Assembly: GCA_043810925.1 (NCBI GenBank) | Contig: JBDRNT010000069.1 | Coordinates: 34,352 to 98,351 of the forward strand | DNA length: 64,000 nt | Direction of reading: 5' to 3' | Source of the DNA: Candidatus Eiseniibacteriota bacterium | Lineage (GTDB): Bacteria; Arandabacterota; Arandabacteria; Arandabacterales; Arandabacteraceae | Shown: piece after piece, positions 1 through 64,000 of the stretch | How positions within the stretch are numbered: the first letter of the stretch is position 1 | Layout of the letters: every line of letters begins with the position of its first letter | The notes under the pieces: model-generated | Database searches by the model: none | Seen by the model: only the letters and a program-made list of their open reading frames with translations | Told to the model about the DNA's origin: nothing | Program-made: the position numbers and the translations under genes

Positions 1-428
1 GGGTCGACCGCATACTTGTGGATCTTCTCCGGGGTCTCTCTCGCAACCTCTTCTATGTCGACACCCCCGGCGGAGCTCACCATCACAACCGGCTTCTGTG
101 ATTTTCTGTCAACGATGATCCCGAGATAATACTCGTCGGAGACATCGAGACACTCCCCCACCAGCACCTTTTTAACAGGAAGACCCTTTATCTCCATCGA
201 GAGAATCTCGGATGCGACCTTCCGGGCTTCTTCCGGAGAGGACGCGAACTTTATTCCCCCCGCCTTACCTCGACCACCGACATGGACCTGCGCCTTTATC
301 ACAACCTTCTTGCCTATTTCCCGGGCAATCGCACTCGCCTCCTCAGGCGTTGCCGCCACCTTGCCACCCGGGACGGCGATCCCGTAATCTGCAAAGATCT
401 CCTTCGCCTGGTACTCGTGCAGTTTCAA
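1..428 (-). CDS. sucC: Succinyl-CoA ligase (ADP-forming) beta subunit, N-terminal ATP-grasp part. Partial: continues past the window start.
   Basis: The minus-strand translation from 428 reads (M/L)[60 protein letters not shown]..., a textbook SucC N-terminus. A TTG start is preceded by a GGAGG ribosome-binding site. The start overlaps the stop of the upstream ORF (TTGA). Confidence 0.85.
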
Positions 429-1762
429 TTCCCTGCCTCCTCTCCTTTAAGGAAATCGGTCAGAATTGATTGAATGTCCGGCTTACCCACTTCTTCGAGC
501 TTGTATGTCACCCTCACAATGGGAATGTCAATCTTGATCACCAACCGCAGATCTGCAGGGGTGCCGTTTATCACCACATCCGCCCCGCTTGCCCTGATGG
601 TCGCCTCAAGGTCCCGCGTCTGTCCCTCTCCATAACCCATAGCGGGAACGAGATCTTCGATATGGTCATACTTCTCGAGCGTCTGCTTTATCTCCCCAAC
701 TGCAAATCCCCGTGGGTCGATACACTCCGCGGCACCGAATTTCCTAGCGGCCACCACACCGGCACCGAACTTCATCCCGCCGTGGGTAAGCGTCGGCCCA
801 TCCTCGACAACGAGCACCCGCTTGCCTTTGATAAGATCCGGGGCATCGGCACTGATGGGCGATGCGGCAATTATGATCCGTGCCTCCGGATTGACCGATG
901 CGATAATCCCCTTTACCCTCTCTACGTTTTCCGGTGGCGCCGTGTCCACCTTGTTGATCACAACGACGTCGGCCATGCGAAGATTCGCCTCACCAGGGTG
1001 GCTTGTGGTCTGGTCGTCCGGTCTATGCGGATCTACGACAACGATGTTGAGATCAGGCTGGTAAAACGGGAGGTCGTTGTTTCCGCCATCCCAGATCACT
1101 ATGTCGGCCTCCGCCTCCGCCTGCGCGAGAATCGCCCCGTAGTCCACACCGGCATAAACCACCCTGCCTTCGTCGATATGGGGCTCGTATTCCTCTCTCT
1201 CTTCTATCGTACATTCGTGCTTGTCAAGATCCTCATGTGTCGCGAACCGCTGGACAGCCTGCTTCGCAAGATCACCGTAGGGCATCGGGTGTCTTATCAC
1301 GACAACCTTCTTGCCCGCGGCCTCGAGCACCTCACAGATCTTCCTCGTCGTCTGGCTTTTTCCCGAACCGGTTCTGGTAGCACAAACGGAGATCAGGGGC
1401 TTCTTGGATTCGATCCACGTCGACCGGGCGCCGAGAAGCATGAAGTCACTGCCGGCGGCGATCACCTGCGAAGCCTTGTGCATGACCTCGACATGCGGGA
1501 TGTCGCTGTATGAGAATACGACGAGATCCGCATCCTCGCTTTTTATTACCTGATCAAGATCGTCCTCATCCAGTATCGGAATACCATCCGGATAGAGCTT
1601 TCCGGCAAGCACGGAGGGATACTTTCTGTCCGTTATGTGGGGGATCTGTGTGGCGGTGAAAGCCACCACCTTGTAGTCGTCCGCGTCTCTAAAGAAGACA
1701 TTGAAATTGTGGAAATCCCTACCGGCCGCTCCCATTATCACGACTTTTTTCGCAGGCACCAC
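425..1762 (-). CDS. P-loop protein of the cyclic 2,3-diphosphoglycerate synthetase (cDPGS)/DUF1611-like family, 445 aa.
   Basis: Complete 445-aa ORF with a central P-loop ([13 protein letters not shown]) and an N-terminal Rossmann-like region. Its size and architecture match my recollection of cDPG synthetase-type proteins. The family assignment is from memory and not verified. Confidence 0.4.
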
Positions 1763-1808
1763 TGCACCTCCTCTTCGCCTAAGCTGTTTGAACCCTTACA
1801 GCGCTCAC

Positions 1809-3368
1809 CTACAATCTCCCTGTGAGTCCGACTGCACATCTGTATGCCCATCCCGGAACCGGGAAACTGCTGCTCGTTGTCATCGCGAAGACCTTGCCGG
1901 GATTAAAAAGCCCGAGCCTGTCGATTTCGCGTTTGATCCTGCTCAGATCCCTGAAGTCTCCGCCGAGTATCCGCTTCGAATAGGGACTGTTCCAGAGACC
2001 GATCCCATAGGGTATGCCCCCGGCTTTCACACCCCTTGCTACAACCCGGCCGGTCGCAAGGACATCCCTCGTAGGTCCGCGCCCGGCCGCACGATCATTC
2101 AGGATACCGACTGCAAAGAGCGCTCTGCCACTGTCCACCAGCCGGCACTCACAAAGCAGATCTTCCCCACTGCGAGTGCGTCGCCCCAGAGTCGCTCGAA
2201 GCCGCCGGGCCCGGTCCGTTTCTATAAGAATCTCCCCGGCAAGACGAACGCTGCCCTCATTCACCGCAGCCAGGTACGTCGACGTTTCTCCCTGGACTTC
2301 TGACGCGTCACCACCGGCATCGACTTCCAGTCCGGCAGCCAGCGCAAGGTCCTTAAGCATCGCTTCACACCGGTTGATGCAGGTATCATCACCCTCTTCC
2401 ACCACACTTATAAGCCCCGCATCACCCGTCTCAATTCCGGTCTTCTTACCAAACAGACGTGCGCGGTTCTCCCCGATCAATCTGGTGGAAAACGGAGGAC
2501 TGTCGACGCGTGAGAGCCGGGTTAGAATCTCGAATCCATCCTCTTCCTTGTTCAACCGGATGAGGTAGTATGCTCGCCGCTCGGGTCTGGTCTTCACCGG
2601 CAGGGTAAGCTTGGTGATCACCCCCATCTGTCCCTCGGTACCTGAAAAACTGCGAGTCGCGTACCTCCCTTCACCCTTGGCCGAGTTTACCAGGAGTCCG
2701 GAGGCAAGGGCGACTTCCACCGAGGCCACCTGCTCGTGGAACTTCCCCTCCCTGTGCGTACCGACGCCATAACCACCGGTGCTCATCCAGCCGCCGACCG
2801 TGGCCGAGCCGGCGTTGGCGGGATAGCAGCGAAGCGAGAGGTCTTCCATGGAAAGATTCTCCTCAAGGCCTTTCCAGGTGCAGCCCGCCTCAACCGTAAC
2901 GGTCCCTCCACTCCTGTCGATCGAAATGACCCGGGCCATCCGCGAGACGTCTACGACAACGCCGCCTCGTACCGGCATCGCACCGCCGAGGCCGGCTCTT
3001 CCACCGCCCCTGGGCACCGCCGGTGTCTTCTCTTCGATACATACATCGAGCATATCGGCGGCACACTGACCCGAATCGGGAAAGGCAATCACTTCCGGTG
3101 TGCGTGAGAAGATCCTGGAAAGCACTTTCCGGTGAGGAGCGAAGTCATGCCGGTAGCGTTCGCATTCATCCTCATCCGTGGAAATCTTATCGTCGCCGAC
3201 ACGAGAAGCGAGTGCGTGCGCGATATCGGAACTCTCTCTGGACCGTACAGACATCCCCTTCCCGAGGAAACCGATTTTGCCGACTCTTCTGCCTACATGT
3301 ATACGCTTTCTTCCCAAGTCTCGTGCCTCTCGGCCGTCGCGCGATGTCGATGCACTCTTCCCGGTCAT
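1809..3368 (-). CDS. FAD-linked oxidase (PCMH-type FAD-binding domain; GlcD/alkyl-DHAP-synthase-like).
   Basis: FAD-binding motif ...PRGGGRAGLGGAMPVRGG..., the C-terminal oxidase signature ...GLFNPGKV and a 519-aa ORF. The first ~38 residues are Arg-rich, so the true start may be the internal Met at about 3254. The annotated ATG at 3368 would overlap the upstream gene's stop as ATGA. Confidence 0.7.
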   Translation of the reverse strand: MTGKSASTSRDGREARDLGRKRIHVGRRVGKIGFLGKGMSVRSRESSDIAHALASRVGDDKISTDEDECERYRHDFAPHRKVLSRIFSRTPEVIAFPDSGQCAADMLDVCIEEKTPAVPRGGGRAGLGGAMPVRGGVVVDVSRMARVISIDRSGGTVTVEAGCTWKGLEENLSMEDLSLRCYPANAGSATVGGWMSTGGYGVGTHREGKFHEQVASVEVALASGLLVNSAKGEGRYATRSFSGTEGQMGVITKLTLPVKTRPERRAYYLIRLNKEEDGFEILTRLSRVDSPPFSTRLIGENRARLFGKKTGIETGDAGLISVVEEGDDTCINRCEAMLKDLALAAGLEVDAGGDASEVQGETSTYLAAVNEGSVRLAGEILIETDRARRLRATLGRRTRSGEDLLCECRLVDSGRALFAVGILNDRAAGRGPTRDVLATGRVVARGVKAGGIPYGIGLWNSPYSKRILGGDFRDLSRIKREIDRLGLFNPGKVFAMTTSSSFPVPGWAYRCAVGLTGRL

Positions 3369-3871
3369 GACTCAGCTTCAGGTGTGTCTTTGTATCGCTC
3401 CGCAATATCCCTGAGCAGTTTCGCGGTGGAATGCCCGCCGTGAAGGGGCAAACGCACAACCTTTCCTCCCGACTCCTCCACCTGCTTTCTCCCGACTATT
3501 TCGTCGATCGCATAGTCACCGCCCTTGACAAGCACATCGGGTAGCAGGACCGTTATCACCCGTTCCGGGGTGTCTTCATCGAATACCGTGACGAAGTCGA
3601 CCGACTCAAGCGCGGCCACTACCGCAGTCCTGTCATCCTCGAGAACTATCGGTCTCTTCTCGCCCTTAAGTCTCCTCACCGAGTCGTCGCTGTTGATTCC
3701 CACTGCAAGCTGGTCGCCGAGATTCCGTGCCGCCCTGAGCAGTTCGACATGTCCCCTGTGGAGAATGTCAAAGCATCCATTCGTGAACACAAAGCGCTTC
3801 CCGGCTTTGCGGGCGGTTTCTCTGGCGTCCCTCAGTTGGTCCAACGTCACGATCTTGTTCATGGAATCCAC
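3365..3871 (-). CDS. hldC: D-glycero-beta-D-manno-heptose-1-phosphate adenylyltransferase (RfaE domain II, cytidylyltransferase fold).
   Basis: FTNGCFDILHRGHVELL nucleotidyltransferase motif, 168 aa, located directly after the heptose-7-phosphate kinase gene. Confidence 0.8.
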   Translation of the reverse strand: MDSMNKIVTLDQLRDARETARKAGKRFVFTNGCFDILHRGHVELLRAARNLGDQLAVGINSDDSVRRLKGEKRPIVLEDDRTAVVAALESVDFVTVFDEDTPERVITVLLPDVLVKGGDYAIDEIVGRKQVEESGGKVVRLPLHGGHSTAKLLRDIAERYKDTPEAES

Positions 3872-3872
3872 T

Positions 3873-4829
3873 TCATGCCACCTGGTCGTCGCCCTTGAAA
3901 GATGTTATCAGATCCTCCGGGGTGACGGTCGCGGTGCCCACGTTGCGTATTACGTTTCCTGCGGCGTGATTCGCGATATGAGCTGCTTCGGCCATGCTGG
4001 CCCCACCTGAAAGCGCAAGCGTGAATGAGGAAATGACGGTATCACCGGCACCGGTGACATCGTATACATGTCTGGCGACCGTGGGGAAGTGCTCGTAGGT
4101 CCTGTCTTTCTGAAAGAGAGACATGCCATACTCTCCACGTGTGATGAGAAGCGCATCGGTATTCAGGAGGTCGACTATCTGCCAGCCGGCATCGAGTAAG
4201 GTCTTCTCATCATGTATACGCATTCCCAGGGCACCACCGGCCTCGTGGTGATTCGGAGTTATCAGCGACACTTCCTTGTAGTTCATGAAGTGCCCTTCCT
4301 TGGGATCGACCGAGACTATCTTGCCGGCGGCTCTGGCAGCAGGTATAAGACTCTCCAGCAATCGCTTTGTTATGACTCCCTTGCCGTAATCCGATATGAC
4401 TATGGCGTCGCATCCATCCAGAGCGGTCGTCGCAAGTCCGGTCACTCTCTCCGCGACTTTTCCTTCGATCTCGTCCCTGATCTCACGGTCTGTCCTTACC
4501 ACCTGCTGATTGTGGGCAATCACCCTGGTCTTGGTCGTAGTCGGCCGCGTTTCATCAAGCACAAGGCCCGCCGCTGCGATACCCCGGTCTTCGATCTCTC
4601 GCCCGATCTCAGCCCCGACAGAGTCGTTGCCGACGACTCCGATCAACTCACAGGAGGCACCGAGTGACACGATGTTGTTGGCTACGTTGGCGGCGCCGCC
4701 GAGCCTGACGGTCTCCTCTTTTATGTCGACAACGGGTACAGGTGCCTCGGGCGAGATTCTCGACACTGCGCCCCAGACGTACCGGTCCAGCATGACATCA
4801 CCGATCACCATCACCTTCCTTGTCTTCAT
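3873..4829 (-). CDS. hldA: D-glycero-beta-D-manno-heptose-7-phosphate kinase (RfaE domain I, PfkB family).
   Basis: PfkB carbohydrate-kinase motifs (VMVIGDVMLDRY..., DVTGAGDT) and an RfaE-I-like sequence. The ORF extends to 4973, but the extension is not protein-like, so the start is probably near 4829 (MKTRKVMVIGD) or a nearby non-ATG codon. Confidence 0.75.
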   Translation of the reverse strand: MKTRKVMVIGDVMLDRYVWGAVSRISPEAPVPVVDIKEETVRLGGAANVANNIVSLGASCELIGVVGNDSVGAEIGREIEDRGIAAAGLVLDETRPTTTKTRVIAHNQQVVRTDREIRDEIEGKVAERVTGLATTALDGCDAIVISDYGKGVITKRLLESLIPAARAAGKIVSVDPKEGHFMNYKEVSLITPNHHEAGGALGMRIHDEKTLLDAGWQIVDLLNTDALLITRGEYGMSLFQKDRTYEHFPTVARHVYDVTGAGDTVISSFTLALSGGASMAEAAHIANHAAGNVIRNVGTATVTPEDLITSFKGDDQVA

Positions 4830-4999
4830 GATCTTCAGGATTTCGCGGAGCCGGTCGATGGATGGTTCTCCCACAGTACCCCTCGCTTCAAAATGGACAT
4901 CAAAAGAGGCTCTCAGAGGACCATTTGGTAAAGAGCCCAACGGGAAATATAACACGCATGGAGGATGAGTCAAGCGCTTTACATCTAGAGGGCCGAGGG

Positions 5000-5028
5000 T
5001 TGACAGGGGGGGCCAGTCTAATTAGAGT
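5000..5028 (+). promoter_or_regulatory. Sigma70-like promoter (TTGACA-17-TAGAGT) in front of the M6 protease gene. The transcript would be nearly leaderless.
   Basis: TTGACA at 5000-5005, a 17-nt spacer, then TAGAGT at 5023-5028. The ATG is at 5038, only about 3 nt after the predicted transcription start. Confidence 0.3.
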
Positions 5029-5037
5029 GAAAGTGGA

Positions 5038-6828
5038 ATGAGAAATACAACCGCTATCTTATGCTCGTTGTTGGTCTTGCTCGTATTGGCGACGACTGCT
5101 TCATTCCCGGTCCCCCCGGCTCCACAGGGAGATGTCCTCACAGGGACAGGGGTCCGGTACCTTCATCACCGTCCGGGTATGATAGACGTACCACAGGTGC
5201 CGTCCGCCCTGGGAAGCACGGACACATGCAAGGCTCTCGTGTTGCTGATAGACTTCGATGACAAGGCGGCCCAGATGGATACTTCTCACTTCCGGAACCT
5301 TCTCTTCGGCGATGCCGCCAGTTCGATGAAGTCCTACTTCGAGGAGAATTCTTACGGAAAGTTCTCGATGGTGGGAGATTTGCACGGATGGCTCAGGAGC
5401 GCCTGCAGGCACAGCGACATCGTCAACCGGGATGGTGTGAGTGGAACGGCGGACGACTACGGCGTTGATACAACCGCCGCCGCAATCGACGAGGCCGTCT
5501 GTGATTATCCGCTCAATATCTGGGGCCTTGTAGTGAATGCGGTCACCCTGGCCGGCGAAAGTCTCGATCTGTCAACGTACGACAATGACGGCCCTGACGG
5601 TGTGCCGGACTCGGGAGATGACGACGGGTTCATCGATGCGTTGTTTGTGGTCCACTCCGGTGTCGGCGCGGAGATCTTCGGTGGACTCGAGATCGGCGTC
5701 AGTCATATTTGGTCGCTTCAGTCAAACCTCGACTACTATGGTCCCACCAGTGGGACGGAGGTCCAGGGCATAAGAGTCGGAGCGTTCGTGCTCGTCCCGG
5801 AGATGGGACAGATAGGCGTGTACGCGCATGAGTTCTGCCATCTGCTCGGCTTGCCCGATCTGTATAACACCGAGACGGAGGCTTCGGTCGTGGGACGGCT
5901 CTGCCTGATGGATCTGGGCGCCTGGAACGGCCCCCAGCAGAGCATAGGCAGTGTTCCAAGCCATCTGTCGGCACCGATGAAGCAAATTCTGGGCTGGGTG
6001 GAACCAAGGAAGGTCTGCCTTGACTGTGACGGGCCCGACATAGTGGAAGGCGCCAGGATCGAGCCTCATGGAACCGCACCGTATCCCTATCAGGTTCTCC
6101 GCAACCCCGGCGGTGCGGACTGGAAGCCGGACGGCTCGGGCGAAGGCGAGTATTTCATGCTCGAAAACCGTCAGACAACACGCGGGTACTTCGAATCCTA
6201 TTTACCCGGCTCGGGTCTTCTGGTCTGGAAGGTGGACGAAAGCCAACCCGACAACAACAACCCCGGACGAAGGCTGGCCGAGATCATACAGGCCGATGGA
6301 GAGGTCATCGATCCGGATATACTCGAATCGGGCAGCCCGCTTCGTAACGTGCCCGGGGAACCTTCCGACTTCTTCCCCGGAATTCTTGAGAAACGTGACT
6401 TCACGCCACGGACCGACCCTGCAAGCGACCTGCCCGGAGGAAGATACTCCGGTGTGAGTGTACAGGACATCATGGAAGTCGCCGGCTCCGGAATCCAGGC
6501 CGATATCATGGTCGGATTGCCGAAAAAGGGTACAACCTATGCCTACCCGAATCCGTTCAGGTTGAGCGATGGGTCACCGGTCAGAATAGTGTTTGTACCC
6601 GACCCCGGTCCCGATACCCCCCACGATGGTACGTTTGAGGCGACGATCTTCGACCTGGAAGGCAACTTCGTCCGGAGGCTGGACACGGCAGGTGAAATCC
6701 GCCGGTCGGGCTGCGCGGAGTGGGACGGGAAAGATGAGACTGGAAACGGGGTGTATCCCGGCCTATACTTATACTATGTGACCTCATCAGGACAGGAAGC
6801 AACAGGCGTCCTGGGAGTCAGAAAATAG
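5038..6828 (+). CDS. Secreted M6-family (immune inhibitor A-like) zinc metalloprotease carrying a C-terminal T9SS sorting domain (CTD).
   Basis: N-terminal signal peptide. HEXXH-type motif YAHEFCHLLGLPDLYN, as in InhA/M6 peptidases. The C-terminal ~90 aa (TYAYPNPF...WDGKDETGNGVYPGLYLYYV...) match the Por_Secre_tail/T9SS type-A CTD pattern. Confidence 0.75.
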   Translation: MRNTTAILCSLLVLLVLATTASFPVPPAPQGDVLTGTGVRYLHHRPGMIDVPQVPSALGSTDTCKALVLLIDFDDKAAQMDTSHFRNLLFGDAASSMKSYFEENSYGKFSMVGDLHGWLRSACRHSDIVNRDGVSGTADDYGVDTTAAAIDEAVCDYPLNIWGLVVNAVTLAGESLDLSTYDNDGPDGVPDSGDDDGFIDALFVVHSGVGAEIFGGLEIGVSHIWSLQSNLDYYGPTSGTEVQGIRVGAFVLVPEMGQIGVYAHEFCHLLGLPDLYNTETEASVVGRLCLMDLGAWNGPQQSIGSVPSHLSAPMKQILGWVEPRKVCLDCDGPDIVEGARIEPHGTAPYPYQVLRNPGGADWKPDGSGEGEYFMLENRQTTRGYFESYLPGSGLLVWKVDESQPDNNNPGRRLAEIIQADGEVIDPDILESGSPLRNVPGEPSDFFPGILEKRDFTPRTDPASDLPGGRYSGVSVQDIMEVAGSGIQADIMVGLPKKGTTYAYPNPFRLSDGSPVRIVFVPDPGPDTPHDGTFEATIFDLEGNFVRRLDTAGEIRRSGCAEWDGKDETGNGVYPGLYLYYVTSSGQEATGVLGVRK

Positions 6829-6853
6829 GTTTCCTAATCGGAAGGAGTGTTGT

Positions 6854-7150
6854 GTGATGGAGAAGCGTCCGCCCCAGCAGATAAAGGTCGAACTGACGGA
6901 ACCTGCAGCTGAGGGCATCTATTCCAACTGGGTGATGATAACTTACAGCCCCTCGGAGTTCATCATAGACTTCGGGAGATTTCTGCCCGGGCTTGCCAAG
7001 ACCAAAGTCTACTCGAGGATCATCATGACACCGCAGCACGTTAAGAACCTCCTCAACGTCCTCAAGAAAAACGTGACGATCTATGAGGAGAAGTTCGGCG
7101 AGATCAAGACACCTGCAAGCGATGATAAGGGAAAAGAAATCGGTTTTTAG
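6854..7150 (+). CDS. DUF3467 family protein.
   Basis: 98 aa. The sequence VELTEPAAEGIYSNWVMITYSPSEFIIDFGRFLPGLAKTKVYSRIIMTPQHVKNLL fits my recollection of the DUF3467 consensus. Confidence 0.6.
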   Translation: MMEKRPPQQIKVELTEPAAEGIYSNWVMITYSPSEFIIDFGRFLPGLAKTKVYSRIIMTPQHVKNLLNVLKKNVTIYEEKFGEIKTPASDDKGKEIGF

Positions 7151-8037
7151 ACAGGCCTTGTCTTCCATCTCCTGTGGGCCCACAGCCAGTGATCGGGGTG
7201 CTGTCTCACATAAGATTCGATCGTGTTCGTGTACGCCTGCGTGATCGAACGGATCGCGTCCGCCCTCTCCTTCACCTCGGGGGCAGGGACGGGTCTCTCA
7301 ATCACTATGCGCTGCTTCGAGCCTCCCAGCCTGACAATGAACCCGGGGATGATCGGCGCACCGGTTATGATTGCCAGCCCGGCAGCGCCCTGTGCGGTCG
7401 AGGCCTGATCCCCCAGGAACCGGACGAAGACCCCCGCCCGGCCCGCATCCTGATCGCAAAGCATAGCGATGAAGCGACCGGCCCTGAGTGCACGCACTAT
7501 CCCTTGTGTCGATGTCAGCTCGATGATCTCGATACCGGCCTGATGTCTCAGATCGTTCATCAGCGCCTGTACAAGCGGGTTTCTCTGAATCCCCACGACG
7601 AAAGTCACCGGATACCCGAGATGTGCGAGGACGCATCCCATCAGCTCCCAACTGCCGAAATGCCCGGTCACGAGTATTGCACCCTTGCCGGCACGCATCG
7701 CACGGTCGAGATTTTGCAGGCCCTCGACATTGACGTGCTCATCTATGTAAGCCCGGCCGACGAGCGGGAGTCTGACAAACTCGGCAATCGTCATACCGAA
7801 GTTCGCATACGATCGGCGGCCGACCCGCACGCGTGAGCACCGCAGATCGCTGTCGGCCATATGCGTCCTCAGGTTGCTGAGTGTCACGGTTCGGCGGAAC
7901 CTGAAAAGGTCAAAAGCCAGATGTCCGAGCGCTGAACCCAGTCTCAGCGCCCAAACGGGCGAGAGCAGACGCGCTCCTTTCAGAAAGAGAATCACGCCGA
8001 TGTATTCAAGCCTGTCCTCAAGGGTGGGACGTCTCAT
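7147..8037 (-). CDS. Lysophospholipid/lipid A acyltransferase (LpxL/HtrB family).
   Basis: Lauroyl/myristoyl-acyltransferase-like sequence (…LVTGHFGSWELMG… HX4D-type region; C-terminal WLWAHRRWK). The start is set at the internal Met (MRRPTLEDRLEY), which gives an ATGA overlap with the upstream gene. The ORF itself extends to 8091. Confidence 0.7.
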   Translation of the reverse strand: MRRPTLEDRLEYIGVILFLKGARLLSPVWALRLGSALGHLAFDLFRFRRTVTLSNLRTHMADSDLRCSRVRVGRRSYANFGMTIAEFVRLPLVGRAYIDEHVNVEGLQNLDRAMRAGKGAILVTGHFGSWELMGCVLAHLGYPVTFVVGIQRNPLVQALMNDLRHQAGIEIIELTSTQGIVRALRAGRFIAMLCDQDAGRAGVFVRFLGDQASTAQGAAGLAIITGAPIIPGFIVRLGGSKQRIVIERPVPAPEVKERADAIRSITQAYTNTIESYVRQHPDHWLWAHRRWKTRPV

Positions 8038-9151
8038 GCTATCAGCCTCGCCAATCGACTCAATTTCGCGTCGACGGCCCCGGCTGCGCAAGCCTCATGA
8101 CAGCAAAGACACGACGTGCACCGGGTGTGGTCTATCACGGCCCTGCCGGAACCAAGACTGATCGCGCCCGCGGGGCACATCGCCTCGCAGTCGCCGCAGC
8201 CTGTGCATTCGTCCCCCTTAACCTCCGGCTTCACCCAGACCAACTTCCTGAGGACCCCGCTCAGACCACCGGGTATGAGAAAGAACCTCCAGTTGGAGGG
8301 AACTTGAAAGTCCCTGACCATCACGTCTTCCAACCCGGTACCGGGCAATGTTATCTTCTCGATGGCACCCTCACCAAGGCCGCGCTCGCATGCCTCTCTG
8401 GTCGTGGGAACACGCCGGGGGTCTATGCCTACAATCCTCGCGAGTATCGTATCCAGAGCGACACAGTCGGTGCTCGCCGCTATGAGACCCACATGCTTCA
8501 CCCTGCCGGAGGACGGGCCGTTTCCCTCCATCGCATCGACGGCATCGACAAGGGTTACCCACGGCTTTACGAGCGAGAACACGTCGACAATCACCTTGCT
8601 CATGGCATCAGGACGTGGATTGGTAAGATGAAGTGAGGACTTGCGGAAACCCGGAACGCACCCGAACATGTTCTTGATTCCCGCCGTAAGCACCGTCAGG
8701 ATATGGGTCTTGAATTTCGGCAGGTTGACTATCCTGTCGAAGTCCGTGACGGCCTTCGAAATTGCATACGGCCTTCCACCGACAGACTTCAGGACCCAGC
8801 CGCCGGCATCGAAGTTGACCAGCGTGGCACCCCTGGCGCGAGCGGCATCGAGCAACCCGGTATTCTCCCAGATCCGTCCCACACCCCGGAGGGCCCCCGC
8901 CGGGCTGTCCCCCACAAAGACCTGAGCACCTCTATCCTGGAAGTAGTCTATGACCGCGCCGACAACAGAGGGATGGGTCGTGATGGCCCGCTCCGGCTGC
9001 CTGGCTGAGATCAGATTGGGTTTGAGTAGCACCCGCTTTCCATTCACGCTGTCTCCTTCAGGGCCCAGCGCGGTAGCGAGCGCCCTGTCGACTGCGCGAC
9101 GGACGACCTCGGGCGAATACGAATCACATCTTTCGATCACGACTTCGGCCA

Positions 9152-9152
<1 letters not shown>
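8034..9152 (-). CDS. DUF362 domain protein with a C-terminal 2x[4Fe-4S] ferredoxin domain.
   Basis: N-terminal DUF362-like region. The C-terminus carries two Cys clusters, CTGCGDCEAMCP and CTSCLCCHEACA. Confidence 0.6.
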
Positions 9153-12646
<3,494 letters not shown>

Positions 12647-12671
12647 TGCCGGCCCTCTAACGCGGTCTGCC

Positions 12672-13667
12672 CTATACCGGTTCCTTCTGGGCAGCAGTCA
12701 TCGCTATGGTGTTTACGATGTCGTCCACCCGGCAACCACGCGACAGATCGCTCGCAGGTCGCGCCAGCCCCTGAAGGATAGGTCCGAACGCCCTGCCACC
12801 CGCAAGGCGCTCGACCAACTTGTAGCCTATGTTCGCCGATTCAAGGTTGGGAAATATCAGAACGTTGGCCCGGCCGGCAACCCGGCTTCCGGGTGCCTTT
12901 CTCCTCGCCACATCAGGTACGATGGCCGCATCCACCTGCAATTCACCATCGATCACAAGGCCGGGAGCGGTTTCCCTGGCTATCTTCGTCGCTTCGATGA
13001 CTTTGTCGATTCTCGGATGGCTGGCGCTGCCCTTTGTCGAGTATGACAGCATTGCCACAACGGGCTCCAATCCGGTCAGCCGCTCCATGGTCCGGGCGGA
13101 TGCAACCGCAATGCTCGCGAGTTGACCGGCATCCGGGTCGGGCACAACGCTGGGATCGGCAAAGATGAAAGCCCGCTCCACACCGTTTGCTGCAGGAAGG
13201 ACCATCAGGAAAGCGCTCGATATGCAGTCCACACCTTCCCGGCTGCCGATCGACCTGATCAGCGACCTGAGGACATCCGCGGTCGTTGTCGCAGCACCCG
13301 CGACGATCCCATCGGCATCCCCGCCCCCCACCATCAACGCACCGAAGTAAAGAGGACTGACGGCGAGTTCCCGCGCTTCGCCGGTGTCCATACCTTTGTG
13401 CTTCCTTCGCTCGTAGAGGATCCCCGCATAACGGCCCAGGTCCTCGCTTGTGGCGGGATCGACGACAGTCACACCTGTAAGATCGGCTTCGACCTCCCCG
13501 CCGAGAGTCTCTATCTCCTTTACTGCGCCGACAAGCACCGGGGTTGCAAGGCGTTCACCCGCCGCAATCGCCGCGGCCGCCACTACGCGCCCGTCAGATG
13601 CTTCCGGCAGGACCACACGCGCCGCGTTGGCCCTTGCCCTGTCCCATATCGCTGCCATGGTTTCCAT
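12672..13667 (-). CDS. pta: Phosphate acetyl/butyryl-transferase (short-form Pta).
   Basis: Pta/Ptb sequence (RVVLPEASDGRV..., SRGCRVDDIVNTIAMTA). The start is taken at METMAAIW (13667) because the upstream ORF extension to 13763 is low-complexity. Confidence 0.75.
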   Translation of the reverse strand: METMAAIWDRARANAARVVLPEASDGRVVAAAAIAAGERLATPVLVGAVKEIETLGGEVEADLTGVTVVDPATSEDLGRYAGILYERRKHKGMDTGEARELAVSPLYFGALMVGGGDADGIVAGAATTTADVLRSLIRSIGSREGVDCISSAFLMVLPAANGVERAFIFADPSVVPDPDAGQLASIAVASARTMERLTGLEPVVAMLSYSTKGSASHPRIDKVIEATKIARETAPGLVIDGELQVDAAIVPDVARRKAPGSRVAGRANVLIFPNLESANIGYKLVERLAGGRAFGPILQGLARPASDLSRGCRVDDIVNTIAMTAAQKEPV

Positions 13668-13680
13668 CAAAGAGGTCCTT

Positions 13681-14169
13681 CTAAGCCGTGCCGAACTTCC
13701 TGGCGAGCTTCGTGGCGACCAACTCGGGGACGAACTGAGAGACGTCACCCCCGGCTGAGGCAATCTCTCGAACCAGGGACGAACTCAGGTAGGTGTGTTC
13801 CTCGCTGGGCATGAGGAAGACTGTCTCTATATCGTTGTTGAGTCGCCTGTTCATAAGGGCCATCTGAAACTCATATTCGAAGTCCGATACCACGCGCAGC
13901 CCTCTTACCACAGCGACCACCCCCTGCTGAGCAGCGAAGTCCATCAGAAGACCCGTGAAAGGCTTGACCCTGACGTGTTCGATACCGTCGGTTGCCGCGT
14001 TCAGCATCTCCAGCCTCTCATCGACACTGAAAAACGTATTCTTGGGCGTCGTGTTCGCGACACCGATGATTATGTCGTCGAACACCATCAGGCTCCGGAG
14101 GAGAATATCCAGATGCCCGTTTGTAAGAGGATCGAACGTGCCTGCATAAAGTCCTGTTCTCACCGTCAC
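13681..14169 (-). CDS. coaD: Phosphopantetheine adenylyltransferase.
   Basis: GTFDPLTNGHLDIL nucleotidyltransferase motif; 162 aa. Confidence 0.9.
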   Translation of the reverse strand: MTVRTGLYAGTFDPLTNGHLDILLRSLMVFDDIIIGVANTTPKNTFFSVDERLEMLNAATDGIEHVRVKPFTGLLMDFAAQQGVVAVVRGLRVVSDFEYEFQMALMNRRLNNDIETVFLMPSEEHTYLSSSLVREIASAGGDVSQFVPELVATKLARKFGTA

Positions 14170-14720
14170 CCCCCTGCTGCCGTAGCGGTCAGAAAGAAAA
14201 CCACGCTCTCGCCGAATTTTCTCTTTTTCACAAGCGAGTAGGTCTCAGGGAACGGGAACTGCTCCCGCCAGTGCACTCTCGCTACGACCATTGTATGCTC
14301 CGAAATCGCTTCGGACGTATGGAGCGCCGCAAGCGTCTCCGCGACCTTACCGGATAGAAACGGGGGATCCACAAAAACGAGGTCGAAGGGCGGCCCGTCG
14401 TACTTCCGGATGAAACCAAGCACATCATCTCGGGTTACCGTACAGGTTTCCATCACGCCGAGTTTCCTGACATTCCTGGCTATTATCTCAACCGACCTTC
14501 TTGAAGAATCCACGAAGTGCACCCGGGCTGCCCCCCTGCTCAGGGCCTCTATCCCGAGTGACCCGCTGCCCGCAAACAGGTCGAGTACGCCCCTGCCGTC
14601 AATAGAGGGACCGATGATGTTGAATACGGACTCCCTGATCACGGCAAGCGGAGGACGCGACAGGAGCCCGCGCGGCGCCTCTATTGTCATTCCCTTGAAT
14701 TTTCCGACTATGATTCTCAT
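14166..14720 (-). CDS. rsmD: 16S rRNA (guanine966-N2)-methyltransferase RsmD.
   Basis: RsmD-like sequence (MRIIVGKFKG..., LDLFAGSGSLGIEALSRGA, DLVFVDPPF). Confidence 0.85.
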   Translation of the reverse strand: MRIIVGKFKGMTIEAPRGLLSRPPLAVIRESVFNIIGPSIDGRGVLDLFAGSGSLGIEALSRGAARVHFVDSSRRSVEIIARNVRKLGVMETCTVTRDDVLGFIRKYDGPPFDLVFVDPPFLSGKVAETLAALHTSEAISEHTMVVARVHWREQFPFPETYSLVKKRKFGESVVFFLTATAAGG

Positions 14721-14790
14721 ATGAACCCCAACAGAAAAATCCGTGCTCTATTGTAATAATAAAGCACGGATCATGTCAACTGCTGGTGGA

Positions 14791-15540
14791 CTAATGTAAG
14801 ATCTCGCTCAGTCCTATGAAGAACGAGATATCGGACTCATTGCTGAGCCTCATCTCTCCACTCACTCTCCCCGTACCACCCAGGTGGCAATTCACACCCA
14901 GGATCAACTCTGGGACTGCGTCTTCTCTGAAGTCGTTGCCGTCCTTCCATACTTCCCCGCTTTCAGACGTGCCCCTCCGGTCCACGTGACCGAAGATATG
15001 GGTCAGGCCGAAGCCGATGTATGGTGAGAAATACTCATGTCGCCAGTTGGCTATGACACTCAGCTGAATTTCGTTATACTTGTACCGTGTGTAGTATTCC
15101 TCGGTGTACGTGTCCCCCCAGCCATCGGGTCTCTCGATCTTGACGGTGTTGTCGGAGGTGAAAGAGAGCATCTGAAGATCCACGTATGCCGCAATCTCCG
15201 GTTTGCTGACTTCCCATATGCCGCACCGCGCTCCACCACCCCACGTCATGTTTTGGGCCGGTGTCTCGAAGTCGGGGCCATCCGCTGCCACCCTGAGATC
15301 GCTGGCGCCAAGCCTCGCATACAGATCCAGGTTGTCCATGGCGCCCCAGATGAGCTTACCGACGAAGCGCCGTGACTTCACAAGATCTTCGTCTACCATC
15401 TTGACCTGCTCCTCCGCCTCCAGCGTGACTCCGTAGTTGTCCTTGCCTACAGTAACTGCCGGATTGCCGGCCCCCCCTGCCCAGACGAGCGCGGGAATCA
15501 ACAACGTCGCCGCCAATCCAGTTGCGATGAGTCGCCTCAT
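14791..15540 (-). CDS. Secreted hypothetical protein with a signal peptide, last gene of the pil/Big-protein operon.
   Basis: Signal peptide MRRLIATGLAATLLIPALVWA. No recognisable domain. Separated from the upstream gene by 22 nt. Confidence 0.5.
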   Translation of the reverse strand: MRRLIATGLAATLLIPALVWAGGAGNPAVTVGKDNYGVTLEAEEQVKMVDEDLVKSRRFVGKLIWGAMDNLDLYARLGASDLRVAADGPDFETPAQNMTWGGGARCGIWEVSKPEIAAYVDLQMLSFTSDNTVKIERPDGWGDTYTEEYYTRYKYNEIQLSVIANWRHEYFSPYIGFGLTHIFGHVDRRGTSESGEVWKDGNDFREDAVPELILGVNCHLGGTGRVSGEMRLSNESDISFFIGLSEILH

Positions 15541-15562
15541 GATCGTTTCACCCTCCTGCTTC

Positions 15563-18500
15563 TTACGGGGTTATCGTTATATCTATTGCCGCTTCTACCG
15601 TCGTCATAAAGAGTTTCGCCTTAACCGTAGTTGTTCCTTCTTCGGTACCCGGCGGAATTGTCACCGTCGTGTATGCCGAACCGCTCTCATCTGTCGTACC
15701 GAAGTACGGCGAAACAGAGCCTGCACCCTCGATCGAGAAGCCGATATAGGCCTTGTCGACGGGCAGGAGATTGTAGTGATCCCAGCAGACGACCTGGATG
15801 TTGACCACGCCTCCTGCCGCCCCGCTGAGTGAGCTCGGGAACGCTTCGATGCTGAGCGCGGCATCGACGATTGGCAGTGTGATACCGTACGATGCTGAAC
15901 TCTGAGTCTCTCCCCCCCAGGTACTTGCTATGATCGTCCCATACTCGAAGATCGACTCGGTCCCATATGTGAGACACGCCCGGGTGATGCCCTTTATGGG
16001 ATCACCACTCAACTCGGCGCACGGATATGAGCTACCGGTATATGTCTCCGGATTTATGAACCCGAGATCCGATCTGTCGAGCGTGAAGTAGACGGCCGTC
16101 CCGTTCTCAACCGGGTTATTGAACTGGTCGCGCACAATGGCGGACACACCCAGCGTGTAGGTTCCATCACCGTTTATGACCACTTCACCGACTTGAAGTA
16201 GGATGGAATCCGGATCGCCGGCAGAAATGCCGATCTTCGTGGCTGCGGCCGCATAATCGCCGGATGTTATCGTCATCAGGACAGTACCCGGCTTCGTACC
16301 GCTATTAACGGTGATTGAAGCCACGCCGCCGAAGGTCGGCTTTATAATCGGCCCGTAGCCGTCGGCGGGATCATTGAGGTACTCCCCGCCACCCGGTCCG
16401 GCCTGGATGGTGAAGCTCACATCCGTACCATCCGCAACAGGATTGCTGTGGGAATCGTAGACATGTGCAAGTACAGTAACCTGCGATTCGTCCCACGTAC
16501 CCGCAACCGCAATCCAGGCGGTATCGGGATCGGCGACGATGGCACCGGACGAACCCGAGAGCAGTCTGATGCCGACATCGTGAGTTGCCTTTTCACACAT
16601 GGCCGTTACGGTCGCCGTGGCGCTGCCACCGGTCGGGATGAACTTCGCCGTGGCGATGCCGCCGACCGTGAGACCGATCGGCGTTACTATACCGTTACCC
16701 GCCGACACGGTGAATGAAACGACAGTGCCGTCCGCGACACGGTTACCGTATTCATCAGTCACTTCAGCAACAATCGTCGCCGTCGAGCTGCCGTCACCGG
16801 GCAGGCTGTCCGGCAGTGCGTATGCAGAGACAAACGAGGCCACGTCTGGTGCGAACACCACCTGTGTGGCGGCACCGGCTGCCCCTGAGCTGGCCCTTAC
16901 GGTGACATTGCTGTTGGCTATGCCCGTGGGTACCAGCTCCACGTCCGCAATACCCGAACCGGTCGCGCTCGAAGGCGTAATCGTACCTTCGGTAGTAGAG
17001 AATGTAACAGGCGTGCCGTCGGGAACGGGCGAACCATCGGTGAACGAGACGTAGGCCGTTATCAAGCTGATATTGGCAGGATCGGCACTGATCGCCATAG
17101 GCGTGGCCTTAAGCACTATCACCGGTGTCTCAAAGCCGACGACGATTGCATCCTGGTAGAGACCTCTGTATGAGGCGGCGACCGTCGCACTACCCACGGT
17201 GCTCGCACTCGTAAGCTCGGCTTCAGCCTTTCCATAAGAATTTGTAATAGCGCTTCCCGCGATCATACCGGCGCTCGTTGTAAGCTGTATTGAGGCCCCT
17301 TCGACGGGATTTCCATCCTGCGTCACAAGCGTCGTCCGTACGGTCTGCGATGAGATTCCGTCTGCGACCATCTTGGGCATCTGTGCCTTGAGCGTTAGAT
17401 TAAGACCCACGAACGTCACCTGCACAGTGTCGGCAAGCGCATCGCCGAATGATGCGATCACAGTCGCAGTTGCAGGATAGTCCGCGCTGGTCAGAAGCAC
17501 ATCCGCGTTACCGTAGAAATCGGTAACGGCGCTGCCGGTTATCACACCATCGCTCGTAGCGAAGTCAACGCTGACGCCGCTTACCGGATTGTTGCCCTCA
17601 CCCAGGAGGGTCGCGGTAACGTACTGAGACGACAGGCCGTCGGCGGGCATTCTCGTCAATTCGGCCGTCACATTTATAGCGAGACCTCCAAAGGTCACAT
17701 AGGCGGTCCCCGTCATCAACCCGTATGATGCGACCACAGTTGCGACACCGGGTGATGTAGGGCTGTACAGATAGACTGCGGCGACGCCATTCGCGTTGGT
17801 GTAGGCCATCGCGTCTATCGCACCAAGAGTGGTGGTAAAGGTAACCGGGACGGTTGCCAGCGGAACGCCTGACGTCGTCTCTCCGACCCATGCCGCCACA
17901 TATGAAACAGATGTACCATCCGCGGGCAGATCGTCAGGATCGGCCACCACAAGAACTGATACACCCCTCATGTCGACATCGACCACTTCAGCATAGGGTT
18001 CCACATCGCCGTAGGTGATCCACGCCGTCACGGTCGCAACGACATCGTTTACGCTCGGCAGGCTTACAAGAACCGCACTCGCCTGGCCGGTCGAATCGGT
18101 CCGGCTGACCGCATCCGTGATCACTCCCTTGGCAGGATCGACGTCCCACGTTATCAAGGCACCCTTAACAGGGGCGCCGCTTTGATTCACAAGATCGATC
18201 GAGAGCATCGAATACGACATTCCATCCGCAAGGATGCTCATAGGAGATGCCTCAAGCGCGCCCGCCCCGACCTGGAGGAAAACCTCTTTGGGTACGAGGC
18301 TGCGGCCCGTGGCCCTTATGGTCTCCTGCACGGTGCCGTAGGGTGCGGTGTATACCACCCTCACGATACCGTTCTCGTCCGTTATGCCCGGCGACTCAAT
18401 TGCGCCGTACGTGACCTCAAAGACCAGATCGTGTCCCACTACCGGGTCATTATCAAGATCTACGACCCGGACTTCTACATCGGCAGTTCCACCCGGATCC

Positions 18501-18685
18501 ACACGCACCGGTACTACTTCAAGGTACTGTATCCTGTACTGGGGCGGCTCGGTCTCGATGTAAGGACTGACGGAACCTTCCTTCTCCGCGCACTGAAGGC
18601 ATGCGAAGGTCACAAACAGAATGCCCAGAGCGAGAGCCCTTCTCTTTCTTCGACTCATAATCAGATACCCCCAATCGCCTTTCAA
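15563..18685 (-). CDS. Large surface/secreted protein built from tandem bacterial Ig-like (Big_1/invasin-like) domains, 1,040 aa.
   Basis: N-terminal signal or lipoprotein-like peptide. At least eight roughly 90-aa repeats with a recurring ...ATV.ASYG.....V.F... pattern. Its start overlaps the pilQ stop by 4 nt. Confidence 0.65.
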   Translation of the reverse strand: MKGDWGYLIMSRRKRRALALGILFVTFACLQCAEKEGSVSPYIETEPPQYRIQYLEVVPVRVDPGGTADVEVRVVDLDNDPVVGHDLVFEVTYGAIESPGITDENGIVRVVYTAPYGTVQETIRATGRSLVPKEVFLQVGAGALEASPMSILADGMSYSMLSIDLVNQSGAPVKGALITWDVDPAKGVITDAVSRTDSTGQASAVLVSLPSVNDVVATVTAWITYGDVEPYAEVVDVDMRGVSVLVVADPDDLPADGTSVSYVAAWVGETTSGVPLATVPVTFTTTLGAIDAMAYTNANGVAAVYLYSPTSPGVATVVASYGLMTGTAYVTFGGLAINVTAELTRMPADGLSSQYVTATLLGEGNNPVSGVSVDFATSDGVITGSAVTDFYGNADVLLTSADYPATATVIASFGDALADTVQVTFVGLNLTLKAQMPKMVADGISSQTVRTTLVTQDGNPVEGASIQLTTSAGMIAGSAITNSYGKAEAELTSASTVGSATVAASYRGLYQDAIVVGFETPVIVLKATPMAISADPANISLITAYVSFTDGSPVPDGTPVTFSTTEGTITPSSATGSGIADVELVPTGIANSNVTVRASSGAAGAATQVVFAPDVASFVSAYALPDSLPGDGSSTATIVAEVTDEYGNRVADGTVVSFTVSAGNGIVTPIGLTVGGIATAKFIPTGGSATATVTAMCEKATHDVGIRLLSGSSGAIVADPDTAWIAVAGTWDESQVTVLAHVYDSHSNPVADGTDVSFTIQAGPGGGEYLNDPADGYGPIIKPTFGGVASITVNSGTKPGTVLMTITSGDYAAAATKIGISAGDPDSILLQVGEVVINGDGTYTLGVSAIVRDQFNNPVENGTAVYFTLDRSDLGFINPETYTGSSYPCAELSGDPIKGITRACLTYGTESIFEYGTIIASTWGGETQSSASYGITLPIVDAALSIEAFPSSLSGAAGGVVNIQVVCWDHYNLLPVDKAYIGFSIEGAGSVSPYFGTTDESGSAYTTVTIPPGTEEGTTTVKAKLFMTTVEAAIDITITP
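16100..17900 (-). repeat. Tandem in-frame array of ~285-nt repeats coding for Ig-like domains (within the CDS).
   Basis: Recurrent peptide modules (ATVVASYGLMTGTAYVTFGGL / ATVIASFGDALADTVQVTFVGL / ATVAASYRGLYQDAIVVGFET) inside the 1,040-aa ORF. Boundaries are approximate. Confidence 0.5.
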
Positions 18686-19989
18686 TCGACTATCGTAGGA
18701 GTCACGAAAATCAACAGCTCTCTGCTTTCGTCCACCCTACTCTTCGAGCCAAATGCCCGTCCTATTAGCGGAATGTCGCGCAAAACCGGGACACCGGTTG
18801 AGTAAACACTTTCATTCGTTCTGATAAGACCACCGATGACCGCGGTCTCGCCATCCTGAACCATGACCCGCGTGTCCGCTTCTGCGGTGACGATAATCAC
18901 ACCGCCCTGTACGGTGGCCTGTGCTGACAGATCGCTGACCTCGGGGTGAAGATCCATCGTTATCTCACCGGTCCGGCTGTTCACATGAGGAGTCACCCTC
19001 ATCTGGATACCGACCGTGGTCAGCTGTGTTATGGGGTTGCCGGCTTCATCCGTGACAATCAAGGGGATCTTCTTGCCGACTATTATCGTGGCTTCTCTGT
19101 TGTTCAGCGTGGTGATCCTTGGATTTGAGATTATGTTGGCTTTGTTGTCCCGTTCAAGCGCCTTGATAGTAGCCTCGAAACTGCCGGCGGGACCGACGAT
19201 CTTGCCAATATCAAGTGAGGCCTCGGGTTGTGACACCGTAGCACCCTGACTCTGGGTCGGATCCACCGTGATCTCGCCCGTGGCGTCCATCTTTGCGGCA
19301 TGTTCGCCCTGCACACCGGGGACCACCACGTTGTCTGCAGACCACTGGATCCCGAATTCTCTCGACAGACGAGCGTCGACATCAACCAGTCTCGCTACGA
19401 TCTCAACCTGCGGAGTCTGGGTATCGAGTTGGGTCACCATATCTGCGATATCAGCGACCCGTGGTTCGATATCAGTAACGATCACTGAATTCGTCCTGTC
19501 GTCGACCTCGATGACACCCCGTCTGCTGAGCATTCCTCTCAGGGGTTCGAGGAGTTCGTCAGCCTTAGCGAAGCTGACATCCACGACCTTCGTGGTCACT
19601 GGTTCGAGATCCTCACGCTTTCTCGTGGCCTCGTGCAACTTGATCTCTTCGTTGAGGAACTGGTCCCAGAGTCCAACCCGGATAATGCCGTCTTCTTCTC
19701 TTGCCGCGTACCCATTGGCCTTAAGAACAGTGTCCAATGCCTGTCTCCACGGCACGTTTTCGAGATGAACAGTGACCGGACCCTCCACTTCGGGACTCGC
19801 GATTATGTTCTTATCCGTGTAGATCGCGAAGCTCCGAAGAACCGTATTTATGTCCGCATCCTGCACATCCATGGAAATCTGCTCTCCACCGGGAATCGCA
19901 CTAATGCAGATCCCGCTGAAGAGAACCGCTACAGCCGTCACAAGAACAACCTGACACAACCTGGAGAGTCTGTTTCTTAGCATCACCAT
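18682..19989 (-). CDS. pilQ: Type IV pilus secretin PilQ, short form lacking the AMIN/N-terminal extension domains.
   Basis: Secretin C-domain motifs (ATIIVGKKIPLIVTDEAGNP..., VPVLRDIPLIGRAFGS...ELLIFVTPTIV). Last gene of pilMNOPQ. Confidence 0.85.
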   Translation of the reverse strand: MVMLRNRLSRLCQVVLVTAVAVLFSGICISAIPGGEQISMDVQDADINTVLRSFAIYTDKNIIASPEVEGPVTVHLENVPWRQALDTVLKANGYAAREEDGIIRVGLWDQFLNEEIKLHEATRKREDLEPVTTKVVDVSFAKADELLEPLRGMLSRRGVIEVDDRTNSVIVTDIEPRVADIADMVTQLDTQTPQVEIVARLVDVDARLSREFGIQWSADNVVVPGVQGEHAAKMDATGEITVDPTQSQGATVSQPEASLDIGKIVGPAGSFEATIKALERDNKANIISNPRITTLNNREATIIVGKKIPLIVTDEAGNPITQLTTVGIQMRVTPHVNSRTGEITMDLHPEVSDLSAQATVQGGVIIVTAEADTRVMVQDGETAVIGGLIRTNESVYSTGVPVLRDIPLIGRAFGSKSRVDESRELLIFVTPTIVD

Positions 19990-20690
19990 TCACCCTCTTC
20001 TGCAAGTTCCAAAGTTACCGATTTCGTCAAATCGAAAATCGTTATGGAAAAAGTAATTGAAGCCGGGGTTACGGATACTACGCTCCCATTGATCACCCTG
20101 TCACCGACCCTCAGTGCGTAGCTTCTTCCTCCGTCATCCTCCAGCAGGGCTATAATCCCGGATTCACCCCACACAGATCCCACCATCGTGGCTCCGGACA
20201 CGTCCAGCATCCTACTGCCTCTCTCCATGCCCGTCGCAACCAGTGAGTAGAAGGGGTCTCTCAGGAAGGCGGCTGTGTAAGCTGTGGCCGTCTCCCTGCT
20301 GAGGTCGATGTTGTCGGCGACATCAGGCAAAGCAGCGGCGGTATCAGGCAGGGCCTCCACCGCCGGTTCGGACTCAGGGGCGGTCTGGGCCACTTCATCC
20401 ACTTCTCCAGCCGCAGCCTCAGTCGGTGCCATCGTGTTCATGATGGTGGAACCGGAGAAGATATCACCCTTTGACGGTGCCTTGTCATGCGAACTGCTGT
20501 ATTCGGCCGGCTCCCGGACTGCGCTGTCGCCAGCCCCCAGAAGGAACTCCGTCACCTGGTTAACAGCAAAACTCATGATCTTCTGATGTCCACCAAAAAC
20601 AACGAACACGATGATGCCAACCGCCGCCAGCGGAATCGCTAGGCGCCCGCCTCTGAAAAACTTGATAAACTCTGGCACTTTTGCTGGCAT
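19983..20690 (-). CDS. pilP: Type IV pilus assembly protein PilP-like.
   Basis: Position between pilO and pilQ. N-terminal transmembrane anchor, Ala/Pro-rich linker and a C-terminal beta-domain. Confidence 0.6.
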   Translation of the reverse strand: MPAKVPEFIKFFRGGRLAIPLAAVGIIVFVVFGGHQKIMSFAVNQVTEFLLGAGDSAVREPAEYSSSHDKAPSKGDIFSGSTIMNTMAPTEAAAGEVDEVAQTAPESEPAVEALPDTAAALPDVADNIDLSRETATAYTAAFLRDPFYSLVATGMERGSRMLDVSGATMVGSVWGESGIIALLEDDGGRSYALRVGDRVINGSVVSVTPASITFSITIFDLTKSVTLELAEEGEW

Positions 20691-20708
20691 TTGTTCATAC
20701 TCCTTCGG

Positions 20709-21326
20709 CTATCTCGTACCCTCTGTCGTCGGAGCCTCTGTTCCCGCCGCAGTTCCCGCCTGGTTTACGTTGTATGTGTATGCTGAAACCGTTGCAGAAG
20801 CCTCAACGGTCTCGGGTTCCTCGCCTGCTGCAATCTGTATGATGCTTATCTCCGAAAGCCCTACAAGCCTCTCCATGTTGCACATATTGTCGAAGAATCT
20901 CCCGACCTCGTGGTATCCGCCTGTCACGCTGACGCTGATGGGATACCTTGTGTAGAGATCATACAGTTCCGGAGCCTCGGGTTCGAAAAGAACAAACTCG
21001 ACGCCGGCCTTCATACCTGCCGTCGTCACGTCGCTCAGAAGCATGCTCATCTCGCTGGCTAACGGCAGGAGTCCCCGGAGTACTTCCCACTTGTGTTCGA
21101 GCATCTTCAGCTCTTCCTTGATCTTGGGAAGTGTCCGTACGGCTGACTCAAGGACGCGGAGCTCGCCGGTAACGACCTGCAGTTCCTGCCTTAGCTCGTG
21201 CACCTCTTTCGCAGATCGCTTTTGCGAGAAGGGCAGATAGGACGTGAAGAATATGAGCCAAACCAGGGCGATGACAACGATAAAGCCGACCAAGCCTTTG
21301 TGGATATACGGTTCGCGTAGGTTCAT
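20709..21326 (-). CDS. pilO: Type IV pilus assembly protein PilO.
   Basis: Single transmembrane helix, coiled coil and a PilO-like C-domain. Context pilN-pilO-pilP. Confidence 0.7.
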   Translation of the reverse strand: MNLREPYIHKGLVGFIVVIALVWLIFFTSYLPFSQKRSAKEVHELRQELQVVTGELRVLESAVRTLPKIKEELKMLEHKWEVLRGLLPLASEMSMLLSDVTTAGMKAGVEFVLFEPEAPELYDLYTRYPISVSVTGGYHEVGRFFDNMCNMERLVGLSEISIIQIAAGEEPETVEASATVSAYTYNVNQAGTAAGTEAPTTEGTR

Positions 21327-21892
21327 GAGCCTTCCCCAGCCTTCTTTTGAGTTTTGACGTGATAACCAAGATCAAAGCCAAGCACCGGGGTACCCTGCAT
21401 GTCTTCCTTCCTTATTACCCGCAGAAAGACCGAATCGGTGTGTGTCTTGGCCTCAAGTGCATCCATGAACCGGGAGATCGCCAGGTTCGAGAATGCCCAT
21501 CCTCTGACCTGAGCCGCACCCCCGTTTTCCTGGAATCTCTGCAGCCAGACATACTCAGGCACGCTTCGCGCCAGCTCGTCAAGAAGATGAACCCTCAAAC
21601 GACGATTCTGATCCAGGGTCTCAATCACGCCGATGCGCTGGGTGATCTCTCTTCTCTTGACGGTCAGCGCATCAACCAGAGCGGCCTGCTCTCGATACTT
21701 CTCTTGCTCGGCGACCGCTTCTCCGATTTCCGACTTCAGTGAGGAGATTTCATACGAGCGGAATATGTGTAAGCCGGCGCCTACTATGAGCACCAGTGCC
21801 GCTCCTATCAGCGTCCATACGAATATCTTACCCCAGGTTACAGCTGCTCCGGAGGGCTTCTCCTCTCTCGGCAGGAGGTTTATTCTCACCAT
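21323..21892 (-). CDS. pilN: Type IV pilus assembly protein PilN.
   Basis: Hallmark INLLPRE N-terminus, then a single transmembrane helix and a coiled coil. Confidence 0.8.
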   Translation of the reverse strand: MVRINLLPREEKPSGAAVTWGKIFVWTLIGAALVLIVGAGLHIFRSYEISSLKSEIGEAVAEQEKYREQAALVDALTVKRREITQRIGVIETLDQNRRLRVHLLDELARSVPEYVWLQRFQENGGAAQVRGWAFSNLAISRFMDALEAKTHTDSVFLRVIRKEDMQGTPVLGFDLGYHVKTQKKAGEGS

Positions 21893-21895
21893 AGG

Positions 21896-22942
21896 TTAGC
21901 TCCCTTGTCTTGTGGCAAGTCCTATCGCCACCATCAACGACGGCCCAATGGCGATCGGATCCGCTTCCAGGATCTCCTCTTGACACTCCACATTTCTGAG
22001 GGGATTTGCCAGATCGACCTCGACCGACAGTTTCTCACCGAGGAATGATCGCAACCCTGCTATACGGGCGCCCCCTCCACTCAGAAAGATCTTGTCGACG
22101 GCCTCGGCCTCCCCCGAAGATCTCAGGTAGGAAAAAGACCTCTCAACAGCGATACTCAGGTCTTCGCCTACAGTTTCGATTGCCTTGAGTACCCCTTCGG
22201 GCTTTGCACCGGGAACACCCTCCAGTGCCGCCCTGGCCTCTTCGGAGGTTATGCCCAACCTTCGCTGCATACCTTCAACAAAGGTCTCCCCTCCGAACTG
22301 GATATCCCTGTTGAAAATGGGGATCCCGTTGCGCACGATCCCGATGTTGGTCGCGCTCAGGCCTATATCTATCAGGGCGTAAACCTTGTCCTGCTCATAT
22401 TCGTAGTTGAGTTCGTAGGCGTTCTGCACGGCGAACGTATCAATGTCTATGATCGCCGGGATCAGGTCAGCATCCCTCAGGAGCTCGACGTGAGAGAGGA
22501 CCTTGTCCTTCTTGGCCGCTACAAGGAGAACCTCCATCGTGTTGGCCGCCAGCCCGCGCCTCAGTATCTCAAAGTCTACCGACAGTTCCTCTTGCTCAAA
22601 CGGCACGTATTGCTCAGCTTCCAGAGTCATCACTTCGCGTGCGGTTTCATCATCCATCTCGTCCATCTTGATCTTCTTTATGATCACGGAGCGCCCGCAG
22701 ATTGCGCTGACGACTTCCTTGTTGGTGATTTCCTTTTCTTCGAACACTTCCTTGATCGCAGTGACCACGGCATCGCGGTCCATGGGCTCACCATCGACGA
22801 TGGCCCCGGGCAGAAGCTTCTTCACGCCGACCTTGGTTATCTCACTGCCCGCCGCCGTCTGTTTCATCTCTACTACCTTGATGGCGTAACTTCCAACATC
22901 CAGTCCGATAGTGCTCTTCTGCTTCTTGCTAATTAGCGGCAT
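21896..22942 (-). CDS. pilM: Type IV pilus assembly protein PilM (actin-like ATPase fold).
   Basis: PilM-like sequence (IGLDVGSYAIKVVE..., DIGLSATNIGIV, GGGARIAGL). Confidence 0.85.
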   Translation of the reverse strand: MPLISKKQKSTIGLDVGSYAIKVVEMKQTAAGSEITKVGVKKLLPGAIVDGEPMDRDAVVTAIKEVFEEKEITNKEVVSAICGRSVIIKKIKMDEMDDETAREVMTLEAEQYVPFEQEELSVDFEILRRGLAANTMEVLLVAAKKDKVLSHVELLRDADLIPAIIDIDTFAVQNAYELNYEYEQDKVYALIDIGLSATNIGIVRNGIPIFNRDIQFGGETFVEGMQRRLGITSEEARAALEGVPGAKPEGVLKAIETVGEDLSIAVERSFSYLRSSGEAEAVDKIFLSGGGARIAGLRSFLGEKLSVEVDLANPLRNVECQEEILEADPIAIGPSLMVAIGLATRQGS

Positions 22943-23151
22943 TTTCTACACCTCATGGGAGCGCCGAAGAAACGGAAAGTGATATTGCACGAAGAGTCCA
23001 AGACAGCAATTATCATGCCGTTAGCTCTCATATCAGAGACTCCACCAGGGACGTGTCAGAAAGCCCCTGCTGCAAAAAGCCATCCGCGTGCAGTCTGAAT
23101 TTACGTCTCGATTTGCAAGTAATGTATTGCAATGTTGAACCCTCAGGACCA

Positions 23152-24474
23152 CTAGCGCTCATTCTGACCTCTATCTGAGATGTCTCCCGATTGCCTACTT
23201 GGTCCAGCCTTTCTTTCTATCGGCATCGATATTCCGGCACTGAAGAGAAATGAATCTCCCCTCTTCTCGACCCTGATCCGGTGACTGTCGGAAGGCAGTG
23301 ACTTCAGGAGCAGCAGGCCTGCTTCCCTGCGGAGACGGTTATCCGCTGCAAATTCTCGCAACGAATCACCAATCTCAACAATCGGCCTGGTGGGGCTTTT
23401 CTCGCTTATCGTTACCCCCGCGAGATCTGTTTCGTGGTCTCGCCAGAGAGATGTGCTTATCTCGATCCCGTCGGGACTCTCCTCAAGGCATCCCTGGATC
23501 AGCATCTCAAGACCCATCTCGAACACCTTGCCCACGGTTTTGACTTTAGGAATGCCCGCGCAGAGATTCGTACGTAGCCTCGGGCTGTCAGCTATGTTCT
23601 TTCTTCTCAAGACCGATTCGACCATTCCGTTGAGATCCGCCAGTTCGGTCCGGCTGCTTGACCCACCTTTCGAAACGGCGAAGACCATCATCAGATCGCA
23701 TGTGTGCCTTATTGCACGGGCGAATTCCGCCAGTTGGCCCTCATCCACGCCATCCCGGCCTCCAATATCCTGGATCTCGTCTGCCCGCACCGTAATACCC
23801 GAGATCAGATCGTATGAGTCCAGCACCCCCCTTAGGTAGCTCTCTCGCTCAATCCCGGCCTTGTCATCGGCTGCATGCGCGCGGCTCGACCTCCGGACAT
23901 CATCCAGTTCGGTGAAAACGACGATTATCGCGTCAACACCCGATTCTCCCAGGAGACAGGAAATGCTCGCACCGATGGTCCGTGACATTCCATCAAGGGT
24001 CCTGATTTTTATAGAATTCCGGGCCGAGTTCTGCTTAGTCCTGAAACTCGTTCGGATGAGTGATTCAAGGTCGCCGGCCTCACTGAAGAGGCTGCTCAAC
24101 CTGACCGGGCCGGCCCCAACACCGACGGACGTACCAAGAAGGAGACGTGCCGATGAGTTCATAAGTCCCACCTCACCACCCCTGTCGACCACCATTATCC
24201 CGCTTGTGATCGACTCGATCACAGTTTCACTCAACAGCGCGTAGCGTGCGGCTTTCTTTTCCGCGGTCAAGTACAGCTCCCCAAGCTCGTTACCCTCCCT
24301 GGAGAGCTTTGATACCAGCTGTTTGAAGGTACTGACCAGACCCTCAATGTCTTTCACGTCGCCGTAGCTTGATGAGCTCTGACTCAATTGATGATCACCC
24401 CTTTGTCGATGCGTGGTCCGAGAAAGCAGGCCTCCTAAGAACGCCTGCAATGACGCAGCCAGACCCTTCCTCAT
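23152..24474 (-). CDS. PAS-domain protein with a degenerate histidine-kinase-like C-terminus (pseudo-kinase?).
   Basis: PAS-like segment (LLSETVIESITSGIMVVDRGGEVGLMNSSARLLLG). The C-terminal region resembles the HATPase_c fold but lacks clear H-, G1- and G2-boxes. The start is set at the Met giving an ATGA overlap with the upstream gene; the ORF extends to 24609. Confidence 0.4.
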   Translation of the reverse strand: MRKGLAASLQAFLGGLLSRTTHRQRGDHQLSQSSSSYGDVKDIEGLVSTFKQLVSKLSREGNELGELYLTAEKKAARYALLSETVIESITSGIMVVDRGGEVGLMNSSARLLLGTSVGVGAGPVRLSSLFSEAGDLESLIRTSFRTKQNSARNSIKIRTLDGMSRTIGASISCLLGESGVDAIIVVFTELDDVRRSSRAHAADDKAGIERESYLRGVLDSYDLISGITVRADEIQDIGGRDGVDEGQLAEFARAIRHTCDLMMVFAVSKGGSSSRTELADLNGMVESVLRRKNIADSPRLRTNLCAGIPKVKTVGKVFEMGLEMLIQGCLEESPDGIEISTSLWRDHETDLAGVTISEKSPTRPIVEIGDSLREFAADNRLRREAGLLLLKSLPSDSHRIRVEKRGDSFLFSAGISMPIERKAGPSRQSGDISDRGQNER

Positions 24475-25514
24475 TCCTGATTTTCCCATGGAAATACATA
24501 ATGGACACTGCCGTTTGCCTGGTGGTAGTGCAGCCAGGCTCCTGCGACCGGGGGAACACAGTCGATGAAACCCTCGGCCTCGAGTACCGGAATCGAGTCG
24601 GGATAGCACCCCGTTTTGTCGAAGTACTGGCCGAGTTTTCGTTCGAGGTACCGTCTTGTTCTCCCGGCATCCTGTCTGATCTCGGTTGTGTTGAGCACCG
24701 TTTGCGAGGCTGAATCGAACAGATACGTCCCGCCAAACGGGCCGTCCGGAACCCTGTCCATCAGTCCTCTGTCGACGAGCTCCTGAAGATCAGACGGGAA
24801 CCGTCCGGAACTTTCGCGAAACCGGCCCACCAGTCCCTCGAGCGCTTTTCTCATCTGTTCAAGATGAATGCTCTTGATTGAGTAAAGGGCGTTCTCTTTG
24901 ATTACACTGTTGCTGCTGGAGCGGTAGATCTCTTCCCAGAGTGTAAGCGATATGTCGATGCTCCCCGCTCTTCTGTAGGCGAATGCCGAGAAACGCCTGG
25001 CTATGTCCGGTGAATCATCGAAACGTGAGGCCATTCTGAAATAGTGGCCGGCTTTTGCGTCGTCATCCGCTGAGGTGAAGTAGAGGAATCCCAGATCGAA
25101 GGGCAGTTGCCACTGACCGGGATTGCTGACCATGCCTTTCTTAAGAAGCCGGATCCCCGCGGCCGGTTGGCCCATGTCCTGCGCCAGTACAAACGCCCCG
25201 AACCTGTATGCGCCGACGAAGTTCGGATCGAGGTCGGTTATGGTCGAGAAGATATGCTCGGCCAGCGGATAGTATTTGTCACTCCTGCGGTGCTCGCCAT
25301 AGTACTGAATCCCCTTCAGCCAGAGCAGATCGGATGCCAGTGTCCGGTAACCAAGGCTTGCGATTTGAAGAAATCGTCCCGACGGGAAGTATGTGAGCTC
25401 CTCTTCGATGTCGCCCGCGTAACGCTCGTAATTGAGGGCCACGCTCAGCCCGCAGATCGCAACCACGATCCCGATCAACGCAATCATAAGCACCAGCTTC
25501 CTGACCCTCGTCAC
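24471..25514 (-). CDS. Membrane-anchored TPR-like helical-repeat protein (possible accessory of the adjacent ABC transporter).
   Basis: N-terminal transmembrane helix and helical-repeat content. Overlaps both neighbouring genes by 4 nt. Confidence 0.45.
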   Translation of the reverse strand: MTRVRKLVLMIALIGIVVAICGLSVALNYERYAGDIEEELTYFPSGRFLQIASLGYRTLASDLLWLKGIQYYGEHRRSDKYYPLAEHIFSTITDLDPNFVGAYRFGAFVLAQDMGQPAAGIRLLKKGMVSNPGQWQLPFDLGFLYFTSADDDAKAGHYFRMASRFDDSPDIARRFSAFAYRRAGSIDISLTLWEEIYRSSSNSVIKENALYSIKSIHLEQMRKALEGLVGRFRESSGRFPSDLQELVDRGLMDRVPDGPFGGTYLFDSASQTVLNTTEIRQDAGRTRRYLERKLGQYFDKTGCYPDSIPVLEAEGFIDCVPPVAGAWLHYHQANGSVHYVFPWENQE

Positions 25515-26290
25515 TTGAACTCTCTCCTCTCGAAGACCAGGACCGCGATGATCAGGAAGGCCATCGTGTAAAGCAAAGCATATGAGCTGGCGAATGCCAC
25601 ATAGTGGAAGTCGATCGGTACGTCGTGTATCACCTTACTGCGCACGTTAAGATACTCAAGATTGGGCAGGGTGTAGTAGATCGCCCCAACAACCACTTTG
25701 ACTGAGCCCGACCCGAAGCGTGATGCGAGCTGTTTTAAGTCTGCGCTTGTGTGACCGATCAGGTACAGCAGCAAGGTGAATATGGCCCCCAGGATGGGGG
25801 AACTCAGGGTGGACATCATTACCGAGAGCGCCGTCAGAAGCAAGAGCTCCATCCATGTAAGGAATACCGCGGTCAGGATATGCGGGTGGAAGCTCCCGGC
25901 TGCGACCCAGCTTACGACAACGAGCAGGACGGTCATCATGGCCATCAGAAGACTCACCGTCGCTGTGAGACCGGCGAACTTGCCTATGATGAATTGCCAT
26001 CTGCTGACCGGCTTGGCAATCACCGTATAGATCGTCCGCCTCTCAATTTCCTTGTACACGATGCCTGTCCCGATGAGAACCGCGATCAGGAAGCTCAAGA
26101 CCGAGATGGCGGCAAGACCCATGTCCTGAGTTATGCGTTCCTGCTCCCCCAGTGACAGTGGTGCGATGATGAAACTGCTGGCCAAGATTGCGGCTCCAAA
26201 GATGACAACAGCAACAAACAGACGGTCCCGGACACCTTCTCTGAAGGTGTTACTTGCAAGAGCGACTATTTTCGGAATCACCGTGCTCAT
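25511..26290 (-). CDS. ABC-2 type transporter permease (PilI/GldF-like).
   Basis: Six predicted transmembrane segments and ABC-2 permease features. Overlaps the ATPase gene by 4 nt. Confidence 0.7.
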   Translation of the reverse strand: MSTVIPKIVALASNTFREGVRDRLFVAVVIFGAAILASSFIIAPLSLGEQERITQDMGLAAISVLSFLIAVLIGTGIVYKEIERRTIYTVIAKPVSRWQFIIGKFAGLTATVSLLMAMMTVLLVVVSWVAAGSFHPHILTAVFLTWMELLLLTALSVMMSTLSSPILGAIFTLLLYLIGHTSADLKQLASRFGSGSVKVVVGAIYYTLPNLEYLNVRSKVIHDVPIDFHYVAFASSYALLYTMAFLIIAVLVFERREFK

Positions 26291-27300
26291 CCCGTTGTTT
26301 GCAGAGCTTTCTGAGTTCGTGATTTCTCCTCCTCCGGTTGGCAGACAGGAGATTGAACCTGGCTCATGAAGTAATCCTCAAGCGTCTGTCTATGAGGGAT
26401 CACTGCAGATATCGTCGCGCCGGAGGCGAGCAGTACGCCGACGGCCCGGCTCACATCTGCATCCGGTGTGAGTGAGATCACGGTCTTGTCTCCGTGTTTC
26501 GCAACCTCTCCCAACCCGAGTACAGCAGCTTTCTCCATCTCGAGGCCATCCAGCTGAATCTCCACGCACCTTGTGCTTCCAAGACGCACTTCCGAGATAG
26601 TGGCGATTCTCAATATCTTGCCCTGGGACAATATGCCCACACGATCACAGATGATCTCTACGTCATGCAGGATGTGTGAGCTGAAGAAGACGGTCTTTCC
26701 CTGCATTTTCTGCTGAAGGATCAGGTCGCGGATCTCCCTCCTGCCGACAGGATCAAGCCCGGAAAGCGGCTCATCGAGAATTATGATATCAGGGTCGTTG
26801 ATCAGCGCCTGGGCCAGTCCTATCCGCTGCAGCATTCCCTTTGAGAACTTGGAAAGGGTCGTGTCCCTGGACTCCCAGAGCCCGGTTGCATGAAGCAACT
26901 CCTCCGCCCGGCGCCGCAGCGGTTTCTTCTTCATGCCGCAGACGCCGCCATAGAACTCCAGCAGTTCGACCGCGCTCAGGTGCTGATAGAAGTAAGGTTG
27001 TTCCGGAAGAAACCCGATTCTGCCTTTGATCCCGGCCGAGGTCGACGGTTTGCCGAAGCATGTTACGCTCCCGGCAGAAGCCCGCAGCAGGCCGAGCGCC
27101 AGCTTTACGGTCGTTGTCTTGCCCGCACCATTGGGTCCCAGGTAGCCGAAGACCTCACCCTGCTCTACCTCGAAGCTGACGGGCCCCAGTGTATACATGT
27201 GGCGCCCGATCAGACTTGACCGGAAGACCTTTGAAACGCTGTCGAACTTGAGCACGGACACGTGGATTTCCCCCAGAATTGCTGTTTGAATCCTATGCAT
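26287..27300 (-). CDS. ABC transporter ATP-binding protein (PilH/GldA-like).
   Basis: Walker A GPNGAGKTT, signature LSKGMLQRIGLA and Walker B IIILDEP. The start is set at MHRIQTAIL (27300); the ORF extends to 27414. Confidence 0.8.
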   Translation of the reverse strand: MHRIQTAILGEIHVSVLKFDSVSKVFRSSLIGRHMYTLGPVSFEVEQGEVFGYLGPNGAGKTTTVKLALGLLRASAGSVTCFGKPSTSAGIKGRIGFLPEQPYFYQHLSAVELLEFYGGVCGMKKKPLRRRAEELLHATGLWESRDTTLSKFSKGMLQRIGLAQALINDPDIIILDEPLSGLDPVGRREIRDLILQQKMQGKTVFFSSHILHDVEIICDRVGILSQGKILRIATISEVRLGSTRCVEIQLDGLEMEKAAVLGLGEVAKHGDKTVISLTPDADVSRAVGVLLASGATISAVIPHRQTLEDYFMSQVQSPVCQPEEEKSRTQKALQTTG

Positions 27301-27364
27301 ATGTTCGGCAGGTCTGGTAGATTCCTTTAGAAATTGCGGGGTACCCGGCCGGCTCCCGGGTACA

Positions 27365-27398
27365 AATAAAAAAAAGGTGGCAGCCGAAGCTGCCACCC
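27365..27398 (-). terminator. Rho-independent terminator after pilA.
   Basis: On the minus strand: GGTGGCAGC-TTCG-GCTGCCACC, a perfect 9-bp stem, followed by T8. It lies 23 nt after the pilA stop. Confidence 0.8.
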
Positions 27399-27420
27399 TT
27401 TGTCCGAAGTCCACATCCAG

Positions 27421-27843
27421 CTACATACCGGTCGTCAGTTGGAGCGTGAGCATTGCCGACTTGCCGTAACCTTTGATAACGTAGTCTGTAGTATTAGCCG
27501 GATTGGCTCCGAACACACCCTGCGAAGCGGGATCAGCATCAAACGTTGCCACTGTCGCAGCGCCCGTGAACGGATTGTCCGGATATGCAGCGTCCGGACA
27601 AAGATCCTCGATCGTATCCCCGCCGGGAGTCGTCGAGATCGCAGCGTCAGGATAAACACCGTCGCTCTGAACGGCGAAATCCTCAAACGCCAGCTGGAAA
27701 GTGTGCATGTTTGACTTGACGCTGGCCTCTTTCGCCCTATCTTGCATGCTTATGAAGTTGGGAATCGCTATCGCCGCCAGAATACCGATAATGACGACAA
27801 CGATCATCAGCTCAATCAGAGTAAAACCCTTCTGGTTGAACAT
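27421..27843 (-). CDS. pilA: Type IVa major pilin.
   Basis: Class III signal MFNQKGFTLIELMIVVVIIGILAAIAIPNF; 140 aa; GGAGGTG ribosome-binding site. Confidence 0.9.
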   Translation of the reverse strand: MFNQKGFTLIELMIVVVIIGILAAIAIPNFISMQDRAKEASVKSNMHTFQLAFEDFAVQSDGVYPDAAISTTPGGDTIEDLCPDAAYPDNPFTGAATVATFDADPASQGVFGANPANTTDYVIKGYGKSAMLTLQLTTGM

Positions 27844-27904
27844 TGTCTCTCACCTCCTTCGCTCAGGCTCAACGAGCCTTAATTGGACTCAACCTCGTCT
27901 ATAT

Positions 27905-27920
27905 AGCAATGTCCGTACCA
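27905..27920 (-). promoter_or_regulatory. Sigma54 (-24/-12) promoter for pilA.
   Basis: The minus strand reads cTGGTACggacaTTGCTatat. GG and GC sit at the canonical 10-nt spacing, with one mismatch to the TGGCAC-N5-TTGCW consensus. It lies about 65 nt upstream of the pilA ATG, and a PilR-type sigma54 activator is encoded next door. Confidence 0.6.
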
Positions 27921-28030
27921 GAAACCGAGAGTCGGCAAGTTTCTCGAAGCCCTTGAAGTTACAGCACTTCGAGCCACGGTCCCCGGCAACAAGGACACAC
28001 CACATCCCATCCGTATTGCATATCGCAACG

Positions 28031-29428
28031 CTACGAGTTGTCTTTTGCACTCTCAACCTGCTCACCTATGGTCTTGTCACAGTCGTACCGCTGGAGTTTG
28101 CGGTACAGAGTTGACGCGTTTATGCCCAAAATGTCCGCCGCCCTTTTCTTCCGCCAGCCCGTTTCCTCCAGTATCTTGAGGAGGTACTCCTTTTCGAGTT
28201 CTTCAAGCGTGAGCGTGCTGGTGGCAACTACCGAACCCCTTTTCCCGCTGGTCACGTATCTCAGCTTCTCCGGAATGTCCGTCGGAGTTATGGCATTGCC
28301 GTCCTGCAAGATCAACGCTCTCTCAAGAACGTTTTCAAGCTCGCGCACGTTGCCGGGCCAGTCGTACCTGAGAAGAACCTCAAAGGCATCCGGCGACACC
28401 GTCTTCATGGTCCTATCGGTCGCCTCGCAATAGGTATTGAGGAAATGTTCCACAAGCAGAGGGATATCGTCTTTTCTTTCCCGCAAAGGAGGAATGTGTA
28501 TCGGTATCACGTTAAGCCTGTAGAAAAGGTCCGCTCTGAACTTGCCCGTCTCGACATCCTGCTCGAGATCGGAGTTGGTCGCCGCTATAAGCCGGACATC
28601 AACCTTGATCGGTTTGATCCCGCCGACGGGTATGATCTCGCGCTCCTGCAAAACGCGGAGCAGCTTCACCTGGATGGCGGGTGAGGTCTCTCCCACCTCG
28701 TCGAGGAAGAAGGTCCCCCCTTTGGCCACTGCAAACAGACCTTCCTTGTCGCGCACGGCGCCAGTGAACGATCCCCTTACGTGGCCGAAGAGCTCGCTCT
28801 CCAGCAATGTCTCCGGCAGTGCGCCGCAGTTTATGGAGACGAATTGGCCGTCTACCCTGTTGCTCTTATAGTGGATTTCCCGTGCTATCAGCTCTTTTCC
28901 GGTTCCGCTTTCTCCTGAGATCAGAATGGTCGAATCGCTTACCGCCACCTTGTCTACAAGACCCAGGACCTGCCTAATCTTCTCACTCTTGCCTATGATC
29001 GGTCTCTGCGTGAGACTCTTCTTCAGCTCCTGCTTGAGATACCGGTTTTCCTTCTTGAGCGACCGCACCTCTATGGCCTTTTTCACCATCTGTTTGATTT
29101 CTTCGTTTCTGGCCTGCTTGAGGAGATAGGCGAACGCCCCCTTGTTCACGGCTTCGATTGCGGTCTCCATCGAAGCGTGCCCCGTCATGATGATCACGGG
29201 CACCTGGGGATCGATTTCCTTGATGGCCGTAAGGACTTCAATGCCGTTCATGCCGGGCATCTTCACGTCTGTAATCACTACGTGGAAGCTTTCCTCCTTG
29301 AATCTCTCAATCGCATCCTTGCCGCATTCACACGCCGCAACCTCGTAGCGTTCTTTCCCCAAGAGGATCTTGAGAAATTCTCTCATTCCCTCTTCGTCTT
29401 CAACCACGAGTACTCTTTCATGCCCCAT
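28031..29428 (-). CDS. pilR: Sigma54-dependent response regulator (NtrC family), PilR by context.
   Basis: REC domain (VVEDEEGMRE...DVKMPGMNG), AAA+ sigma54 activator motifs (GESGTGKE, GAFTGA-like ...GSFTGAV..., ESELFGH) and a C-terminal Fis-type helix-turn-helix. Confidence 0.8.
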   Translation of the reverse strand: MGHERVLVVEDEEGMREFLKILLGKERYEVAACECGKDAIERFKEESFHVVITDVKMPGMNGIEVLTAIKEIDPQVPVIIMTGHASMETAIEAVNKGAFAYLLKQARNEEIKQMVKKAIEVRSLKKENRYLKQELKKSLTQRPIIGKSEKIRQVLGLVDKVAVSDSTILISGESGTGKELIAREIHYKSNRVDGQFVSINCGALPETLLESELFGHVRGSFTGAVRDKEGLFAVAKGGTFFLDEVGETSPAIQVKLLRVLQEREIIPVGGIKPIKVDVRLIAATNSDLEQDVETGKFRADLFYRLNVIPIHIPPLRERKDDIPLLVEHFLNTYCEATDRTMKTVSPDAFEVLLRYDWPGNVRELENVLERALILQDGNAITPTDIPEKLRYVTSGKRGSVVATSTLTLEELEKEYLLKILEETGWRKKRAADILGINASTLYRKLQRYDCDKTIGEQVESAKDNS

Positions 29429-29434
29429 ACGAGA

Positions 29435-31159
29435 TCACTCCACTCTGGTTATTGAGGTCCCGGCAAGTCTGTCTGAAGACGCCGCTCTCGCGGAGCCATG
29501 CTCAACTGTCATTTTATCCAGAGGCAGGCATACGGTGGCAACCGTGCCGACGCCTCTCGTGCTCTCTATCTCAAGTCTGCCGCCATGGTCCTCGACGATC
29601 TTGGCAGCGATTGCAAGACCCAATCCCGTACCACTGTCTTTGCTTGTGTAGAAGGGTTCAAAGATCCGGCCCAGTTGGTCCTCGTCGATTCCCGCGCCGT
29701 TGTCTTCGAAACTGATCCGTGCATAGTCTCCGCCATGCCCGGACTTCGTGACATCCAGTCTGATGCTGACCTTTCCCGGTCCGTCCAGAGCCTCAACAGC
29801 ATTGATCGCGAGATTGTAGAAGACCTGCTTCATGGTCTCCTCATCCACCCAGGCGTCCGTGGCGGTATCTGCGACAAGATCTATAGACGTCTGGTCGTCG
29901 AAGTGCGGGTGGTTTCTCACCAGGCACACGACCTCGGCCAGGATCGAACGGAGACAGACTTCGCGGAACTTCGCAGGGCGTGAGCTCGCGAATTGCAGGA
30001 AGTAGTCTATCTTCTTCCTGAGTCTGTCAGACTCCTTTATCACGAGGTCGATTATCTTCCCATCCTCACCCTCGGGGACCAGCAGGTCCCGGAGCATCTC
30101 AATCGATCCACAGATCGAGGCCAGCGGCGTCCTGATCTCATGTGCGATACCGGCCGATAGCTCTCCCAGCGCGGCAAGTCGATCCGCGAGCCTGATCTTA
30201 TGGGCCATAGTCTTGACTTCGGTCAGATCCTGAAAGACCACGACTGCACCGCATGCGCTGCGCTCGGCCCCGCTCAAGAGAGAAACACTTATGCCGAGCG
30301 GGATTGTCCTGCCCGTGGCCGTGGTCGCAATAACTTCACCTCTGTCTTCATGTGTACCGTTTTTGACCGCGTCTACGATTTTCTTGCAGAGTTCGGGGGC
30401 GACCGCCTCCATGATGTCCCTGACGTTTCGTCCCGTAGCCTGCTCAGGACCTATCCCGAGAATTCTTGAGGCCGACTGATTAAACTCCGTGATTACACAG
30501 CCTGAATCCACGGTCACAAGCCCGCTGTTCATGCTCTCTATGATCAGGCGTGTATCCAACCTCGCCCGTTCGAGCTCGCTCGTCGTCGACCTGAGCTTTG
30601 CCCCGACAAACTTGATCCTGCGGGATACGTACCCGGCAAGTATCGCAATCAGGTAAAAGAAGGCCACCTGGAGCACGATATTGAGAACAGCGTACACCGG
30701 CCGGGTCTGAATGGCGGCTGGCCCGGGTGAACTTTGAAGGTGAGCTCTCTCGAGCAGTGACACACCTGCAAAGACTGCCGACGACAGCGTCGCCGCAACG
30801 ACGGCACCTCTACCATTGAGCAGCACGCCCGCAAGAAAGATCGTGATCAGGAAGAAGACCGCAAAGTGACTCTGGGCCCCTCCCGTGAAGTAGACAATGC
30901 CGCCCTCGACCGCAAGATCCGCTACGAGCTGTGAGTACACAAGCGGCCGCACGCCATAGCCTGACTTGAAGACAAGCCACCAGAATGCGCTGAGCGGGAA
31001 CACCACAACCAGGAGGCCCGCCACCGGAAGGCCGCTCCTGATATCAAGTCCGGCACCTGTAAGGAATGCCATCACGGACAGGGCCACGCCGATGCAGATC
31101 ACCCGCAGGATGATCATCGTCCGGCACAGACTTCGCAGATCCCGTTCTTCTACCATCAT
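29435..31159 (-). CDS. pilS: Sensor histidine kinase (membrane domain, PAS, HisKA, HATPase), PilS by context.
   Basis: Several N-terminal transmembrane helices. H-box GIAHEIRTPLASICGSIEML. G-boxes DNGAGIDE and GTGLGLAIAAKIVEDHGG. Confidence 0.75.
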   Translation of the reverse strand: MMVEERDLRSLCRTMIILRVICIGVALSVMAFLTGAGLDIRSGLPVAGLLVVVFPLSAFWWLVFKSGYGVRPLVYSQLVADLAVEGGIVYFTGGAQSHFAVFFLITIFLAGVLLNGRGAVVAATLSSAVFAGVSLLERAHLQSSPGPAAIQTRPVYAVLNIVLQVAFFYLIAILAGYVSRRIKFVGAKLRSTTSELERARLDTRLIIESMNSGLVTVDSGCVITEFNQSASRILGIGPEQATGRNVRDIMEAVAPELCKKIVDAVKNGTHEDRGEVIATTATGRTIPLGISVSLLSGAERSACGAVVVFQDLTEVKTMAHKIRLADRLAALGELSAGIAHEIRTPLASICGSIEMLRDLLVPEGEDGKIIDLVIKESDRLRKKIDYFLQFASSRPAKFREVCLRSILAEVVCLVRNHPHFDDQTSIDLVADTATDAWVDEETMKQVFYNLAINAVEALDGPGKVSIRLDVTKSGHGGDYARISFEDNGAGIDEDQLGRIFEPFYTSKDSGTGLGLAIAAKIVEDHGGRLEIESTRGVGTVATVCLPLDKMTVEHGSARAASSDRLAGTSITRVE

Positions 31160-31170
31160 TCTCCCGCGCC

Positions 31171-32391
31171 TTACTCCGCCATTATCACGCTTACTAACTT
31201 GAATATCGGAAGGTACATCGCAACGACCATACCTCCGACCACACCACCCATCATCACGATCATGATGGGCTCGATAACCGACGTCATTGCATCCACAGCA
31301 CTATCGACCTCGTCGTCGTAAAAATCGGCTACCTTGGATAGCATCTCGTCCAGGGCGCCGGTTTCCTCTCCAACCGAGATCATCTGTACTACCATCGGAG
31401 GAAAGACCCCCGATTCCCTAAGTGGGCCGGCAATCGTCTGTCCGGACGAGATGCTTGCCCGGGTTTTCACCACAGCGTTCTTTACTATCGTGTTGCCGGC
31501 TGCCTTCGCCGTTATGTCGAGCCCCTCGAGTATCGGGACACCGCTACTGACGAGTGTCCCCAACGTTCTTGTGAACCGTGCGATGGAAGCCTTGAGCAGC
31601 ACGTCACCCAGAACCGGTACGCGCAGCATCATTCTGTCAATAGCTGCCTTGCCCTTTTCAGTGGCGTAGTACTTCTTGATACCGACGACGCCTCCGACCA
31701 CCATTGCAGCGAGCAACCACCACTTGGTTCTGAGGAAGGAGCTCAGGGCCATCACGATCTTGGTCGGTGCCGGTAGTTCACCTCCGAAATCGGAGTACAT
31801 CTTTGCGAACGTTGGAATAATGAACACCAGCATGAAGGCAGTTGCCGCTATCGTTACGACAAGCACGACGCCCGGATACATCATCGCGCTTTTTACCTTG
31901 CGTTTCAGGCTGTCCATCTTCTCCAGGTAGCTCGCCAGACGCGCAAGGATCACGTCAAGCACTCCACCGGCCTCTCCCGCTTCCACCATGTTGACATAGA
32001 GATCGGTGAACACCGCCGGGTGCCGCGAAAGCGCATCGGCGAGTGTCGATCCTGCTTCTACGTCTCTCATGGTCTGGGATATCAACTTCCTGAAGTGGTC
32101 TCTCTCTGCCTGCTTCCCAAGAATGTCGAGACATTGGACAAGAGGAAGTCCTGAGTTGATCATTGTGGAGAACTGCCGTGTGAAGACCGCGAGATCCTTG
32201 GTGGAGACACCTCTCTCCCGGCTCATACCCAATCTCAGCCCCTTGGCTTTCGCCTTGGCCGAGGTCATGGTTACGCGCTTCTTCTTGAGGCTTAGTATGA
32301 GATCGGCCCTCGAACCGGCCTGCATCTCCCCGCTGATTACGTCTCCTGTTGCTGTCTTACCCTTCCAGACATACGTGGTCGCCAAGATCAA
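31171..32391 (-). CDS. pilC: Type IV pilus platform protein PilC (GspF family).
   Basis: Two T2SSF repeats and 406 aa. Typical PilC sequence (FTRQFSTMINSGLPLVQCLDIL...). Confidence 0.9.
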   Translation of the reverse strand: MILATTYVWKGKTATGDVISGEMQAGSRADLILSLKKKRVTMTSAKAKAKGLRLGMSRERGVSTKDLAVFTRQFSTMINSGLPLVQCLDILGKQAERDHFRKLISQTMRDVEAGSTLADALSRHPAVFTDLYVNMVEAGEAGGVLDVILARLASYLEKMDSLKRKVKSAMMYPGVVLVVTIAATAFMLVFIIPTFAKMYSDFGGELPAPTKIVMALSSFLRTKWWLLAAMVVGGVVGIKKYYATEKGKAAIDRMMLRVPVLGDVLLKASIARFTRTLGTLVSSGVPILEGLDITAKAAGNTIVKNAVVKTRASISSGQTIAGPLRESGVFPPMVVQMISVGEETGALDEMLSKVADFYDDEVDSAVDAMTSVIEPIMIVMMGGVVGGMVVAMYLPIFKLVSVIMAE

Positions 32392-32400
32392 CCGCCCCCT

Positions 32401-33507
32401 TTATTTGACGTAGGACCTATCCTTGGTCTTGAGATTGTCCGCGGACCTGCCCCTGGACAGCATCTGCTCCAGCTCCGCCAGGTCGGCGCTTCTGCCCATC
32501 GCATCCTCCAAGGATATCTGTCTGGTCACATAGAGCCTGTACAGTGCCTGGTTCATGGTCTGCATGCCGTACTTCTGTCCCGCCTGCATCAGTGAGTAGA
32601 TCTGGTGCACCTTCTTCTCCCGGATCAGTGCGTTTATCGCCGGAGTGCACACGAGAACCTCTGCGGCGAGGACTCTGCCCTTATCACCGAGCTTCGGTAG
32701 AAGCTGCTGCGTTATCACGCCTGTGAGTACGAATGCCAACTGGGCGAGCACCTGCCCCTGCTGATACTCCGGGAAGACATCGACGATTCTGTTGATGCTC
32801 TCGTAGGTTGAGTTGGTATGCAGGGTAGCAAGCGTCAGATGGCCGGTCTCCGCAATTGTGAGCGCTGCCGCGATCGTCTCCAGGTCCCTCATCTCACCTA
32901 TCAGGATCACATCGGGATCCTGCCTGAGGACATACTTCAGAGCGTTGGGAAAGGTGTGGGTGTCCGCCCGGACCTCTCGCTGGTTGACAATCGAATTCTT
33001 GTGTTGGTGTATGTATTCGATCGGATCCTCGATAGTGACGATATGACAGCTTCGCTCCGTGTTCACCTTGTTGATCATCGAGGCAAGTGTGGTGGACTTG
33101 CCGCATCCCGTCGGACCTGTCACCAGTATCAGGCCTTTCTGCTTTTTGGAGAAGTCGTTGACCACGGGCGGAAGCCCGAGCTCTTCGAAGCTCAGGATCT
33201 CGTATGGAATCTGCCTGAATGCCGCCGTGGTCACGCCTCTCTGGTAAAAGACGTTTGCCCTGAACCGGCTCAAGCCCTGTATCCCGAATGAAAAATCGAG
33301 CTCCAGGTCGATCTCAAACCGCTTTCGCTGTTCGTCATTCAGGATGCTGTAGATGATCTGCTTCGTCACCTCGGGCGTGAGATGCTCCGTGTCTGCCGAC
33401 ACAAGATGACCATCCACCCTGAACTGGGGAGGCAGTCCGGCAGTTATGTGCAGATCGGAAGCCCTCATCTTCACCATCTGTTCCAGCAACTCGCGTAGCA
33501 CTATCAT
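32401..33507 (-). CDS. pilT: Twitching motility ATPase PilT.
   Basis: GPTGCGKSTTLASMI Walker A, Asp/His boxes, and a C-terminal AINALIREKKVHQIYSLMQAG...GMQTMNQAL motif typical of PilT. Confidence 0.9.
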   Translation of the reverse strand: MIVLRELLEQMVKMRASDLHITAGLPPQFRVDGHLVSADTEHLTPEVTKQIIYSILNDEQRKRFEIDLELDFSFGIQGLSRFRANVFYQRGVTTAAFRQIPYEILSFEELGLPPVVNDFSKKQKGLILVTGPTGCGKSTTLASMINKVNTERSCHIVTIEDPIEYIHQHKNSIVNQREVRADTHTFPNALKYVLRQDPDVILIGEMRDLETIAAALTIAETGHLTLATLHTNSTYESINRIVDVFPEYQQGQVLAQLAFVLTGVITQQLLPKLGDKGRVLAAEVLVCTPAINALIREKKVHQIYSLMQAGQKYGMQTMNQALYRLYVTRQISLEDAMGRSADLAELEQMLSRGRSADNLKTKDRSYVK

Positions 33508-33526
33508 CTCATCTTCCTCCGGTCAC

Positions 33527-35230
33527 TTATGTGTCACTCGCGGTCTCTCTCAGCACTTCCTCAACCGTTGTGAGGCCGGCCTTGAGTTTGAGTAGAGCAT
33601 CCTGGCGGAGCGTAAGCATCCCTTCGTCCACAGCCTGTTTCTTGAGTTGGTCGCTGGGGGCCCTGTCGAGTATCAGCGTCCTTATGGCCGGGCTTATCGG
33701 CATGATTTCGTATACGCCCTGCCGGCCGGCATAGCCCGTATCGCTGCATTTCGAGCACCCGCGCCCCTTGTAAAACCGGATGCCCTTCGCCTCCGACATC
33801 GGGATACCAAGCTCTCTGAGGGCCTCGGGATGAGCCTCTACCTCGGACTTGCACCGGGAACATACCTTCCTCAGAAGCCTCTGGGCCAGAACGAGATTGA
33901 GCGAGGCTGCGACAAGAAACGGCTCGACTCCCATGTCGACCAGCCTGTCCATTGTGCTCGGCGCATCGTTTGTGTGTACGGTCGAGAGGACAAGGTGTCC
34001 GGTGAGAGCCGCCTTAACAGCTATGGAGCCCGTGTCCGAGTCCCGGATCTCACCGACCATGATCACATTGGGATCCTGGCGGAGAAACGCCCGCAACGAC
34101 TTCGCGAACGTAAGGCCTATCTCTTCGTGGATCTGGACCTGGTTTATGCCGTCTATGTTATACTCAACGGGATCCTCCGATGTCATGATGTTGACGTCAG
34201 GCCGGTTGATTCTGTTCAAGGCTGAATAGAGGGTGGTTGTCTTTCCGCTGCCGGTTGGCCCTGTCACGAGCACCAATCCGTAGGGAGCATCGATGGCCCG
34301 CGTAAGGTTATGGAGGGCGTTCTCCTCCATGCCGAATTGAGCTAGGTCAAGGGCCAGGTTGCCTTTGTCCAGTATTCTCATTACGATCTTTTCGCCGAAT
34401 ATCGTCGGAAGTGAAGATACCCTGAGGTCTATTGTCTTCTTGTCCACTCGGATCTTTATTCTGCCGTCCTGAGGGAGCCGTCTTTCGGCTATGTCGAGAT
34501 CCGACATAACCTTGATCCTTGATATGATGGCCGACTTCATCTTGGCCGGCTGCTTGATCACTTCATGGAGGGTTCCGTCGATTCTGAAACGCACCCGGAA
34601 GATCTTCTCGGCGGGCTCGATATGTATATCACTTGCGCGCTTCTTGACCGCATCGGCGATCACGGAGTTCACGAATCTTATGACGGGAGCCTGTTCGGCC
34701 TCTTCCAGGCCTTCTTCGTCGTCGTCACTCTCTTCGAGTACTTCAACGTCCTGATCGTCAAGGTCCCTGGCCATATCCTCAAGATCATCTTTGGCCGTGT
34801 AGTGCTGCTCGATGGCGGATGCAAGCGAGATTTCGGTGGCCACCATTGGCTTGATTTCAAGCCCGGTTATGAACTTCAGGTCATCTATAGCACACATATC
34901 AGTCGGGTCGGCCATCGCCAGGGCAAGTGTCCTCCCGTGCTTCTGAACCGGCACAACCGTGTACTTCGATGCCACCTCTGCGGGAACGAGCCTTATCACC
35001 GCCTGGGGGATCTCGATACTTAAGGGATTGACCGCATCGACCGAGTAGATGTGTGCAAGAAACTCCAGCACCCGCTCTTCCGACATGAGACCCAGCTTTA
35101 CCAGTGCTCTCTGTAGTGAGATGCCGGCGTTTTCGGCCTCGCGCGCCACTGCGGAAATCTCGTCGCCCTTAAGCAGGCCAAGATCCGCCAGTTTCTCTAA
35201 GATGTCGGTCTTAAGTACCATGTTAGACAA
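33527..35230 (-). CDS. pilB: Type IV pilus assembly (extension) ATPase PilB.
   Basis: N-terminal GSPII/T2SSE_N domains, Walker A GPTGSGKTTTL and a tetracysteine motif (CSRC...CSKC). Confidence 0.9.
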   Translation of the reverse strand: MSNMVLKTDILEKLADLGLLKGDEISAVAREAENAGISLQRALVKLGLMSEERVLEFLAHIYSVDAVNPLSIEIPQAVIRLVPAEVASKYTVVPVQKHGRTLALAMADPTDMCAIDDLKFITGLEIKPMVATEISLASAIEQHYTAKDDLEDMARDLDDQDVEVLEESDDDEEGLEEAEQAPVIRFVNSVIADAVKKRASDIHIEPAEKIFRVRFRIDGTLHEVIKQPAKMKSAIISRIKVMSDLDIAERRLPQDGRIKIRVDKKTIDLRVSSLPTIFGEKIVMRILDKGNLALDLAQFGMEENALHNLTRAIDAPYGLVLVTGPTGSGKTTTLYSALNRINRPDVNIMTSEDPVEYNIDGINQVQIHEEIGLTFAKSLRAFLRQDPNVIMVGEIRDSDTGSIAVKAALTGHLVLSTVHTNDAPSTMDRLVDMGVEPFLVAASLNLVLAQRLLRKVCSRCKSEVEAHPEALRELGIPMSEAKGIRFYKGRGCSKCSDTGYAGRQGVYEIMPISPAIRTLILDRAPSDQLKKQAVDEGMLTLRQDALLKLKAGLTTVEEVLRETASDT

Positions 35231-35436
35231 CCAATCGGTAACCGTTCCAATGTGAGAACCCTGGCACCACTATAGTGCAATACACATACCAGTCTCCGGT
35301 GTGCAAAACCTTGCCCCAAACTGGTATGAATTCCCCAAAATGCCACAAAGGACTGAGAGCATTCGCTGGTCGCATAACGCCGGCAATGCAATTGTGGATT
35401 GCAACTTGCAGAACGTGTTGCAGAGTGCAACGGCTC

Positions 35437-35817
35437 TTATTCACCTGGAAGACTTTCACCACCACCTGCGCAGACGTATTTCCTGATCACGGCCAGGGTC
35501 TTTTCACCGATACCTTTGACCTGCACCAGGTCTTCCACCTTTTCAAACAGTCCGTTCCGGTCGCGCCACTCGATTATTGCCCCCGCCCGTGTCGGCCCGA
35601 TGGAAGGCAGCGCCATAAGCTCTTCCCGGGTGGCGGTGTTTATGTCCAGCACGACATACTCGTGCCGTGACTGATCGCATGAATCTGAAGTCTCCTTCTG
35701 GTTTTCCCCTGGGAGAGTGCGTCCCGTCTTCTCCCACCCCAGTACGCCGGTTAAGATGCCGACTGTTACTGTGATGACTAAGATCGCGCCAGCAAGTCTT
35801 TCCCGGCCATTCACCAC
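35437..35817 (-). CDS. comEA: ComEA-like helix-hairpin-helix DNA-binding competence protein.
   Basis: Transmembrane or signal anchor plus a C-terminal tandem HhH (DINTATREELMALPSIGPTRAGAIIEWRDRNGLFEKVEDLVQVKGIGEKTL). Confidence 0.8.
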   Translation of the reverse strand: MVNGRERLAGAILVITVTVGILTGVLGWEKTGRTLPGENQKETSDSCDQSRHEYVVLDINTATREELMALPSIGPTRAGAIIEWRDRNGLFEKVEDLVQVKGIGEKTLAVIRKYVCAGGGESLPGE

Positions 35818-35913
35818 CTAAACCCCATCATCTTCCTTATCGTCATCCGGTGCGCTATGGTTTACATCTTGTTGAAAAAAAGAGAGAATTCCTACGGGGC
35901 TTAAAACAAAGGC

Positions 35914-36987
35914 CTACAGGAGGTCCGTGAATCCTTTTTCCTCGATCAGATCCGTGAGGGTCTTCACCGCCTCACCACTTCCCCTCTTCATGACCAGAAT
36001 CGCATCGTCAGTCTCGACTATTGTAACATCATCAAGACCTACGGTCGCCACCAGCCGTTTGTCCGAATAGATGATGCAGTTCCTGGTATCTATTGCCACG
36101 TGTGCACCATGCACGGAGTTACCGGCCTCGTCCTTCTTCAGATACTTCGCAAATGAATCCCAGCTGCCGACATCATCCCAGCCGAAGTCTGCGGGAACCA
36201 CGCAGGCGATGTCGGTCTTCTCCATGACGCCGTAGTCAATCGAGATATTCTCGATATTGGAGTAGCACCGGGCCAACCGTGCCGGCAGATCGGAGGTTCC
36301 GAAAGCGTCCTGACACTTCTCGAACTCGCTTTGCATCCGGGGAAGGAACTTCCCGATTTCAACAAGGATTGCGGAGGCCTTGAAAACGAACATGCCCGCA
36401 TTCCACATGTAATCCCCGGCCTTGAGATATTCCTCAGCCTTCTCAAGCGACGGCTTCTCGACGAATTCACCCACTCTGTAGAATTCAGAACCTCCGGTAT
36501 TCCCGACGGCCTCTCCGAGCTTGATGTAGCCGAAGCCGGTAGCCGGTCGCCCGGGCTTGATACCCATCGTGAGCAGTGAACCGGTCCTCTCGACAAACTC
36601 CATCCCGTCCGAAAGCACACGTCTGAAGCCCTCGATGTCTCCGATCACATGATCCGCAGGCAGGAAAGCAAGCACTGCATCCCCCATTTGCTCCCTGACA
36701 TAGTGAGATGCGAAGGCGACACACGCGGCCGTGTTCCTCCCCACAGGCTCCTTGAGAACCCGTACACCCTCGAAGTCTTCTATCGCACGGGAGGTCGCTT
36801 CAGCCTGCAGTTCCTGTGTCACAATCAGAATGTGATCAGGTTCAAACAATGGGGCGATTCTCTCAAGTGTGGATTCGAGCAGCGTTTTGCCGTCGATCAA
36901 CCTGATCAGTTGCTTGGCCCTGGTTGCCCTGCTTAGCGGCCAGAATCTCCGTCCCCGGCCTCCCGACATGATAACGGCAACCCTCAA
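35914..36987 (-). CDS. manC: Mannose-1-phosphate guanylyltransferase (GDP-mannose pyrophosphorylase).
   Basis: Nucleotidyltransferase N-terminus MSGGRGRRFWPLSR.... ManC-like sequence throughout; 357 aa. Confidence 0.75.
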   Translation of the reverse strand: MRVAVIMSGGRGRRFWPLSRATRAKQLIRLIDGKTLLESTLERIAPLFEPDHILIVTQELQAEATSRAIEDFEGVRVLKEPVGRNTAACVAFASHYVREQMGDAVLAFLPADHVIGDIEGFRRVLSDGMEFVERTGSLLTMGIKPGRPATGFGYIKLGEAVGNTGGSEFYRVGEFVEKPSLEKAEEYLKAGDYMWNAGMFVFKASAILVEIGKFLPRMQSEFEKCQDAFGTSDLPARLARCYSNIENISIDYGVMEKTDIACVVPADFGWDDVGSWDSFAKYLKKDEAGNSVHGAHVAIDTRNCIIYSDKRLVATVGLDDVTIVETDDAILVMKRGSGEAVKTLTDLIEEKGFTDLL

Positions 36988-37059
36988 GACACCACCCCCG
37001 ACCCTTCCCCAACATCATGTCGCATCATGCTCCTCCATCCGGTGTCGATACCGGCGTTT

Positions 37060-37554
37060 CTAAAGAAACGCTCCCGCCGTAGTCGCATCCTTTGCCGCTT
37101 CGGGCAGGTACTGCGCTATGGCCTTCACAGCGATGAGGAGCTGCCGGGCAAGCACGGACTCTTCAACCATCGCAATGTCCGCGCCAAGCCGCTCTGCTAA
37201 GGTCAGGAGGATCCCGATCGCGAGCCCCATCAGACACGCCCCGACAACCGCACCGATCATCCTGTCAATAATCCGCAGATTCGCAACCTTGGCAAGCCCG
37301 GATAACATCTTGCCGAGCAGTCCGATGAATATCGCTACGACAAGAAACGTAAGGACGAAGACAAATACCTTGCCCGCTGCCGGGTGAGAGAGCTGGCTCG
37401 TGACCGACTCGGCACCAGCCGCCGCCCGGCCTCCTATGACCACCCCTATCACCAGGGCAAGCACAATGGATATCTCCTGAATAGCACCTTTAAAGACACC
37501 GTGCACGAGACCCAGGATCATAAGTGCGCCTATTACTACATCCACCAGATTCAA
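37060..37554 (-). CDS. cvpA: CvpA family membrane protein.
   Basis: Four transmembrane helices and a CvpA-like sequence (MNLVDVVIGALMILGLVHGVFKG...). Confidence 0.65.
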   Translation of the reverse strand: MNLVDVVIGALMILGLVHGVFKGAIQEISIVLALVIGVVIGGRAAAGAESVTSQLSHPAAGKVFVFVLTFLVVAIFIGLLGKMLSGLAKVANLRIIDRMIGAVVGACLMGLAIGILLTLAERLGADIAMVEESVLARQLLIAVKAIAQYLPEAAKDATTAGAFL

Positions 37555-38249
37555 TTGCCTTCACCTCGCTTGTGTACTGTCTTTCCGATTGAGTTTACAT
37601 ATATGGAGAACTCGGTTTCGCCGTCGACACCTATCAGTCGGTCGACTTCCACATCGTTAAATGCCCCGATGGGGACGGCCCCCAGGCCCAGGGATGTGGA
37701 CTCGAGACAGATGTTCTGGCTGATGTGACCAGCTTCCATGTAAATATACCTGACTCCCCTGCTGCCATACGATGCGGTCGTCCGTTCGGGAACCGCCGCC
37801 AGCACAAAGGAGACGGCGGCCCCGCGTGGCATGCTCTGTCCCAGACAGGCAGCCGCAAGACTGTCCCCGTAAGAGCCGGCCCTGATCAGTTCTACGGCGT
37901 GCCCCGGTGGCAGATAACGGTACACGCCTGAGTCAAGCCCGGCCACTCTGTTCACAAAAACGTAGATCTCCATCGGATACGTCGCTCCCGCGGAGGGAGC
38001 CGACCTCAGTCCGACTTCGCCGCGCTGACCTGTGACCCCCTGTGCTGCATAGAGGATCTGAGACAGCTCCTCAAGACTCAGACTCTCGTCACTGTACGAC
38101 CTGACCGACCGTCTCCCGGCAATCGCCTCTTCCACAGACATCCCGACCAGCGACGGTTCCGGGAGATCGACCCGTGAGTCCTCGCTTACCACCGGGCAGG
38201 AGTTAAGGACAATGACAATGGCCGGAGCTACAAGGAGCAAATGCTTCAT
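37551..38249 (-). CDS. SagB-type/nitroreductase-family dehydrogenase, probable lipoprotein.
   Basis: Lipobox-like VLNSCPVV. Nitroreductase signature (RRSVRSYSDESLSLEELSQILYAAQG). Confidence 0.6.
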   Translation of the reverse strand: MKHLLLVAPAIVIVLNSCPVVSEDSRVDLPEPSLVGMSVEEAIAGRRSVRSYSDESLSLEELSQILYAAQGVTGQRGEVGLRSAPSAGATYPMEIYVFVNRVAGLDSGVYRYLPPGHAVELIRAGSYGDSLAAACLGQSMPRGAAVSFVLAAVPERTTASYGSRGVRYIYMEAGHISQNICLESTSLGLGAVPIGAFNDVEVDRLIGVDGETEFSIYVNSIGKTVHKRGEGN

Positions 38250-38401
38250 AGCGTAGCCAGCCTACACCCGACTTCGAAATGGTGTCAAGCCAATACTTGT
38301 TGGTGCCGGACGCTTCGCGCCGCCGGCATCGGCTGTAGATGCAACGGGCAGTCCGTCCGCAAAACGAACCTGCCGCCGGACCTACCGTTGATCCGCAGCC
38401 G

Positions 38402-40516
38402 TCAGTCAATCAACTCCCAGGCAAAACCGATTTCGTACGACCGTCCCGGCAGGACAGGCTGTCCCCATCCCGCGTGGACCTCGTCATCGAAGACGTTGGT
38501 GATCTTCCCGAAGATTCTGGCACGATCGATGGATACGTGACCCAGTACGAAGCCCGAAACGGAACCCGGAAGGGACGAATCCTTCCGGCAGTCGCTTTCA
38601 CCGCTGCATGCGGCGAAACGGTTACCTGCGCTCACGCTTGAAGTCCAGGTTCCCGCGAACGTGAGACCGGTTCCTATGTGCCTCGTGATCTCCTTACCCG
38701 TCCTCAGCCTCCACGCAAGCCTTCTCGATGGCTGGTACTCAAGGTCATCCCCGGACTCATCGATTGAGTGGCGGACAGTGCATGAAACCAGGCCTTCAAG
38801 CCATGGTGGAAGCGTAAAATCAACCGTAGCGTCCAGGCCTTTGATATCAGCCTCCCTGTCCGTGGATCTCAAGCGGGCGCATGCCTCATCCGTCCGCACC
38901 GCTATCATATCATTCACGTGTGTCCAGTAGAGGGCGAGTCGCGCTCCCCAAGAATCCCGCTCGATCCGCGTACCGAGCTCAAAGCCAATGGAATGCTCCG
39001 GGCCTGCTTCCCCCCGATCCAGGTTTGTGAGACCGGGAAACGCAAAACTCCGGCTGATTTCCGCAAAGACAGTCTGGCCTTCGCGAGCGAAGACCATGGC
39101 CGCCAGTGAGGGGGCTACTTCGACTTTGAAATCCGAGTTCTTGACGACCCCGAGACGTCCACTCAATTGCCACCGCTCCCACCTCATCTCTCTGTGGCCG
39201 AACGCCTGTACGTCATATGAGGATGTGTCACCAACCCTATCGCTATCCAGTTCGCGCGTTTTAGCTCCCAGGCCGTACGATGTAACCGTTGGGCCGTCCA
39301 GCCCTCTCACGAACGAAAGATCGATGCCGTTGAGGAGACCCTGGCTTGTCGGCGAGCCGTAGATGCCTTTGAAGGTAGAGCGCTCTGAGATATCAAGCCG
39401 GTAAAGGTTGATGTGATAGTTGGTTTCGAGGCCGCCCCTCACCGTAACTGCGATCAGCTCCCGCTTGGCCTTTTGCTTGCCCGGCCCCGTATCGGCAAGG
39501 TCGGGGCATGAATCGGGGAGCCCGATGTCACCCTCATACCGGAACCCGATGACATCAAGGACCCTGTTACTCCCAAGACCGGTCGTGAACTTACCGAATA
39601 TCTTCTCGCCTTCAGATGAGCTGTCATCGACCCAGCCCCCGCACCTTGCATTCTCGTAGGCACCCAGAACCCCCAGGCCTCCCGCGAGCGATCTTCGTAG
39701 GGCCAGATTGATTGACCTGCTGCCGAAGCCCCCCCACCACATATCCACCTGACTTAACGGGACATCCGTTACGGCATTCGCTGGGACGATATTCACCACA
39801 CCACTCACTGCACCCGAACCGTTTATCGATGACGCTCCGCCTTTAAGGATCTCAATCCCGGACATACCGGCAAGCGGCAGCCAGTTAAGATCAAAGACTT
39901 CGAGCTGGCGATCGGACACGGGAATTCCATCAAGCAGGTACACGACCTCATCGGGTCTGCCCGCTCTCAGACTCAACGACAGGGGTAGCCCATACGAGCC
40001 CCGCGTTGTCACACCCGCCCCTGAATCCAGGAAGAGTGCGTCTCCCGGTGATACCGATGAAAGCTCATGCATATCTTCCGTCCCGATCACCGTGATCCGT
40101 TCTGAGCCCACCATCCCGGACGCCGGGAATATGCCGGCCCGGTCTAATCTGACCTGTGGCTCCTTTGCCTCGACCGAATCAGGCCTGGCCCATGGTACGT
40201 CCCCGGCATCGAGCCCGAGCGAATCAGGCCCGGCCGACGTCATCTCCTCAGGTTCGATCCCAAGCGAGTCCGGCTCCGCCGGTAGCACGCCCTCGGCCTC
40301 GAGCCCGAGCGAATCAGATTCAAGGGGTACCTCTGAATCACCGGCGTTCAGAGAGTCACCACCCTCAGGCACCTGTGCATCGTCAACTCTTACAGATATG
40401 GAATCATCCGCAGTACTCACCAGCACAGGAACGTCTTCAACGCACTCGGCACCGCGCAAGCCCGCAAGCAGGCACAGACACACGGCAAGCACCGGTATGA
40501 TGCGATTTGCCCTCAC
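38402..40516 (-). CDS. TonB-dependent outer-membrane receptor with an extended N-terminal repeat linker.
   Basis: Signal peptide, plug-like region and a 22-strand barrel ending ...GFAWELID. The N-terminus carries (A/P)DSLGLxxxx repeats. Confidence 0.75.
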   Translation of the reverse strand: MRANRIIPVLAVCLCLLAGLRGAECVEDVPVLVSTADDSISVRVDDAQVPEGGDSLNAGDSEVPLESDSLGLEAEGVLPAEPDSLGIEPEEMTSAGPDSLGLDAGDVPWARPDSVEAKEPQVRLDRAGIFPASGMVGSERITVIGTEDMHELSSVSPGDALFLDSGAGVTTRGSYGLPLSLSLRAGRPDEVVYLLDGIPVSDRQLEVFDLNWLPLAGMSGIEILKGGASSINGSGAVSGVVNIVPANAVTDVPLSQVDMWWGGFGSRSINLALRRSLAGGLGVLGAYENARCGGWVDDSSSEGEKIFGKFTTGLGSNRVLDVIGFRYEGDIGLPDSCPDLADTGPGKQKAKRELIAVTVRGGLETNYHINLYRLDISERSTFKGIYGSPTSQGLLNGIDLSFVRGLDGPTVTSYGLGAKTRELDSDRVGDTSSYDVQAFGHREMRWERWQLSGRLGVVKNSDFKVEVAPSLAAMVFAREGQTVFAEISRSFAFPGLTNLDRGEAGPEHSIGFELGTRIERDSWGARLALYWTHVNDMIAVRTDEACARLRSTDREADIKGLDATVDFTLPPWLEGLVSCTVRHSIDESGDDLEYQPSRRLAWRLRTGKEITRHIGTGLTFAGTWTSSVSAGNRFAACSGESDCRKDSSLPGSVSGFVLGHVSIDRARIFGKITNVFDDEVHAGWGQPVLPGRSYEIGFAWELID
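40160..40330 (-). repeat. Imperfect ~45-nt tandem repeats (four copies) encoding an acidic DSLG(L/I)E linker.
   Basis: Nucleotide repeats gcctcgaccgaatcaggcc / gcatcgagcccgagcgaatcaggcc / ggttcgatcccaagcgagtccggc / gcctcgagcccgagcgaatcagat. Confidence 0.5.
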
Positions 40517-41037
40517 TTGTGTTCCTTCTCTGTTCTAAGGCGGTACTTCCGCACGATGAAAGTACTGACGCCTCCGAAAATCAAGGTGTTTGAAACGATG
40601 TGAAGCACCGAAAACGGAAGCCCCGCCGCAATTACAGGCAACGGATCTTTCCATCTTCCAATGGCGACGGCAAAACCATAGTCCGCCGCTATGCTGTATA
40701 CGAAGGTGAGGACTGCCCCGAAGCCCATCGCCAGGAATTCCGCCTTACCGAAGGCGACAGCGAGGATCCGCCAGAGATGACCGGACGATCCGATCACGGC
40801 CATAAGAAGGACCTGCGCGCCGAGCACCGCAGGCACAGGGGGACCCAGTGGATTGAATACCGAAAACAGCAGCATTGAAAGCCCACCCACCACGGCTCCC
40901 GACCGCCCACCCAGCAGGTACCCGGAGACAAAACTCACCACGGAAATGGCTTCAACATTGGGGACTGCGGCAAGTATGTAGCCCAGGGCAAGTGCCAGGG
41001 CTATCAGAACCGCCATCTTGCTCAAATGACCGACCAA
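40513..41037 (-). CDS. Small polytopic membrane protein (ECF-transporter S-component-like), translationally coupled to the TonB receptor.
   Basis: Five to six transmembrane helices. Probable TTG start at 41037 with a strong ribosome-binding site GGGGAGGGG 6 nt upstream. The annotated ORF up to 41247 is not protein-like. 4-nt overlap with the receptor gene. Confidence 0.5.
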   Translation of the reverse strand: MVGHLSKMAVLIALALALGYILAAVPNVEAISVVSFVSGYLLGGRSGAVVGGLSMLLFSVFNPLGPPVPAVLGAQVLLMAVIGSSGHLWRILAVAFGKAEFLAMGFGAVLTFVYSIAADYGFAVAIGRWKDPLPVIAAGLPFSVLHIVSNTLIFGGVSTFIVRKYRLRTEKEHK

Positions 41038-41346
41038 ATTGCGCCCCTCCCCCCCTACTCCTACCACAATAATTCCGGTGACACCATACCTAATTGTAGC
41101 GTCATCGCTCCCGCGGCGACGGCCTTTCGGTTTTTCGTACCGTCGGGGTTCCAGCCCCGACGTCATCATTATTGCGCACCACCCCCGTCCATGATACAAT
41201 CCTCTTAGGGGTAGTTGATGATGGGCTTCAAACTGAGCTGCAAGCACCTGGCTTTCCTACTCGTGGGGATCTGTGCGGCCTGCTTGCCCCCCGGAAACCT
41301 CAGAGAAACCGTCAGGCAATAATCAAGTATGGTGTCACCGAAATTA

Positions 41347-42177
41347 TTAGTAGTTTTTGGCGCGTTTGAGTTGTTCGATCGTTGAGAAGGGAACCGTGCA
41401 GGAGCCGAGATGGAGTTGACCGTCCCTGCGCCCGTGGCTGTCGGAGCCGCCGGTGGCCACAAGACCCATCTTATCCGCCAAACGGCTATAGCGCTGAATC
41501 TCGTTCTCCCGGTGCTTGGGGTGGTAGACTTCGATCGCACGCATACCGCTGGCCATGAAGTCGGCGATCAGGTCGTCCCGCCTGGACGTCCCCGGGTGGG
41601 CAACTGCGCCTATGCCGCCGGCCTTCGCAATCAGGTTGAATGCATCCGAGGGTTTGAGCAGGTACTTATGTACATAGGCTGGTGAGTGAAACCCGATGTA
41701 ATTCTTGAATGCCTCTTCAAGCGTTTCAACGCATCCGTTCTTAAGGAGCGCAGCGGCAATGTGCGGTCTCCCGACCGCCCCCTCGCCCGCGATCTCAAGC
41801 ACCGAATCCACCTTGATATCCACCCCCATGCTCCTCAGACGCTCGACCATTTCAATCCCACGATTGCGTCTTGCATCCCTGAAAAGTTGCAGGTACTTGA
41901 GTAGATTCTCGTCCTTCATATCAACCATATAGCCAAGGATATGAAGGTCGGACTTCCCTTCGACGGTGCTGAGCTCCACACCGGGAACCACTTCGAAGCC
42001 GCTGGAGCCCGCCGCCTCCATTGCCACCTCGACGCCGCCGATCTCGTCATGGTCGGTGATGGCAATGCCTGCCAGACCCATCTTCCGGGCTTCCAGTACC
42101 ATGTCCTCGGGTGTCATGTCACCGTCGGAGTAGATGGTGTGAACGTGTAGATCGACGCGGCCCTCTGTATCACTCAT
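41347..42177 (-). CDS. PHP-domain phosphoesterase (TrpH/YciV-like).
   Basis: PHP metal-binding motifs (VDLHVHTIYSDG, ITDHD, ...GGSDSHG). Confidence 0.75.
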   Translation of the reverse strand: MSDTEGRVDLHVHTIYSDGDMTPEDMVLEARKMGLAGIAITDHDEIGGVEVAMEAAGSSGFEVVPGVELSTVEGKSDLHILGYMVDMKDENLLKYLQLFRDARRNRGIEMVERLRSMGVDIKVDSVLEIAGEGAVGRPHIAAALLKNGCVETLEEAFKNYIGFHSPAYVHKYLLKPSDAFNLIAKAGGIGAVAHPGTSRRDDLIADFMASGMRAIEVYHPKHRENEIQRYSRLADKMGLVATGGSDSHGRRDGQLHLGSCTVPFSTIEQLKRAKNY

Positions 42178-43292
42178 TGGTTCTTACCCAGCTCCTCGAG
42201 ACGCACTTTAACGTCCCTGTAATCGGGGTCATTGTCGTATACCTGCCTGTAGCACTGGCGGGCCTCATCCAACTGATCGACCTTCTCATATGCCATTCCC
42301 AGAATGTAGCGCAGACCGAGACAGTCCGCTTCCGAGCTTGCCTCGGTTTCCAGGCCGGCCCTGAGCTCCTCTATGGCCAGATCGATGTCGCCCTTCTCCA
42401 CAAAACACCTGCCGGCCAGCTCGATACTCCTCAGGGCAAGATCGGGATGCTTCCTTGATACACCGAACTCCGTAAGCGCTTCATCATACAATCCGAGGTC
42501 GAGATACGATATCCCCAGGTCATAGTGAGACTGGTAGTCCTCCTCGCCGATCGCTTTGGCCACCTCTTCCCGGAAACTCCGGAGCACTTCCTCTATCTTA
42601 AGAGGAACATGATGCGCCAGTCCTATTCTCCTGTGAACGATCTCCACGCGGTCTGTTCCCTCGCCCTCAACCCTGACGTCTCTGGAGGCGGTGTCGACCA
42701 CCCCTCCCATCTGCTCCACCCTCTCCTTCATCCGGGAGGCCAGTTCCGCGTCACCGGTCCGCCTGTATATCTCCTCTGCAGCAATGAGCTCGCTACGCGC
42801 CTCATCCGGCAGGCCGATATGGATGTAGACCTCCGCGAGTTGCTCCCTGACCTTGACCTTGTCAGGGGCGAACTCTATCACCTTCTTAAGGGAGTCGACG
42901 GCCCTCTGAAGATCGCCCTTGTCTATCAGTTTCCCTGCGTACTCCAGGATATAGCCGACTGCTTCACCCCCGAAGCCCTGTTGGAAATACAGATCGCCCA
43001 GCAGGCGAAACGCATCAATGAAGTCCGGGTTGAGCCTGAGCATCTTGCGGCAAACAGCGATCGCGTTGCTGTAAAGATCTTCCTTCCCATACTTCCGGAC
43101 AGCCTCTTCGTACTGGCGAAACGCGGACTGTTCGTCGCCCTTCTTGAAGTGAACATCACCCATCAGGTTGTAGATGTTGGGGTCGACATCGTCCTCCTTG
43201 AGCAGCTTACGATACTCCTGAAGGGCATTGTCGAGATCTCCGGCCTGAGCGTACTCGTGCGCTCTCTTTCTTATCCTGAGGACCTCCGACAA
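42174..43292 (-). CDS. TPR-repeat protein.
   Basis: Multiple 34-aa TPR-like repeats with (Y/F)..A...Y patterns. Overlaps the PHP gene by 4 nt. Confidence 0.7.
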   Translation of the reverse strand: MSEVLRIRKRAHEYAQAGDLDNALQEYRKLLKEDDVDPNIYNLMGDVHFKKGDEQSAFRQYEEAVRKYGKEDLYSNAIAVCRKMLRLNPDFIDAFRLLGDLYFQQGFGGEAVGYILEYAGKLIDKGDLQRAVDSLKKVIEFAPDKVKVREQLAEVYIHIGLPDEARSELIAAEEIYRRTGDAELASRMKERVEQMGGVVDTASRDVRVEGEGTDRVEIVHRRIGLAHHVPLKIEEVLRSFREEVAKAIGEEDYQSHYDLGISYLDLGLYDEALTEFGVSRKHPDLALRSIELAGRCFVEKGDIDLAIEELRAGLETEASSEADCLGLRYILGMAYEKVDQLDEARQCYRQVYDNDPDYRDVKVRLEELGKNQ

Positions 43293-43455
43293 GGCTGCCT
43301 CCTGTGCTGCGCTGATGCTGTCATTTTATCCCGGGCGAACCATGCATCGCGGCCGCCGTGAGATGTTCCTCGACGGGCCCCGGGCATCGTGCCCCGGACA
43401 GGAATAAACGGCTATTCCTAGATGTCCCGATCCTACTAAATCGGCCGTTCCAGGC

Positions 43456-44724
43456 CTAATCTTGAGTTCTGTCGAATACCACATTCCCATTCTTGATCAC
43501 CATCCGGACGACTTCACCGCCCAGGTGATAGGGTACGTATCTGAAGTCGGGTACTTCGAGCAAGATAAGATCCGCCTGCTTCTCCGGCGCAATGCTCCCG
43601 ACCCGGTCCTGTCTCCCAACAGCCTTTGCCCCACCTACCGTCATGGCGAGAATCACCTCCGCAGGTGTCATCTTCATGAACGAGCAGGCCAGACTTGACA
43701 CTATCAACAGTGAATGAACCATCGAGCTTCCCGGATTGAAATCCGTCGCAACCGCCACGTCGAGCCCCATGTCAATCATACCGCGCGCATCGGCAAACTC
43801 GGGTCTCCCGAGCCCTACGCTTACTCCCGGCATGAGAACCGCTACCGTCCCGGCATCTTTCATCGCCTTGAGTCCCTCACGCGAAGCATGGCCGAGATGC
43901 CCGGCGCTTATCGCTCCTACCTCTCCGGCCACGGCCGCACCACCGGATTCGACAAACTCATCCGCGTGGATCTTGGGTCTTAAACCGCAGTCCTTTCCGC
44001 GAAGCAGAATCCGTCGCGACTCATCGGCCGTGAAGACCCCTTGCTCGCAGAAGACATCACAGAACTCGGCGAGCCCCTCCTCACCTACGGCCGGTATCAT
44101 CTCATCGATCACGATATCGACATACCTGTCCCTGTTCGCTCTCAGCTCGGGCGGAATCTCATGTGCGCCCATGAATGTCGCAACAACATCGACACACGTT
44201 TCATCTCCGACGCGTCTTATCGCCCGAAGCATCTTAAGCTCGGCTTCGACGCTGAGACCGTAGCCGCTCTTGATTTCAACCGTCGTGGTTCCCTGCCTGA
44301 GCATCGATCGCACCCTGCTCGACCCGCTCGCGACAAGTTCGTCGATAGAGGCGTTTCGGACCGCGGCGACCGTTGCGTTGATTCCTCCGCCGCGAGCGGC
44401 GATCTCCATGTAACCGGCCCCCTTGACCCTCATCTCATACTCACGTTCCCTGGTGCCCGCAAAGACAGTGTGAGTATGAGCATCTACAAGCCCGGGGATG
44501 ACCGCAAGCCCGCCGGCATCTATCACCTTGGAGGCCCGGTGACCACCCGCCTCGAACTCCTTACGCCCCCCCACCCAGGCGATCATGCCATCGGAAACGA
44601 GGAGGCACGCGTCATCGACAAGGCCGATGAGCCGGGCTTCATCGTCAATGGAATCAAAGAGATCCGGCTCACAGGTCACAAGTTGGTTGATGTTTTTTAT
44701 AGCTAGGTCGGCTTTTTGAGGCAA
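43456..44724 (-). CDS. hutI: Imidazolonepropionase.
   Basis: Amidohydrolase metal motifs (GLVDAHTHTVFAG ... HADE ...). HutI-like sequence. Probable TTG start at 44724; the ORF extension to 44802 overlaps hutU. Confidence 0.75.
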   Translation of the reverse strand: MPQKADLAIKNINQLVTCEPDLFDSIDDEARLIGLVDDACLLVSDGMIAWVGGRKEFEAGGHRASKVIDAGGLAVIPGLVDAHTHTVFAGTREREYEMRVKGAGYMEIAARGGGINATVAAVRNASIDELVASGSSRVRSMLRQGTTTVEIKSGYGLSVEAELKMLRAIRRVGDETCVDVVATFMGAHEIPPELRANRDRYVDIVIDEMIPAVGEEGLAEFCDVFCEQGVFTADESRRILLRGKDCGLRPKIHADEFVESGGAAVAGEVGAISAGHLGHASREGLKAMKDAGTVAVLMPGVSVGLGRPEFADARGMIDMGLDVAVATDFNPGSSMVHSLLIVSSLACSFMKMTPAEVILAMTVGGAKAVGRQDRVGSIAPEKQADLILLEVPDFRYVPYHLGGEVVRMVIKNGNVVFDRTQD

Positions 44725-44728
44725 TTCC

Positions 44729-46384
44729 TTACTCCGCGGGCAGCATCGGGATCTTGATGCCGCCGTCACGTGCGACCCGTTTCGCCAGGTCGTATCCGGC
44801 ATCGGCGTGCCTCGCGACCCCGAGACCGGGATCAGCGGTCAGCACCCGTTCGAGCCGGCTGTCCGCATCATCGGTGCCGTCGGCGACCACCACCATCCCG
44901 GCGTGAATCGAGTTGCCGATCCCGACGCCTCCGCCATGATGTACCGAGACCCAGGTCGCACCGCAAACAGCATTTAGTAAAGCATTTAGTATGGGCCAGT
45001 CGGCGATTGCGTCGCTTCCGTCTTTCATTGCTTCGGTCTCGCGGTAGGGAGAGGCAACCGACCCGCTGTCAAGATGGTCTCTTCCGATCACGATCGGGGC
45101 CCTGAGTTCGCCGCTTCTGACCATCCGGTTGATCCGCCGGCCGAACCGGGCCCGCTCACCGTAGGCAAGCCAGCAGATCCTTGAAGGCAAACCCTGGAAC
45201 TTGACCTTTTCTCTTGCGAGCTTTATCCACCTGGCCAGTGACTCATCCTCGGGGAACTCCTCGAGGACGGCCTCATCCGTTTTGTAGATATCGTCGGGCT
45301 CACCCGAGAGCGCAGCCCACCGGAAAGGTCCTTTGCCTTCGCAGAACATCGGTCTTATGTATGCCGGGACGAAACCCGGGAAATCGAACGCGTCCTCGAC
45401 TCCCGCCGTCCGGGCCTGGCCGCGTATGTTGTTACCGTAGTCGAAAACGATCGATCCCTTCTCCTTGAAACCGAGCATTGCCCTCACGTGTACCGCAATC
45501 GATTGCATTGCTCTGCGGACATACTCCCCGGGATCACTCTTCCTCAGGTCAAGTGCTTCGGCCAGCGTAATTCCGTGTGGCACGTATCCACCAAGCGCAT
45601 CGTGCGCTGATGTCTGATCGGTCACGACATCGGGTAGCACACCTCGCTTCAAGAGTTCGGGGTGGGTATCGGCCGCATTGCCGACGAGCCCGATCGACCT
45701 GGCCAATCCCTTCTCACATGCCTCACGTGCCGCATTCACCGCCTCGTCAACGCTCTCCGTGACCATGTCACAGTAACCTGTGGCGAGCCGGCGTTCGATA
45801 CGCTTCCGGTCGACCTCGACATCGAGGCACACGCCTTCGTTCATTGTGATCGCAAGCGGCTGGGCGCCACCCATCCCGCCCATCCCGGCCGTCAGGACGA
45901 GCCTGCCCTTAAGCGATCCTCCGAAGTGCTGCCTCGCAAGCTCCGCCAGGGTTTCGTACGTGCCCTGCAGTATGCCCTGGGTGCCTATGTATATCCAGCT
46001 GCCCGCGGTCATCTGACCGTACATAATGAGACCCTTGGCCTCCAGCTCCCAGAAGTGCTCCCAGGTGGCCCACGCGGGGACAAGGAGTGAGTTGGCTATC
46101 AGAACACGCGGGGCCTGATCGGTGGTCTTAAAGACCGCCACGGGTTTGCCGGACTGGACGAGCAAGGTCTCGTCGCTTTCAAGGTCCTTAAGAGCCTGGA
46201 CTATGGCCTCGTAGCATTCCCAGTTTCGGGCCGCCTTGCCGGAGCCGCCGTATACTATGAGCTGATCCGGGTCTTCGGCAACCTCACCGTCGAGGTTGTT
46301 CATCAGCATTCTCATGGCTGCTTCTTGAGGCCAGCCCTTGCAGCTTAAGTCAGTGCCTCTGGGAGCCCGTATGTGTCTCGTCAT
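44729..46384 (-). CDS. hutU: Urocanate hydratase.
   Basis: Sequence from [32 protein letters not shown] onward is HutU-like. NAD-binding GGMGGAQP. The start is set at the Met 8 nt after the thiC stop. Confidence 0.85.
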
Positions 46385-46392
46385 TGGGAAAC

Positions 46393-47682
46393 CTATTGCT
46401 TCGGCCCGAGTACGCCTTTCACTTTCTTCATTGCGCAGTACTCCCCGCACATCGTGCAGAGCGTGGCATCCTGAGGGTGAGAACTCCCTCTCAGCTCGCG
46501 GGCGCGTTCGGGGTCTATCGCCAGATCGAGCATCCGTTTCCAGTCCAGGGCCTTGCGCGCCTCGGACATGGAGCGATCCCACTCGGCGGCTCCCGGTATG
46601 CGTTTCACGATATCCGCGGCATGAGCCGCGATCCGGGATGCCATGACTCCCTCCCGCACGTCATTCGTATCGGGAAGTCTGAGGTGCTCCGACGGAGTCA
46701 CGTAACACAGGAAGTCGGCCCCCGCGGCCGCCGCCACCGCTCCGCCGATGGCTCCAGCGATGTGGTCGTAGCCGGCACTCACATCGGTAACAAGCGGGCC
46801 GAGTACATAAAACGGCGCCTCTCCGCACATCTTCTTCTCCAGAAGCACATTTGCCTCGATCTCGTTTAGCGGGACGTGCCCCGGACCCTCCACCATCACC
46901 TGGACACCGGCCGTCTGCGCGCGTTTAACAAGTTCACCGAGAACCACCAGCTCGCTCACCTGCAAAAGGTCGGTCGCATCCGCCAGTGAGCCGGGTCGTA
47001 AGCCGTCACCCAAACTCAGTGTGGCATCGTAGGTCCTCGCCATCTCGAGAAGATCGTCGTACCGGGAATACAGAGGGTTTTCCTTATTATTGTAGTACAT
47101 CCACTCGAGCATAAAGGAGCCGCCCCGGCTCACGACATCGGTCAGCCGCCCACATTGCTTGAGCCTGTCTATGGCCGATCGCGTCACACCGCAATGGACC
47201 GTGACGAAGTCGATCCCCCACTTGAGGTGTCGCTCGATGCTCCCGAAGATCTCATCTTCGGTCATCTCCACCATGGCCCGCTTGGACCGGACGGCGGTGA
47301 TTGCCGCGCCATAGATGGGTACGCTGCCCACGGGTATGGTAGATGCTTCGAGTACGCCGTCTCGAATCGCGTCGATATCCCCACCGGTGCTCAGGTCCAT
47401 CACCGTATCGGCGCCGGCATCGATGGCCGCCCTGAGCTTCTCAAGTTCGGTCCCGAGGCTTATCTCGTCTGAGGAGCTGCCGATGTTGGCATTGACCTTG
47501 GTCGCTAGTCCAGCACCTATGCCGAGGGCGTATTTTCCCCGGCGAAGTCTGTTCACAGGTATGACGATGGTGCCGTTCCTTAAGCCCTCTGAGATGAAGG
47601 CTACAGGGCGCTTCTCACGCTCGGCAACCACCCGCATTTCATCGGTGATCTTACCTTGTCTTGCCGCTTCAACCTGCGTCAT
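46393..47682 (-). CDS. thiC: Phosphomethylpyrimidine synthase ThiC.
   Basis: The N-terminus [24 protein letters not shown] and the C-terminal [11 protein letters not shown] (CX2CX4C radical-SAM-like cluster) are typical of ThiC. Confidence 0.85.
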
Positions 47683-47735
47683 GTCAGACTCCCATGAGGT
47701 GGGTGGGTGAATTCCCTTGGGGCCCTCCGTGGTTG

Positions 47736-47764
47736 AATATAGGACAGAAATGAAATCAAGTCAA
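47736..47764 (-). promoter_or_regulatory. Sigma70-like promoter (TTGACT-17-TATATT) upstream of thiC, with a ~50-nt leader and no recognisable THI-box.
   Basis: The minus strand reads TTGACTtgatttcatttctgtccTATATT. The ribosome-binding site GGGAG sits 6 nt before the ATG. Confidence 0.35.
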
Positions 47765-47808
47765 CTGTAAGCCCGGATTATTCACGAACCTCCTGGCGAG
47801 GTGTCGCT

Positions 47809-49509
47809 TTAGAAGCGTCTGACCAATCCGAGATGCAGTTTCGCGTCCGACCAGGTGTCGTTTCTGCCCAGGGCTATCTCAAGACGTATGATACCCGTCC
47901 GTGACCCCGCCATGAAGCCAAGACCATAGCCGAAGGGACCTGATCGTATCGAGTCGAACGAGTAGCCGCCACCGTCCAGTGCGGCCCCGTCAAAGAAGCA
48001 GTATACCCGCGAATACTCGCCGAGAAGACGTCTCAGTTCAAGAGTGACGGTGATCGCCCTCTCCACTGTGAACCACTCCTCGGGATAGCCTCTCAGCGTC
48101 CGCATACCACCCATTCTTACCAGATGCGCCTGCGGTATCTCTCCCCGACTTGTAAATACTCCCTCGAACCGGCCTCTGATACCCAGTGCTGTCCTCACCC
48201 CGACCGCCGTGAGATGCTCACCCTCAAGCAACAGCAATGAGATCGTCCGGTCAAGGGATGAGTCGTCCTCGAACTCGAGTGCCGCAACCTCCTGTCTCAG
48301 CTTGACGAATTGTCCGGAGAGCGGATTCAAGGGCCGGTCCCTTCCCTCGTACCTGAGATCGAATGACAGACCGCGCTCGATGAAGTTGCCCTCACCACCC
48401 ACAAGGCTCCGGTCCTTGGTCGAACCCAGAAAGGCGCCCATGCCCAACTCGAGCCTGGGCTCGCCCCTGAAAGTCACCCCAAGCCAGACCTTCCTTCGTG
48501 CGTAGGATGTGTCTATAACATCCGATGAAAGCTCGCATTCCAGGGCAAATGGCTTCGAGAGGATGCGGGGCTCTCTGTAGGCTACACCCCAGCTCAGCCT
48601 CCCGCTGCCCGGTTTCATCCACAGCACCTTGAGTCTCCGGAGTGTGCCGCCCAGGCTCCGAAACTCGAGATCCAACGAGCCGACGAACTTGCTCTCTTTT
48701 CCGGATGGGGAGTAGGCAGCCAGACCTTCGAAGAGACTTGTTCTTGCCTCGACTACATCTATGGTCACGGTCAGCGTTGTGTCCATGCTGTCAAACGTGA
48801 GCACCGGCTCGGACACGTTTTCGAAAATACCCAGGTCCATCAGACGCTGTCTCACGCCTTCGATCTTCTTCCCTTGATAGGGTTCCCCCTCGGAAAGACC
48901 GCTTTCCGCCAGGGCGGCGCTCCGTTTGGTTTTCGTCATTCCCCTGAATACGACGTGACCCACATCAGCCTGCGGTCCGGCCGCAACATGGAGCCGAACC
49001 TCGACCCTTCCATCCCCCACAGAGACCATCTCCGGCCGGACTGTACTCAGGGGGTAGCCGCGAAGATCGTAGAAGGCAAGTACTCGACCTATGCCCTTCT
49101 CAAGCGCCAGCTGCGAAAACGGCCTGCCTGTCTGACCGGCGAACATCTTTTCTAGAACGGATGCCTCCCCGGCGGGCACACCGCTGATTCCGACCGACTC
49201 AAGGACGCTCGGCCGGCCTTCCGAGATCGCTATCTCTATGGCCTCATCGGGCGGGGCGGCCCGCTCACACCTGACTTCAACATCAAGGTAGCCGCGTTCC
49301 CAGTAATGCGCCGCCACCTCGTGGCAGATCGAATCCACACAAACCGAGTCGGACCGAGCACAGGCGATCTTGCCTATCCACTCAAGAATCGCGTCGTCCG
49401 ATAGATCGGAGTTGCCGCTTATGTTGAAGTCAGCCGGGGCCGCGGTTCCGACCATGACGATCACAGCGGCCAGAAAGGCGAGTGTGCAGGGTAGCCTCAT
49501 ACCGCCCAC
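47809..49509 (-). CDS. Omp85-family outer-membrane transporter (TamA/TpsB-like; POTRA domains plus a beta-barrel).
   Basis: Signal peptide, POTRA-like segments, and a C-terminal bacterial surface-antigen barrel ending ...LGLVRRF. Confidence 0.65.
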   Translation of the reverse strand: MGGMRLPCTLAFLAAVIVMVGTAAPADFNISGNSDLSDDAILEWIGKIACARSDSVCVDSICHEVAAHYWERGYLDVEVRCERAAPPDEAIEIAISEGRPSVLESVGISGVPAGEASVLEKMFAGQTGRPFSQLALEKGIGRVLAFYDLRGYPLSTVRPEMVSVGDGRVEVRLHVAAGPQADVGHVVFRGMTKTKRSAALAESGLSEGEPYQGKKIEGVRQRLMDLGIFENVSEPVLTFDSMDTTLTVTIDVVEARTSLFEGLAAYSPSGKESKFVGSLDLEFRSLGGTLRRLKVLWMKPGSGRLSWGVAYREPRILSKPFALECELSSDVIDTSYARRKVWLGVTFRGEPRLELGMGAFLGSTKDRSLVGGEGNFIERGLSFDLRYEGRDRPLNPLSGQFVKLRQEVAALEFEDDSSLDRTISLLLLEGEHLTAVGVRTALGIRGRFEGVFTSRGEIPQAHLVRMGGMRTLRGYPEEWFTVERAITVTLELRRLLGEYSRVYCFFDGAALDGGGYSFDSIRSGPFGYGLGFMAGSRTGIIRLEIALGRNDTWSDAKLHLGLVRRF

Positions 49510-52500
49510 CTAGAACGTGGCACTCAAAGAGGCCTTGACATTGTGGATCGTCGGGATTCCGCTCGTTTTGCGTCCGGTGTATTCAAAGGAAACCGACGTG
49601 TACCTGCCGTGGCGGAGATTGACCCTCGAATTCCAGGTGAACGAATCCCGCACCGGGTAGAGGGTCGCACTGGAGTATTCCGAACGGATGACCCTCCTGA
49701 GACTGCAGCCCGCATCACAGCGAAGGGCCCCGCTGAAGACGGTGATACCGGGGGAGGCGTTGACCTGCATAAAGGCTGATGTGGGTTCGGACCGCTCCTC
49801 ATTGAGTAGTTCCAGCCGCACTTGACTCCGCACGGCCGACACGATATTCCGGTCAAGACTGAGATTGGTGCTCCAGGTGTCCCTCGTCGGTTCAACACTG
49901 CCGGACGTCATATCTATTGTCGATCTCGTCGCCGTCAACCTGCCGGCCAGGGTGACCCTCATCTTCTTAAAGGCGCTGCTCAGCAGCCGGGTCTGTAACT
50001 CCGTCGTCGTCTTGCTCTCTTTCCTCTCGATACACCTGTTGTCGCGAAACCTCGAACCCTTTGCGTTAAGTGTAAGCGTAAGACCTTTCCCGCGCCGGAA
50101 GACCAGCTCCTCGCTGACCGTCATCCTCCCGAAGACCATCTCGTCACTCCGAAGCAAGTGGGCGGGGTAAAGAAATGCAATCCGTTCCAATTCCTGTGTC
50201 GAACTCTCTCCCTCGATGTCGATCCCGGTCCTTGCCGAGACAGCTCTATCCAGCAGGACCTTACCCCTTCTGCCCAGTTCGAGCACCAGGTCCGCCTTGA
50301 CCCTTGTGACAGGCTCTTTCCCCTTCTCAGACCTCGACATCACGTACCCACCCGCACCCGGGACGTAGTTGCCGAGACTGTCATAGTCGCCGCCTCCGCT
50401 CACCTGTACCAGTTCGGCGTCATAGACAGTCGTGAGCGCATTGGACAATCTGTAGTCGATTGACATGGAGCTGACCGCCAGGACATCCCGGAGATCGAAG
50501 TGGAAGTCACCGCTGGTGATCCGTTGTCCGCCTGCGGCCGTCTCCCGGGTATACTCTATCCTGCGCTGTGTTACTCCTCCTCTTATCAGGAGTCTTCTCT
50601 GCCGCGCCGTCTCAAACTCCAGCCTCCCCTCGACCTCGGATGAGTATTTGTCCCACCCGGCCCCCCTGTCCCTGTCCTCGGAGCCCGCGGAAAAAGCGAG
50701 CGAGACCTGCCCTCCGGTCCCGGACAGTTCCACTTGCGAGGAGTAATCCGTCCGCCGGGTGGATGTACTGTCGACGAGCTTCGACTTCGTCTCATGGTTG
50801 CGGCCCAGCGTAAGCTGCAGGAACTTGACCGGTATCCTGACGGCGATCCCGTTCCTGTCGATACCCTTCTCACTTGCGACCGACGACATCCGGGCGGTCT
50901 GTGAACTTGCGGTAAGCCCGAGACGCCTGTCTCCCAGTTCGAGCCCGGCCTTCCGCCTGAGCGACCGGCCCGAACTCGTTTCCATCGTGCCGATTTCAAA
51001 CGACGATGCAACCATATCATTCAGCTTATAGTCGAGACCGATCTCGTTCGCGTCCTCAAAACCGTCCTCTGCATCCTGCGCCCAGACCTCCAGGAAGTCC
51101 GGTCTTCTGAGTCTGTCAAACCCGATGTAGGTCTTCCCCACAGACCGTTTCTTCGCGCTCAGGCCGAGTGAGCCCACACTCCGTCCCCCAAGATCCGGAA
51201 GGTCCGATCTGCCCTGGACGGCCACGGTATAGGCCCTCCCCTCCTCTTCCTCCCAGGTTCCCGCCTCGGTCTTCGTATGTCCCTTTGACTGCGCCACCTC
51301 CGACGTCAACTCAAGCCACTCAGCCGGCCGGGCCGACGCACCCACATGAAAGACCCTGGCGCCAAGAGGCCGGCCAGCACGCACCTTGTCCAGGTATGCA
51401 CCGGTACCGGTATAGACGTAGACATAGACCGCCCATATCTCGGAGTAGATGTAGCTGTAGGTTCCCTCCCCCTCACCGACGAGTGTGAAGGTGACGTCGT
51501 AATCACCAAGACCTTCACCGACATATTCGTAGTAAGCAACCGTGTCGCTTTCGATGCGGATGTAGGAGCCGCGACCCATCCCGGCAAACCTACCGCCATC
51601 GACCCACTCGCGGGCGCCGTCGGTTCCGCTCGCAAGCAGTTCAGCCCCGGCACCTGCTTGCTCCTCAGGCTGGTTCGCACCGGTCTCGCTTACGAAGTTG
51701 ACCGCGACGGACGCCCGGTCTCCGATATCAAGACTCGACCGGCCGAAGTAGAACTGCCTGTTGCCGTCACGATCGGGGGACTCGTAGTCCACCACGATTC
51801 GTGCACCGTCTCTTACCAGATGTCTGGGGTTAAAGCAGATTTCTCCCGATACGTAGTCGATCGTGTAGTCTGCGTTGTCCCCACGCTTCAGCGGTTTGCC
51901 GTCGAGCCAGACGGACTCACTCCCCCTGACTATGTCTGTCTTCTCGCCATCCGCACGCTGGACAACATAGGGGCCCGTTATGCCCTCTCTGCCTCTGATC
52001 ACCACGGACTCGTAAGCGCTTCTTGAAGTGGCCCCGGACAGAGCCACACCCTTTGAACCATGTGAAGCATCCGCAAAAAAGCCGGTCATGCTTCTCCTGA
52101 ACCGGAGCAACTCCCCCGGAGATTCGTCTATTTCGAGGTCGCCGACCCTGGCATAGGCCCCGGAGGAGCGGACCTCCATGAAGACCCTGTCGAGATCTCT
52201 GAGTTTGCTGGTCGAGGTGCTACGGCTCAGCGACATGTCCTTGTCGGTCAGCACACCTTTGACATCAACCCCCTCACCTATCTTCCCGCCGATCGAGAGA
52301 TTCAGTGACTGGTTCATGCTGAAGTCGTTGAGCGTTCCGGTCTCCACGCTTACGGTCTTGGAACCGGACGCCCTGAGGTCATAACCCTTTTCCTTCTTTG
52401 CCGGCCGGATCTCCGCCCGCCGCGCGCCGAGACCGGGACCCGGAGCTTCATCGATTACCCTCAGGCTGTAGTCGGTCTTGAGCGGAAACGGGAAAACGGA

Positions 52501-52860
52501 GTACTTGATACGAACACATTCCTCAAGCGTGAGGCTGTCCGGGATAAGGACGATGCCCCGGGCATAATCCATCCGGTAGTCGGTTCCCCTTACCAGCATC
52601 CTAGCACCTGTCAATACGGTGTCGCTCGAGGCAATAATCAACCGGCGCGACAGATGGATCGCACCCGCACCCAGATCATCACCGCAGCGCACTTCCTCAC
52701 GCTGACAGGATACGCTGACTCCCTCAGCGCGGATCCCCCCGGCAGAGGCCGAAAGCGCCACGGCAAGCACCACCCCGAGAACACTACTGCGTGGATGTCT
52801 CAATCCTGAATACCTCGATCGACATACTTCCGGGATCGGCCACACAGACGACACCGTCAT
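49510..52860 (-). CDS. Very large (about 1,100 aa) beta-rich envelope protein ending in Phe; TamB/AsmA-like or a giant OM barrel. Function unknown.
   Basis: The long ORF (up to 52944) is strongly beta-strand-biased with alternating hydrophobic residues and ends in an OMP-like ...SLSATF. The start is uncertain (ATG at 52860, or GTG near 52773 just before the hydrophobic segment VLGVVLAVALSASAGG). It abuts the Omp85 gene with no spacer. Confidence 0.4.
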   Translation of the reverse strand: MTVSSVWPIPEVCRSRYSGLRHPRSSVLGVVLAVALSASAGGIRAEGVSVSCQREEVRCGDDLGAGAIHLSRRLIIASSDTVLTGARMLVRGTDYRMDYARGIVLIPDSLTLEECVRIKYSVFPFPLKTDYSLRVIDEAPGPGLGARRAEIRPAKKEKGYDLRASGSKTVSVETGTLNDFSMNQSLNLSIGGKIGEGVDVKGVLTDKDMSLSRSTSTSKLRDLDRVFMEVRSSGAYARVGDLEIDESPGELLRFRRSMTGFFADASHGSKGVALSGATSRSAYESVVIRGREGITGPYVVQRADGEKTDIVRGSESVWLDGKPLKRGDNADYTIDYVSGEICFNPRHLVRDGARIVVDYESPDRDGNRQFYFGRSSLDIGDRASVAVNFVSETGANQPEEQAGAGAELLASGTDGAREWVDGGRFAGMGRGSYIRIESDTVAYYEYVGEGLGDYDVTFTLVGEGEGTYSYIYSEIWAVYVYVYTGTGAYLDKVRAGRPLGARVFHVGASARPAEWLELTSEVAQSKGHTKTEAGTWEEEEGRAYTVAVQGRSDLPDLGGRSVGSLGLSAKKRSVGKTYIGFDRLRRPDFLEVWAQDAEDGFEDANEIGLDYKLNDMVASSFEIGTMETSSGRSLRRKAGLELGDRRLGLTASSQTARMSSVASEKGIDRNGIAVRIPVKFLQLTLGRNHETKSKLVDSTSTRRTDYSSQVELSGTGGQVSLAFSAGSEDRDRGAGWDKYSSEVEGRLEFETARQRRLLIRGGVTQRRIEYTRETAAGGQRITSGDFHFDLRDVLAVSSMSIDYRLSNALTTVYDAELVQVSGGGDYDSLGNYVPGAGGYVMSRSEKGKEPVTRVKADLVLELGRRGKVLLDRAVSARTGIDIEGESSTQELERIAFLYPAHLLRSDEMVFGRMTVSEELVFRRGKGLTLTLNAKGSRFRDNRCIERKESKTTTELQTRLLSSAFKKMRVTLAGRLTATRSTIDMTSGSVEPTRDTWSTNLSLDRNIVSAVRSQVRLELLNEERSEPTSAFMQVNASPGITVFSGALRCDAGCSLRRVIRSEYSSATLYPVRDSFTWNSRVNLRHGRYTSVSFEYTGRKTSGIPTIHNVKASLSATF

Positions 52861-53707
52861 CCCGGCAAGCGATGAATGCGGGCATCTCGAGCAAGCCCTC
52901 ACCGAATGAGCTGATGAACCCGCCGTCGGCAGAGAACACGGCAATCACGGCGCGCTCTGAATCCGATACCAGCACGTACCGGTCAAGATATGACGCGAGC
53001 CCGAACGGGCTCTGGAAATCGAAACCGACGAGCGCTTTGCGGGGTTTTCCAAAGGGGCTCAGCATCAGCACCTGCTCGGAGAATGCCTCGGTCACAAACA
53101 CGTTTCCGAGTTTCCCGGTAAGGCAATCCACCGGGTATGTACCACCATCACCGCTTGAGACCACAGCCTCAATCGGCTCGCTATCCCCCGATAGATCCAC
53201 AATGCGGATCGTACCCGCAATGCCCATGGCAGCGTAGATCTGCTCCGGCTTCCCCAGACCGAGCCCCGTAAGACCTTCCCCGACCTCCCTTGCCGACACA
53301 AACTCCCCCCAGCGGTCATAGACCAGGATCGATCCGGCGGTCTTCTCAGAAACGTAAACGCCCGCAGCGTTACCGGTCTCGATGTCTATCAGCTGGCAGT
53401 CACTGAACTCATCCGGACATCGCGCAAAGAGAGTGATACCATCAAGCGAATCCGGTAGCACAAAGATCCTCGAGTTATCCGAATCAATCACATAGAGTTC
53501 GCCGAACAATCCGAAGTCCAGGCCGAGTGGGGCGAACGCAAAACCGCTTCCGGACTCCTCGCATGGAATGGACTTCAGGTGTCGTGTCGAGATCTCACTG
53601 GATCCGCCGCCGGCGGGCTCCGAGCATGAAGCGAGGCCGGCAGCCCCGATACACGCCACCGCTGCCAGCAGTGATACACGTCTCATTATCTGTAGAGGTA
53701 ACATCAA
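52784..53707 (-). CDS. NHL-repeat (six-bladed beta-propeller) lipoprotein.
   Basis: Lipobox LASCS after the signal peptide. Repeated ...GxVxVxDxxNxRIxV-type blades. Confidence 0.6.
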   Translation of the reverse strand: MMLPLQIMRRVSLLAAVACIGAAGLASCSEPAGGGSSEISTRHLKSIPCEESGSGFAFAPLGLDFGLFGELYVIDSDNSRIFVLPDSLDGITLFARCPDEFSDCQLIDIETGNAAGVYVSEKTAGSILVYDRWGEFVSAREVGEGLTGLGLGKPEQIYAAMGIAGTIRIVDLSGDSEPIEAVVSSGDGGTYPVDCLTGKLGNVFVTEAFSEQVLMLSPFGKPRKALVGFDFQSPFGLASYLDRYVLVSDSERAVIAVFSADGGFISSFGEGLLEMPAFIACRDDGVVCVADPGSMSIEVFRIETSTQ

Positions 53708-54390
53708 AATGATGTGGAAAGGTAGAACCTGTAACTGTCCTGCGCCCTCTTTTCAACCCTCAAACTGGGATATGAGGACCGCTCGCCACGGTCTGCGAGT
53801 CTGAAGGTAAGATAGATGTCTATCATGCTGACCACCCGGTTTAAGACGGCGAACCCCGTGGTCAATACGGCGTGTCTGTACGATCCGCGGCTCAGGGTAC
53901 GCGTTTTTGCGAACTCGTCCCGCTTCTCCGCACTCTCCCACTCCCACGCGGAGGTCCCGAAATAACCATTCGCGTCGAAATAGGCCAGCTGATCCTCTTT
54001 GTCATCCGGGTACAGATAACGTGCTTCACGCATTACGTCTATATTGTAATCCTCATTGGAGCCGTAGTAGGCCAGGGCGATTGCGTAGTCATCGGCGATA
54101 TCACCCCCGACGCCCGCAAACAGCCTTGCCATTTCCTTGTACTTGTCCTTCCTCATGCCACCCTGGATCCGGTAACCGGCAAACGCTGTCCAGACCCCTG
54201 CTTCGGCTACATACATCATCCGCGCTCTGCCATGGTTACCGAGATAGTGCTGGCCCGCACCGGGCAAAACGAGAGAATACAACAGAGCCTTACGGAGTGA
54301 CCTGTCCCCACCGCCATCATCACAGTAGCCGGCTGCCACACACCCCAGCAGGGTTACCGCAACCACACAGAACTTAAGTGTATATCTCAT
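53704..54390 (-). CDS. Secreted hypothetical protein, paralog A. Shares a conserved S.VLPG.GQ.Y.G motif with the next gene.
   Basis: Signal peptide. Motifs LLYSLVLPGAGQHYLG and RVVSMIDIYL. C-terminal ...YLSTSF. Confidence 0.5.
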   Translation of the reverse strand: MRYTLKFCVVAVTLLGCVAAGYCDDGGGDRSLRKALLYSLVLPGAGQHYLGNHGRARMMYVAEAGVWTAFAGYRIQGGMRKDKYKEMARLFAGVGGDIADDYAIALAYYGSNEDYNIDVMREARYLYPDDKEDQLAYFDANGYFGTSAWEWESAEKRDEFAKTRTLSRGSYRHAVLTTGFAVLNRVVSMIDIYLTFRLADRGERSSYPSLRVEKRAQDSYRFYLSTSF

Positions 54391-54393
54391 GTA

Positions 54394-55311
54394 TCAGAAC
54401 CTCATCTTCAGACCGACTTTGACATTCGGGTTGCTGCCCAGCCTGGCCTTGAAGGTCAGACGCGGGTTCGTGCCGACACCGGCAAGATCCCGGTTCCTGA
54501 ACTTGGCCATGATCGCCGCGTCGACCATGCTGACAACTCTGCCTATTACCATCACCCATGCATAGCGATCGGCCTTGCCATAGAAATCATCCGCTTCCGC
54601 CCGCATGCCCTGATACTGTGTCCTGTTAGAAGAAGTACTGGGAATTCCCGCGGGCAACGTACCGTAGGGATCCCAGTCCACCCAGAGCTCCTCGGGGAAC
54701 TGCACATCACCTGTACTCCAGTCATCCCACCCAAACACATATCTGTCCTCTGCACCTATCTGTTCGTAGAAGGCCCCACTGCCTTGATCTGACAGCGGGA
54801 ACACCACATGTATCTCCTCCCAGCATCTCAAACTGTCGTAGATCCCGGGATCGGTACAAAAGCCGAAGTCACCGTAGCCACTGTGGACTGCGATCGTGTC
54901 GCGCACGTACCCGGTGAAGCGCTGCGTGCTGTAGTGGTCTTCGGCCCAGGCTTCGTACTCGCCCTTCTTGTCGTCCCCCTTGCCTGTGTTGTTGAAATAT
55001 CTCCACATGGAAAAGAGATCAGCAGCAGCCATCACTCCTCCGCTCGCATAGCCCCTTCTCCCACCCACATAGGCCTGTCCAAGCCCCGGGAGAACCGCGG
55101 ACAGCAGCATGGCTTTTGCCACCGACTTGCGGTGCAGCACGACACTCCCGCCGACCTCTACAGGCGCATCCTGTCCACCTTCATCGGTGATATTGCCGAT
55201 ACTGGCCCTGGCCTTTACATCAAGGTCATCATCCATGCCGCAGACATTGGAGAGAGTTACAAACGTCAGCAGGACGAACCCCGCTACCAAGATGCTGAAC
55301 CGGTGCGCCAT
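54394..55311 (-). CDS. Secreted hypothetical protein, paralog B.
   Basis: Signal peptide. Motifs MLLSAVLPGLGQAYVG and RVVSMVDAAI. C-terminal ...GLKMRF. Confidence 0.5.
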   Translation of the reverse strand: MAHRFSILVAGFVLLTFVTLSNVCGMDDDLDVKARASIGNITDEGGQDAPVEVGGSVVLHRKSVAKAMLLSAVLPGLGQAYVGGRRGYASGGVMAAADLFSMWRYFNNTGKGDDKKGEYEAWAEDHYSTQRFTGYVRDTIAVHSGYGDFGFCTDPGIYDSLRCWEEIHVVFPLSDQGSGAFYEQIGAEDRYVFGWDDWSTGDVQFPEELWVDWDPYGTLPAGIPSTSSNRTQYQGMRAEADDFYGKADRYAWVMVIGRVVSMVDAAIMAKFRNRDLAGVGTNPRLTFKARLGSNPNVKVGLKMRF

Positions 55312-55321
55312 GCCCTACCTC

Positions 55322-58300
55322 CTACCTCTTTACGGCCAATTTGAAGAACTCACTGGTCCGGGCACCGTTGCCCTCAAGACTCAGCCTGCAGACATAAAGC
55401 CCGCTTCCCAGGTCGCTGATATCCACGTCCGGGACTGTCACCTTCGGTACCTGCGATTCGGCATTGTATCTTACGGTCTTGACTATAGTACCTGTTACAT
55501 CGAAGACCTCTATCGTCACCGCACCACCGGTGTCGGTCTCAAACCGGAAACTGACTTCATTCCCGCCGCCCTCGCTGCTGTACGCAACACCGGCCGGGTT
55601 GGGAAATGCGTGGAAACTGCCTTTGACAAGCAACCTGCTGCCCGGCTGCGGTGCATCGGGCATCTGATCGATTGGATAGACACAGTTCCTGCTTGAGTCG
55701 AAATACGCCGTCTTCCATGGGGCCGGATTCGTATCGGTCTGTCCCGGATGCAAAAATGCATAGACTGAACCGTCTCCCCCACCGGTCACGAGCTCAAGCC
55801 TGCCGTCCCCGTCGAGATCGCCCAACGCTGCCGCCGAGCATCCTCCCCCGAGTGTTACCGGAAAACCGCTCATCCTCTTACCGCCCGCTTCCCACGCGGT
55901 GATACACTCAAACAGCGTGCCCTGTATTACATCTATTGCCCCATCACCATCGAGATCGCTCGCAATCGGCGATGGAACCGATATCGTCGTGTCCGCCGGA
56001 TAGTAGTCCTCGTCCCACTCGGGCAGGGCGCAGCCATAGCGTGAATTAGGCCACCCGTCGGCAGGGCTACCGCTTCGAAGCACCACCCAGCTCTTGTGCT
56101 CGTCATCGTTCAGGATCATCTCCAGGTAGCCGTCCCCGTTGACGTCTGCGATAGCCGGAGGGGAGACCACACCCCTGCATACTCTCCTGCCCCACCCCGG
56201 TAACTCCCGTCCCTCACCATCCACGACCCACATCCATCCGTTGTCGCCCACGACTATGATCTCATATGCAGGCTCCCCGGCCCTGTCAAGATCTGCGGCC
56301 GCCAGATAGACATGTCCGGGATCCAGGTCACAGGAGAACGGGTAGGTGGCAATTACCCGGCGGGCTGAGTAGGAATACACTACGATCTCACCCGTTCTGT
56401 AGTATACAATCTCCGCGCCGATCGAGTCGGGAAGGAGATCACATACAACCGGCCGGCTGAATCCACCGTCATCACCTCCGTCCAGGCGAAGGTCTATCAC
56501 CAGGTTGCCGGGCAGACCGCCGAGGACATACAACGCAGAGTCTGTTGCGACGATTGCCTCATCGTGCCCGTCCCCACCAAGATCGTATGCAACCACCACA
56601 CCGTTCACGTGACCGTTGACCGTGTAAAACGCTCCACGCCAGTCGGCACCGAAGAAATAGGGCGAGCCACCGGCCGTGAAGGCATAGAGATGATCGGTCT
56701 CGTCACTGAACACCACCTCATCGACCCCGTCACCGTCAAGATCCGCTGCGACCAGTTCCGTGGGATGCGACCCATGAGGCCTTTTCGGCCAACCCGGCAA
56801 GCTCACCGGACTGCCGGCTTCGTCGAGCTCGTAGGCGTCTATTCGAGATCGCTCCCAGACCACCCCCGCAGTGTCCCAGTATGCCCGCTTAAGAGCAGAC
56901 CTTATCTCGGCCCTGCCGTTACCATCCAGGTCCGAAACGAGAAGTGAAGGCACACCAAAACGCATAGAGTCTCCCAAGGCGTACGGGAAGCCGGGTCTAC
57001 TCCAACTATACGAAACACGGAGATCCATGGAAAGACCGGAATCGCTTATCTGGTCGATGACCACATGTGAATGACAGCCGGTATTACTGCGTGTGTTGGG
57101 ATAGGTGTCATCGGCCATCCTGTCGTTATTACCGCGTCTGAAGGGGTCGTCGGGTCCGCCGAGAAAATAGAACGAATTGAAGTCACCCAGATCCGGGATA
57201 CCGTCCGCCTCTTTGAGCGTCAGACCGCGCCGCTCGGGAAACGCATTGATGAGATCAAATGGACCGAGCCAGTCGATCCAGGCAGCGTCCGCGTGCCAGA
57301 TCAGAAGTCCGCTCCCCGGAAGCACGAAGTCGTACTCGTAGTTCAGGTTATCGTTTCCGTCAGCCGGCCCGATTATCACGCCCGTTGAATCTTCGCTTGG
57401 ATCGGTGAGCACGTAGGCCGAGTCGTTTCCATCAAGGTCGGCCTGCCTGTTCTCTATGAGGTAGCACTCGTTTGAGTTTATCGGTACTGCAAGCACGTCC
57501 GTGTTGGGAAACTCACCCTGGAGCTCGGTGGCATCAAGAGTGAACGATCCCCCGCCGACAACCGTATCGGCAACGGCCCAGCCGAGCTCGATCTTGCTCC
57601 ATGCGGATATCGAAGCCGGCAGGATGCCGGATACATAGTATGCCTCCCCGGTTCGCTCATCCTCCACCACCACCCCTACACCCGAGCCGAAGTCCATCAG
57701 GTCCCAGTAGCCGACAACACTCATGCCCGAGTAGGTGTCATACAGATCGGGCAGCCCCAGCTGATGGCCCACCTCATGCGCGAGCACACCGTTGAGGCCG
57801 TTAAAGAAGTCATCCTGGCTGGTCGTCTCCGGGACGACGCTACCGTCGACGATGAAGTGGGTACCGCCTTCCACCTCGATGCTGTCGCCGATCGATATGA
57901 AGAATGAGGGAATGTCATAAGGCGTATCGCCGTATATGTCGTTCTGCCAGTCCGAGCCGGCATGGAAGATCACCACGGCATCGAACTCGCGGAAGTCAAG
58001 ATCAGGGTCCTGGTCGGCAACGGTGATCGCATCACGGAAGAAAAGATCGAGACCGTCAAGCGACCACGTGTAGACCCCGCCACTGGGATTATAGTCGCCG
58101 ATATCGGGAAGTACGTAGGCGGCGTCGTTTGCGAGTGGAAAGACCTCCGACTCGATCTTAAGACTTCCATAGGACATGGCGTCGTAGTAGTGGGCAAGTG
58201 CTTCCATGTGCTTGGAGAAGTACTTGCGGTCATGAGGTGACGGGTCGATCGGAATCTCTTCCCGTTTGTCTCTGAGATCGAATCTTCCGCCGGCACCGGT

Positions 58301-58600
58301 GATCCCCGAAGGGTCCGGGACGCGTGCGAACTCCACCCGGATCGCACAGATCCGAAGCACATCCTGTATCTCCTGGGCCGCCGTCATGGGGCCCTTCCTC
58401 TGCCTTGAGGTCAGGAGTTTCCTGGTTGACGGCATATCCTTAATCGGGGCGTTTATCCACCGCTTGAGCCGCTTGTCCATCAAACTCTGGAACTCGGCGT
58501 TCTCACCGGGCGGTCTGACCTTGACGACCCCGGCACACACCAGTTCCCCAGCTGCCACCACCCACACCAGAATCATTATCAATGTCAGAGTTGTCTTCAC
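55322..58600 (-). CDS. Secreted multi-domain protein: M6 (InhA-like) metalloprotease, FG-GAP/VCBS beta-propeller repeats and a T9SS C-terminal sorting domain.
   Basis: Signal peptide. HEXXH motif VLAHEVGHQLGLPDLYD. Multiple DLDGDG.DE/FG-GAP-like repeats. C-terminal AFPNPAG...VFDVTGTIV...GLYVCRL, a CTD-like tail. Confidence 0.7.
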   Translation of the reverse strand: MKTTLTLIMILVWVVAAGELVCAGVVKVRPPGENAEFQSLMDKRLKRWINAPIKDMPSTRKLLTSRQRKGPMTAAQEIQDVLRICAIRVEFARVPDPSGITGAGGRFDLRDKREEIPIDPSPHDRKYFSKHMEALAHYYDAMSYGSLKIESEVFPLANDAAYVLPDIGDYNPSGGVYTWSLDGLDLFFRDAITVADQDPDLDFREFDAVVIFHAGSDWQNDIYGDTPYDIPSFFISIGDSIEVEGGTHFIVDGSVVPETTSQDDFFNGLNGVLAHEVGHQLGLPDLYDTYSGMSVVGYWDLMDFGSGVGVVVEDERTGEAYYVSGILPASISAWSKIELGWAVADTVVGGGSFTLDATELQGEFPNTDVLAVPINSNECYLIENRQADLDGNDSAYVLTDPSEDSTGVIIGPADGNDNLNYEYDFVLPGSGLLIWHADAAWIDWLGPFDLINAFPERRGLTLKEADGIPDLGDFNSFYFLGGPDDPFRRGNNDRMADDTYPNTRSNTGCHSHVVIDQISDSGLSMDLRVSYSWSRPGFPYALGDSMRFGVPSLLVSDLDGNGRAEIRSALKRAYWDTAGVVWERSRIDAYELDEAGSPVSLPGWPKRPHGSHPTELVAADLDGDGVDEVVFSDETDHLYAFTAGGSPYFFGADWRGAFYTVNGHVNGVVVAYDLGGDGHDEAIVATDSALYVLGGLPGNLVIDLRLDGGDDGGFSRPVVCDLLPDSIGAEIVYYRTGEIVVYSYSARRVIATYPFSCDLDPGHVYLAAADLDRAGEPAYEIIVVGDNGWMWVVDGEGRELPGWGRRVCRGVVSPPAIADVNGDGYLEMILNDDEHKSWVVLRSGSPADGWPNSRYGCALPEWDEDYYPADTTISVPSPIASDLDGDGAIDVIQGTLFECITAWEAGGKRMSGFPVTLGGGCSAAALGDLDGDGRLELVTGGGDGSVYAFLHPGQTDTNPAPWKTAYFDSSRNCVYPIDQMPDAPQPGSRLLVKGSFHAFPNPAGVAYSSEGGGNEVSFRFETDTGGAVTIEVFDVTGTIVKTVRYNAESQVPKVTVPDVDISDLGSGLYVCRLSLEGNGARTSEFFKLAVKR

Positions 58601-58612
58601 AAAGAACGCTCC

Positions 58613-59626
58613 TTAGAGTCTGTAGTTTAAAGAGAACTTGTTCTCCCTTCCCAGCTCCTCGGCTTTGGGTACGCTCGCGTAATCGAAGTCCAGCCCGCCG
58701 CCGACGGGCACGCTGATCCCGAAACCGTAAGTGAAGCCTTCGATCTTGCCATCGTGGTCATAGATATAACCCAACCGGGGCGCCACGAAACCCGCTATCA
58801 TCAGTTCCGCCCCACCGTTTAAGGTGGCATCTCTTCTGATCGCGCTCGTCTTGAATCCATCGAAAATCTCATTCAGTCCGATCAGGGTCTTGGCAAACTC
58901 CGTCGATATCAACAGCGAATAGCCTTCACCATAGAACGGCTTGAAGGCTATACCGGTCCGCAGGGTCCTGGGCAGCGGCGCCGACTCGTCCTTGCTTACG
59001 AAACTCATGTCGGGACCGAGATTCTGAAGCGCAGCACCATAGGACAGCCGGTCATTGATTCTCCCGAGGAACCCGAAGTCCGCCGCGAAACTCCAGCCCG
59101 CACCCTCGACACCACCCGTCTCAACCGTCGCAGGGGCAAGGTACACGCGGGATATCTTGAGGCCCACGCCAAACGCATTCCTGCTGTTTAGCTTGAAGGC
59201 ATAGTATCCGCCGAATGCGAATTCATAGCTAGTGTGCTCCTGCACCGGGATGCCTTCCCTGGTCGTCTCCCACCACTTACCGTAAGTAAGGTAGATCGCA
59301 CTGAATCCGAGCGTTCCGATCTCAGGGATGGCGTGGGACACATTGATCGATTCGAAATAGACATCGTCCGCGAGCATAGGGATCAGCTGACTGTGCGTCA
59401 TCGACATACGGGTGCCGTCCAAGAACCCGAGCCCACCCGGGTTCCAGTACATAGCAGTCGCATCATCGGCAATCGCCACGAATGACTGTCCCAATCCCCA
59501 AGCACGTGCCGACGGTGAGATTATCAGTGATGGGGCAGCTGCCTCCCCAACCGCCAGCACTTCAGAAGAAGCAAGCAGAGCCAACATCGACACCAGAAAC
59601 AACACCCTACGCATCATTCTGTCCAA
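58613..59626 (-). CDS. PorV/PorQ-like outer-membrane protein (FadL-like beta-barrel associated with T9SS).
   Basis: Signal peptide, then ARAWGLGQSFVAIADDATAMYWNPGGLGF, the N-terminal motif I associate with PorV/PorQ/PorP-type T9SS barrels. Positioned immediately downstream of the PorU-like gene, as in porU-porV operons. Confidence 0.55.
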   Translation of the reverse strand: MDRMMRRVLFLVSMLALLASSEVLAVGEAAAPSLIISPSARAWGLGQSFVAIADDATAMYWNPGGLGFLDGTRMSMTHSQLIPMLADDVYFESINVSHAIPEIGTLGFSAIYLTYGKWWETTREGIPVQEHTSYEFAFGGYYAFKLNSRNAFGVGLKISRVYLAPATVETGGVEGAGWSFAADFGFLGRINDRLSYGAALQNLGPDMSFVSKDESAPLPRTLRTGIAFKPFYGEGYSLLISTEFAKTLIGLNEIFDGFKTSAIRRDATLNGGAELMIAGFVAPRLGYIYDHDGKIEGFTYGFGISVPVGGGLDFDYASVPKAEELGRENKFSLNYRL

Positions 59627-59632
59627 CCTCCA

Positions 59633-62600
59633 TCATCGTATCAGTACAAGCACTATTGTGTCCCGGGTGCTGAACCCGGGCTCAGACGGAGCAGTAGCCT
59701 CTACCACGGCCAGATAGGCTCCGTTTGCGACGGCATCACCCGCCATATCGGTGCCGTCCCATCTTAGCTGGAAGTGAGAATGCGGACCCGAAACGATACC
59801 TGCCCATATCTCCCTTCCCGACACCGTGTATATCTTCGCGCTGATTTCAACCTCAATGCTGTTATCGTTCTCGTATTCCCAGATGATATAGCAGTCCTCG
59901 TGTGCAGGATTGGGGTACGCATAGACCGTATTGGCCGCACCGCTCACCGGAGAGCCGACATAGATGCTGTAGTCATCCGTGGTCAGGTTGTTGAGATTGT
60001 CAAATGCGGAGACACTCAACTTGTGTTCACCCACTGCGAGCGGCGGAACGACGAACGCGGCCTCAGACACTGTGAAATCGCCATCCACAGCGTGAACACT
60101 CTCCGCAAGGTTCACCCTCTCGACATCGTCGTATGCTATCGACACAGAGGGAATGAATTCCGACTTACCCTTGATCGCCACACCACTTTCATCCGAGAGC
60201 CGGATGTCCACTCTTGCACCTACGGACAGGGTATCAACAGGCGCTACGGTCTCACCGTTATAGATAAGCTCTATCTCGGGACCTTCATCATCATCTGAGA
60301 AACCCTCTCCGCTCACCACCAGGCTGTCAAGCATGCCCGAAGCGGAGACAATCCCGTCCGTGGCAAAACACTTCACCGTAGCCGCACTACCCTGACGGGC
60401 ACTGGCGGACATGAAGAACCTCGAATCGAACACGCCGCTCTGAACGTCCGACCTGCCCCTGAACACCTCGAGACCGGGAAGAGCGTAATCGAAAAAGACC
60501 AGGGGATTGCAGCTCTGGTAACCGGTCGTATCCTCGGCCTCACGGACACAGATGTTCGCCTGGACACCGGACCACCCTACGATGCCGCCCTGGTCATGGA
60601 TGCTCGCCTGGAATTCATAAACGCTTTTTCTTGAGAGCGTTTCAGGCACCGTAGTCTCAAAAACGACATCAAGAAGCGGTGTAGCCAGCTCCAGCATAGG
60701 ATCGCCGAAGAGCGCATAGACTTCATTGTTCATCCAGTATGTCCTCCGGTCCGACGCGGACGCAATTGTCAGCCACTTCGCCAGGGCTACCGCATCTGCG
60801 ATCGGAACAGTGGGGTCCTTATCTCCGGTGGGAAATAACTGCTGGATAACGTTGAGATTCATTATCTGATTCGGCAGCGGAAAGGCCAGGTGTGTAGATG
60901 CAAGTGATCCGATGGTCCCGCCTCCGGGACGCCGGAGCAGGTTCTCTGCAACCGAAGATGACTGGGGCTCGTCGAATTTGCTGACATTACAGCTTGCCGC
61001 AATCAGGAAGGTCTCCCGGCGGCCCGTCTCGACGAGATCGACCGAGGCGGGGTTAAAGACCTCTTCCTGGGTCCACCTGAACTGGTCCCCGTGACCCACG
61101 AAATTGGTGATCAGGGCACCCCGGTTCAGATGTTTGACAAAATCGGCCCTTGCTTTGGGTTTAACCCCGCCGGTATCCATCGGGTATTCGGTCAGATATA
61201 TCTTTACATGGTCAAACACACGCGGGTAGGCCTCGTCACTCAACTCCTCGACGTTCCCGACATGCGGGCTATTCTGCTCACAGCCTTGGTTCACGTGGTC
61301 ATCGTCGGCTACGAGGATCACCCTGTTCTGCCACAGCCCACACTCGGGATTCGATGCGTAATTCAATTGCTTCGCAACCAGGAGCTCCGCCTCCTCCGGG
61401 GATGCGGCAGGAAGCCGTGAGATCCCGACCGTCGGGTAGTCGGCAATGCTGTCGTTGCGGACCGGCGCAAGGTAGGCAAACCAGTCATCGGTGTTGTACG
61501 GGTTTCCAAACGGCGGCAGATACCTGCGTTCATACGATGGAACATAATTCGGATAGGGGGCATTCTGTATGTAACTCTTGTAATCCCAGGTGGCATCGCC
61601 GAGAAGCAGTACCCATGACAGCGAACCGCTCTCATACCTCCACCTTAAGAAATCCCTTATCGCGGTCACGTCGGGAACACCCCAGCCGAATTCATCGAAG
61701 ATCTGCTCAGTGGTCACCACTTCACCATCATGGAAATCAGAGATCGTTGTCGCGGCATCAAGCAGGTCTTCATGCGTGACCACACAATAGGGTGCACCGG
61801 GTCCATTGCGGATGTCGGCGATCGCGGCCTGACTCATTGCGGCAGGCTTTCGGAGCGCACCTGGTGCGACGACCGCATAGCGCCGTGGCATCCCCTTGCT
61901 GATGGTATCACGCACCGTGAACGCGTATGAAGTAAAGCCCTCGCCGGTCGTGTCCTCGGCGCCCAAGAGCTCCCGTATATCGAACTGGTCGGTCACATCG
62001 AAGACATAGACCGAAGGTGAAGTGAACCCGCCTATAGCATATTCCACAGTGCAGGTGGAATCCGGAGCGGGAAAGAAAATCCGGTTTCCCACAGCAGTGA
62101 ACTTCCTCCAGTAGTAAAACTCCAGCCACGCCACATAGAGCTGGTCGCAAACACTCTCTTCTTCATAAGGCGGAAGCAGGTCGGAGGGAGCTTCCATTCT
62201 CAGCGATTGGGTTTGCGTGGCCGTTAGCCGCGTGGTCTCTGCCCTGACGTCTACGACTCTGAGGTTCGACGATGAGGCCCGCCAGGTCGTATCCGCTATC
62301 GCCGGTCGACCGTTGAGCTCAAGGATCAGCCTGTAGAAAGCGTTTGCACACCCGCTGCCTGCCTCAAATGAGAACCAGTCGGCGATACGAGCTTTGACGA
62401 CCGCCTTCCTGTCGGTATCCGGGAACGGCGTATCCAGGGTGAAGAAGGTAGGACTGTCGATCCTGAGATGCCGCCAGTACCAGCCGTCATCCGCACGGAC
62501 ACCGAAGTTGACGAATACGTCCTTTTCCATGTGAACGCGTTCGTAAAACGACTCCGGCACGTAGGCAGAGCAGCCGTCGCATCCGGGCATCATGACAGTC

Positions 62601-63661
62601 TCCATCCGGCCCGGCTCTTCACTGAAGGTCCCGCCCCAGGTCAGCCAGTAGCAGTTGGAGGTCGAGAAGAAACTCTTGTAGTAAACGTCATTCGCCCTGT
62701 CCTTGTCGTAGAGGTCGGCCCAGTCACGCATACCCAGACCGTAGAAGAGAATGCTGTCGGCGCTACCGAAACTGCCGTCGCCACCATCAACGATTTTAAC
62801 GGGAACGGATCTCATCCAGACCGGATTCCTGTCGGCGAGGCTCTCACTAAGCGGAAGCCCACCTCCGTTGTAGAGCCGGATCGTACCCGGATCGATGCCA
62901 CCGATCGCGGCGCCGATGCCGGCAAGGTCCCGGCCCGTTACACAGTAGACGCCGGTCGACTCAACCCGGATCTTTATCCACATCGAGTTCGGCGCATCGG
63001 TGAAGTAATCCCCCTCTTGGAGCCTCCGCACAGGTCTCCGCCGCCACATCCTGCCCTGTTCGTAGTTGAGGATGCCCGTGCGGTATGCGGCTTCGCTTCT
63101 GTCGTCGAGGGATGTGACCGCCGGCGGCGCGGACCTCTGCGGTGCTCGCTCGTCACCGAAGTCGATGGTGACCTTAAGACGAGTGTAGACCCTTACCACA
63201 CCCGCCTGTCTGTCATAGACAAGCGGAGCAATGCGAAGCGCTATTACACGCTGGTCCCTGAAGTAACCGTCCGCCATGATCTCGGCCACCCGATCAGGTA
63301 TATCCGCCATCTCGTCCCCCGGCCCATCCGCCAAGTGTGAGATAGCATAATGCTCTATAGTATAAGACGTTACATCGCTTACATGATACGTTACATTAGC
63401 GTCGACGGGAACTGCTACAAGGTAAGCCTTTGCCGGTGCGGAGAAGCCCGCGCTCTCGTCACACACGGAAACAAAGCCGGGGACCCTGACACCGGACCAC
63501 TGTCCCTCATCACCAACGACTTCTTCGATACGGCTGATTTCAAACAGGAGCTCAAGGTGCGAGTCACCGGTACTCACTATGGCCGGCGAGCTCAAGAGCT
63601 GACCCGGCGGGCTCGCCACCAGGAGCAGCCACCCGACCCAGAATGCGAGTTTAGTTTTCAA
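59633..63661 (-). CDS. PorU-like C25-family (gingipain-type) cysteine peptidase with a T9SS CTD; candidate T9SS sortase.
   Basis: 1,342 aa with a signal peptide. C25 core with GHG...(His) and ...AASCNVSKFD (Cys) catalytic-dyad regions. C-terminal VYAYPNPA...IYTVSGREI...GAYLAVVE, a CTD-like tail. Followed by the PorV-like gene. Confidence 0.6.
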   Translation of the reverse strand: MKTKLAFWVGWLLLVASPPGQLLSSPAIVSTGDSHLELLFEISRIEEVVGDEGQWSGVRVPGFVSVCDESAGFSAPAKAYLVAVPVDANVTYHVSDVTSYTIEHYAISHLADGPGDEMADIPDRVAEIMADGYFRDQRVIALRIAPLVYDRQAGVVRVYTRLKVTIDFGDERAPQRSAPPAVTSLDDRSEAAYRTGILNYEQGRMWRRRPVRRLQEGDYFTDAPNSMWIKIRVESTGVYCVTGRDLAGIGAAIGGIDPGTIRLYNGGGLPLSESLADRNPVWMRSVPVKIVDGGDGSFGSADSILFYGLGMRDWADLYDKDRANDVYYKSFFSTSNCYWLTWGGTFSEEPGRMETVMMPGCDGCSAYVPESFYERVHMEKDVFVNFGVRADDGWYWRHLRIDSPTFFTLDTPFPDTDRKAVVKARIADWFSFEAGSGCANAFYRLILELNGRPAIADTTWRASSSNLRVVDVRAETTRLTATQTQSLRMEAPSDLLPPYEEESVCDQLYVAWLEFYYWRKFTAVGNRIFFPAPDSTCTVEYAIGGFTSPSVYVFDVTDQFDIRELLGAEDTTGEGFTSYAFTVRDTISKGMPRRYAVVAPGALRKPAAMSQAAIADIRNGPGAPYCVVTHEDLLDAATTISDFHDGEVVTTEQIFDEFGWGVPDVTAIRDFLRWRYESGSLSWVLLLGDATWDYKSYIQNAPYPNYVPSYERRYLPPFGNPYNTDDWFAYLAPVRNDSIADYPTVGISRLPAASPEEAELLVAKQLNYASNPECGLWQNRVILVADDDHVNQGCEQNSPHVGNVEELSDEAYPRVFDHVKIYLTEYPMDTGGVKPKARADFVKHLNRGALITNFVGHGDQFRWTQEEVFNPASVDLVETGRRETFLIAASCNVSKFDEPQSSSVAENLLRRPGGGTIGSLASTHLAFPLPNQIMNLNVIQQLFPTGDKDPTVPIADAVALAKWLTIASASDRRTYWMNNEVYALFGDPMLELATPLLDVVFETTVPETLSRKSVYEFQASIHDQGGIVGWSGVQANICVREAEDTTGYQSCNPLVFFDYALPGLEVFRGRSDVQSGVFDSRFFMSASARQGSAATVKCFATDGIVSASGMLDSLVVSGEGFSDDDEGPEIELIYNGETVAPVDTLSVGARVDIRLSDESGVAIKGKSEFIPSVSIAYDDVERVNLAESVHAVDGDFTVSEAAFVVPPLAVGEHKLSVSAFDNLNNLTTDDYSIYVGSPVSGAANTVYAYPNPAHEDCYIIWEYENDNSIEVEISAKIYTVSGREIWAGIVSGPHSHFQLRWDGTDMAGDAVANGAYLAVVEATAPSEPGFSTRDTIVLVLIR

Positions 63662-64000
63662 TTCCGGCCTCCGGCTACCAGTACCGCGACAACCACCAGC
63701 CCTACGGAGAATGCCGACATAACGATCTCCCCCGCACGGCCCCGTCCTCCCACCGCCCTGCCGTGCTTTATCAATCCTGAGTGGGTGGGAAAGACCTTGC
63801 TCCGCTCAGGGATGATACCGCATTTCCAGATCAGGTTCTCGAAATCCGGGGCGACGGCCCCGAGTGCTCCCAGGAAAACAGGCGAGAAGCCTGAAACCAG
63901 CAGGATTCCCCCCAGCAAAGCCAGTGTCAGTACAGCATCCACGCGAAAATCCTCGAAGTCGATATGAGGAACCGCGTCAAGAGGGATATGCGACACGAAA
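63658..64000 (-). CDS. Hypothetical membrane protein (possibly YdjM/DUF457-like), possibly truncated at the window edge.
   Basis: ORF reaching the window end, with hydrophobic segments. Its stop overlaps the PorU-like start by 4 nt. Confidence 0.3.
   Translation of the reverse strand, partial: FVSHIPLDAVPHIDFEDFRVDAVLTLALLGGILLVSGFSPVFLGALGAVAPDFENLIWKCGIIPERSKVFPTHSGLIKHGRAVGGRGRAGEIVMSAFSVGLVVVAVLVAGGRN

Follow-up and report, generated by a model that had tools for sequence, protein, structure and literature searches.

A probable multi-Ig lipoprotein and a predicted outer-membrane barrel encoded at the end of a type IVa pilus operon in Eisenbacteria

Introduction

Why does a type IVa pilus (T4aP) operon continue beyond its secretin gene into a giant protein of tandem Ig-like repeats and a small secreted protein? 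This question is raised by a stretch of 64,000 nucleotides from Candidatus Eiseniibacteriota (contig JBDRNT010000069.1), referred to here as the window. A preliminary description of the locus had offered two readings for the additional genes, namely a pilus-associated adhesin or a partner substituting for the N-terminal domains that are missing from an unusually short PilQ. Here, we analyzed the operon, its proteins and their distribution in other lineages, and weighed these readings against further alternatives.

Operon layout and gene junctions

The three open reading frames at the centre of the question are all located on the minus strand, at 18682–19989 (435 aa), 15563–18685 (1040 aa from a TTG) and 14791–15540 (249 aa). 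The gene order on this strand is pilMNO, a PilP-like gene, pilQ, the gene of the repeat protein (Big) and the gene of the 249-aa protein (OMP249), with the following features:

21896–22942, minus strand: pilM (PF11104 PilM_2, E 3.6e-67)
21323–21892, minus strand: pilN (PF05137 PilN, E 2.8e-15)
20709–21326, minus strand: pilO (PF04350 PilO, E 1.7e-28)
19983–20690, minus strand: PilP-like gene, 235 aa, with an N-terminal membrane segment, an acidic/Ala-rich linker and a C-terminal domain
18682–19989, minus strand: pilQ, core-only secretin (N0/STN, N1 and secretin domains, without AMIN; TIGR02515 and Pfam)
15563–18658, minus strand: Big gene, 1,031 aa, probable lipoprotein (the mechanical open reading frame reaches TTG 18685)
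15611–18514, minus strand: ten Ig-like (Big_1) domains, aa 49–1016 (repeat HMM)
14791–15540, minus strand: OMP249, 249 aa, signal peptide and predicted 10-stranded outer-membrane beta-barrel of a rare unannotated family
14738–14772, minus strand: conserved hairpin of 15 bp with a T-run behind it, which likely terminates transcription of pil-Big-OMP
14750–14779, minus strand: promoter-like TTGACA-N18-TACAAT upstream of rsmD, overlapping the hairpin

The remaining T4aP genes (pilB/T/C/S/R/A) are also encoded in the window, and its pilus system is an ordinary T4aP set of pilB/T/C/A and pilMNOPQ. The PilP-like protein has no match in Pfam or NCBIfam; its residues ~114–233 match the gene that takes the place of pilP in pilMNOPQ loci of Nitrospirota (tblastn, E 1e-7 to 1e-10).

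The stop codon of pilQ had been thought to overlap the start of the Big gene, with translational coupling as a consequence. This overlap amounts to 4 nt and exists only with the first in-frame TTG (18685). The Shine-Dalgarno-like motif GGGGGTAT, followed by an ATG, is conserved in all close relatives, as is the N-terminus of the protein (M..RKRR..hydrophobic..C), and the NCBI annotation gives a protein of 1031 aa (P0028). On these grounds, the likely start is the ATG at 18658, located 23 nt past the pilQ stop, and coupling by overlap is an inaccurate description of this junction. In a deep Eisenbacteria lineage, a 4-nt pilQ/Big overlap is given by gene callers (L026, L037). The distance of 22 nt between the Big stop and the OMP249 start was exact as first reported, and the genes are co-oriented throughout.

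A terminator scan found no terminator-like sites at the pilQ/Big and Big/OMP junctions. The pilQ/Big junction contains a single promoter-like match, which is weak (9/12) and cannot serve the Big gene because its -10 hexamer lies over the start codon; an internal promoter was rejected. For the hairpin and T-run behind OMP249, RNAalifold on 7 loci showed 15 pairs and compensatory changes at 3 of these, and the rsmD promoter-like site agrees with the consensus at 11/12 positions and its TTGACA is invariant in the 7 loci. Altogether, the tight co-oriented spacing, a terminator-like hairpin only after OMP249 and the conserved arrangement support the view of a pil operon extended by two genes.

A core-only PilQ

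The 435-aa secretin is indeed a PilQ without an AMIN domain. It scores 312.5 bits on TIGR02515 (cut-off 284.35), with residues 35–434 on model positions 1–427 of 428, and the Pfam matches PF00263 (E 1.6e-45), PF03958 (E 1.2e-13) and PF21305/PF07660 together cover the secretin C-domain and the N0 (STN) and N1 (Secretin_N) domains. No AMIN domain was found with Pfam, a domain which is common in PilQ but does not define the family. In line with this, alignments with solved PilQs cover only a C-terminal part of these proteins, ~420 residues long (475–892 of 901 in M. xanthus, 289–713 of 731 in P. aeruginosa). As the curated PilQ model has 428 positions and the HofQ models have 412–419, a PilQ-type secretin of 435 aa is not unusual in itself. 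The core-only HofQ/ComE secretins are alike in length (~410–450 aa) and in their N0-N1-secretin architecture. However, the window's protein scores 201 bits against a HofQ cut-off of 554, yet above the cut-off for TIGR02515, and differs from them by its place in a full pilMNOPQ operon, behind pilM, pilN, pilO and the PilP-like gene and with pilB/T/C/A near.

Anatomy of the Big protein

The description of a giant protein of tandem Ig-like repeats was borne out. Pfam domain annotation, which had been proposed as a check, matched both expected families strongly, with seven stretches of Big_1 (E 3e-62) and with Invasin_D3 (E 7e-48), and an HMM built from the protein's own repeats resolved ten tandem copies over aa 49–1016 of 1031. 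The N-terminus comprises a signal peptide (aa 1–22) and a disordered tether (~aa 23–37) inside a conserved linker (aa 26–48). The cysteines C23, C880 and C895 are invariant, and the one following the signal peptide is kept in 23 orthologues. From the signal peptide and this cysteine, we infer that Big is a probable lipoprotein. In distant homologues, the lipoboxes are canonical (..GC, ..SC), and behind them come an acidic patch and the conserved motif [GSA]-x-[IVLA]-x-P-hydrophobic. In the window's lineage, position -1 to the invariant cysteine is Q, M or T, which makes the lipobox non-canonical. The lipoprotein export signal (LES) of Bacteroidetes reads K-(D/E)2 or Q-A-(D/E)2 (PMC5080379); C-A-E-K-E-G and similar acidic patches of Big are LES-like without matching it exactly. 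Homologues of the type IX secretion system (T9SS) proteins PorU and PorV are encoded in the window, and the envelope is therefore Bacteroidota-like in at least this respect.

The number of Ig-like domains is variable. Orthologue lengths cluster at ~932, ~1025 and ~1120 aa, corresponding to classes of 9, 10 and 11 domains, and the fifth repeat (aa 425–498) is missing from about two-thirds of the orthologues. Homologues reach 1,801 aa, and domain numbers span 9 to about 19. Surface stalks typically vary in length in this way. The per-domain identity points the other way: Ig7–Ig9 are among the best conserved domains (58–66%), whereas the membrane-proximal Ig1–2 reach 39–44%, which is not the usual pattern of a fast-evolving adhesin tip and counts against reading the protein as an adhesin fibre.

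The AlphaFold2 (AF2) model (pLDDT 83.4, pTM 0.34) consists of all-beta beads with a signal helix at residues 3–24 and low confidence at 23–37. These scores agree with domains that are well folded but not confidently placed relative to one another. A phmmer search against PDB sequences gave no matches, and Foldseek with the full model returned generic multi-Ig or MG arrays only, at uninformative TM-scores below 0.22. As the latter include the MG-domain arrays of alpha-2-macroglobulin and complement, and as Pfam placed sub-threshold MG4 and bMG3 matches on Big, one could think of a lipid-anchored periplasmic protease trap of the alpha-2-macroglobulin type; bacterial alpha-2-macroglobulins are lipoproteins as well. 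We consider this highly improbable and rejected the identity. MG4 scores 21.8 against a required 24.7 bits and bMG3 18.7 against 34.9, the TM-scores of 0.11–0.13 reflect a generic beta-sandwich fold, and the strong matches are to Big_1 and Invasin_D3 instead. Moreover, as the model is entirely beta, Big has neither a helical thioester (TED) domain nor a bait region.

OMP249 represents a rare barrel family

For the 249-aa protein, the gene, its coordinates and its signal peptide stood, while its supposed nature as a soluble secreted protein did not: it is predicted to be a 10-stranded outer-membrane barrel. The score on Pfam OMP_b-brl (PF13505) is 20.4 bits versus a gathering threshold of 28.7, and sub-threshold matches to this model occur in 5/8 family members (best E 1.4e-5); the barrel fold is predicted despite these scores. 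Comparison of the barrel profile with the PDB yielded chance-level VDAC/lectin matches only, and no PorP/SprF match was found even at E 5. The family is without Pfam or NCBIfam annotation and rare: an exhaustive HMM search of 1.84 billion representatives recovered 168 clusters (50% identity). Word-index protein searches with the barrel remained almost wholly within Eisenbacteria, and the wider family was seen by the exhaustive search only. A metagenome locus scan with a closer barrel alignment gave only 5 contigs, which are too short for context (1.6–4.2 kb).

The association of barrel and Big protein was found from both directions. The OMP249-family HMM matches the gene directly 3' of Big in five further lineages (L025, 4e-24; L027, 2e-14; L026, 7e-14; L036 and L041, both 2e-35). 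Conversely, a search starting from the barrel found a Big_1 protein directly upstream in L039, L040 and L041, and a multi-Big_1 protein directly precedes the barrel in 7/7 lineages with readable flanking DNA.

Conservation and linkage to secretin genes

Ten close Eisenbacteria genomes and one deep lineage share the pilMNOPQ-Big-OMP arrangement, and in the deep lineage identity is low for Big (~29%) and OMP (22–25%). The synteny check suggested earlier thus extends the pilQ-Big-OMP order across two deeply diverged Eisenbacteria lineages. Among the close relatives, the whole neighbourhood is syntenic, including rsmD-coaD-pta-glcD-obg, and conservation there is alone no proof of a functional link. 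Big (44–53% identity) and OMP249 (36–55%) also diverge faster in these genomes than most pil genes, with PilQ at 65–78%.

Outside this arrangement, Big homologues occur in differently organized secretin/ATPase clusters of four other lineages (L027, L028, L041 and the P0066 contig), which makes a link of the extra genes to the pilus machinery likely, as the preliminary description had considered. A barrel or barrel candidate is present in 3/4 of these clusters; in L028, the secretin-linked Big homologue has no detectable barrel partner. Other loci have no pil or secretin genes in their vicinity: Big is accompanied by a clear barrel-family member in L025 and L036, and by only a marginal barrel candidate in L029 and L035. 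Given these four lineages, the link to pili is facultative.

One possible explanation would be that the pair is an unrelated passenger, that is, an independent envelope or adhesin operon situated between pilQ and housekeeping genes without a functional tie to the pilus. The fully syntenic neighbourhood of close relatives, the faster divergence of both proteins and the pil-free loci would all suit this idea, but we find it doubtful. The adjacency of pilQ and the pair survives the deep Eisenbacteria split, where aroK comes after the pair, while in Nitrospirota loci it directly follows pilQ. The secretin/ATPase linkage recurs in four other arrangements, in one of which the pair precedes the secretin, and the tight spacing and the hairpin found only after OMP249 also speak against a passenger.

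The same comparison bears on the proposed replacement of PilQ domains. In a broader form, Big and the barrel would assist PilQ structurally or during its assembly, pilotin-like or as part of a ring or scaffold, taking the place of AMIN, TsaP or a pilotin. Pilotins (PilF/PilW/Tgl), which act on the secretin or are encoded beside it, are outer-membrane lipoproteins, as Big probably is. In contrast to pilotins, TsaP and AMIN, Big is of much greater size and of variable length, and it occurs without secretins as well. A pilotin identity was rejected: TPR, LysM and AMIN features are absent from Big, and its model is all-beta. Big, with a barrel or a marginal candidate, also occurs with no pil or secretin gene close by, and it adjoins longer secretins elsewhere (636 and 751 aa), one with a weak AMIN match. 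The constant partner of Big is the small barrel and not the secretin, and 9 to about 19 domains are a poor fit to a part of fixed periplasmic dimensions. Hence, a role of Big as a stand-in for missing PilQ N-terminal domains is not supported, and an accessory role at the secretin in general seems unlikely.

Alternatively, Big could be cargo of a type IV filament machine, exported through the PilQ-type secretin and then kept on the surface, either through its lipid or through the barrel. The T2SS lipoprotein PulA (pullulanase) offers an analogue, and a thin Ig rod could fit through a secretin channel. This model gains from the four differently organized clusters of secretin and T2SSE-type ATPase, from L028, where Big has the secretin on one side and three small proteins with hydrophobic N-terminal segments on the other, and from L027, where proteins with prepilin-like N-termini come after the barrel. 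However, the model has no need of the barrel, which is Big's invariable partner, and the window's own system is an ordinary T4aP set. The Big-plus-small-gene loci stand alone as well, even though a secretin may be encoded elsewhere in those genomes. Altogether, we regard the cargo model as quite unlikely.

A surface-fibre module co-expressed with the pilus

The best explanation, to which we assign a probability of roughly 0.5, is that the last two genes of the T4aP operon encode a self-contained surface-fibre module, consisting of an Ig-rod lipoprotein and its cognate barrel, which is co-expressed with the pilus. Big would pass the inner membrane via Sec, become lipidated and then be delivered to the outer membrane. 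There, a short conserved tether after the lipidated cysteine would lead into the ten Ig-like domains, which would form a flexible rod with an estimated length of roughly 35–40 nm. The partner barrel may hold the membrane-proximal tether or help to expose it, so that the rod projects as an adhesin-like fibre. Since the pair is probably transcribed together with pilMNOPQ, production of the fibre would go along with that of the pilus machine, and the fibre might contribute to attachment, aggregation or twitching. Judged from sequence, the option of a pilus-associated adhesin is a viable one. Against the model, a barrel of ten strands would be a narrow conduit for a polypeptide.

A bolder version, which we put forward only tentatively, is that Big_1 lipoproteins and OMP249-family barrels constitute an undescribed two-component system for surface lipoprotein fibres, in which the barrel exports or docks the tether and which has become wired to T4P secretins in several uncultured lineages. 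In its extreme form, the rod would exit through PilQ and be captured by the barrel.

With the small barrel always beside a multi-Ig lipoprotein, a concrete candidate for a dedicated partner is at hand, and a family without Pfam or NCBIfam annotation receives a context-based label. The view that a PilQ of 435 aa requires something in place of its N-terminal domains is corrected. As the recurrent genetic linkage with pilus secretins suggests, pili may be accompanied by a long adhesin-like fibre in some uncultured phyla; if true, this would change how attachment and motility genes in metagenomes are interpreted.

Comparison with known systems

Our literature search on Eisenbacteria pili, on pilMNOPQ loci with Ig-like proteins and on split inverse autotransporters found no published description of the pilQ-Big-barrel arrangement. 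Its components, however, recall several known systems. Inverse autotransporters of the intimin/invasin type (type Ve secretion) share the tandem Big_1/Invasin_D3 rod and its combination with a small outer-membrane barrel, which in the case of Big would hold the base of the rod. A fused protein of this type was rejected for Big, which has no N-terminal 12-stranded barrel but a signal peptide and cysteine, with Ig repeats starting at aa 49; a periplasmic LysM domain and a C-terminal lectin-like tip were not found with Pfam either, the C-terminus being Ig-like and all-beta.

In the LigA and LigB proteins of Leptospira, which are regarded as surface adhesins, roughly a dozen bacterial Ig-like domains in tandem come after an N-terminal lipobox. 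Big resembles them in its Ig-like array and its probable lipidation site, although Lig proteins consist of Big_2 domains, whereas Big matches Big_1 and has no Big_2 match in Pfam. To our knowledge, neither a dedicated partner barrel nor a pilus linkage is known for Lig proteins. In Flavobacterium SprB/SprF and other T9SS type-B cargo, the gene of a giant repetitive adhesin is directly followed by that of a small cognate PorP/SprF-like barrel required for display. The order of rod and barrel genes is the same here, and parts of a T9SS are likewise encoded in this genome. Nevertheless, assignment to this class was rejected, as Big has no Por_Secre_tail or CHU_C match and carries a probable lipoprotein signal instead, and OMP249 has no PorP/SprF match. 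Altogether, the module formed by Big and its barrel appears as a variation on known adhesin-plus-barrel themes, with a function that is predicted from its sequence and genomic context.

Organization of the pilus operon and its extension

From pilM to OMP249, seven co-oriented and tightly packed genes lie on the minus strand (ORF list), with the coordinates and sizes that a preliminary description had assigned to pilQ and the two genes after it. These two encode Big, a protein of ten tandem Big_1 Ig-like domains, and OMP249, a predicted 10-stranded outer-membrane barrel of 249 aa from an unannotated family:

22942-21896, minus strand: PilM gene (Pfam)
21892-21323, minus strand: PilN gene (Pfam)
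21326-20709, minus strand: PilO gene (Pfam)
20690-19983, minus strand: PilP-like gene, 235 aa (alignment to a Nitrospirota gene in the PilP position)
19989-18682, minus strand: pilQ secretin gene (Pfam and NCBIfam)
18685-15563, minus strand: Big gene, mechanical ORF (Pfam Big_1/Invasin_D3)
15540-14791, minus strand: OMP249 gene (ORF list)

Upstream of pilM (23152-35230, minus strand) we find pilB, pilT and pilC, together with genes for a PilS-like kinase, a sigma-54 PilR-like regulator, a 140-aa pilin, an ABC ATPase and an ABC-2 permease. The pil genes of the window form a complete type IVa pilus supercluster. Its order resembles that of the Myxococcus pil locus, in which a pilGHI-like ABC transporter is also encoded. 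Two unannotated proteins of 347 and 485 aa, encoded after the ABC-2 permease gene, are kept in relatives. For the 235-aa protein in the PilP position, Pfam and NCBIfam models gave no family match; it was treated as PilP-like on the strength of an alignment of its C-terminal ~120 residues with the Nitrospirota gene. This protein (19983-20690, minus strand) carries no lipobox but an N-terminal membrane segment, and a long linker rich in acidic residues, Ala and Pro precedes its conserved C-terminal domain.

PilQ comprises N0/STN, Secretin_N and Secretin domains, and no AMIN domain was found with Pfam. It scores 312.5 bits against the NCBIfam PilQ model TIGR02515 (curated cut-off 284.35 bits), covering all 428 positions, and matches only the C-terminal ~420 residues of the solved PilQs of M. 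xanthus, P. aeruginosa, V. cholerae and Neisseria. A core-only PilQ of this kind is in itself unremarkable, given that the curated models of PilQ and HofQ span 412-428 positions.

The stop codon of pilQ had been described as overlapping the start of Big, but this 4-nt overlap holds only from the first in-frame TTG (18685). The junction contains TGA (18684-18682), GGGGG (18672-18668) and an ATG at 18658. As close relatives share both a GGGGGTAT..ATG motif at the start of Big and the N-terminus that follows (M..RKRR, a hydrophobic stretch, then Cys), and as Big is publicly annotated at 1,031 aa (protein record P0028), a 23-nt spacer is most likely. In a deeper Eisenbacteria lineage, gene callers do place a 4-nt overlap here.

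A terminator scan revealed no terminator-like site at the pilQ/Big or Big/OMP249 junction. The spacer between OMP249 and rsmD (14721-14793, minus strand) is strongly conserved in seven loci (the window and its equivalents in L001, L003, L005, L006, L007 and L009, loci of relatives), with an invariant TTGACA and a 15-bp hairpin showing compensatory changes in three pairs. The hairpin has TACAAT in its loop and 3' arm and is followed by a T-run. The spacer looks like the terminator of the pil-Big-OMP249 unit overlapping a promoter for rsmD, a superposition through which expression of rsmD-coaD might be tied to the end of the pil operon.

Anatomy of Big and its barrel partner

A repeat HMM built from Big itself delimits ten tandem units of ~75-95 aa at residues 49-1016 of 1,031, which Pfam assigns to Big_1 (E 3e-62) and Invasin_D3 (E 7e-48). 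The full-length AlphaFold2 model (pLDDT 83.4, pTM 0.34) agrees with well-folded domains that are not placed with confidence relative to one another. It places a signal-peptide helix at residues 3-24 and a low-confidence tether at residues 23-37, the rest being beta-sandwich domains only; no helical, lectin-like or barrel domain appears in the model. The missing helical thioester domain contradicts a periplasmic alpha-2-macroglobulin-like protein, a highly improbable identity suggested solely by sub-threshold MG matches and generic Foldseek matches.

Cys23, Cys880 and Cys895 are invariant among 23 aligned Big orthologues. Distant homologues carry textbook lipoboxes (LVGC, WIGC, WSGC, FSC, LSC); following the Cys, they share an acidic patch as well as the motif [GSA]-x-[IVLA]-x-P-hydrophobic, which is conserved. 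In the lineage of the window the Cys is preceded by Q, M or T, unusual residues at this position, so lipidation is probable, short of proven. The acidic patch is similar, without an exact match, to the lipoprotein export signal that directs Bacteroidetes lipoproteins to the cell surface (PMC5080379).

Orthologues fall into length classes of ~932, ~1,025 and ~1,120 aa, the fifth repeat being absent in about two-thirds of them, and the longest homologues reach 1,801 aa. In two relatives the gene is broken into two ORFs (L002, 2003-5365, 164 and 931 aa; L027, 6475-12098, 521 and 1,365 aa), which could reflect a frameshift, assembly error in repeats or real decay.

Four strands of the predicted OMP249 barrel are 22-25 residues long, and its best structural match is OmpT. 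When 1.84 billion representative proteins were searched exhaustively by HMM, only 168 clusters of this family were recovered; among the matches listed, obvious fragments aside, nearly all are 205-313 aa long.

Conservation of the Big-barrel pair

The annotation of a Candidatus Eisenbacteria MAG includes proteins identical to Big and OMP249. A PilQ genome scan yielded ten Eisenbacteria-type loci at 65-78% identity, and the order pilM-N-O-P-Q-Big-OMP249-rsmD-coaD-pta-glcD-obg is kept in every one of sufficient length. Because the whole neighbourhood is syntenic, conservation among close relatives is not by itself proof of a functional link. The next-nearest PilQs, in Nitrospirota loci (~36% identity), are ~750 aa long and directly followed by a shikimate kinase-like gene (an aroK/aroB fusion by size); Big and barrel genes are absent from these loci.

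We examined the gene neighbourhoods of Big homologues sharing ~26-32% identity, together with those of three barrel-family members sampled from the barrel side (L039, L040, L041).

Gene contexts of Big homologues in relatives' loci and contigs
L026, L037, L040: pilins-pilMNOP-pilQ (447-449 aa)-Big (~1,097 aa)-250 aa-aroK-rsmD-coaD
L027: Big-248 aa in a cluster with T2SSE, T2SSF, sigma-54 regulators and a T2SSG-like gene, then proteins with prepilin-like N-termini
Contig of protein record P0066: PilM/N-PilO-228 aa-secretin (636 aa, weak AMIN)-T2SSE-Big (1,546 aa)-245 aa
L028: T2SSE-x-x-secretin (608 aa)-Big (1,116 aa)
L025, L036: Big, then a 255-296-aa gene; no nearby pil genes
L029, L035: Big, then a 232-246-aa gene; no nearby pil genes
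L039: Big_1 protein directly upstream of the barrel (1.6-kb contig)
L041: Big (cut by contig end)-OMP263-182 aa-secretin (751 aa)-T2SSE

L040 is labelled Candidatus Eisenbacteria, so the first three loci represent a deep lineage of that phylum. There, aroK lies between the barrel gene and rsmD, a position without aroK in the lineage of the window. As a shikimate kinase-like gene directly follows pilQ in the Nitrospirota loci, the pair seems to have been inserted between pilQ and aroK. The Eisenbacteria barrel HMM recognises the gene after Big in L025 (4e-24), L027 (2e-14), L026 (7e-14) and L036 (2e-35), and only marginally in L029 and L035. In all seven lineages with readable DNA around a clear barrel-family member (7/7), a multi-Big_1 protein lies directly upstream of that member, usually at 11-23 nt (56-132 nt in three loci).

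Of the nine lineages with long enough contigs, six have Big within or beside type IV filament genes, in at least four different arrangements, and in five of these six it is accompanied by a barrel-family member or, on the P0066 contig, by a candidate small gene. The constant unit is a lipoprotein rod plus a barrel, the secretin being a frequent but dispensable neighbour. This recurrence in different arrangements, as well as the terminator position, speaks against Big and OMP249 being a functionally unrelated passenger operon, which we consider unlikely.

A possible surface-fibre module

We give a probability of about 0.5 to Big and the barrel forming a surface-fibre module. Big would leave the cytoplasm by Sec, receive its lipid and travel to the outer membrane, where the cognate barrel would dock or help expose its conserved tether, leaving the Ig rod to extend outward like an adhesin fibre; since it would be co-transcribed with pilMNOPQ, the fibre would be produced in step with the pilus machine. 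What is shown is confined to the genes; the location of Big, the role of the barrel and adhesion are inferred. The module would gain in interest if the barrel were a dedicated lipoprotein-display partner, or if export depended on PilQ.

The preliminary description had proposed a pilus-associated adhesin or a substitute for the missing AMIN and N-terminal domains of PilQ. The pilus link is likely, but the substitution is not: the pair also occurs beside long secretins, one with a weak AMIN match, and loci with no nearby pil genes contain either the pair or a Big homologue accompanied by a marginal barrel candidate. Moreover, rod length varies about two-fold, and at ~3.6 nm per domain, as in invasin, a ten-domain rod would measure ~36 nm, exceeding the typical periplasm width. 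That Big acts as a secretin accessory or pilotin-like protein is unlikely. Export of Big as lipoprotein cargo through the secretin by the pilus machinery, followed by retention at the surface in a manner likened to T2SS pullulanase, would explain its linkage to diverse secretin/ATPase clusters, but leaves the obligatory barrel unexplained and seems to us rather improbable.

Other genes in the window

The window also encodes T9SS parts (58613-63661, minus strand), in which a PorV-family barrel (E 1e-13) comes after a 1,342-aa PorU-like Peptidase_C25 protein (E 3e-73); a secretion system of the Bacteroidota type is thus present in this Eisenbacteria genome. At 5038-6828 (plus strand) and 55322-58600 (minus strand) lie genes for two Peptidase_M6 (immune inhibitor A-like) proteins, the larger also bearing FG-GAP repeats and adjoining the T9SS genes. 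At 47809-52944 (minus strand), a 566-aa Omp85/POTRA protein directly downstream of a 1,144-aa protein without family match possibly forms a TamA/TamB-like pair with it.

Comparison with known systems

Our literature search found no published description of the pilQ-Big-barrel arrangement. The Leptospira Lig lipoproteins resemble Big in architecture, but are built from Big_2 instead of Big_1 domains. The same gene logic is seen in T9SS type-B adhesins with a downstream PorP/SprF barrel; unlike these pairs, however, Big lacks a T9SS sorting domain and OMP249 falls outside the PorP family. Altogether, the Big-barrel pair is a variation on known adhesin-plus-barrel themes that centres on an unannotated barrel family of uncultured bacteria.

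Follow-up and report, generated by a model that had tools for sequence, protein, structure and literature searches.

In this region, a Candidatus Eisenbacteria MAG very probably carries a type IVa pilus (T4aP) supercluster with an accessory ABC transporter and a dead histidine kinase. The cluster amounts to a neat variation on a known system, not to a system of a new kind. Its transporter genes encode homologues of Myxococcus PilH, PilI and PilG, and the kinase-like gene stands where PilS2 is found in Myxococcus.

Layout of the pil cluster

Searches with Pfam and NCBIfam models across the window, i.e. the whole stretch of 64 kb that was analysed, recovered the full T4aP gene set apart from pilD, with pilP placed by position. 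The genes are all encoded on the minus strand and run ComEA-like, pilB, pilT, pilC, pilS, pilR, pilA, ABC ATPase, ABC-2 permease, membrane TPR protein, PAS protein, pilM, pilN, pilO, pilP-like and pilQ. Gene order and identities thus agree with the earlier note, although the span it gave, 23152-35817, leaves out pilMNOPQ, which are located at 18682-22942. The features are as follows.

35437..35817, minus strand: ComEA-like helix-hairpin-helix protein of 126 aa, just upstream of pilB, with a putative link to the pilus (Pfam HHH_3, 7.9e-19)
33527..35230, minus strand: pilB, extension ATPase (TIGR02538, 717 bits, above the cut-off of 676; Pfam T2SSE and MshEN)
32401..33507, minus strand: pilT, retraction ATPase (TIGR01420, 486 bits, above the cut-off of 319)
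31171..32391, minus strand: pilC, platform protein (Pfam T2SSF, two copies, 1.6e-68)
29435..31159, minus strand: pilS, intact sensor histidine kinase (Pfam 6TM_PilS, PAS, HisKA, HATPase_c)
28031..29428, minus strand: pilR, sigma-54-dependent response regulator (Pfam Response_reg, Sigma54_activat, AAA_lid_14, HTH_8)
27905..27920, minus strand: sigma-54-type promoter TGGTAC-N5-TTGCT, 62-77 nt ahead of the ATG of pilA (motif search)
27421..27843, minus strand: pilA, major pilin of 140 aa (Pfam N_methyl, 1.2e-10)
27372..27401, minus strand: intrinsic terminator after pilA, a 13-bp stem followed by a T run (from the sequence)
26287..27300, minus strand: PilH-like ABC ATPase of 337 aa with the ATG at 27300 as start (Pfam ABC_tran; similarity to PilH)
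25511..26290, minus strand: PilI-like ABC-2 permease of 259 aa (Pfam ABC2_membrane_2)
24471..25514, minus strand: PilG-like bitopic membrane protein of 347 aa (similarity to PilG; AlphaFold model with pLDDT 90)
23152..24474, minus strand: soluble coiled-coil/PAS/DHp/CA-like histidine pseudokinase of 440 aa (weak PAS in Pfam; histidine kinase-like fold)
21896..22942, minus strand: pilM (Pfam PilM_2, 3.6e-67)
21323..21892, minus strand: pilN (Pfam PilN, 2.8e-15)
20709..21326, minus strand: pilO (Pfam PilO, 1.7e-28)
19983..20690, minus strand: PilP-like protein of 235 aa, assigned by position only
18682..19989, minus strand: pilQ, short secretin of 435 aa with no AMIN domains (TIGR02515, 312 bits, above the cut-off of 284; Pfam Secretin, Secretin_N, STN)
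15563..18685, minus strand: protein of 1040 aa with seven Big_1 repeats and a putative pilus role (Pfam Big_1, seven stretches, 3e-62)

The PilP-like protein gave no match in Pfam or NCBIfam; its gene is kept between pilO and pilQ in relatives. The start of the 1040-aa Big_1 protein shares 4 nt with the stop of pilQ, and a Big_1 protein also follows pilQ in eight related loci (L004-L006, L010, L011, L013-L015).

PilA carries the short class III leader MFNQKG|FTLIELMIVV with Gly-1/Phe+1 and Glu+5, and its N-terminus is matched by NF041775, GspG and the TIGR02532 domain. The gene is flanked by the sigma-54-type promoter and a strong terminator. The motif TGGYAC-N5-TTGCW occurs once in the 64 kb (0.05 matches expected) and was also found upstream of the first pilA in L003, L005, L006, L008, L010, L012 and L013. 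As in M. xanthus, the gene for the sigma-54 activator PilR closely precedes pilA. Once activated by PilS, PilR would drive pilA expression from the sigma-54-type promoter.

Homologues of PilH, PilI and PilG

The M. xanthus pil locus with its PilG/PilH/PilI ABC transporter is described in Wu et al. (1998) and in PMC6060248 and PMC3724824. It shares with the window pilB-T-C-S-R-A, an ABC ATPase, an ABC-2 permease and an unannotated membrane protein, and pilMNOPQ. The pil locus of Myxococcus sp. AB036A (L083) was used as reference, with the order pilS-pilR-pilA-pilG-pilH-pilI-pilD-pilS2-pilR2-pilMNOPQ. The likeness to the M. xanthus locus proposed earlier holds, with the ABC genes between pilA and pilMNOPQ and all three of them homologous to their counterparts.

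The ATPase is 37% identical to Myxococcus PilH along 297 aa (E 6e-70). Its full ORF covers 26287-27414 with a GTG at 27414, but the terminator at 27401-27372 lies inside this ORF, so that initiation at this GTG is impossible and translation probably begins with the ATG at 27300. The permease is 32% identical to PilI over 250 of its 259 aa (E 7e-42), and ABC2_membrane_2 is matched by both proteins. The third protein aligned with PilG at 24% identity over 263 aa (BLASTP, E 2e-20), and an HMM of the PilG-like family detected the Myxococcus PilG ORF with 72 bits (E 1.3e-20). Judged by their sequences, the ATPase, permease and TPR protein are therefore clear homologues of PilH, PilI and PilG, respectively. 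As ABC ATPases are broadly alike, the orthology to PilH is indicated mainly by the linked PilI and PilG. Two of the 4-nt overlaps reported previously were found between the three genes, ATGA at 26287-26290 (ATPase/permease) and GTGA at 25511-25514 (permease/PilG-like).

The 347-aa PilG-like protein had no match in Pfam or NCBIfam. According to the AlphaFold model and TPR fold matches, it consists of a TM helix, a TPR-like domain and two C-terminal pseudopilin-like modules; matches of GspG to the C-terminus were weak. The PilG family has thousands of relatives and no Pfam model.

Scanning genomes for the PilG-like family gave 219 matches, the best 80 of which came from MAGs of Eisenbacteria, WOR-3, Gemmatimonadota and Cloacimonadota (Cloacimonetes), and the location of the trio was compared across 82 related loci. 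By automatic count, the ATPase and permease lie upstream of the PilG-like gene in 63 of the 64 loci with enough flank. The 64th (L077) is 13 nt beyond the distance threshold, and the trio is thus counted in 64/64. A pilA-like gene was present upstream in 34/48 loci, and in the window the trio lies between pilA and pilM. Across several FCB-group phyla, the trio has a fixed place beside pilin genes.

The alternative that the trio is an unrelated exporter (of polysaccharide, NosFY-type or GldAFG-type), located beside pilA by chance, is very unlikely. In its favour, drrA and GldA rank first among the NCBIfam families matched by the ATPase, the permease falls into a broad family (ABC2_membrane_2), and Geobacter ABC genes adjoining pilA have been linked to exopolysaccharide export. 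However, no curated family cut-off was reached, as the ATPase scored 202 bits for drrA (cut-off 312) and 195 bits for GldA (cut-off 403), and the permease matched no defined exporter family in NCBIfam. Instead, the three proteins specifically match Myxococcus PilH, PilI and PilG and are linked to each other in essentially every locus, usually next to pilin genes, in several phyla; similarity to PilH and PilI is thus present, the lack of which had been named as an argument against the assignment. GldA/GldF/GldG, the ABC transporter of flavobacterial gliding motility, is comparable in that an ABC ATPase, an ABC-2 permease and an accessory membrane protein are tied to a surface-motility machine, with GldA as the second-best NCBIfam match of the window ATPase. 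Nevertheless, this ATPase stays below the GldA equivalog cut-off, and neither the permease nor the PilG-like protein matched GldF or GldG.

While the trio is shared with Myxococcus, the loci differ in several respects. The order is H-I-G in the window and in all FCB-group loci examined and G-H-I in Myxococcus, a difference missed by the earlier note; like the low identity of PilG (24%), it counts against the main reading. Myxococcus PilG has one pseudopilin-like module instead of two, and its PilQ comprises 901 aa compared to 435 aa without AMIN domains in the window. Furthermore, the window lacks pilD and pilR2, a pseudokinase occupies the position of pilS2, and the host belongs to an FCB-group candidate phylum and not to Myxococcota.

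The PAS protein and the missing pilD

The full ORF of the PAS protein covers 23152-24609, and a gap of 209 nt separates the gene from pilM. The third 4-nt overlap claimed for this region is present in the sequence (ATGA, 24471-24474) but depends on the ATG at 24474 as start. NCBI annotates the identical MAG protein with 411 aa, implying a start 29 codons downstream; as the N-terminus is kept in homologues with 85% and 71% identity, we favour the longer form.

Pfam gave only weak PAS matches, and neither HisKA nor HATPase_c matched the protein even at E<=10. The AlphaFold model shows a coil, a PAS domain, a DHp hairpin and a CA-like domain (pLDDT ~90 in the CA part). Foldseek led to WalK, LOV kinases and ThkA as top matches and to HK853, with E down to 1.6e-16 in this group, and DivL and RetS were matched as well. 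The ATPase-like fold without H, G1 and G2 boxes proposed before is thereby extended to a modelled PAS-DHp-CA fold with replaced catalytic motifs. A profile alignment to real kinases revealed no normal H-box, Ile208 taking the column of the phospho-accepting His ('IAHE' in kinases), which is variable and lacks His throughout the family of 36 members. The Asn for Mg-ATP binding (N-box) aligns to the invariant Gly328, G1 (DxGxG) to E358-K-S-P-T and G2 (GxGxG) to R-R-E-A-G-L; the CA-like half of the family also contains invariant residues. No cognate response regulator is encoded beside the gene, and the sole PilR-type gene in the window is pilR.

Alignment with seven PilS2-like kinases by hhalign covered the full length (362 columns, 99%, E 3e-18). 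The family HMM aligns to the PilS2-like kinases from the coiled coil preceding the PAS domain onward; with PilS proper, the alignment is confined to the PAS domain. BLASTP against Myxococcus PilS2 was not significant, and the link runs via the kinases at the PilS2 position in FCB relatives. On these grounds, the PAS protein is best described as a descendant of a PilS2-type kinase in which the membrane anchor, the phospho-acceptor His and the motifs for ATP binding are gone. With the kinases of the PilS2/PilR2 systems in L016, L018, L026, L030, L037, L041 and L052 it shares homology over coil, PAS, DHp and CA, whereas the transmembrane/periplasmic part, the phospho-acceptor His, the N, G1 and G2 boxes and an adjacent regulator are missing.

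The absence of a prepilin peptidase gene from the cluster, as claimed earlier, extends to the entire 64-kb window. No G.GD.K motif occurs in any of its frames, Myxococcus PilD gave no tblastn match at E<=1e-3, and no Peptidase_A24 was found in the Pfam sweep of the window's other large ORFs. Presumably, pilD is encoded elsewhere in the genome. In relatives, the PilG-like gene is directly followed by pilD in 21 loci, by a PilS2/PilR2-like pair within 2.5 kb in seven, and by the pseudokinase in ten loci, all from close relatives; the slot is empty in the more distant L001, L002 and L062. That the PAS protein stands in place of pilD is therefore right with respect to comparative synteny, but the protein derives from the PilS2-type kinase following pilD and not from pilD itself. 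The ancestral layout may have been pilA-(H,I,G)-pilD-pilS2-pilR2-pilMNOPQ, and in this sub-clade pilD would have moved elsewhere, pilR2 would have been lost and pilS2 would have decayed to the pseudokinase.

Could the protein still be active as an unorthodox kinase or phosphotransfer protein using other residues, e.g. the invariant Asp219 (YLRGVLDSYD) or the near-invariant His398? The many invariant residues retained in the DHp- and CA-like halves down to ~36% identity and the high confidence of the modelled CA-like domain point in this direction, but we consider it extremely unlikely given the missing HisKA/HATPase_c matches, the exchange of Asn for an invariant Gly, the replaced G1 and G2 boxes and the lack of an adjacent response regulator gene. 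It is also rather unlikely that the protein is a non-functional remnant in the course of being lost. Catalytic motifs and partner regulator are indeed gone, L009 and L011 retain ~210 aa with coil and PAS, L015 has suffered an internal deletion or frameshift, and three loci have no gene in the slot. On the other hand, at least 36 sequences, down to ~36% identity, keep an open frame of 410-446 aa and share invariant positions in both halves, and the overlap of the start with the upstream stop suggests co-expression. For the kinase-like half, the shortened or broken versions with only coil and PAS in L009, L011 and L015 indicate that it may be decaying and not functional.

Proposed roles in pilus assembly

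Pseudomonas RetS is a histidine pseudokinase that signals by protein-protein contacts, as do Caulobacter DivL (PMC4211667) and Streptomyces PsmA (PMC12963549). These share with the PAS protein a histidine-kinase fold without catalytic capacity, and DivL and RetS were among the structural matches, but there is no sequence relationship beyond the fold. The PAS protein would act, if at all, via its coiled-coil/PAS half and protein-protein contacts instead of phosphotransfer; a regulatory role is conjecture.

In M. xanthus, pili, S-motility and EPS are all lost when pilG, pilH or pilI is deleted, as stated in PMC3724824 and PMC5544727, both citing Wu et al. (1998). From these genetics, PilH, PilI and PilG would form an ABC-2 complex of the inner membrane that is required for pilus assembly or the export of pilin, and in which the periplasmic TPR and pseudopilin-like modules of PilG would contact pilins or the assembly machinery. 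It is conceivable, albeit quite unlikely, that the PilG family consists of periplasmic TPR proteins with one or two GspG-like pseudopilin heads and that in this Eisenbacteria clade the operon captured the PilS2-derived pseudokinase as a phosphorylation-independent PAS sensor tuning assembly. If true, the ABC-2 machine PilGHI would handle pilins physically or prime the base of the pilus.

Gene content and the PilG, PilH and PilI homologues

All genes of the cluster lie on the minus strand, and Pfam and NCBIfam models assigned most of them to known type IV pilus families.

Genes of the pil cluster in the direction of transcription (window coordinates; assignments by Pfam and NCBIfam unless stated)
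35437-35817, minus: ComEA-like HHH protein, just upstream of pilB
33527-35230, minus: pilB (TIGR02538, 717 bits, above cut-off)
32401-33507, minus: pilT
31171-32391, minus: pilC
29435-31159, minus: pilS, intact kinase with 6TM_PilS domain
28031-29428, minus: pilR, sigma-54 activator
27421-27843, minus: pilA, pilin gene with canonical leader
likely start ATG 27300, minus: ABC ATPase, after pilA
25511-26290, minus: ABC2_membrane_2 permease (Pfam)
24471-25514, minus: 347-aa PilG-like protein, no family match
23152-24474, minus: PAS protein, weak PAS match only
after the PAS protein, minus: pilM, pilN and pilO, in that order
between pilO and pilQ, minus: 235-aa protein in the PilP position (assigned by position)
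18682-19989, minus: pilQ
15563-18685, minus: 1040-aa protein with seven Big_1 repeats, after pilQ

For comparison with Myxococcus, an M. xanthus PilA sequence was used as a query, which led to a real Myxococcus pilin (95% identical) and thereby to the pil locus of Myxococcus sp. AB036A (L083). Its order is pilS-pilR-pilA, PilG (303 aa, no Pfam match), PilH (ABC_tran), PilI (ABC2_membrane_2), PilD (Peptidase_A24), PilS2 (HisKA/HATPase_c), PilR2 (sigma-54 activator) and pilMNOPQ. Pairwise comparison aligned the ATPase with PilH (37% over 297 aa, E 6e-70), the permease with PilI (32% over 250 aa, E 7e-42) and the 347-aa protein with PilG (24% over 263 aa, E 2e-20), and the HMM of the PilG-like family matched the Myxococcus PilG ORF with 72 bits (E 1.3e-20). 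By homology the three proteins are thus PilH, PilI and PilG, as the earlier note had proposed; given these matches, and as no curated NCBIfam exporter family reached its cut-off, they do not represent an unrelated exporter lacking similarity to PilH and PilI. The proposed mirroring of the M. xanthus locus holds for the position of the trio between pilA and pilMNOPQ but not for its internal order, which is H-I-G in the window and G-H-I in Myxococcus. In M. xanthus, single deletions of pilG, pilH or pilI abolish pili, S-motility and EPS, as cited from Wu et al. 1998 in PMC3724824 and PMC5544727. By analogy, PilH, PilI and PilG would assemble into an ABC-2 complex of the inner membrane on which pilin export or pilus assembly depends.

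Several further features of the region were recorded. PilQ is short for its kind, with 435 aa and no AMIN domains, compared to 901 aa in Myxococcus. The Big_1 protein gene (invasin/intimin-like Ig repeats) begins 4 nt inside the pilQ stop, and eight close relatives (L004-L006, L010, L011 and L013-L015) keep it immediately behind pilQ; its product may be a candidate pilus-associated surface protein. A DprA gene (DNA_processg_A and DprA_WH) at 9152-10288, about 8 kb beyond pilQ, hints together with the ComEA-like protein at a possible role of the pilus in DNA uptake. Type IX secretion genes encoding a PorV-like protein (58613-59626) and a PorU-like Peptidase_C25 (59633-63661) are consistent with an FCB-group organism. 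Rfam and tRNA scans detected no RNA genes in the window.

Conservation of the trio and architecture of PilG

A scan for the PilG-like family with one genome per species gave 219 matches, of which the best 80 were retained; these were MAGs of Eisenbacteria, WOR-3, Gemmatimonadota and Cloacimonetes, with none named Myxococcus or Geobacter. By tblastn synteny analysis, 63 of the 64 loci with enough flank have the ATPase and permease genes immediately ahead of the PilG-like gene; the remaining one (L077) fell outside the distance threshold by 13 nt. A pilin gene lies upstream of the trio in 34 of 48 loci. Two distant short homologues that were looked up both occur in the context pilA-ABC-ABC-X-pilMNOPQ, X being the PilG-like gene. 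Searching 1.84 billion representative proteins with a profile yielded 9,420 relatives at E<=1e-3, of which 3,038 passed E<=1e-10. JGI labels many homologues tetratricopeptide (TPR) repeat proteins, and the window protein itself is not recognized by any Pfam or NCBIfam model. Judged from these sequences, the Myxococcus-style supercluster including PilGHI, reported earlier in other 'deltaproteobacterial' lineages (PMC6060248), extends beyond Myxococcota and their relatives, with conservation in genomes of Eisenbacteria, WOR-3, Gemmatimonadota and Cloacimonadota. WOR-3 loci (L017, L019, L020, L024, L028, L032 and others) carry pilin genes on both sides of the trio (pilA-ABC-ABC-PilG-pilA) and pilD after pilQ-pilT, a different layout with the same parts.

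The AlphaFold model of the PilG-like protein (pLDDT 90) contains an N-terminal transmembrane helix, and basic residues ahead of it favour a periplasmic body. In the model, the C-terminus (residues ~203-347) folds into two tandem modules that both consist of a long helix with a beta hairpin after it and contain G-R-x-P...P-x-D-P-F-G-G-x-Y. This region has no Pfam match even at E<=10, and when its profile was compared to PDB sequences, major pseudopilins of the T2SS (GspG, EpsG, PulG) accounted for six of the eight top matches, which were weak (E 0.017-0.5). The alignments centre on the GspG signature GYIRRLPQDPWGGDY, present in the PilG-like C-terminus as …G-x-x-x-x-x-P-x-D-P-F-G-G-x-Y. Myxococcus PilG has one such module, whereas the window protein has two and many relatives have none. 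The pseudopilin-like reading is a lead rather than a result.

A pseudokinase in the place of pilD-pilS2-pilR2

At least 36 proteins (410-446 aa, identities down to about 36%) make up the family of the PAS protein; Pfam recognizes PAS domains only in them, and the C-terminal half of the window's PAS protein gave no Pfam match even at E<=10. In its model, residues 38-80 form a coiled coil, 92-189 a PAS domain, 198-273 a DHp-like hairpin and 277-416 a CA-like alpha/beta domain (pLDDT about 90); there is no transmembrane segment. The best structural matches were full-length histidine kinases together with the non-canonical DivL, RetS and plant phytochromes. Alignment of its profile with that of seven PilS2-like kinases spanned the whole protein (99% probability, E 3e-18, 362 columns) and located the catalytic positions: the phospho-acceptor His is replaced by Ile208, in a variable column with His in no family member, the Mg-ATP-binding Asn of the N-box by an invariant Gly328, G1 (DxGxG) by E358-K-S-P-T and G2 (GxGLGL) by R-R-E-A-G-L. 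This bears out the suggestion of a pseudokinase, with no catalytic H-box, and the protein is predicted to be unable to phosphorylate. Two cysteines also stand out in the family, Cys173 (invariant, PAS sheet) and Cys329 (near-invariant, CA-like helix); by eye, PilS2-like kinases have no Cys in the aligned PAS stretch, and redox or metal sensing may be considered.

The relatives indicate where the protein came from. The PilG-like gene is directly followed by pilD in 21 related loci and, within 2.5 kb, by a PilS-like and PilR-like pair in seven; L030 and L052 show PilG-like, PilD, kinase, regulator and pilM, which is the Myxococcus arrangement. Outside its own family, the pseudokinase HMM found exactly these PilS2-position kinases as best matches, with alignments starting in the pre-PAS coiled coil, compared to the PAS domain only for PilS proper. 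BLASTP against Myxococcus PilS2 was not significant, and the link was found only through the FCB-group kinases at the same position. These profile comparisons identify the PAS protein as a histidine pseudokinase that descends from a kinase of the PilS2 type. It had been described as standing in place of pilD, which fits the position of pilD in the 21 relatives, but the gene stands for pilD-pilS2-pilR2 as a whole and its origin is PilS2. No second PilR-type gene occurs in the window, and a prepilin peptidase, which the earlier note had found absent from the cluster, could not be detected in any part of the 64 kb; since the leader of PilA is canonical, pilD is presumably located elsewhere in the genome.

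Truncated copies were found in close relatives: in L009 (1898-2548) and L011 (10990-11646) about 210 aa with coil and PAS remain, and L015 (10993-11839) has an internal deletion or frameshift. The kinase-like half appears dispensable or decaying. The more distant relatives L001, L002 and L062 have no gene in this slot. Together with the related loci and the HMM and profile links, these observations suggest a decay series from an intact PilS2/PilR2 pair to an orphan soluble pseudokinase, a coil-PAS stub and finally no gene. As DivL- and RetS-type pseudokinases modulate other components (PMC4211667), the window protein might by analogy act on another component via its PAS and DHp surfaces, or it may be a relic.

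Expression signals and significance

The three 4-nt overlaps described within the ATPase-permease-PilG-pseudokinase run were recovered as ATGA, GTGA and ATGA, the third (PilG-like/pseudokinase) holding only if the pseudokinase starts at ATG 24474. The NCBI start lies 29 codons later in an otherwise identical protein (ABIJ00_06245), the neighbour of a hypothetical protein from a Candidatus Eisenbacteria MAG that is 100% identical to the PilG-like protein; the longer N-terminus is conserved among homologues. A strong terminator (27401-27372) lies inside the ATPase ORF as listed (GTG 27414), making ATG 27300 the likely start. The sigma-54-type motif TGGTAC-N5-TTGCT has one exact match in the whole window (0.05 expected), 62-77 nt upstream of pilA; seven close relatives have it ahead of their first pilA. 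Beyond the gene content, homologies, conserved linkage and catalytic-motif loss observed here, we infer that PilS and PilR would drive pilA via this sigma-54 promoter, and that the terminator after pilA would separate off a PilH-PilI-PilG-pseudokinase operon with overlapping starts and stops.

The Myxococcus-style supercluster and PilGHI are already known. What is new is that a PilGHI-bearing system occurs, strictly conserved, in candidate phyla of the FCB group, that its genes run H-I-G, that PilG can be described by its domains, and that in one Eisenbacteria sub-clade a pseudokinase derived from PilS2 has taken the place of pilD-pilS2-pilR2. A two-component system appears to be seen mid-decay, with the steps preserved in related genomes. 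The result is one of annotation and evolution and leaves the understanding of type IV pili unchanged; its main value lies in the annotation and in a lead on PilG function. PilG can now be defined by sequence and structure through a transmembrane helix, a TPR domain, the family motif WL[RKQ][AG][VI]QYYG and optional pseudopilin-like modules, which is a concrete starting point on what PilGHI does.

Follow-up and report, generated by a model that had tools for sequence, protein, structure and literature searches.

Among the known clients of the outer-membrane assembly machinery, barrels with more than 30 strands are the most difficult, and their mode of construction is an open question. One such barrel is SprA/Sov (TIGR04189; structures 6H3I, 8GL6 and 8GL8), the translocon of type IX secretion (T9SS), in which a single chain of 2,300-2,500 residues forms about 36 strands and carries an extracellular cap exceeding 150 kDa. 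In Flavobacterium, PorV binds the lateral opening of SprA. We know of no SprA encoded alongside a dedicated Omp85 protein or an NHL lipoprotein. Among assembly factors, BamA has five POTRA domains and a 16-strand barrel and is aided by BamB, a propeller lipoprotein with eight PQQ-like blades. TamA, with three POTRA domains and 16 strands, is paired with the very large beta-rich protein TamB, and the pair has a proposed role in the assembly of difficult outer-membrane proteins. LptD, a 26-strand barrel and a demanding BAM substrate, holds the lipoprotein LptE in its lumen. TpsB, the Omp85 partner in two-partner (type Vb) secretion, has two POTRA domains.

The trio of genes described here is a conserved, widespread and unannotated outer-membrane module that encodes a propeller lipoprotein, a barrel of about 1,100 residues and a BamA-like insertase. 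Three open reading frames, all on the minus strand, were verified in the window (the whole stretch of DNA analysed, 64,000 nucleotides): an NHL lipoprotein, a giant protein and an Omp85 protein. The longest reading frame of the giant runs from 49510 to 52944 (1,144 aa); its likely start is the TTG at 52803, which is preceded by a GAGG at a distance of about 9 nt and is supported by P0001, the deposited protein, and by every homolog. With this start, the overlap at the NHL stop codon (52784-52786) is in fact 20 nt and not 161 nt. An earlier note on this DNA had proposed tight coupling of the three genes and an overlap of the first two; both were borne out. Overlaps of 1-23 nt at this junction recurred in homologous loci, where the gene order was also conserved. 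In the window, the giant/Omp85 junction was about +9 nt. The Omp85 reading frame (47809-49509) encodes 566 aa, and the deposited protein P0050 begins three codons later, at ATG 49500.

The trio forms the 3' end of an eight-gene outer-membrane operon of a Candidatus Eisenbacteria genome that reads, 5' to 3', porU, porV, the M6 protease gene, two DUF5683-like genes, NHL, giant and Omp85, with junctions of -20 to +12 nt (Table 1). The five upstream genes had been overlooked in the earlier note. The promoter-like site ahead of thiC likely marks where the operon ends on its 3' side. Scanning 47000-64000 against Rfam turned up no RNA families.

Table 1. Features of the operon and its 3' flank (positions in the window)
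Feature	Position	Strand	Details
PorU, T9SS C-terminal-signal peptidase/sortase	59633..63661	-	NCBIfam NF033707 T9SS_sortase 526 bits (cut-off 420); Pfam Peptidase_C25 E = 3e-73; operon gene 1
PorV/PorQ-family outer-membrane shuttle protein	58613..59626	-	NF033709 PorV_fam 182 bits (cut-off 90); Pfam PorV E = 1e-13
M6-like metalloprotease with FG-GAP repeats, putative cargo	55322..58600	-	Peptidase_M6; FG-GAP; NF052323 272 bits (below its cut-off of 600)
DUF5683-like small envelope protein a	54394..55311	-	Pfam DUF5683 30.3 bits (cut-off 26.7)
DUF5683-like small envelope protein b	53704..54390	-	Pfam DUF5683 21.4 bits, below cut-off
NHL six-bladed beta-propeller lipoprotein, 307 aa	52784..53707	-	Pfam NHL 23.9 bits (cut-off 20); first of the conserved trio
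Giant outer-membrane protein, 1,097 aa	49510..52803	-	Deposited protein P0001 100% identical
Small domain copy 1, aa 49-92	52528..52659	-	SprA model TIGR04189 positions 597-640; piecewise NCBIfam 18.2 bits, E = 2.7e-4
Small domain copy 2, aa 289-342	51778..51939	-	TIGR04189 positions 602-653; 38 bits, E = 3e-10
Predicted giant beta-barrel region, aa 142-1097	49513..52380	-	Includes two inserted beta domains, ~aa 271-345 and 377-480
BamA-like Omp85 insertase paralog, 563 aa	47809..49500	-	Pfam POTRA 72 bits, Omp85 barrel 35.5 bits
Promoter-like site	47736..47764	-	In the 126-nt gap before thiC; 10/12 consensus matches, best of the region; consensus scan only

The five genes directly upstream show the trio to be part of a type IX secretion operon. 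The M6 protease contained an HEVGH motif, recognised by eye, and a weak match to the T9SS type-A sorting domain (Por_Secre_tail, 19.8-22 bits, below both curated cut-offs of 27 and 23). The two DUF5683-like genes were paralogs that fell into one BLAST cluster, and gene a was retained in the T9SS-linked form of the locus. Because the trio closes this operon, it does not read as a TamB-TamA pair and may instead be a secretion pore of half size that comes with an assembly factor of its own.

The giant protein had the features of an integral outer-membrane protein. By eye, its N-terminus (MRHPRSSVLGVVLAVALSASA, followed by GG) is a cleavable Sec signal peptide with a hydrophobic core of 14 residues and an A-S-A site, rather than the signal anchor that had been considered; homologs carried the same short type of signal peptide. 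The C-terminus ends in a canonical beta-signal, SLSATF. The terminal Phe, previously described as typical of outer-membrane proteins, is real, and an aromatic last residue was present in 73 of 76 diverse homologs (consensus R.EVRAFF). In the AlphaFold2 (AF2) model (pLDDT 77.5, pTM 0.58), a small domain preceded a barrel of about 36-40 strands; the DSSP string showed some 40 long strands at aa 142-1096, and both the strand count and the closure of the barrel were read from it alone. Most of the C-terminal 600 residues had a pLDDT of 80-95. Prediction and conservation support a protein that would be exported by Sec and form a single closed barrel of some 36-40 strands in the outer membrane.

These features bear on the two explanations raised when the locus was first noted. 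A TamB-TamA-like module would make the giant a beta-taco that is anchored in the inner membrane and spans the periplasm, with the Omp85 protein as its TamA. The arrangement is suggestive, since an Omp85 protein of TamA size with three POTRA domains is directly preceded by a large beta-rich protein, and TamA structures were strong fold matches to the Omp85 protein (E ~3e-29). However, the giant matched no Pfam family at E <= 0.01, and profiles for DUF490/TamB, AsmA and TPS, which the earlier note had singled out for searching, were likewise absent from it and from 40 diverse homologs. Its signal peptide is cleavable, its C-terminal beta-signal is conserved, and structure prediction gave a closed barrel in place of a beta-taco. 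The closed barrel had been anticipated as the outcome contradicting a TamB-like protein; the barrel is not, however, a plugged SusC/TonB receptor, which had been named as an example, and neither a TonB box nor a plug domain was found in the giant and diverse homologs. The gene order is the reverse of that of the Tam genes, and the Omp85 protein scored 22 bits on the TamA equivalog NF047950 (cut-off 625). Three independent defining features therefore refute the TamB-TamA reading, which we regard as very improbable. No tamB was found in the 64-kb window; a 1,040-aa reading frame at 15563-18685 that had been considered for it encodes a Big_1/invasin Ig-repeat protein.

Two-partner secretion, in which the giant would be a TpsA passenger and the Omp85 protein its exporting TpsB, was still less probable. 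The pairing of an Omp85 protein with a large beta-rich neighbour and a weak match to the ShlB-type POTRA_2 domain (17 bits, below the 24-bit cut-off) are in keeping with it. Against it, the TPS (haemagglutination activity) domain is absent from the giant, as first noted, and the fold predicted for the giant is that of an integral barrel bearing a beta-signal rather than a beta-helix; these two features refute the reading. A giant-then-Omp85 order and three POTRA domains are also atypical of TpsB, no FhaC-type structure appeared among the best 50 fold matches of the Omp85 protein, and that protein is BamA-like.

Foldseek searches with the giant model returned only barrels as top matches, led by SprA chains (6h3i, 8gl6, 8gl8) at E ~1e-10 but with a TM-score of only ~0.25. 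The sequence link to SprA lies in a small domain of about 50 aa that SprA and the giant have in common. Both copies in the giant fall on one region of the SprA model, positions 597-653, and the protein as a whole scored 38 bits on TIGR04189 over those positions only, so that it did not pass the equivalog cut-off of 200. Copy 2 is the best-conserved stretch of the giant family (G.EG.QGPY...GTE.V..DG..L.RG..NDY.IDY..G.ITF, with invariant columns). The SprA model matched 36 of 39 close family members and 21 of 40 diverse ones and was the sole family matched by most of them; a phage tail model was matched by 9 of the 39, and the small domain also had weak matches to the phage tail models DUF2460 and TIGR02217. 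Over the barrel there was no detectable sequence similarity. PDB sequences were searched with the giant itself, with two homolog profiles (39 and 76 members) and with one profile built from the conserved 90-aa domain; no SprA, the F. johnsoniae protein (6H3I) included, and nothing else significant was recovered. Piecewise NCBIfam searches (E <= 10) that covered barrel regions from two family members recovered nothing except the small domain. That similarity to SprA is confined to about 50 aa while the barrel pieces match nothing argues against a T9SS channel.

Like SprA, the giant is a predicted single-chain barrel of very many strands, belongs to the FCB superphylum and is encoded with PorV, PorU and possible sorting-domain cargo. 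At 1,097 aa (family range 1,040-1,243) it is less than half as long as SprA (~2,400 aa), and the extracellular cap is therefore missing. It resembles LptD in being a large barrel with a lipoprotein partner, but the barrel is much larger, neither an LptD/OstA domain nor an N-terminal beta-jellyroll was detected in it, and the lipoprotein, unlike LptE, is an NHL propeller. Deinococcus SlpA (8AE1, 7ZGX) is trimeric and unrelated in phylum and genomic context; the SLH domain and coiled-coil stalk that distinguish it were not found in the giant or in diverse homologs.

The Omp85 protein comprises a signal peptide, three POTRA domains (aa 25-251) and a 16-strand barrel (aa 255-562) with a C-terminal Phe; its AF2 model (pLDDT 88.5) showed the same three POTRA domains and 16 strands. 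The TamA-like size first ascribed to it was correct, and its architecture is also that of TamA. The loop-6 motif TLRGY was intact, with R470 and Y472 invariant and G471 at least 90% conserved in 45 homologs. Its best Foldseek matches (BamA, 1e-30; TamA, 3e-29) placed it in the BamA/TamA class. By sequence it was much closer to BamA than to TamA: profile searches of the PDB gave E = 1.6e-48 for Neisseria BamA, with POTRA 3-5 aligned, and 8e-19 to 1e-8 for TamA. Prediction and conservation both support a BamA-type insertase. Partner proteins of this kind are named "POTRA domain-containing protein" by NCBI and often "BamA" or "TamA" by JGI; neither of the latter names is safe. No lipobox was seen by eye at the cleavage site of the N-terminus, MRLPCTLAFLAAVIVMVGTAAPA; the protein is not a lipoprotein and therefore not a TamL of the Bacteroidota type. 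The best Omp85 match from outside the family, P0098, was rejected as a canonical Eisenbacteria BamA, being a BamA from Myxococcota (Kofleriaceae).

The lipoprotein assignment made at the outset was correct. Besides its Pfam match (Table 1), the NHL protein matched the six-bladed propellers of TRIM-NHL proteins in the PDB (E = 3e-15 to 1e-12), and a lipobox, L-A-S-C with Cys28, was evident by eye. The blade number sets it apart from BamB, which it resembles as a propeller lipoprotein encoded next to an Omp85 gene.

The likeness to BamA and BamB raises the possibility of a housekeeping BAM locus, in which the Omp85 protein would be the essential BamA of the lineage cut to three POTRA domains, the NHL protein its BamB-like partner and the giant a co-transcribed client or T9SS component. 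Beyond the BamA alignment, the RGY motif and the propeller, this would fit with pyrH and frr (recognised by eye) just upstream of the trio in one subclade, as near bamA, and with the lack of a second Omp85 gene in the 64-kb window. T9SS genes, porG and skpA, are also known at the bamA locus of Bacteroidota (PMC12611786, PMC12773653). However, the protein failed the BamA equivalog TIGR03303 (94.6 bits against 297), aligning through the POTRA region alone (model positions 168-470), and its Pfam barrel match was weak. None of skp, lpxD and fabZ was found downstream of the trio in ~80 loci. The gene is instead strictly coupled to one giant client gene, directly downstream of it in 67 of the 79 loci with room and absent there in 12, and NCBI naming stops short of BamA. 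We therefore consider a housekeeping BAM locus unlikely. The trio also did not correspond to the new BAM subunits of Bacteroidota, BamG, BamH, BamM and BamP, a set made up of a FadL-like barrel, two lipoproteins (one with a carbohydrate-binding fold, the other with a PPIase fold) and a periplasmic protein.

A profile search for the giant (E <= 1e-3) found 4,358 representative clusters at 50% identity; all source names checked read "hypothetical protein", and no Pfam or NCBIfam model exists for the family. Homologs of 20-86% identity kept the gene order in dozens of independent contigs, which shows that the trio are real genes and not chance reading frames. Across 104 loci, the only recurrent neighbours were Omp85 (77) and NHL (76), with every other family at 20 or fewer; where there was room (84 loci), the NHL gene lay directly upstream of the giant gene in 71. 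The full trio was present in 52 of the 67 distinct loci that had enough flank; of the others, six had the giant alone, five Omp85 only and four NHL only (Fisher p = 7e-4). One clade of eight loci, including Chloroherpetonaceae, had the giant without either partner. NHL-giant-Omp85 is thus a conserved core, seen in about 100 loci across lineages of the FCB superphylum, and the suspicion that the module is novel was well founded. We did not find it described in the literature on T9SS in Eisenbacteria, Gemmatimonadota and Zhuqueibacterota, on short SprA forms or on DUF5683.

Linkage of the trio to T9SS genes occurred in several deep branches but was not universal. The PorU-PorV-M6-DUF linkage occurred on both sides of the deepest neighbour-joining split of the giants and was retained at 20-35% identity in at least four deep branches (the Eisenbacteria clade, the L004/5/21/22 clade, L024 and L093), with varying downstream genes (thiC or ligA). 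In most loci of the largest clade, porU and porV did not adjoin the trio. Lineages of this kind still encoded T9SS type-A sorting-domain proteins nearby. Jackhmmer matches near the trio in the large clade that had looked PorU-like were not PorU; they were sorting-domain cargo (S8 and M1 peptidases and a Calx-beta protein). Such cargo was found near the trio in ~19% of loci, which by our estimate approximates chance if these proteins are numerous in the genomes concerned.

A rival reading is a giant channel unrelated to T9SS, for example an uptake pore for large substrates with a lipoprotein lid or an SlpA-like envelope anchor, that needs its own Omp85 protein and lies beside porU and porV through historical synteny. 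The largest clade, the near-chance frequency of cargo and a SprA match that consists of a single small domain, found also in phage tail proteins, all point in this direction. Persistence of the PorU-PorV-M6-DUF linkage at such low identity argues against it, as do the absence of SLH, coiled-coil, TonB-box and plug features and the far fewer and weaker matches to phage tail models than to SprA. On balance this reading appears unlikely.

Because it shares an operon with PorU, PorV and possible cargo in several deep branches, the giant is most likely a compact outer-membrane channel of T9SS type, or part of one. The explanation that we favour, with a probability of roughly 45%, is that the giant is a channel associated with the T9SS, served by a dedicated BamA-like insertase and partnered by a propeller. 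The Omp85 protein would be an assembly factor dedicated to the giant barrel or a stable partner of it. By analogy, the propeller lipoprotein may aid the Omp85 protein as BamB aids BamA; alternatively, or in addition, it may close off the very wide lumen as a plug or cap, in the manner of LptE in LptD or Plug in SprA. The barrel would pass folded cargo, which PorV and PorU would then process. A stronger version is possible though doubtful: the giant may be a minimal T9SS translocon, a barrel-only SprA of less than half the size, accompanied by a BamA-like insertase of its own and by a propeller lipoprotein for assembly or gating. Its role in Eisenbacteria, Zhuqueibacterota and related lineages of the FCB superphylum would be that of an ancestral or alternative pore for the T9SS. 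SprA has been reported in most FCB phyla (PMC12611786), so genomes with the trio may also hold a canonical SprA.

The giant family merits a Pfam or NCBIfam model of its own. With the full trio in 52 of 67 sampled loci, the module offers a natural, compact system in which to study client-specific barrel assembly. If the giant barrel is also the T9SS pore, it would define a minimal translocon and would reveal what SprA, at 2,400 residues, can do without.

The window derives from a metagenome-assembled genome of Candidatus Eisenbacteria, and the three open reading frames claimed by the earlier note were present in it as described: an NHL lipoprotein gene, a gene for a giant protein and an Omp85 gene. 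The giant protein was 100% identical to an NCBI entry named 'hypothetical protein' on a 147-kb contig. Because its supported start is a TTG codon, its gene overlaps the NHL gene by 20 nt; the gap between the giant and Omp85 genes is 0-9 nt. Junctions were likewise tight in homologous contigs, where gene calls showed overlaps of 1-23 nt. An eight-gene operon, its junctions spanning -20 to +12 nt, ends with the trio; PorU, a PorV/PorQ-family protein, an M6-like metalloprotease and two DUF5683-like proteins are encoded ahead of it.

Features of the operon and its surroundings (positions in the window)
Feature	Position	Strand	Remarks
Second M6 (immune inhibitor A-type) peptidase	5038-6828	plus	596 aa
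Type IV pilus cluster	15563-35230	minus	PilB, PilT, PilC, sensor kinase with sigma-54 response regulator, PilM, PilN, PilO, PilQ
SagB-type dehydrogenase domain protein and TonB-dependent receptor-like protein, adjoining	37551-40516	minus	receptor-like protein 704 aa
126-nt gap upstream of thiC	47683-47808		contains promoter-like site, a good sigma-70-like match
Omp85 ORF	47809-49509	minus	deposited protein from ATG 49500, 563 aa
Giant ORF	49510-52944	minus	supported start TTG 52803, 1,097 aa
NHL protein	52784-53707	minus	
Two DUF5683-like paralogs	53704-55311	minus	305 and 228 aa; between M6 protease and NHL gene
M6-like metalloprotease	55322-58600	minus	1,092 aa; FG-GAP repeats; weak, sub-threshold T9SS type-A sorting-domain match
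PorV/PorQ-family protein			operon gene; 182 bits vs cut-off 90
PorU			operon gene; NF033707, 526 bits vs cut-off 420

In NCBIfam, the M6-like protein encoded in the operon was closest to 'T9SS-dependent M6-like inactivated metalloprotease', at 272 bits (cut-off 600). Since its HEVGH zinc motif is intact, the protein may be an active protease; its sorting domain is borderline. Each DUF5683-like protein has a signal peptide, the hydrophobic motif 'LPG.GQ.Y.G' and a C-terminal Phe. These genes accompany only the porU/porV-linked version of the locus, and no literature on DUF5683 was found. No TPP riboswitch was detected in the thiC gap at Rfam gathering thresholds; a thiC gene without one is unusual.

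Apart from the type IV pilus cluster, other parts of the window carry housekeeping genes and a TonB-dependent receptor; no second Omp85, TamB or GldKLMN was found within the 64 kb. Directly downstream of pilQ lies a gene for a 1,040-aa protein of Big_1/invasin Ig-like repeats, followed by one for a small OMP_b-brl-like protein, and the TonB-dependent receptor-like protein is extended at its N-terminus by a long acidic, repeat-like stretch. Nearly every 2-kb bin showed negative GC skew and the minus strand carries almost all genes; among plus-strand genes with an assigned family, only the second M6 peptidase is substantial. Skew and strand bias are consistent with a location on a single replichore whose genes are strongly co-oriented.

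The earlier note had tentatively read the giant and Omp85 genes as a TamB-TamA-like pair or a novel two-partner module. The giant protein matched no Pfam family, and searches of 40 diverse giant homologs revealed no TamB, AsmA, TPS, SprA_N, LptD or TonB-receptor domain. Read by eye, its N-terminus is a normal Sec signal peptide. The C-terminus is ...SLSATF, and the last residue was aromatic in 73 of 76 diverse homologs (consensus R.EVRAFF); Omp85 insertases classically recognise such an ending. AlphaFold2, given 39 homologs, predicted a small domain at the N-terminus, two inserted beta domains and about 40 long strands (residues 142-1096, counted from the DSSP string of the model; pLDDT 77.5, pTM 0.58). 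All strong structural matches in Foldseek were closed outer-membrane barrels. Prediction and conservation support a giant barrel that is exported by Sec, bears a beta-signal and is integral to the outer membrane. The Sec signal peptide, beta-signal, closed-barrel matches and lack of TamB or AsmA domains therefore rule out TamB, leaving a TamB-TamA module very improbable. A TpsA passenger is likewise ruled out by the beta-signal, the barrel matches and the absent TPS domain; no TpsB (FhaC-type) transporter was among the 50 best Foldseek hits listed for the Omp85 model, and two-partner secretion is an extremely improbable account of the locus.

The Omp85 protein contains Pfam POTRA and Omp85 domains and, judged by eye from its N-terminus, is not a lipoprotein. 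Its AlphaFold2 model, built from 45 homologs, had three POTRA domains and a 16-strand barrel (pLDDT 88.5) and grouped in Foldseek with BamA (E = 1e-30) and TamA (E = 3e-29). The family profile reached Neisseria BamA at 1.6e-48, with an alignment over POTRA 3-5 and into the first part of the barrel, and TamA at just 8e-19 to 1e-8. The RGY motif of loop 6 was kept across the 45 homologs, with R470 and Y472 invariant and G471 nearly so. The protein fell below the cut-off of the TamA equivalog model (22 vs 625 bits). The NHL protein scored above the Pfam NHL cut-off, matched TRIM-type six-bladed NHL propellers (E = 3e-15) and carries an N-terminal lipobox, LASC, read by eye. Prediction and conservation support a shared locus for the giant, a propeller lipoprotein and a BamA-type insertase.

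Could the Omp85 instead be the lineage's own shortened BamA? Its sequence is BamA-like, and in one subclade (loci L034, L039, L047, L048 and L051) inspection by eye placed pyrH (UMP kinase) and frr (ribosome recycling factor) directly upstream of the trio, a context that resembles the classical bamA neighbourhood. However, the protein fails the BamA equivalog model (94.6 bits vs a cut-off of 297), the skp/lpxD context is missing, and the gene is strictly coupled to that of the giant; we consider a shortened BamA unlikely. On the downstream side of the trio, the same subclade encodes a UbiA-like prenyltransferase, Dtd, Maf and an Mpl-like ligase (by eye).

Relatives of the giant numbered 49 in a word-indexed search; an exhaustive profile search recovered 4,358 representative clusters at E <= 1e-3, of which 2,111 also passed E <= 1e-30. 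Among the best 150 of the 4,358, nearly all were full-length (1,048-1,243 aa) and about a dozen were shorter and apparently truncated. Every source name retrieved was 'hypothetical protein', and the organism labels were Eisenbacteria, Zhuqueibacterota, Gemmatimonadota, 'Bacteroidota bacterium' MAGs and Chloroherpetonaceae. Genome and metagenome collections yielded 104 loci, which we annotated with local HMMs and clustering. The giant was encoded at every one of them but L007, a BamA control locus obtained separately, and the window itself raises the number of giants to 104. Omp85 was encoded directly downstream of the giant at 77 loci and the NHL protein directly upstream at 76; no other gene family occurred in more than 20 of the 104. 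Because these two alone recur beside the giant, the trio picked out by the earlier note is precisely the conserved core. Among distinct loci with enough flank, Omp85 was found in 67/79 and the NHL protein in 71/84. Where there was room on both sides (n = 67), 52 loci had the trio, 6 the giant alone, 5 only the Omp85 partner and 4 only the NHL partner (Fisher p = 7e-4). A monophyletic clade of eight giants that includes one from Chloroherpetonaceae (L023, L086, L096-L100, L102) has neither neighbour: both partners were lost or never present. A published survey reported Chlorobiota without SprA (PMC12611786).

The SprA/Sov model TIGR04189 was the only curated family matched by most giants (36/39 close and 21/40 diverse homologs; best E = 3e-10), and the four best-ranked large Foldseek matches included three SprA chains (E ~1e-10), then Deinococcus SlpA. 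In a piecewise NCBIfam scan, residues 49-92 and 289-342 of the giant both mapped to the same ~50 SprA-model positions, whereas the barrel pieces had no match. The small matching domain also weakly matched phage tail models, and PDB searches with giant-family profiles missed F. johnsoniae SprA. With sequence matches confined to this domain and PDB SprA undetected, the link is real but narrow: we take the giant to have this domain and a fold class in common with SprA, not to be an established ortholog.

Gene order suggests a further tie to type IX secretion. The order porU-porV-M6-DUF-(DUF)-NHL-giant-Omp85 was kept across the whole Eisenbacteria clade, and the same porU-to-Omp85 order was found in three further deep branches (L004/L005/L021/L022; L024; L093), whose giants are only ~20-35% identical to that of the window and in which ligA instead of thiC lies downstream of the trio. 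When a neighbour-joining tree of 92 giants was rooted at its midpoint, the deepest split had porU/porV-linked loci on either side, suggesting an ancestral linkage that the largest clade later lost. Lineages of that clade still have T9SS type-A sorting-domain proteins near the trio, at a frequency we estimate to be about chance level. Coupling of T9SS and Omp85 genes has a Bacteroidota precedent in porG and skpA at the bamA locus (PMC12611786, PMC12773653); the new BAM subunits of PMC12611786 were considered as counterparts of the trio and are unrelated to it. We regard a channel unrelated to type IX secretion, with dedicated assembly factors, as rather unlikely.

We favour, at a probability of roughly 0.45, a T9SS-type giant channel with a dedicated Omp85 and a propeller partner. 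The Omp85 would serve as a client-dedicated insertase, or a stable partner, for an unusually large barrel, and the propeller lipoprotein might have a BamB-like role or plug or cap an otherwise very wide lumen. The giant barrel itself would be a compact T9SS-type channel, or part of one, passing folded sorting-domain cargo on to PorV and PorU.

No published description of the NHL-giant-Omp85 combination was found in the literature, and its parts are members of known superfamilies. Its tie to type IX secretion is credible but unproven. The trio is a real, large, unannotated three-gene outer-membrane module that extends across the FCB group, and it is more interesting than the label 'TamB-TamA-like' conveys.

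Follow-up and report, generated by a model that had tools for sequence, protein, structure and literature searches.

A conserved pair of exported DUF5683-like proteins encoded within a type IX secretion gene block outside Bacteroidota

Knowledge of type IX secretion (T9SS) comes almost wholly from Bacteroidota, and homologs of PorU and PorV occur across the wider FCB group. The accessory parts PorZ, PorQ, PorD, SkpA, PorE and Plug were described in Bacteroidota, and the pair of proteins analysed here, termed A and B, occurs in other FCB phyla. Similar to these accessory parts, A and B are exported, share a gene block with PorU and PorV and are expected to work at the outer membrane or beneath it; differently, they have another fold, and no NCBIfam model matched A or B at E ≤ 0.1 in a library including models of PorZ, PorQ and PorW/SprE. 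In the translocon, PorD and SkpA are periplasmic oligomers (PMC8754138, PMC10994853). They were considered as equivalents of A and B and rejected, because nothing in the papers or in NCBIfam links A and B to them. TolC-type outer-membrane factors and Skp/prefoldin holdases offered architectural analogies. The former had no sequence similarity to A and B and differ in connectivity, the hairpin of A and B being C-terminal after both helices, and no evidence of a channel was found for A and B. The latter gave a generic helical match only, and unlike them A and B carry a globular domain at their tips and a β-signal-like C-terminus. NCBIfam also holds models for an M6-like inactivated metalloprotease (NF052323), a putative PorU2 (NF052324) and a putative PorV2 (NF052325), which, judging from their names and consecutive accession numbers, seem to form a cassette.

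The window, that is, the whole 64,000-nucleotide stretch analysed, carried gene A at 54394..55311 and gene B at 53704..54390, both on the minus strand with ATG starts. In the T9SS-linked, DUF5683-like pair, gene A (305 aa) was the A-type, which takes the first position, and gene B (228 aa) the B-type, which takes the second. A protein of an NCBI Candidatus Eisenbacteria MAG was 100% identical to A, and the B family comprised 117 clusters. The two genes were separated by 3 nt, A and the gene upstream of it by 10 nt, and the NHL gene downstream overlapped B by 4 nt. Since all of these genes lie on one strand with such short spacings, A, B and their neighbours are tightly packed and operon-like.

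Upstream of A, an M6-like metalloprotease of 1,092 aa with an FG-GAP β-propeller and a T9SS type A C-terminal sorting domain was encoded at 55322..58600 on the minus strand (Pfam Peptidase_M6, FG-GAP and Por_Secre_tail). Its sorting domain scored just below both cut-offs (22.0 against 23 bits for TIGR04183; 19.8 against 27 bits for Pfam), and its orthologs exceeded the TIGR04183 cut-off (41.8 bits at locus L004). Next on the minus strand were a PorV-family outer-membrane protein of 337 aa (58613..59626; NF033709, 182 bits against a cut-off of 90; Pfam PorV) and the T9SS sortase PorU, a C25 peptidase of 1,342 aa (59633..63661; NF033707, 526 bits against a cut-off of 420; Peptidase_C25, E 3e-73). 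The three cassette models matched the M6/FG-GAP protein, PorU and PorV weakly to moderately, all scores lying below the curated cut-offs; for NF052323, 272 bits were obtained with the window protease and up to 427 bits in Zixibacteria, against a cut-off of 600. Unlike NF052324, the PorU of this locus is canonical, and unlike the inactivated NF052323 type, the protease keeps HExxH, the HExxH...DLYD motif being intact in all full-length orthologs.

Downstream of B, also on the minus strand, an NHL-repeat protein of 307 aa with a lipoprotein-type signal (…GLASC; Pfam NHL) was encoded at 52784..53707, and an NHL gene held the same position in most full blocks. It was followed by an outer-membrane-type protein of about 1,100 aa ending in ...SLSATF (49510..52944; minus strand), which probably starts further downstream than the TTG listed for its 1,144-aa reading frame. 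This protein was weakly SprA-like: weak TIGR04189 (SprA) matches fell in the same model region in three phyla, and a profile search of the PDB found only SprA (E 0.43). The last gene (47809..49509; minus strand) encoded an Omp85-family protein of 566 aa with POTRA domains (Pfam POTRA and Omp85; TIGR03303 BamA match below cut-off) and was conserved at the block end. The first-pass annotation, which had placed the pair between T9SS-type cargo and outer-membrane protein genes, was thus borne out.

The synteny analysis named Eisenbacteria, Zixibacteria, Latescibacterota, Krumholzibacteriota, WOR-3, TA06 and Fibrobacteraceae. The colinear block of PorU, PorV, M6-like/FG-GAP protease, A, B, NHL lipoprotein, SprA-like outer-membrane protein and Omp85 recurred in all of these lineages except WOR-3, with one B-type gene in place of the pair in TA06. 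In gene-context look-ups, the M6/FG-GAP gene adjoined the family in 9/9 cases and the block from PorU/PorV to Omp85 was found in 7/9, six with the A/B pair and one single-copy. Among GTDB loci, which covered 20 kb each, the M6/FG-GAP homolog was upstream in 47 of the 49 testable, and the SprA-like gene was downstream in all 28 pair loci with enough flank. Differently, WOR-3-type loci carried a single B-type gene, with Omp85 and the SprA-like gene absent nearby and PorU and PorV absent within 10 kb; WOR-3, L005 and L006 showed only the protease and the single B-type gene, with or without a β-propeller protein, PorU/PorV not being adjacent. The proposed A/B heteromer and the partner link are therefore not universal. 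No A/B pair standing apart from T9SS genes was found among these loci, a finding that would have counted against an accessory role. The genomic association with core T9SS genes is conserved across lineages and the link of A and B to T9SS is strong; location and mechanism we infer. Of the accessory or adaptor role proposed earlier for the pair, the accessory part is strongly supported by this synteny, and a role as adaptor, anchor or channel may be supposed. Because A and B appear as paired exported envelope proteins inside a T9SS operon in several phyla, the family being spread over at least seven, they are good candidates for undescribed parts of the T9SS machine.

A and B had been taken for tandem paralogs with signal peptides, and the reading frames, signals and comparisons all agreed with this. 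Pairwise BLASTP aligned them at E 1e-5 with 25% identity over about 230 residues, and profile-profile comparison of the two families by hhalign gave a probability of 99.4% and E 4.5e-21 over 202 columns, that is, the whole mature proteins. The likeness is far above chance, and A and B are true paralogs. As read from the sequence, both begin with a basic n-region, continue with a hydrophobic stretch and have small residues at -3/-1 (A ...LSNVCG/MDDD; B ...CVAA/GYCDD), and Ala-x-Ala-type cleavage sites recurred in the homolog alignments of both, which fits N-terminal Sec signal peptides in A and B. Export is further favoured by the strongly acidic tip and by the Cys pair that is invariant in the Eisenbacteria A family. 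The conserved blocks and terminal Phe quoted in the first-pass annotation were all present in both proteins: a first shared block reading ALLYSLVLPGAGQHYLG and AMLLSAVLPGLGQAYVG in the two proteins, a second one reading NRVVSMIDIYL in B and GRVVSMVDAAI in A, and the ends ...STSF in B and ...KMRF in A.

The two types were also separable across phyla. First-position proteins had median scores of 50-83 bits against other first-position proteins and 33-51 bits against second-position ones, and second-position proteins had 87-142 bits against their own type and 35-48 bits against the other. First-position proteins of other phyla matched A better than second-position ones did, and single-copy lineages carried the B-type. 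By these scores, the A-type and B-type are distinct ancient orthologous groups, fixed in the order A then B in several FCB-group phyla.

At E ≤ 1e-3, the wider family comprised 4,104 representative clusters, matched over the full length. Pfam PF18935 (DUF5683) matched A at 30.3 bits, above the cut-off of 26.7, over profile positions 3-23 only, and B at 21.4 bits, below that cut-off, over positions 4-42; the alignment thus covered positions 3-42 of the 151-position model and not most of it. Of 52 wider relatives, 31 matched PF18935 at E ≤ 0.01, and hhalign of the family profile with a canonical DUF5683 member aligned 44 columns at 80% probability. On this profile evidence, A and B are long divergent relatives of DUF5683, with the match limited to the N-terminal motif region. 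A and B share with DUF5683 a signal peptide followed by a KS..A.L.S..LPGxGQxY helix and a next helix with a conserved acidic residue. By eye, a canonical DUF5683 member of 185 aa (L005, 17132-17689) showed the plan of A and B, with a hydrophobic last helix (...FDAY) and a terminal hairpin (...GIGVAFYKSF). Unlike DUF5683 as recorded, A and B carry a helical insert of 90-150 residues between the helices and form a conserved pair bound to a T9SS operon. Canonical DUF5683 genes of Bacteroidota presumably adjoin parAB; the canonical member at L005 did not adjoin parB. The PGxGQxY motif, which we take to resemble TM2-type inner-membrane families, gave weak DUF6677 matches in 7 of the 52 members.

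The earlier impression of a faint DUF5683 likeness without a characterised family was confirmed: the NCBIfam and PDB searches with A and B were empty, and the DUF5683 relation was partial, with B below the cut-off. The PDB search found no relative of A or B by sequence or by fold, and no member of the family with a solved structure. A match to a well-characterised unrelated family, which would have spoken against an accessory role, was searched for and none was found. In the literature search, the only paper naming DUF5683 was an unrelated nematode GPCR study and none found described the A/B family; searches on Eisenbacteria and T9SS, on PorU2/PorV2/M6i and on T9SS in candidate phyla found nothing relevant.

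The family alignments showed conserved residues in three regions of A and B. A consisted of a signal peptide (~1-25), a variable linker to ~60, a helical core (62-276) and a C-terminal hairpin (282-305); B consisted of a signal peptide (~1-20), helices at 32-50, 53-92 and 154-203, a helical tip (100-141) and a β-hairpin (209-225). The first region was the KS...S..LPGxGQxY block of A (residues 62-82, KSVAKAMLLSAVLPGLGQAYV; 55066..55128, minus strand), which forms a short helix, a Pro-Gly kink and the start of a long helix and was the sole stretch of A matched by PF18935; K62, S63, S71, A72, P75, G76, L77, G78 and Y81 were invariant in the A family. The equivalent KS/PGxGQxY block of B (residues 30-51, RSLRKALLYSLVLPGAGQHYLG; 54238..54303, minus strand) had A35, S39, P43, G44 and G46 invariant in the B family. 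The second region, also common to A and B, was the hydrophobic end of the second long helix of A (residues 251-271, AWVMVIGRVVSMVDAAIMAKF; 54499..54561, minus strand) with conserved R258, S261 and D264, where G257, R258, V259, S261 and D264 were invariant in the A family. Its counterpart was the NRxxSxxD helix end of B (residues 174-196, AVLTTGFAVLNRVVSMIDIYLTF; 53803..53871, minus strand), with G179, N184 and R185 invariant and S188 and D191 nearly invariant in the B family; the NRxxSxxD motif was present in most of the distant relatives. The third region was the amphipathic β-hairpin at the end of A (residues 282-305, NPRLTFKARLGSNPNVKVGLKMRF; 54397..54468, minus strand), with R304 and F305 invariant, and the C-terminal β-hairpin of B with Phe as last residue (residues 207-228, PSLRVEKRAQDSYRFYLSTSF; 53707..53772, minus strand). 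Across 52 diverse, multi-lineage members, S39, P43, G44 and W151 were invariant, and G46, E63, W67, W149 and R164 were kept in at least 90%.

AF2 monomer models gave A and B the same fold: a short helix leads into a long helical hairpin, which carries a small helical tip, and the chain closes with an amphipathic β-hairpin. The mean pLDDT of A was 72.7 and reached about 90 for residues 100-260; that of B was 83.7, with strands at 209-215 and 219-225. The confidence of the hairpin was low (pLDDT 30-50 in A, where the strands were short, and 48-69 in B). The last residue was F/Y in 40/40 A-type and F in 36/40 B-type proteins, and the chain stopped exactly there. In A-type proteins, the hydrophobic fractions at C-terminal positions 0, -2, -4 and -6 were 1.0, 0.82, 1.0 and 0.95, with polar residues at -1, -3 and -7; the end of A, KVGLKMRF, agreed with the outer-membrane β-signal pattern. 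The B-type was weaker at -2 (hydrophobic 0.42), where Arg or Lys, unusual for a β-signal, was often found. The last strand thus resembles an outer-membrane β-signal. The suggestion that the terminal Phe marks outer-membrane localisation was strengthened by the family-wide aromatic end and the β-signal-like strand; against it, the barrel-or-not check proposed at the time, run on AF2 monomers, showed one two-stranded hairpin and no closed transmembrane β-barrel. A barrel would require A and B to oligomerise or to add to a partner barrel.

The helices were also compared with inner-membrane segments. On the additive Hessa scale, which is simplified and lacks position weighting, the best 19-mers of all three helices had dG values of +5 to +9 kcal/mol, the medians for A-type, B-type and single-copy proteins lying between +5.5 and +8.8 kcal/mol; for the 251-271 helix end of A, the best 19-residue windows had KD 1.73 and an additive dG of about +5 kcal/mol. 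The helices were thus too polar for stand-alone inner-membrane segments inserted by Sec. The loop after PGxGQxY held about two conserved K/R, the tail had a net charge of +1 to +2 and the tip or middle domain one of -9 to -14, a distribution compatible with the positive-inside rule in a weak manner.

The best reading of these data is that A and B are two subunit types of an ancient exported envelope pair, which would form a long T9SS-linked branch of the DUF5683 superfamily. We give a probability of roughly 0.45 to an A/B heteromer that sits at the outer membrane via its hairpins, extends a periplasmic stalk and serves the T9SS module. After Sec export and signal-peptide cleavage, A and B would fold in the periplasm. 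A three-helix neck carrying the conserved cluster of Glu/Asp, Asn-Arg, Ser and Asp would be built from the short helix of PGxGQxY and from both long helices where they come near the membrane, and below it a helical hairpin stalk of about 6-7 nm, if the predicted helices of 40-50 residues are straight, would bear the helical tip, which is small, acidic and rich in aromatic residues. In the last 20-25 residues, the chain would form the amphipathic β-hairpin with its β-signal-like final strand, which BamA or the operon's own Omp85 may put into the outer membrane. Since a lone hairpin cannot sit in the membrane, several A/B hairpins would have to join in a small hetero-oligomeric barrel or add to a partner barrel, for which the SprA-like protein, PorV and Omp85 are candidates. 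From beneath the outer membrane, the assembly may serve the T9SS translocation/attachment module as a structural subunit or an adaptor, most closely tied to the M6/FG-GAP protein, and might position this module or tether it to the cell wall or to partners in the periplasm. A bolder version, which we consider doubtful, holds that long DUF5683-like proteins are a new outer-membrane assembly class, in which mostly helical A and B would each donate one C-terminal hairpin to a small hetero-oligomeric barrel and extend a stalk of about 6-7 nm into the periplasm. The assembly would be an ancestral, hitherto overlooked core part of the T9SS outer-membrane module (PorU, PorV, M6/FG-GAP protease, half-size SprA-like translocon and dedicated Omp85) in FCB phyla outside Bacteroidota, the short canonical DUF5683 proteins being reduced versions of like build. 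A contribution of two strands to a barrel by a mainly helical protein has few precedents and weighs against the best reading, as do the low hairpin confidence, the Arg/Lys at -2 of the B-type, the DUF6677 matches, the WOR-3-type loci and the lack of conservation of the Cys pair outside Eisenbacteria.

The charge pattern also fits another topology, which we regard as rather unlikely, namely a three-pass inner-membrane protein. The pair would then connect the inner membrane with the outer-membrane module of T9SS, for example to signal, to transfer energy or to handle lipids. Once the signal peptide is removed, the helix of PGxGQxY would cross inward and leave the short basic loop on the cytoplasmic side, the first long helix would cross back at its start and place the acidic helical domain in the periplasm, and the end of the NRxxSxxD helix would cross inward again, with the basic C-terminal hairpin cytoplasmic and the conserved Glu/Asp, Arg and Asp as a polar network in the membrane. 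The basic residues after PGxGQxY and the slightly basic tail agree with such an arrangement and to that extent weigh against the outer-membrane heteromer. However, the unfavourable dG of all three segments with charged residues mid-segment argues against it, the tail charge is small, and an aromatic residue exactly at the end of a strictly alternating strand is left unexplained. Moreover, all other genes of the block encode outer-membrane, surface or lipoprotein components, plus Omp85.

A narrower role, unlikely in our estimation, would make the pair a partner of the M6/FG-GAP metalloprotease only, as anchor, inhibitor, maturation factor or substrate and not as a general T9SS component; its place in the PorU/PorV block would merely reflect the protease being T9SS cargo. 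The protease gene is indeed the one invariant neighbour and keeps its catalytic HExxH everywhere, and the reduced loci of WOR-3, L005 and L006 would be expected from such a partnership. But in most phyla the SprA-like and Omp85 genes accompany the pair as well, and the position of the protease directly after PorU/PorV suggests a machine component and not ordinary cargo; this role is also compatible with, not exclusive of, the outer-membrane heteromer. Less likely still is a hetero-oligomer that is soluble in the periplasm and built like Skp or prefoldin; SkpA of the extended translocon in Flavobacterium would be comparable. Its β-hairpins would pack as a small soluble β-barrel body, and its helical hairpins would hang from this body like tentacles and hold or position clients of T9SS, for example the M6/FG-GAP protein or the N-terminal end of the SprA-like protein.

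The block is a compact, highly conserved outer-membrane module of eight genes in at least six lineages other than Bacteroidota, and for two of its genes, A and B, no described function, structural relative or mention was found in the secretion literature searched. If A and B are a real part of the machine, a new component class would be added to T9SS and the large DUF5683 superfamily would gain its first functional context. The module also suggests a minimal or ancestral T9SS outer-membrane unit consisting of sortase, shuttle, M6 protease, a half-size SprA-like barrel and a dedicated Omp85. The block was found in Fibrobacteraceae genomes, and if the culturable Fibrobacter succinogenes carries it, these ideas would be testable at the bench.

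Three further features were considered as indicators and set aside. B was rejected as a lipoprotein (...LLGC), the Cys not being conserved in its homologs, and the tandem-fusion protein P0277 was discarded as an indicator of topology because its middle looks frameshifted. A disulfide was not decisive for localisation: the Cys152/Cys163 pair of A was not conserved across phyla outside Eisenbacteria, and was invariant within the Eisenbacteria A family, while WOR-3 members had a single conserved Cys without a partner.

Two adjacent genes on the minus strand of the window, A (54394-55311, 305 aa) and B (53704-54390, 228 aa), were confirmed as tandem paralogs encoding exported proteins; the ORF listing reproduced the coordinates of the first-pass annotation exactly, and its cautious reading as a whole held, the observation being real. 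A typical Sec signal could be read at the start of both sequences, both ended with Phe, and two blocks were common to them, ALLYSLVLPGAGQHYLG in A and AMLLSAVLPGLGQAYVG in B, and NRVVSMIDIYL in A and GRVVSMVDAAI in B. Pairwise BLASTP of A against B gave an E-value of 1e-5 with 25% identity over about 230 residues, and comparison of the A and B profiles, each made from 50 homologs, gave a probability of 99.4% and an E-value of 4.5e-21 with the whole mature length aligned. Judged by these sequence comparisons, the similarity is beyond chance. Entries of a Candidatus Eisenbacteria MAG in NCBI were 100% identical to A and to B. The start of A lay 10 nt from the end of the upstream gene, the gap between A and B was 3 nt, and the stop of B overlapped the start of the next gene (NHL) by 4 nt. 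This tight packing on one strand indicated that A, B and the flanking genes are operon-like.

The affiliation of the two proteins was evaluated with Pfam and NCBIfam models. PF18935 (DUF5683) matched A with 30.3 bits at model positions 3-23, over the cut-off of 26.7, and B with 21.4 bits at positions 4-42, under it; both matches were confined to the N-terminal motif region. None of the NCBIfam models matched A or B. The faint resemblance to DUF5683 suggested earlier was therefore borne out for the motif region, but the alignment was partial, B stayed under the cut-off, and neither protein had full-length membership in Pfam DUF5683 as defined. As DUF5683 is itself uncharacterised and only partly matched, the pair still could not be assigned to a characterised family. 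The combined A-type and B-type profile (first- and second-position members across lineages) was searched against 1.84 billion representative proteins, and 4,104 clusters were obtained at E ≤ 1e-3, 2,147 at ≤ 1e-10 and 255 at ≤ 1e-30; the best 150 of the 4,104 matches were nearly all near-full-length, to proteins of 200-350 aa. One relative from the protein library, the 522-aa “double” member P0277, had a middle part rich in Arg, Ser and Thr, as in out-of-frame translation, and is probably not a real tandem-domain protein but the product of an A-type and a B-type gene fused by a frameshift. In the alignment of 52 diverse members, S39, P43, G44 and W151 (B numbering) were invariant and G46, E63, W67, A88, W149 and R164 were kept in at least 90%, while most ended with an aromatic residue and had NRxxSxxD in the last helix. 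DUF5683 matched 31 of these members and DUF6677 matched 7.

The short canonical form was represented by a 185-aa DUF5683 protein (locus L005, 17132-17689, minus strand), whose contig also has a long B-type gene elsewhere, which showed that long and short forms coexist in one genome. Only the first 44 columns of the family profile aligned with it, and by eye its elements followed the same order as in the long family, including the terminal hairpin ...AFYKSF. The short gene lay near a large T9SS-sorted Big_5 protein. A and B are thus, in terms of sequence, long and divergent members of the DUF5683 superfamily, Pfam DUF5683 being among their closest known relatives through partial membership. No description of the family was found in the literature searched, where DUF5683 was mentioned in one unrelated paper only; T9SS structural and interactome papers name PorD, SkpA, PorW, Plug and others, and nothing with the features of A or B was found there.

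The pair was located within a block of minus-strand genes, in the order PorU (59633-63661, NF033707, 526 bits), a PorV-family protein (58613-59626, NF033709, 182 bits), an M6-like metalloprotease with an FG-GAP propeller and a T9SS sorting domain by Pfam and NCBIfam matches (55322-58600), A, B, an NHL lipoprotein (52784-53707, Pfam NHL), an outer-membrane-type protein of about 1,100 aa with weak SprA matches (49510-52944) and an Omp85 protein with POTRA domains (47809-49509, Pfam POTRA and Omp85). Downstream, 33527-47682 on the same strand held genes unrelated to the block, namely thiC (46393-47682), hutU (44729-46582), hutI (43456-44802) and genes for a TPR protein (42174-43292), a TonB-dependent receptor (38402-40516), a SagB-type dehydrogenase (37551-38249), mannose-1-phosphate guanylyltransferase (35914-36987) and the type IV pilus ATPase PilB (33527-35230).

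Contig contexts were looked up for nine relatives, and co-occurrence of the pair with PorU and PorV in other genomes was confirmed: the same block including the tandem pair was found in six of nine (Eisenbacteria and Zixibacteria were named there), in one the block had a lone family gene, and in two, from low-GC lineages, there was an M6/FG-GAP gene followed directly by one family gene and nothing else of the block. A scan of GTDB species genomes gave 59 loci, onto which all eight window proteins were mapped by tblastn; the organisms named were Eisenbacteria, Latescibacterota, Krumholzibacteriota, WOR-3, TA06 and Fibrobacteraceae. Among the 49 loci with 1.5 kb or more of sequence on the upstream side, 47 had the M6/FG-GAP gene there in the same orientation. 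Of the two exceptions, L059 was artefactual, its ORF having been called too long, and in L056 PorU and PorV were followed directly by the pair. The ~1,100-aa gene lay downstream in all 28 pair loci whose sequence extended 3 kb or more in that direction. In the reduced WOR-3-type order (L041, 4081-10654, plus strand, and eleven similar loci), the M6/FG-GAP gene was followed by a 902-aa beta-propeller-repeat protein, one B-type gene and housekeeping genes, and PorU, PorV, the SprA-like gene and Omp85 were absent within 10 kb. These results firmly showed a very strong, multi-phylum linkage of A and B to the T9SS operon, which was strongest for the M6/FG-GAP protein.

Two tandem family genes were present in 40 loci. 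First-position proteins scored median values of 50-83 bits against the first-position proteins of other loci and 33-51 against second-position ones; the corresponding values for second-position proteins were 87-142 bits against their own position and 35-48 against the first. Single-copy lineages had the B type. This indicated that the duplication is older than the split of these phyla and that the A-then-B order is fixed, which in turn points to a putative hetero-oligomer of A and B. The ancient paralogy and the large uncharacterised family are firmly supported by the sequence data, and the pair represents a T9SS-linked, expanded, paired branch of the DUF5683 superfamily.

AlphaFold2 was run on A and B with the family alignments, and mean pLDDT values of 72.7 (about 90 over residues 100-260) and 83.7 were obtained, respectively. 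In both models the signal peptide was followed by a short helix up to the PGxGQ kink and then by two long helices, the first of 40-50 residues and the return helix of about 50, with a small helical tip domain (bigger in A) between them; the chain closed with a low-confidence C-terminal beta-hairpin. The likeness to TolC was an architectural analogy only. The last strand alternated strictly, with A-type hydrophobic fractions of 1.0, 0.82, 1.0 and 0.95 at positions 0, -2, -4 and -6 and polar positions at -1, -3 and -7. The chain ended exactly with F or Y in 40/40 A-type proteins and with F in 36/40 B-type proteins. The sole clear B-type departure from the C-terminal Phe rule was one Eisenbacteria subclade (L001, L018 and L019), with the non-aromatic end ...YLYLNLP(L/I/M)(V/G)K.

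Given these features, we tentatively favour, with a probability of about 45%, periplasmic proteins held in the outer membrane by the C-terminal hairpin. The terminal KVGLKMRF of A fits the established beta-signal pattern of BAM substrates, the block has its own Omp85 gene, and the polarity of the three helices also speaks for this location. A lone beta-hairpin cannot sit in the membrane, so the hairpins would have to join a hetero-oligomeric barrel or add onto a partner barrel, and A and B would play an adaptor or structural role. The outer-membrane location proposed earlier from the terminal Phe thus agreed with the strand and C-terminus pattern, but AlphaFold2 gave one low-confidence hairpin; likewise, the proposed accessory role for the adjacent secretion genes agreed with the operon linkage across phyla, whereas we infer the anchoring, the heteromer and the adaptor or structural role. 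A three-pass inner-membrane protein is unlikely: the three helices were too polar for stand-alone inner-membrane segments (additive Hessa dG +5 to +9 kcal/mol), the tail charge was weak (+1 to +2) and the C-terminal aromatic rule would be left unexplained, although the DUF6677-type matches to the motif (7/52), the resemblance of PGxGQxY to TM2-type families, the basic loop after the motif with a very acidic middle domain, and the more hydrophobic helices of the canonical short member argue for it. Generic fold matches alone speak for a soluble Skp/prefoldin-like oligomer with the hairpins as body, which is quite improbable, the analogy to Skp/prefoldin being one of architecture only. The outer-membrane anchor overlaps with a further reading, in which the pair would serve the M6/FG-GAP protease only.

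The zinc-site motif HExxHxxG(L/A)(P/Y)DLYD was kept in every full-length M6/FG-GAP ortholog checked (about 45), and the nearest NCBIfam family, NF052323 (272-427 bits, under its cut-off), is named “inactivated” metalloprotease. The likeness to the NCBIfam M6i/PorU2/PorV2 families concerned parallel neighbours only, not A and B. The constant position of the M6/FG-GAP protein immediately behind PorU and PorV suggests that it is a machine component, perhaps with a PorZ-like role, and not ordinary cargo. The ~1,100-aa protein, which ended with ...SLSATF and was kept in every full block, matched TIGR04189 (SprA) in three phyla (24-38 bits, model positions 572-654), and when all PDB sequences were searched with its profile the sole match was SprA 6h3i (E 0.43); no similarity besides these weak SprA matches was found. 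This likeness is suggestive only, and the protein may be a half-size SprA-like translocon. Its true start is probably further downstream, as the ORF from the listed TTG shares 161 nt with the NHL gene. The Omp85/POTRA gene ended the block in nearly all phyla and scored well under the BamA and TamA equivalog cut-offs, which indicated a separate subfamily tied to the T9SS module. The NHL-repeat protein had a lipoprotein-type signal (...GLASC), and the recurring third partner at its position was a beta-propeller protein, either NHL or the 902-aa protein in WOR-3. Additionally, enlarged PorV proteins of 824-858 aa were found in Zixibacteria and another lineage (L004, 3066-5642, and L007, 3985-6459, both plus strand), in which roughly 500 additional residues, with a faint Reg_prop match, were fused to the PorV barrel.
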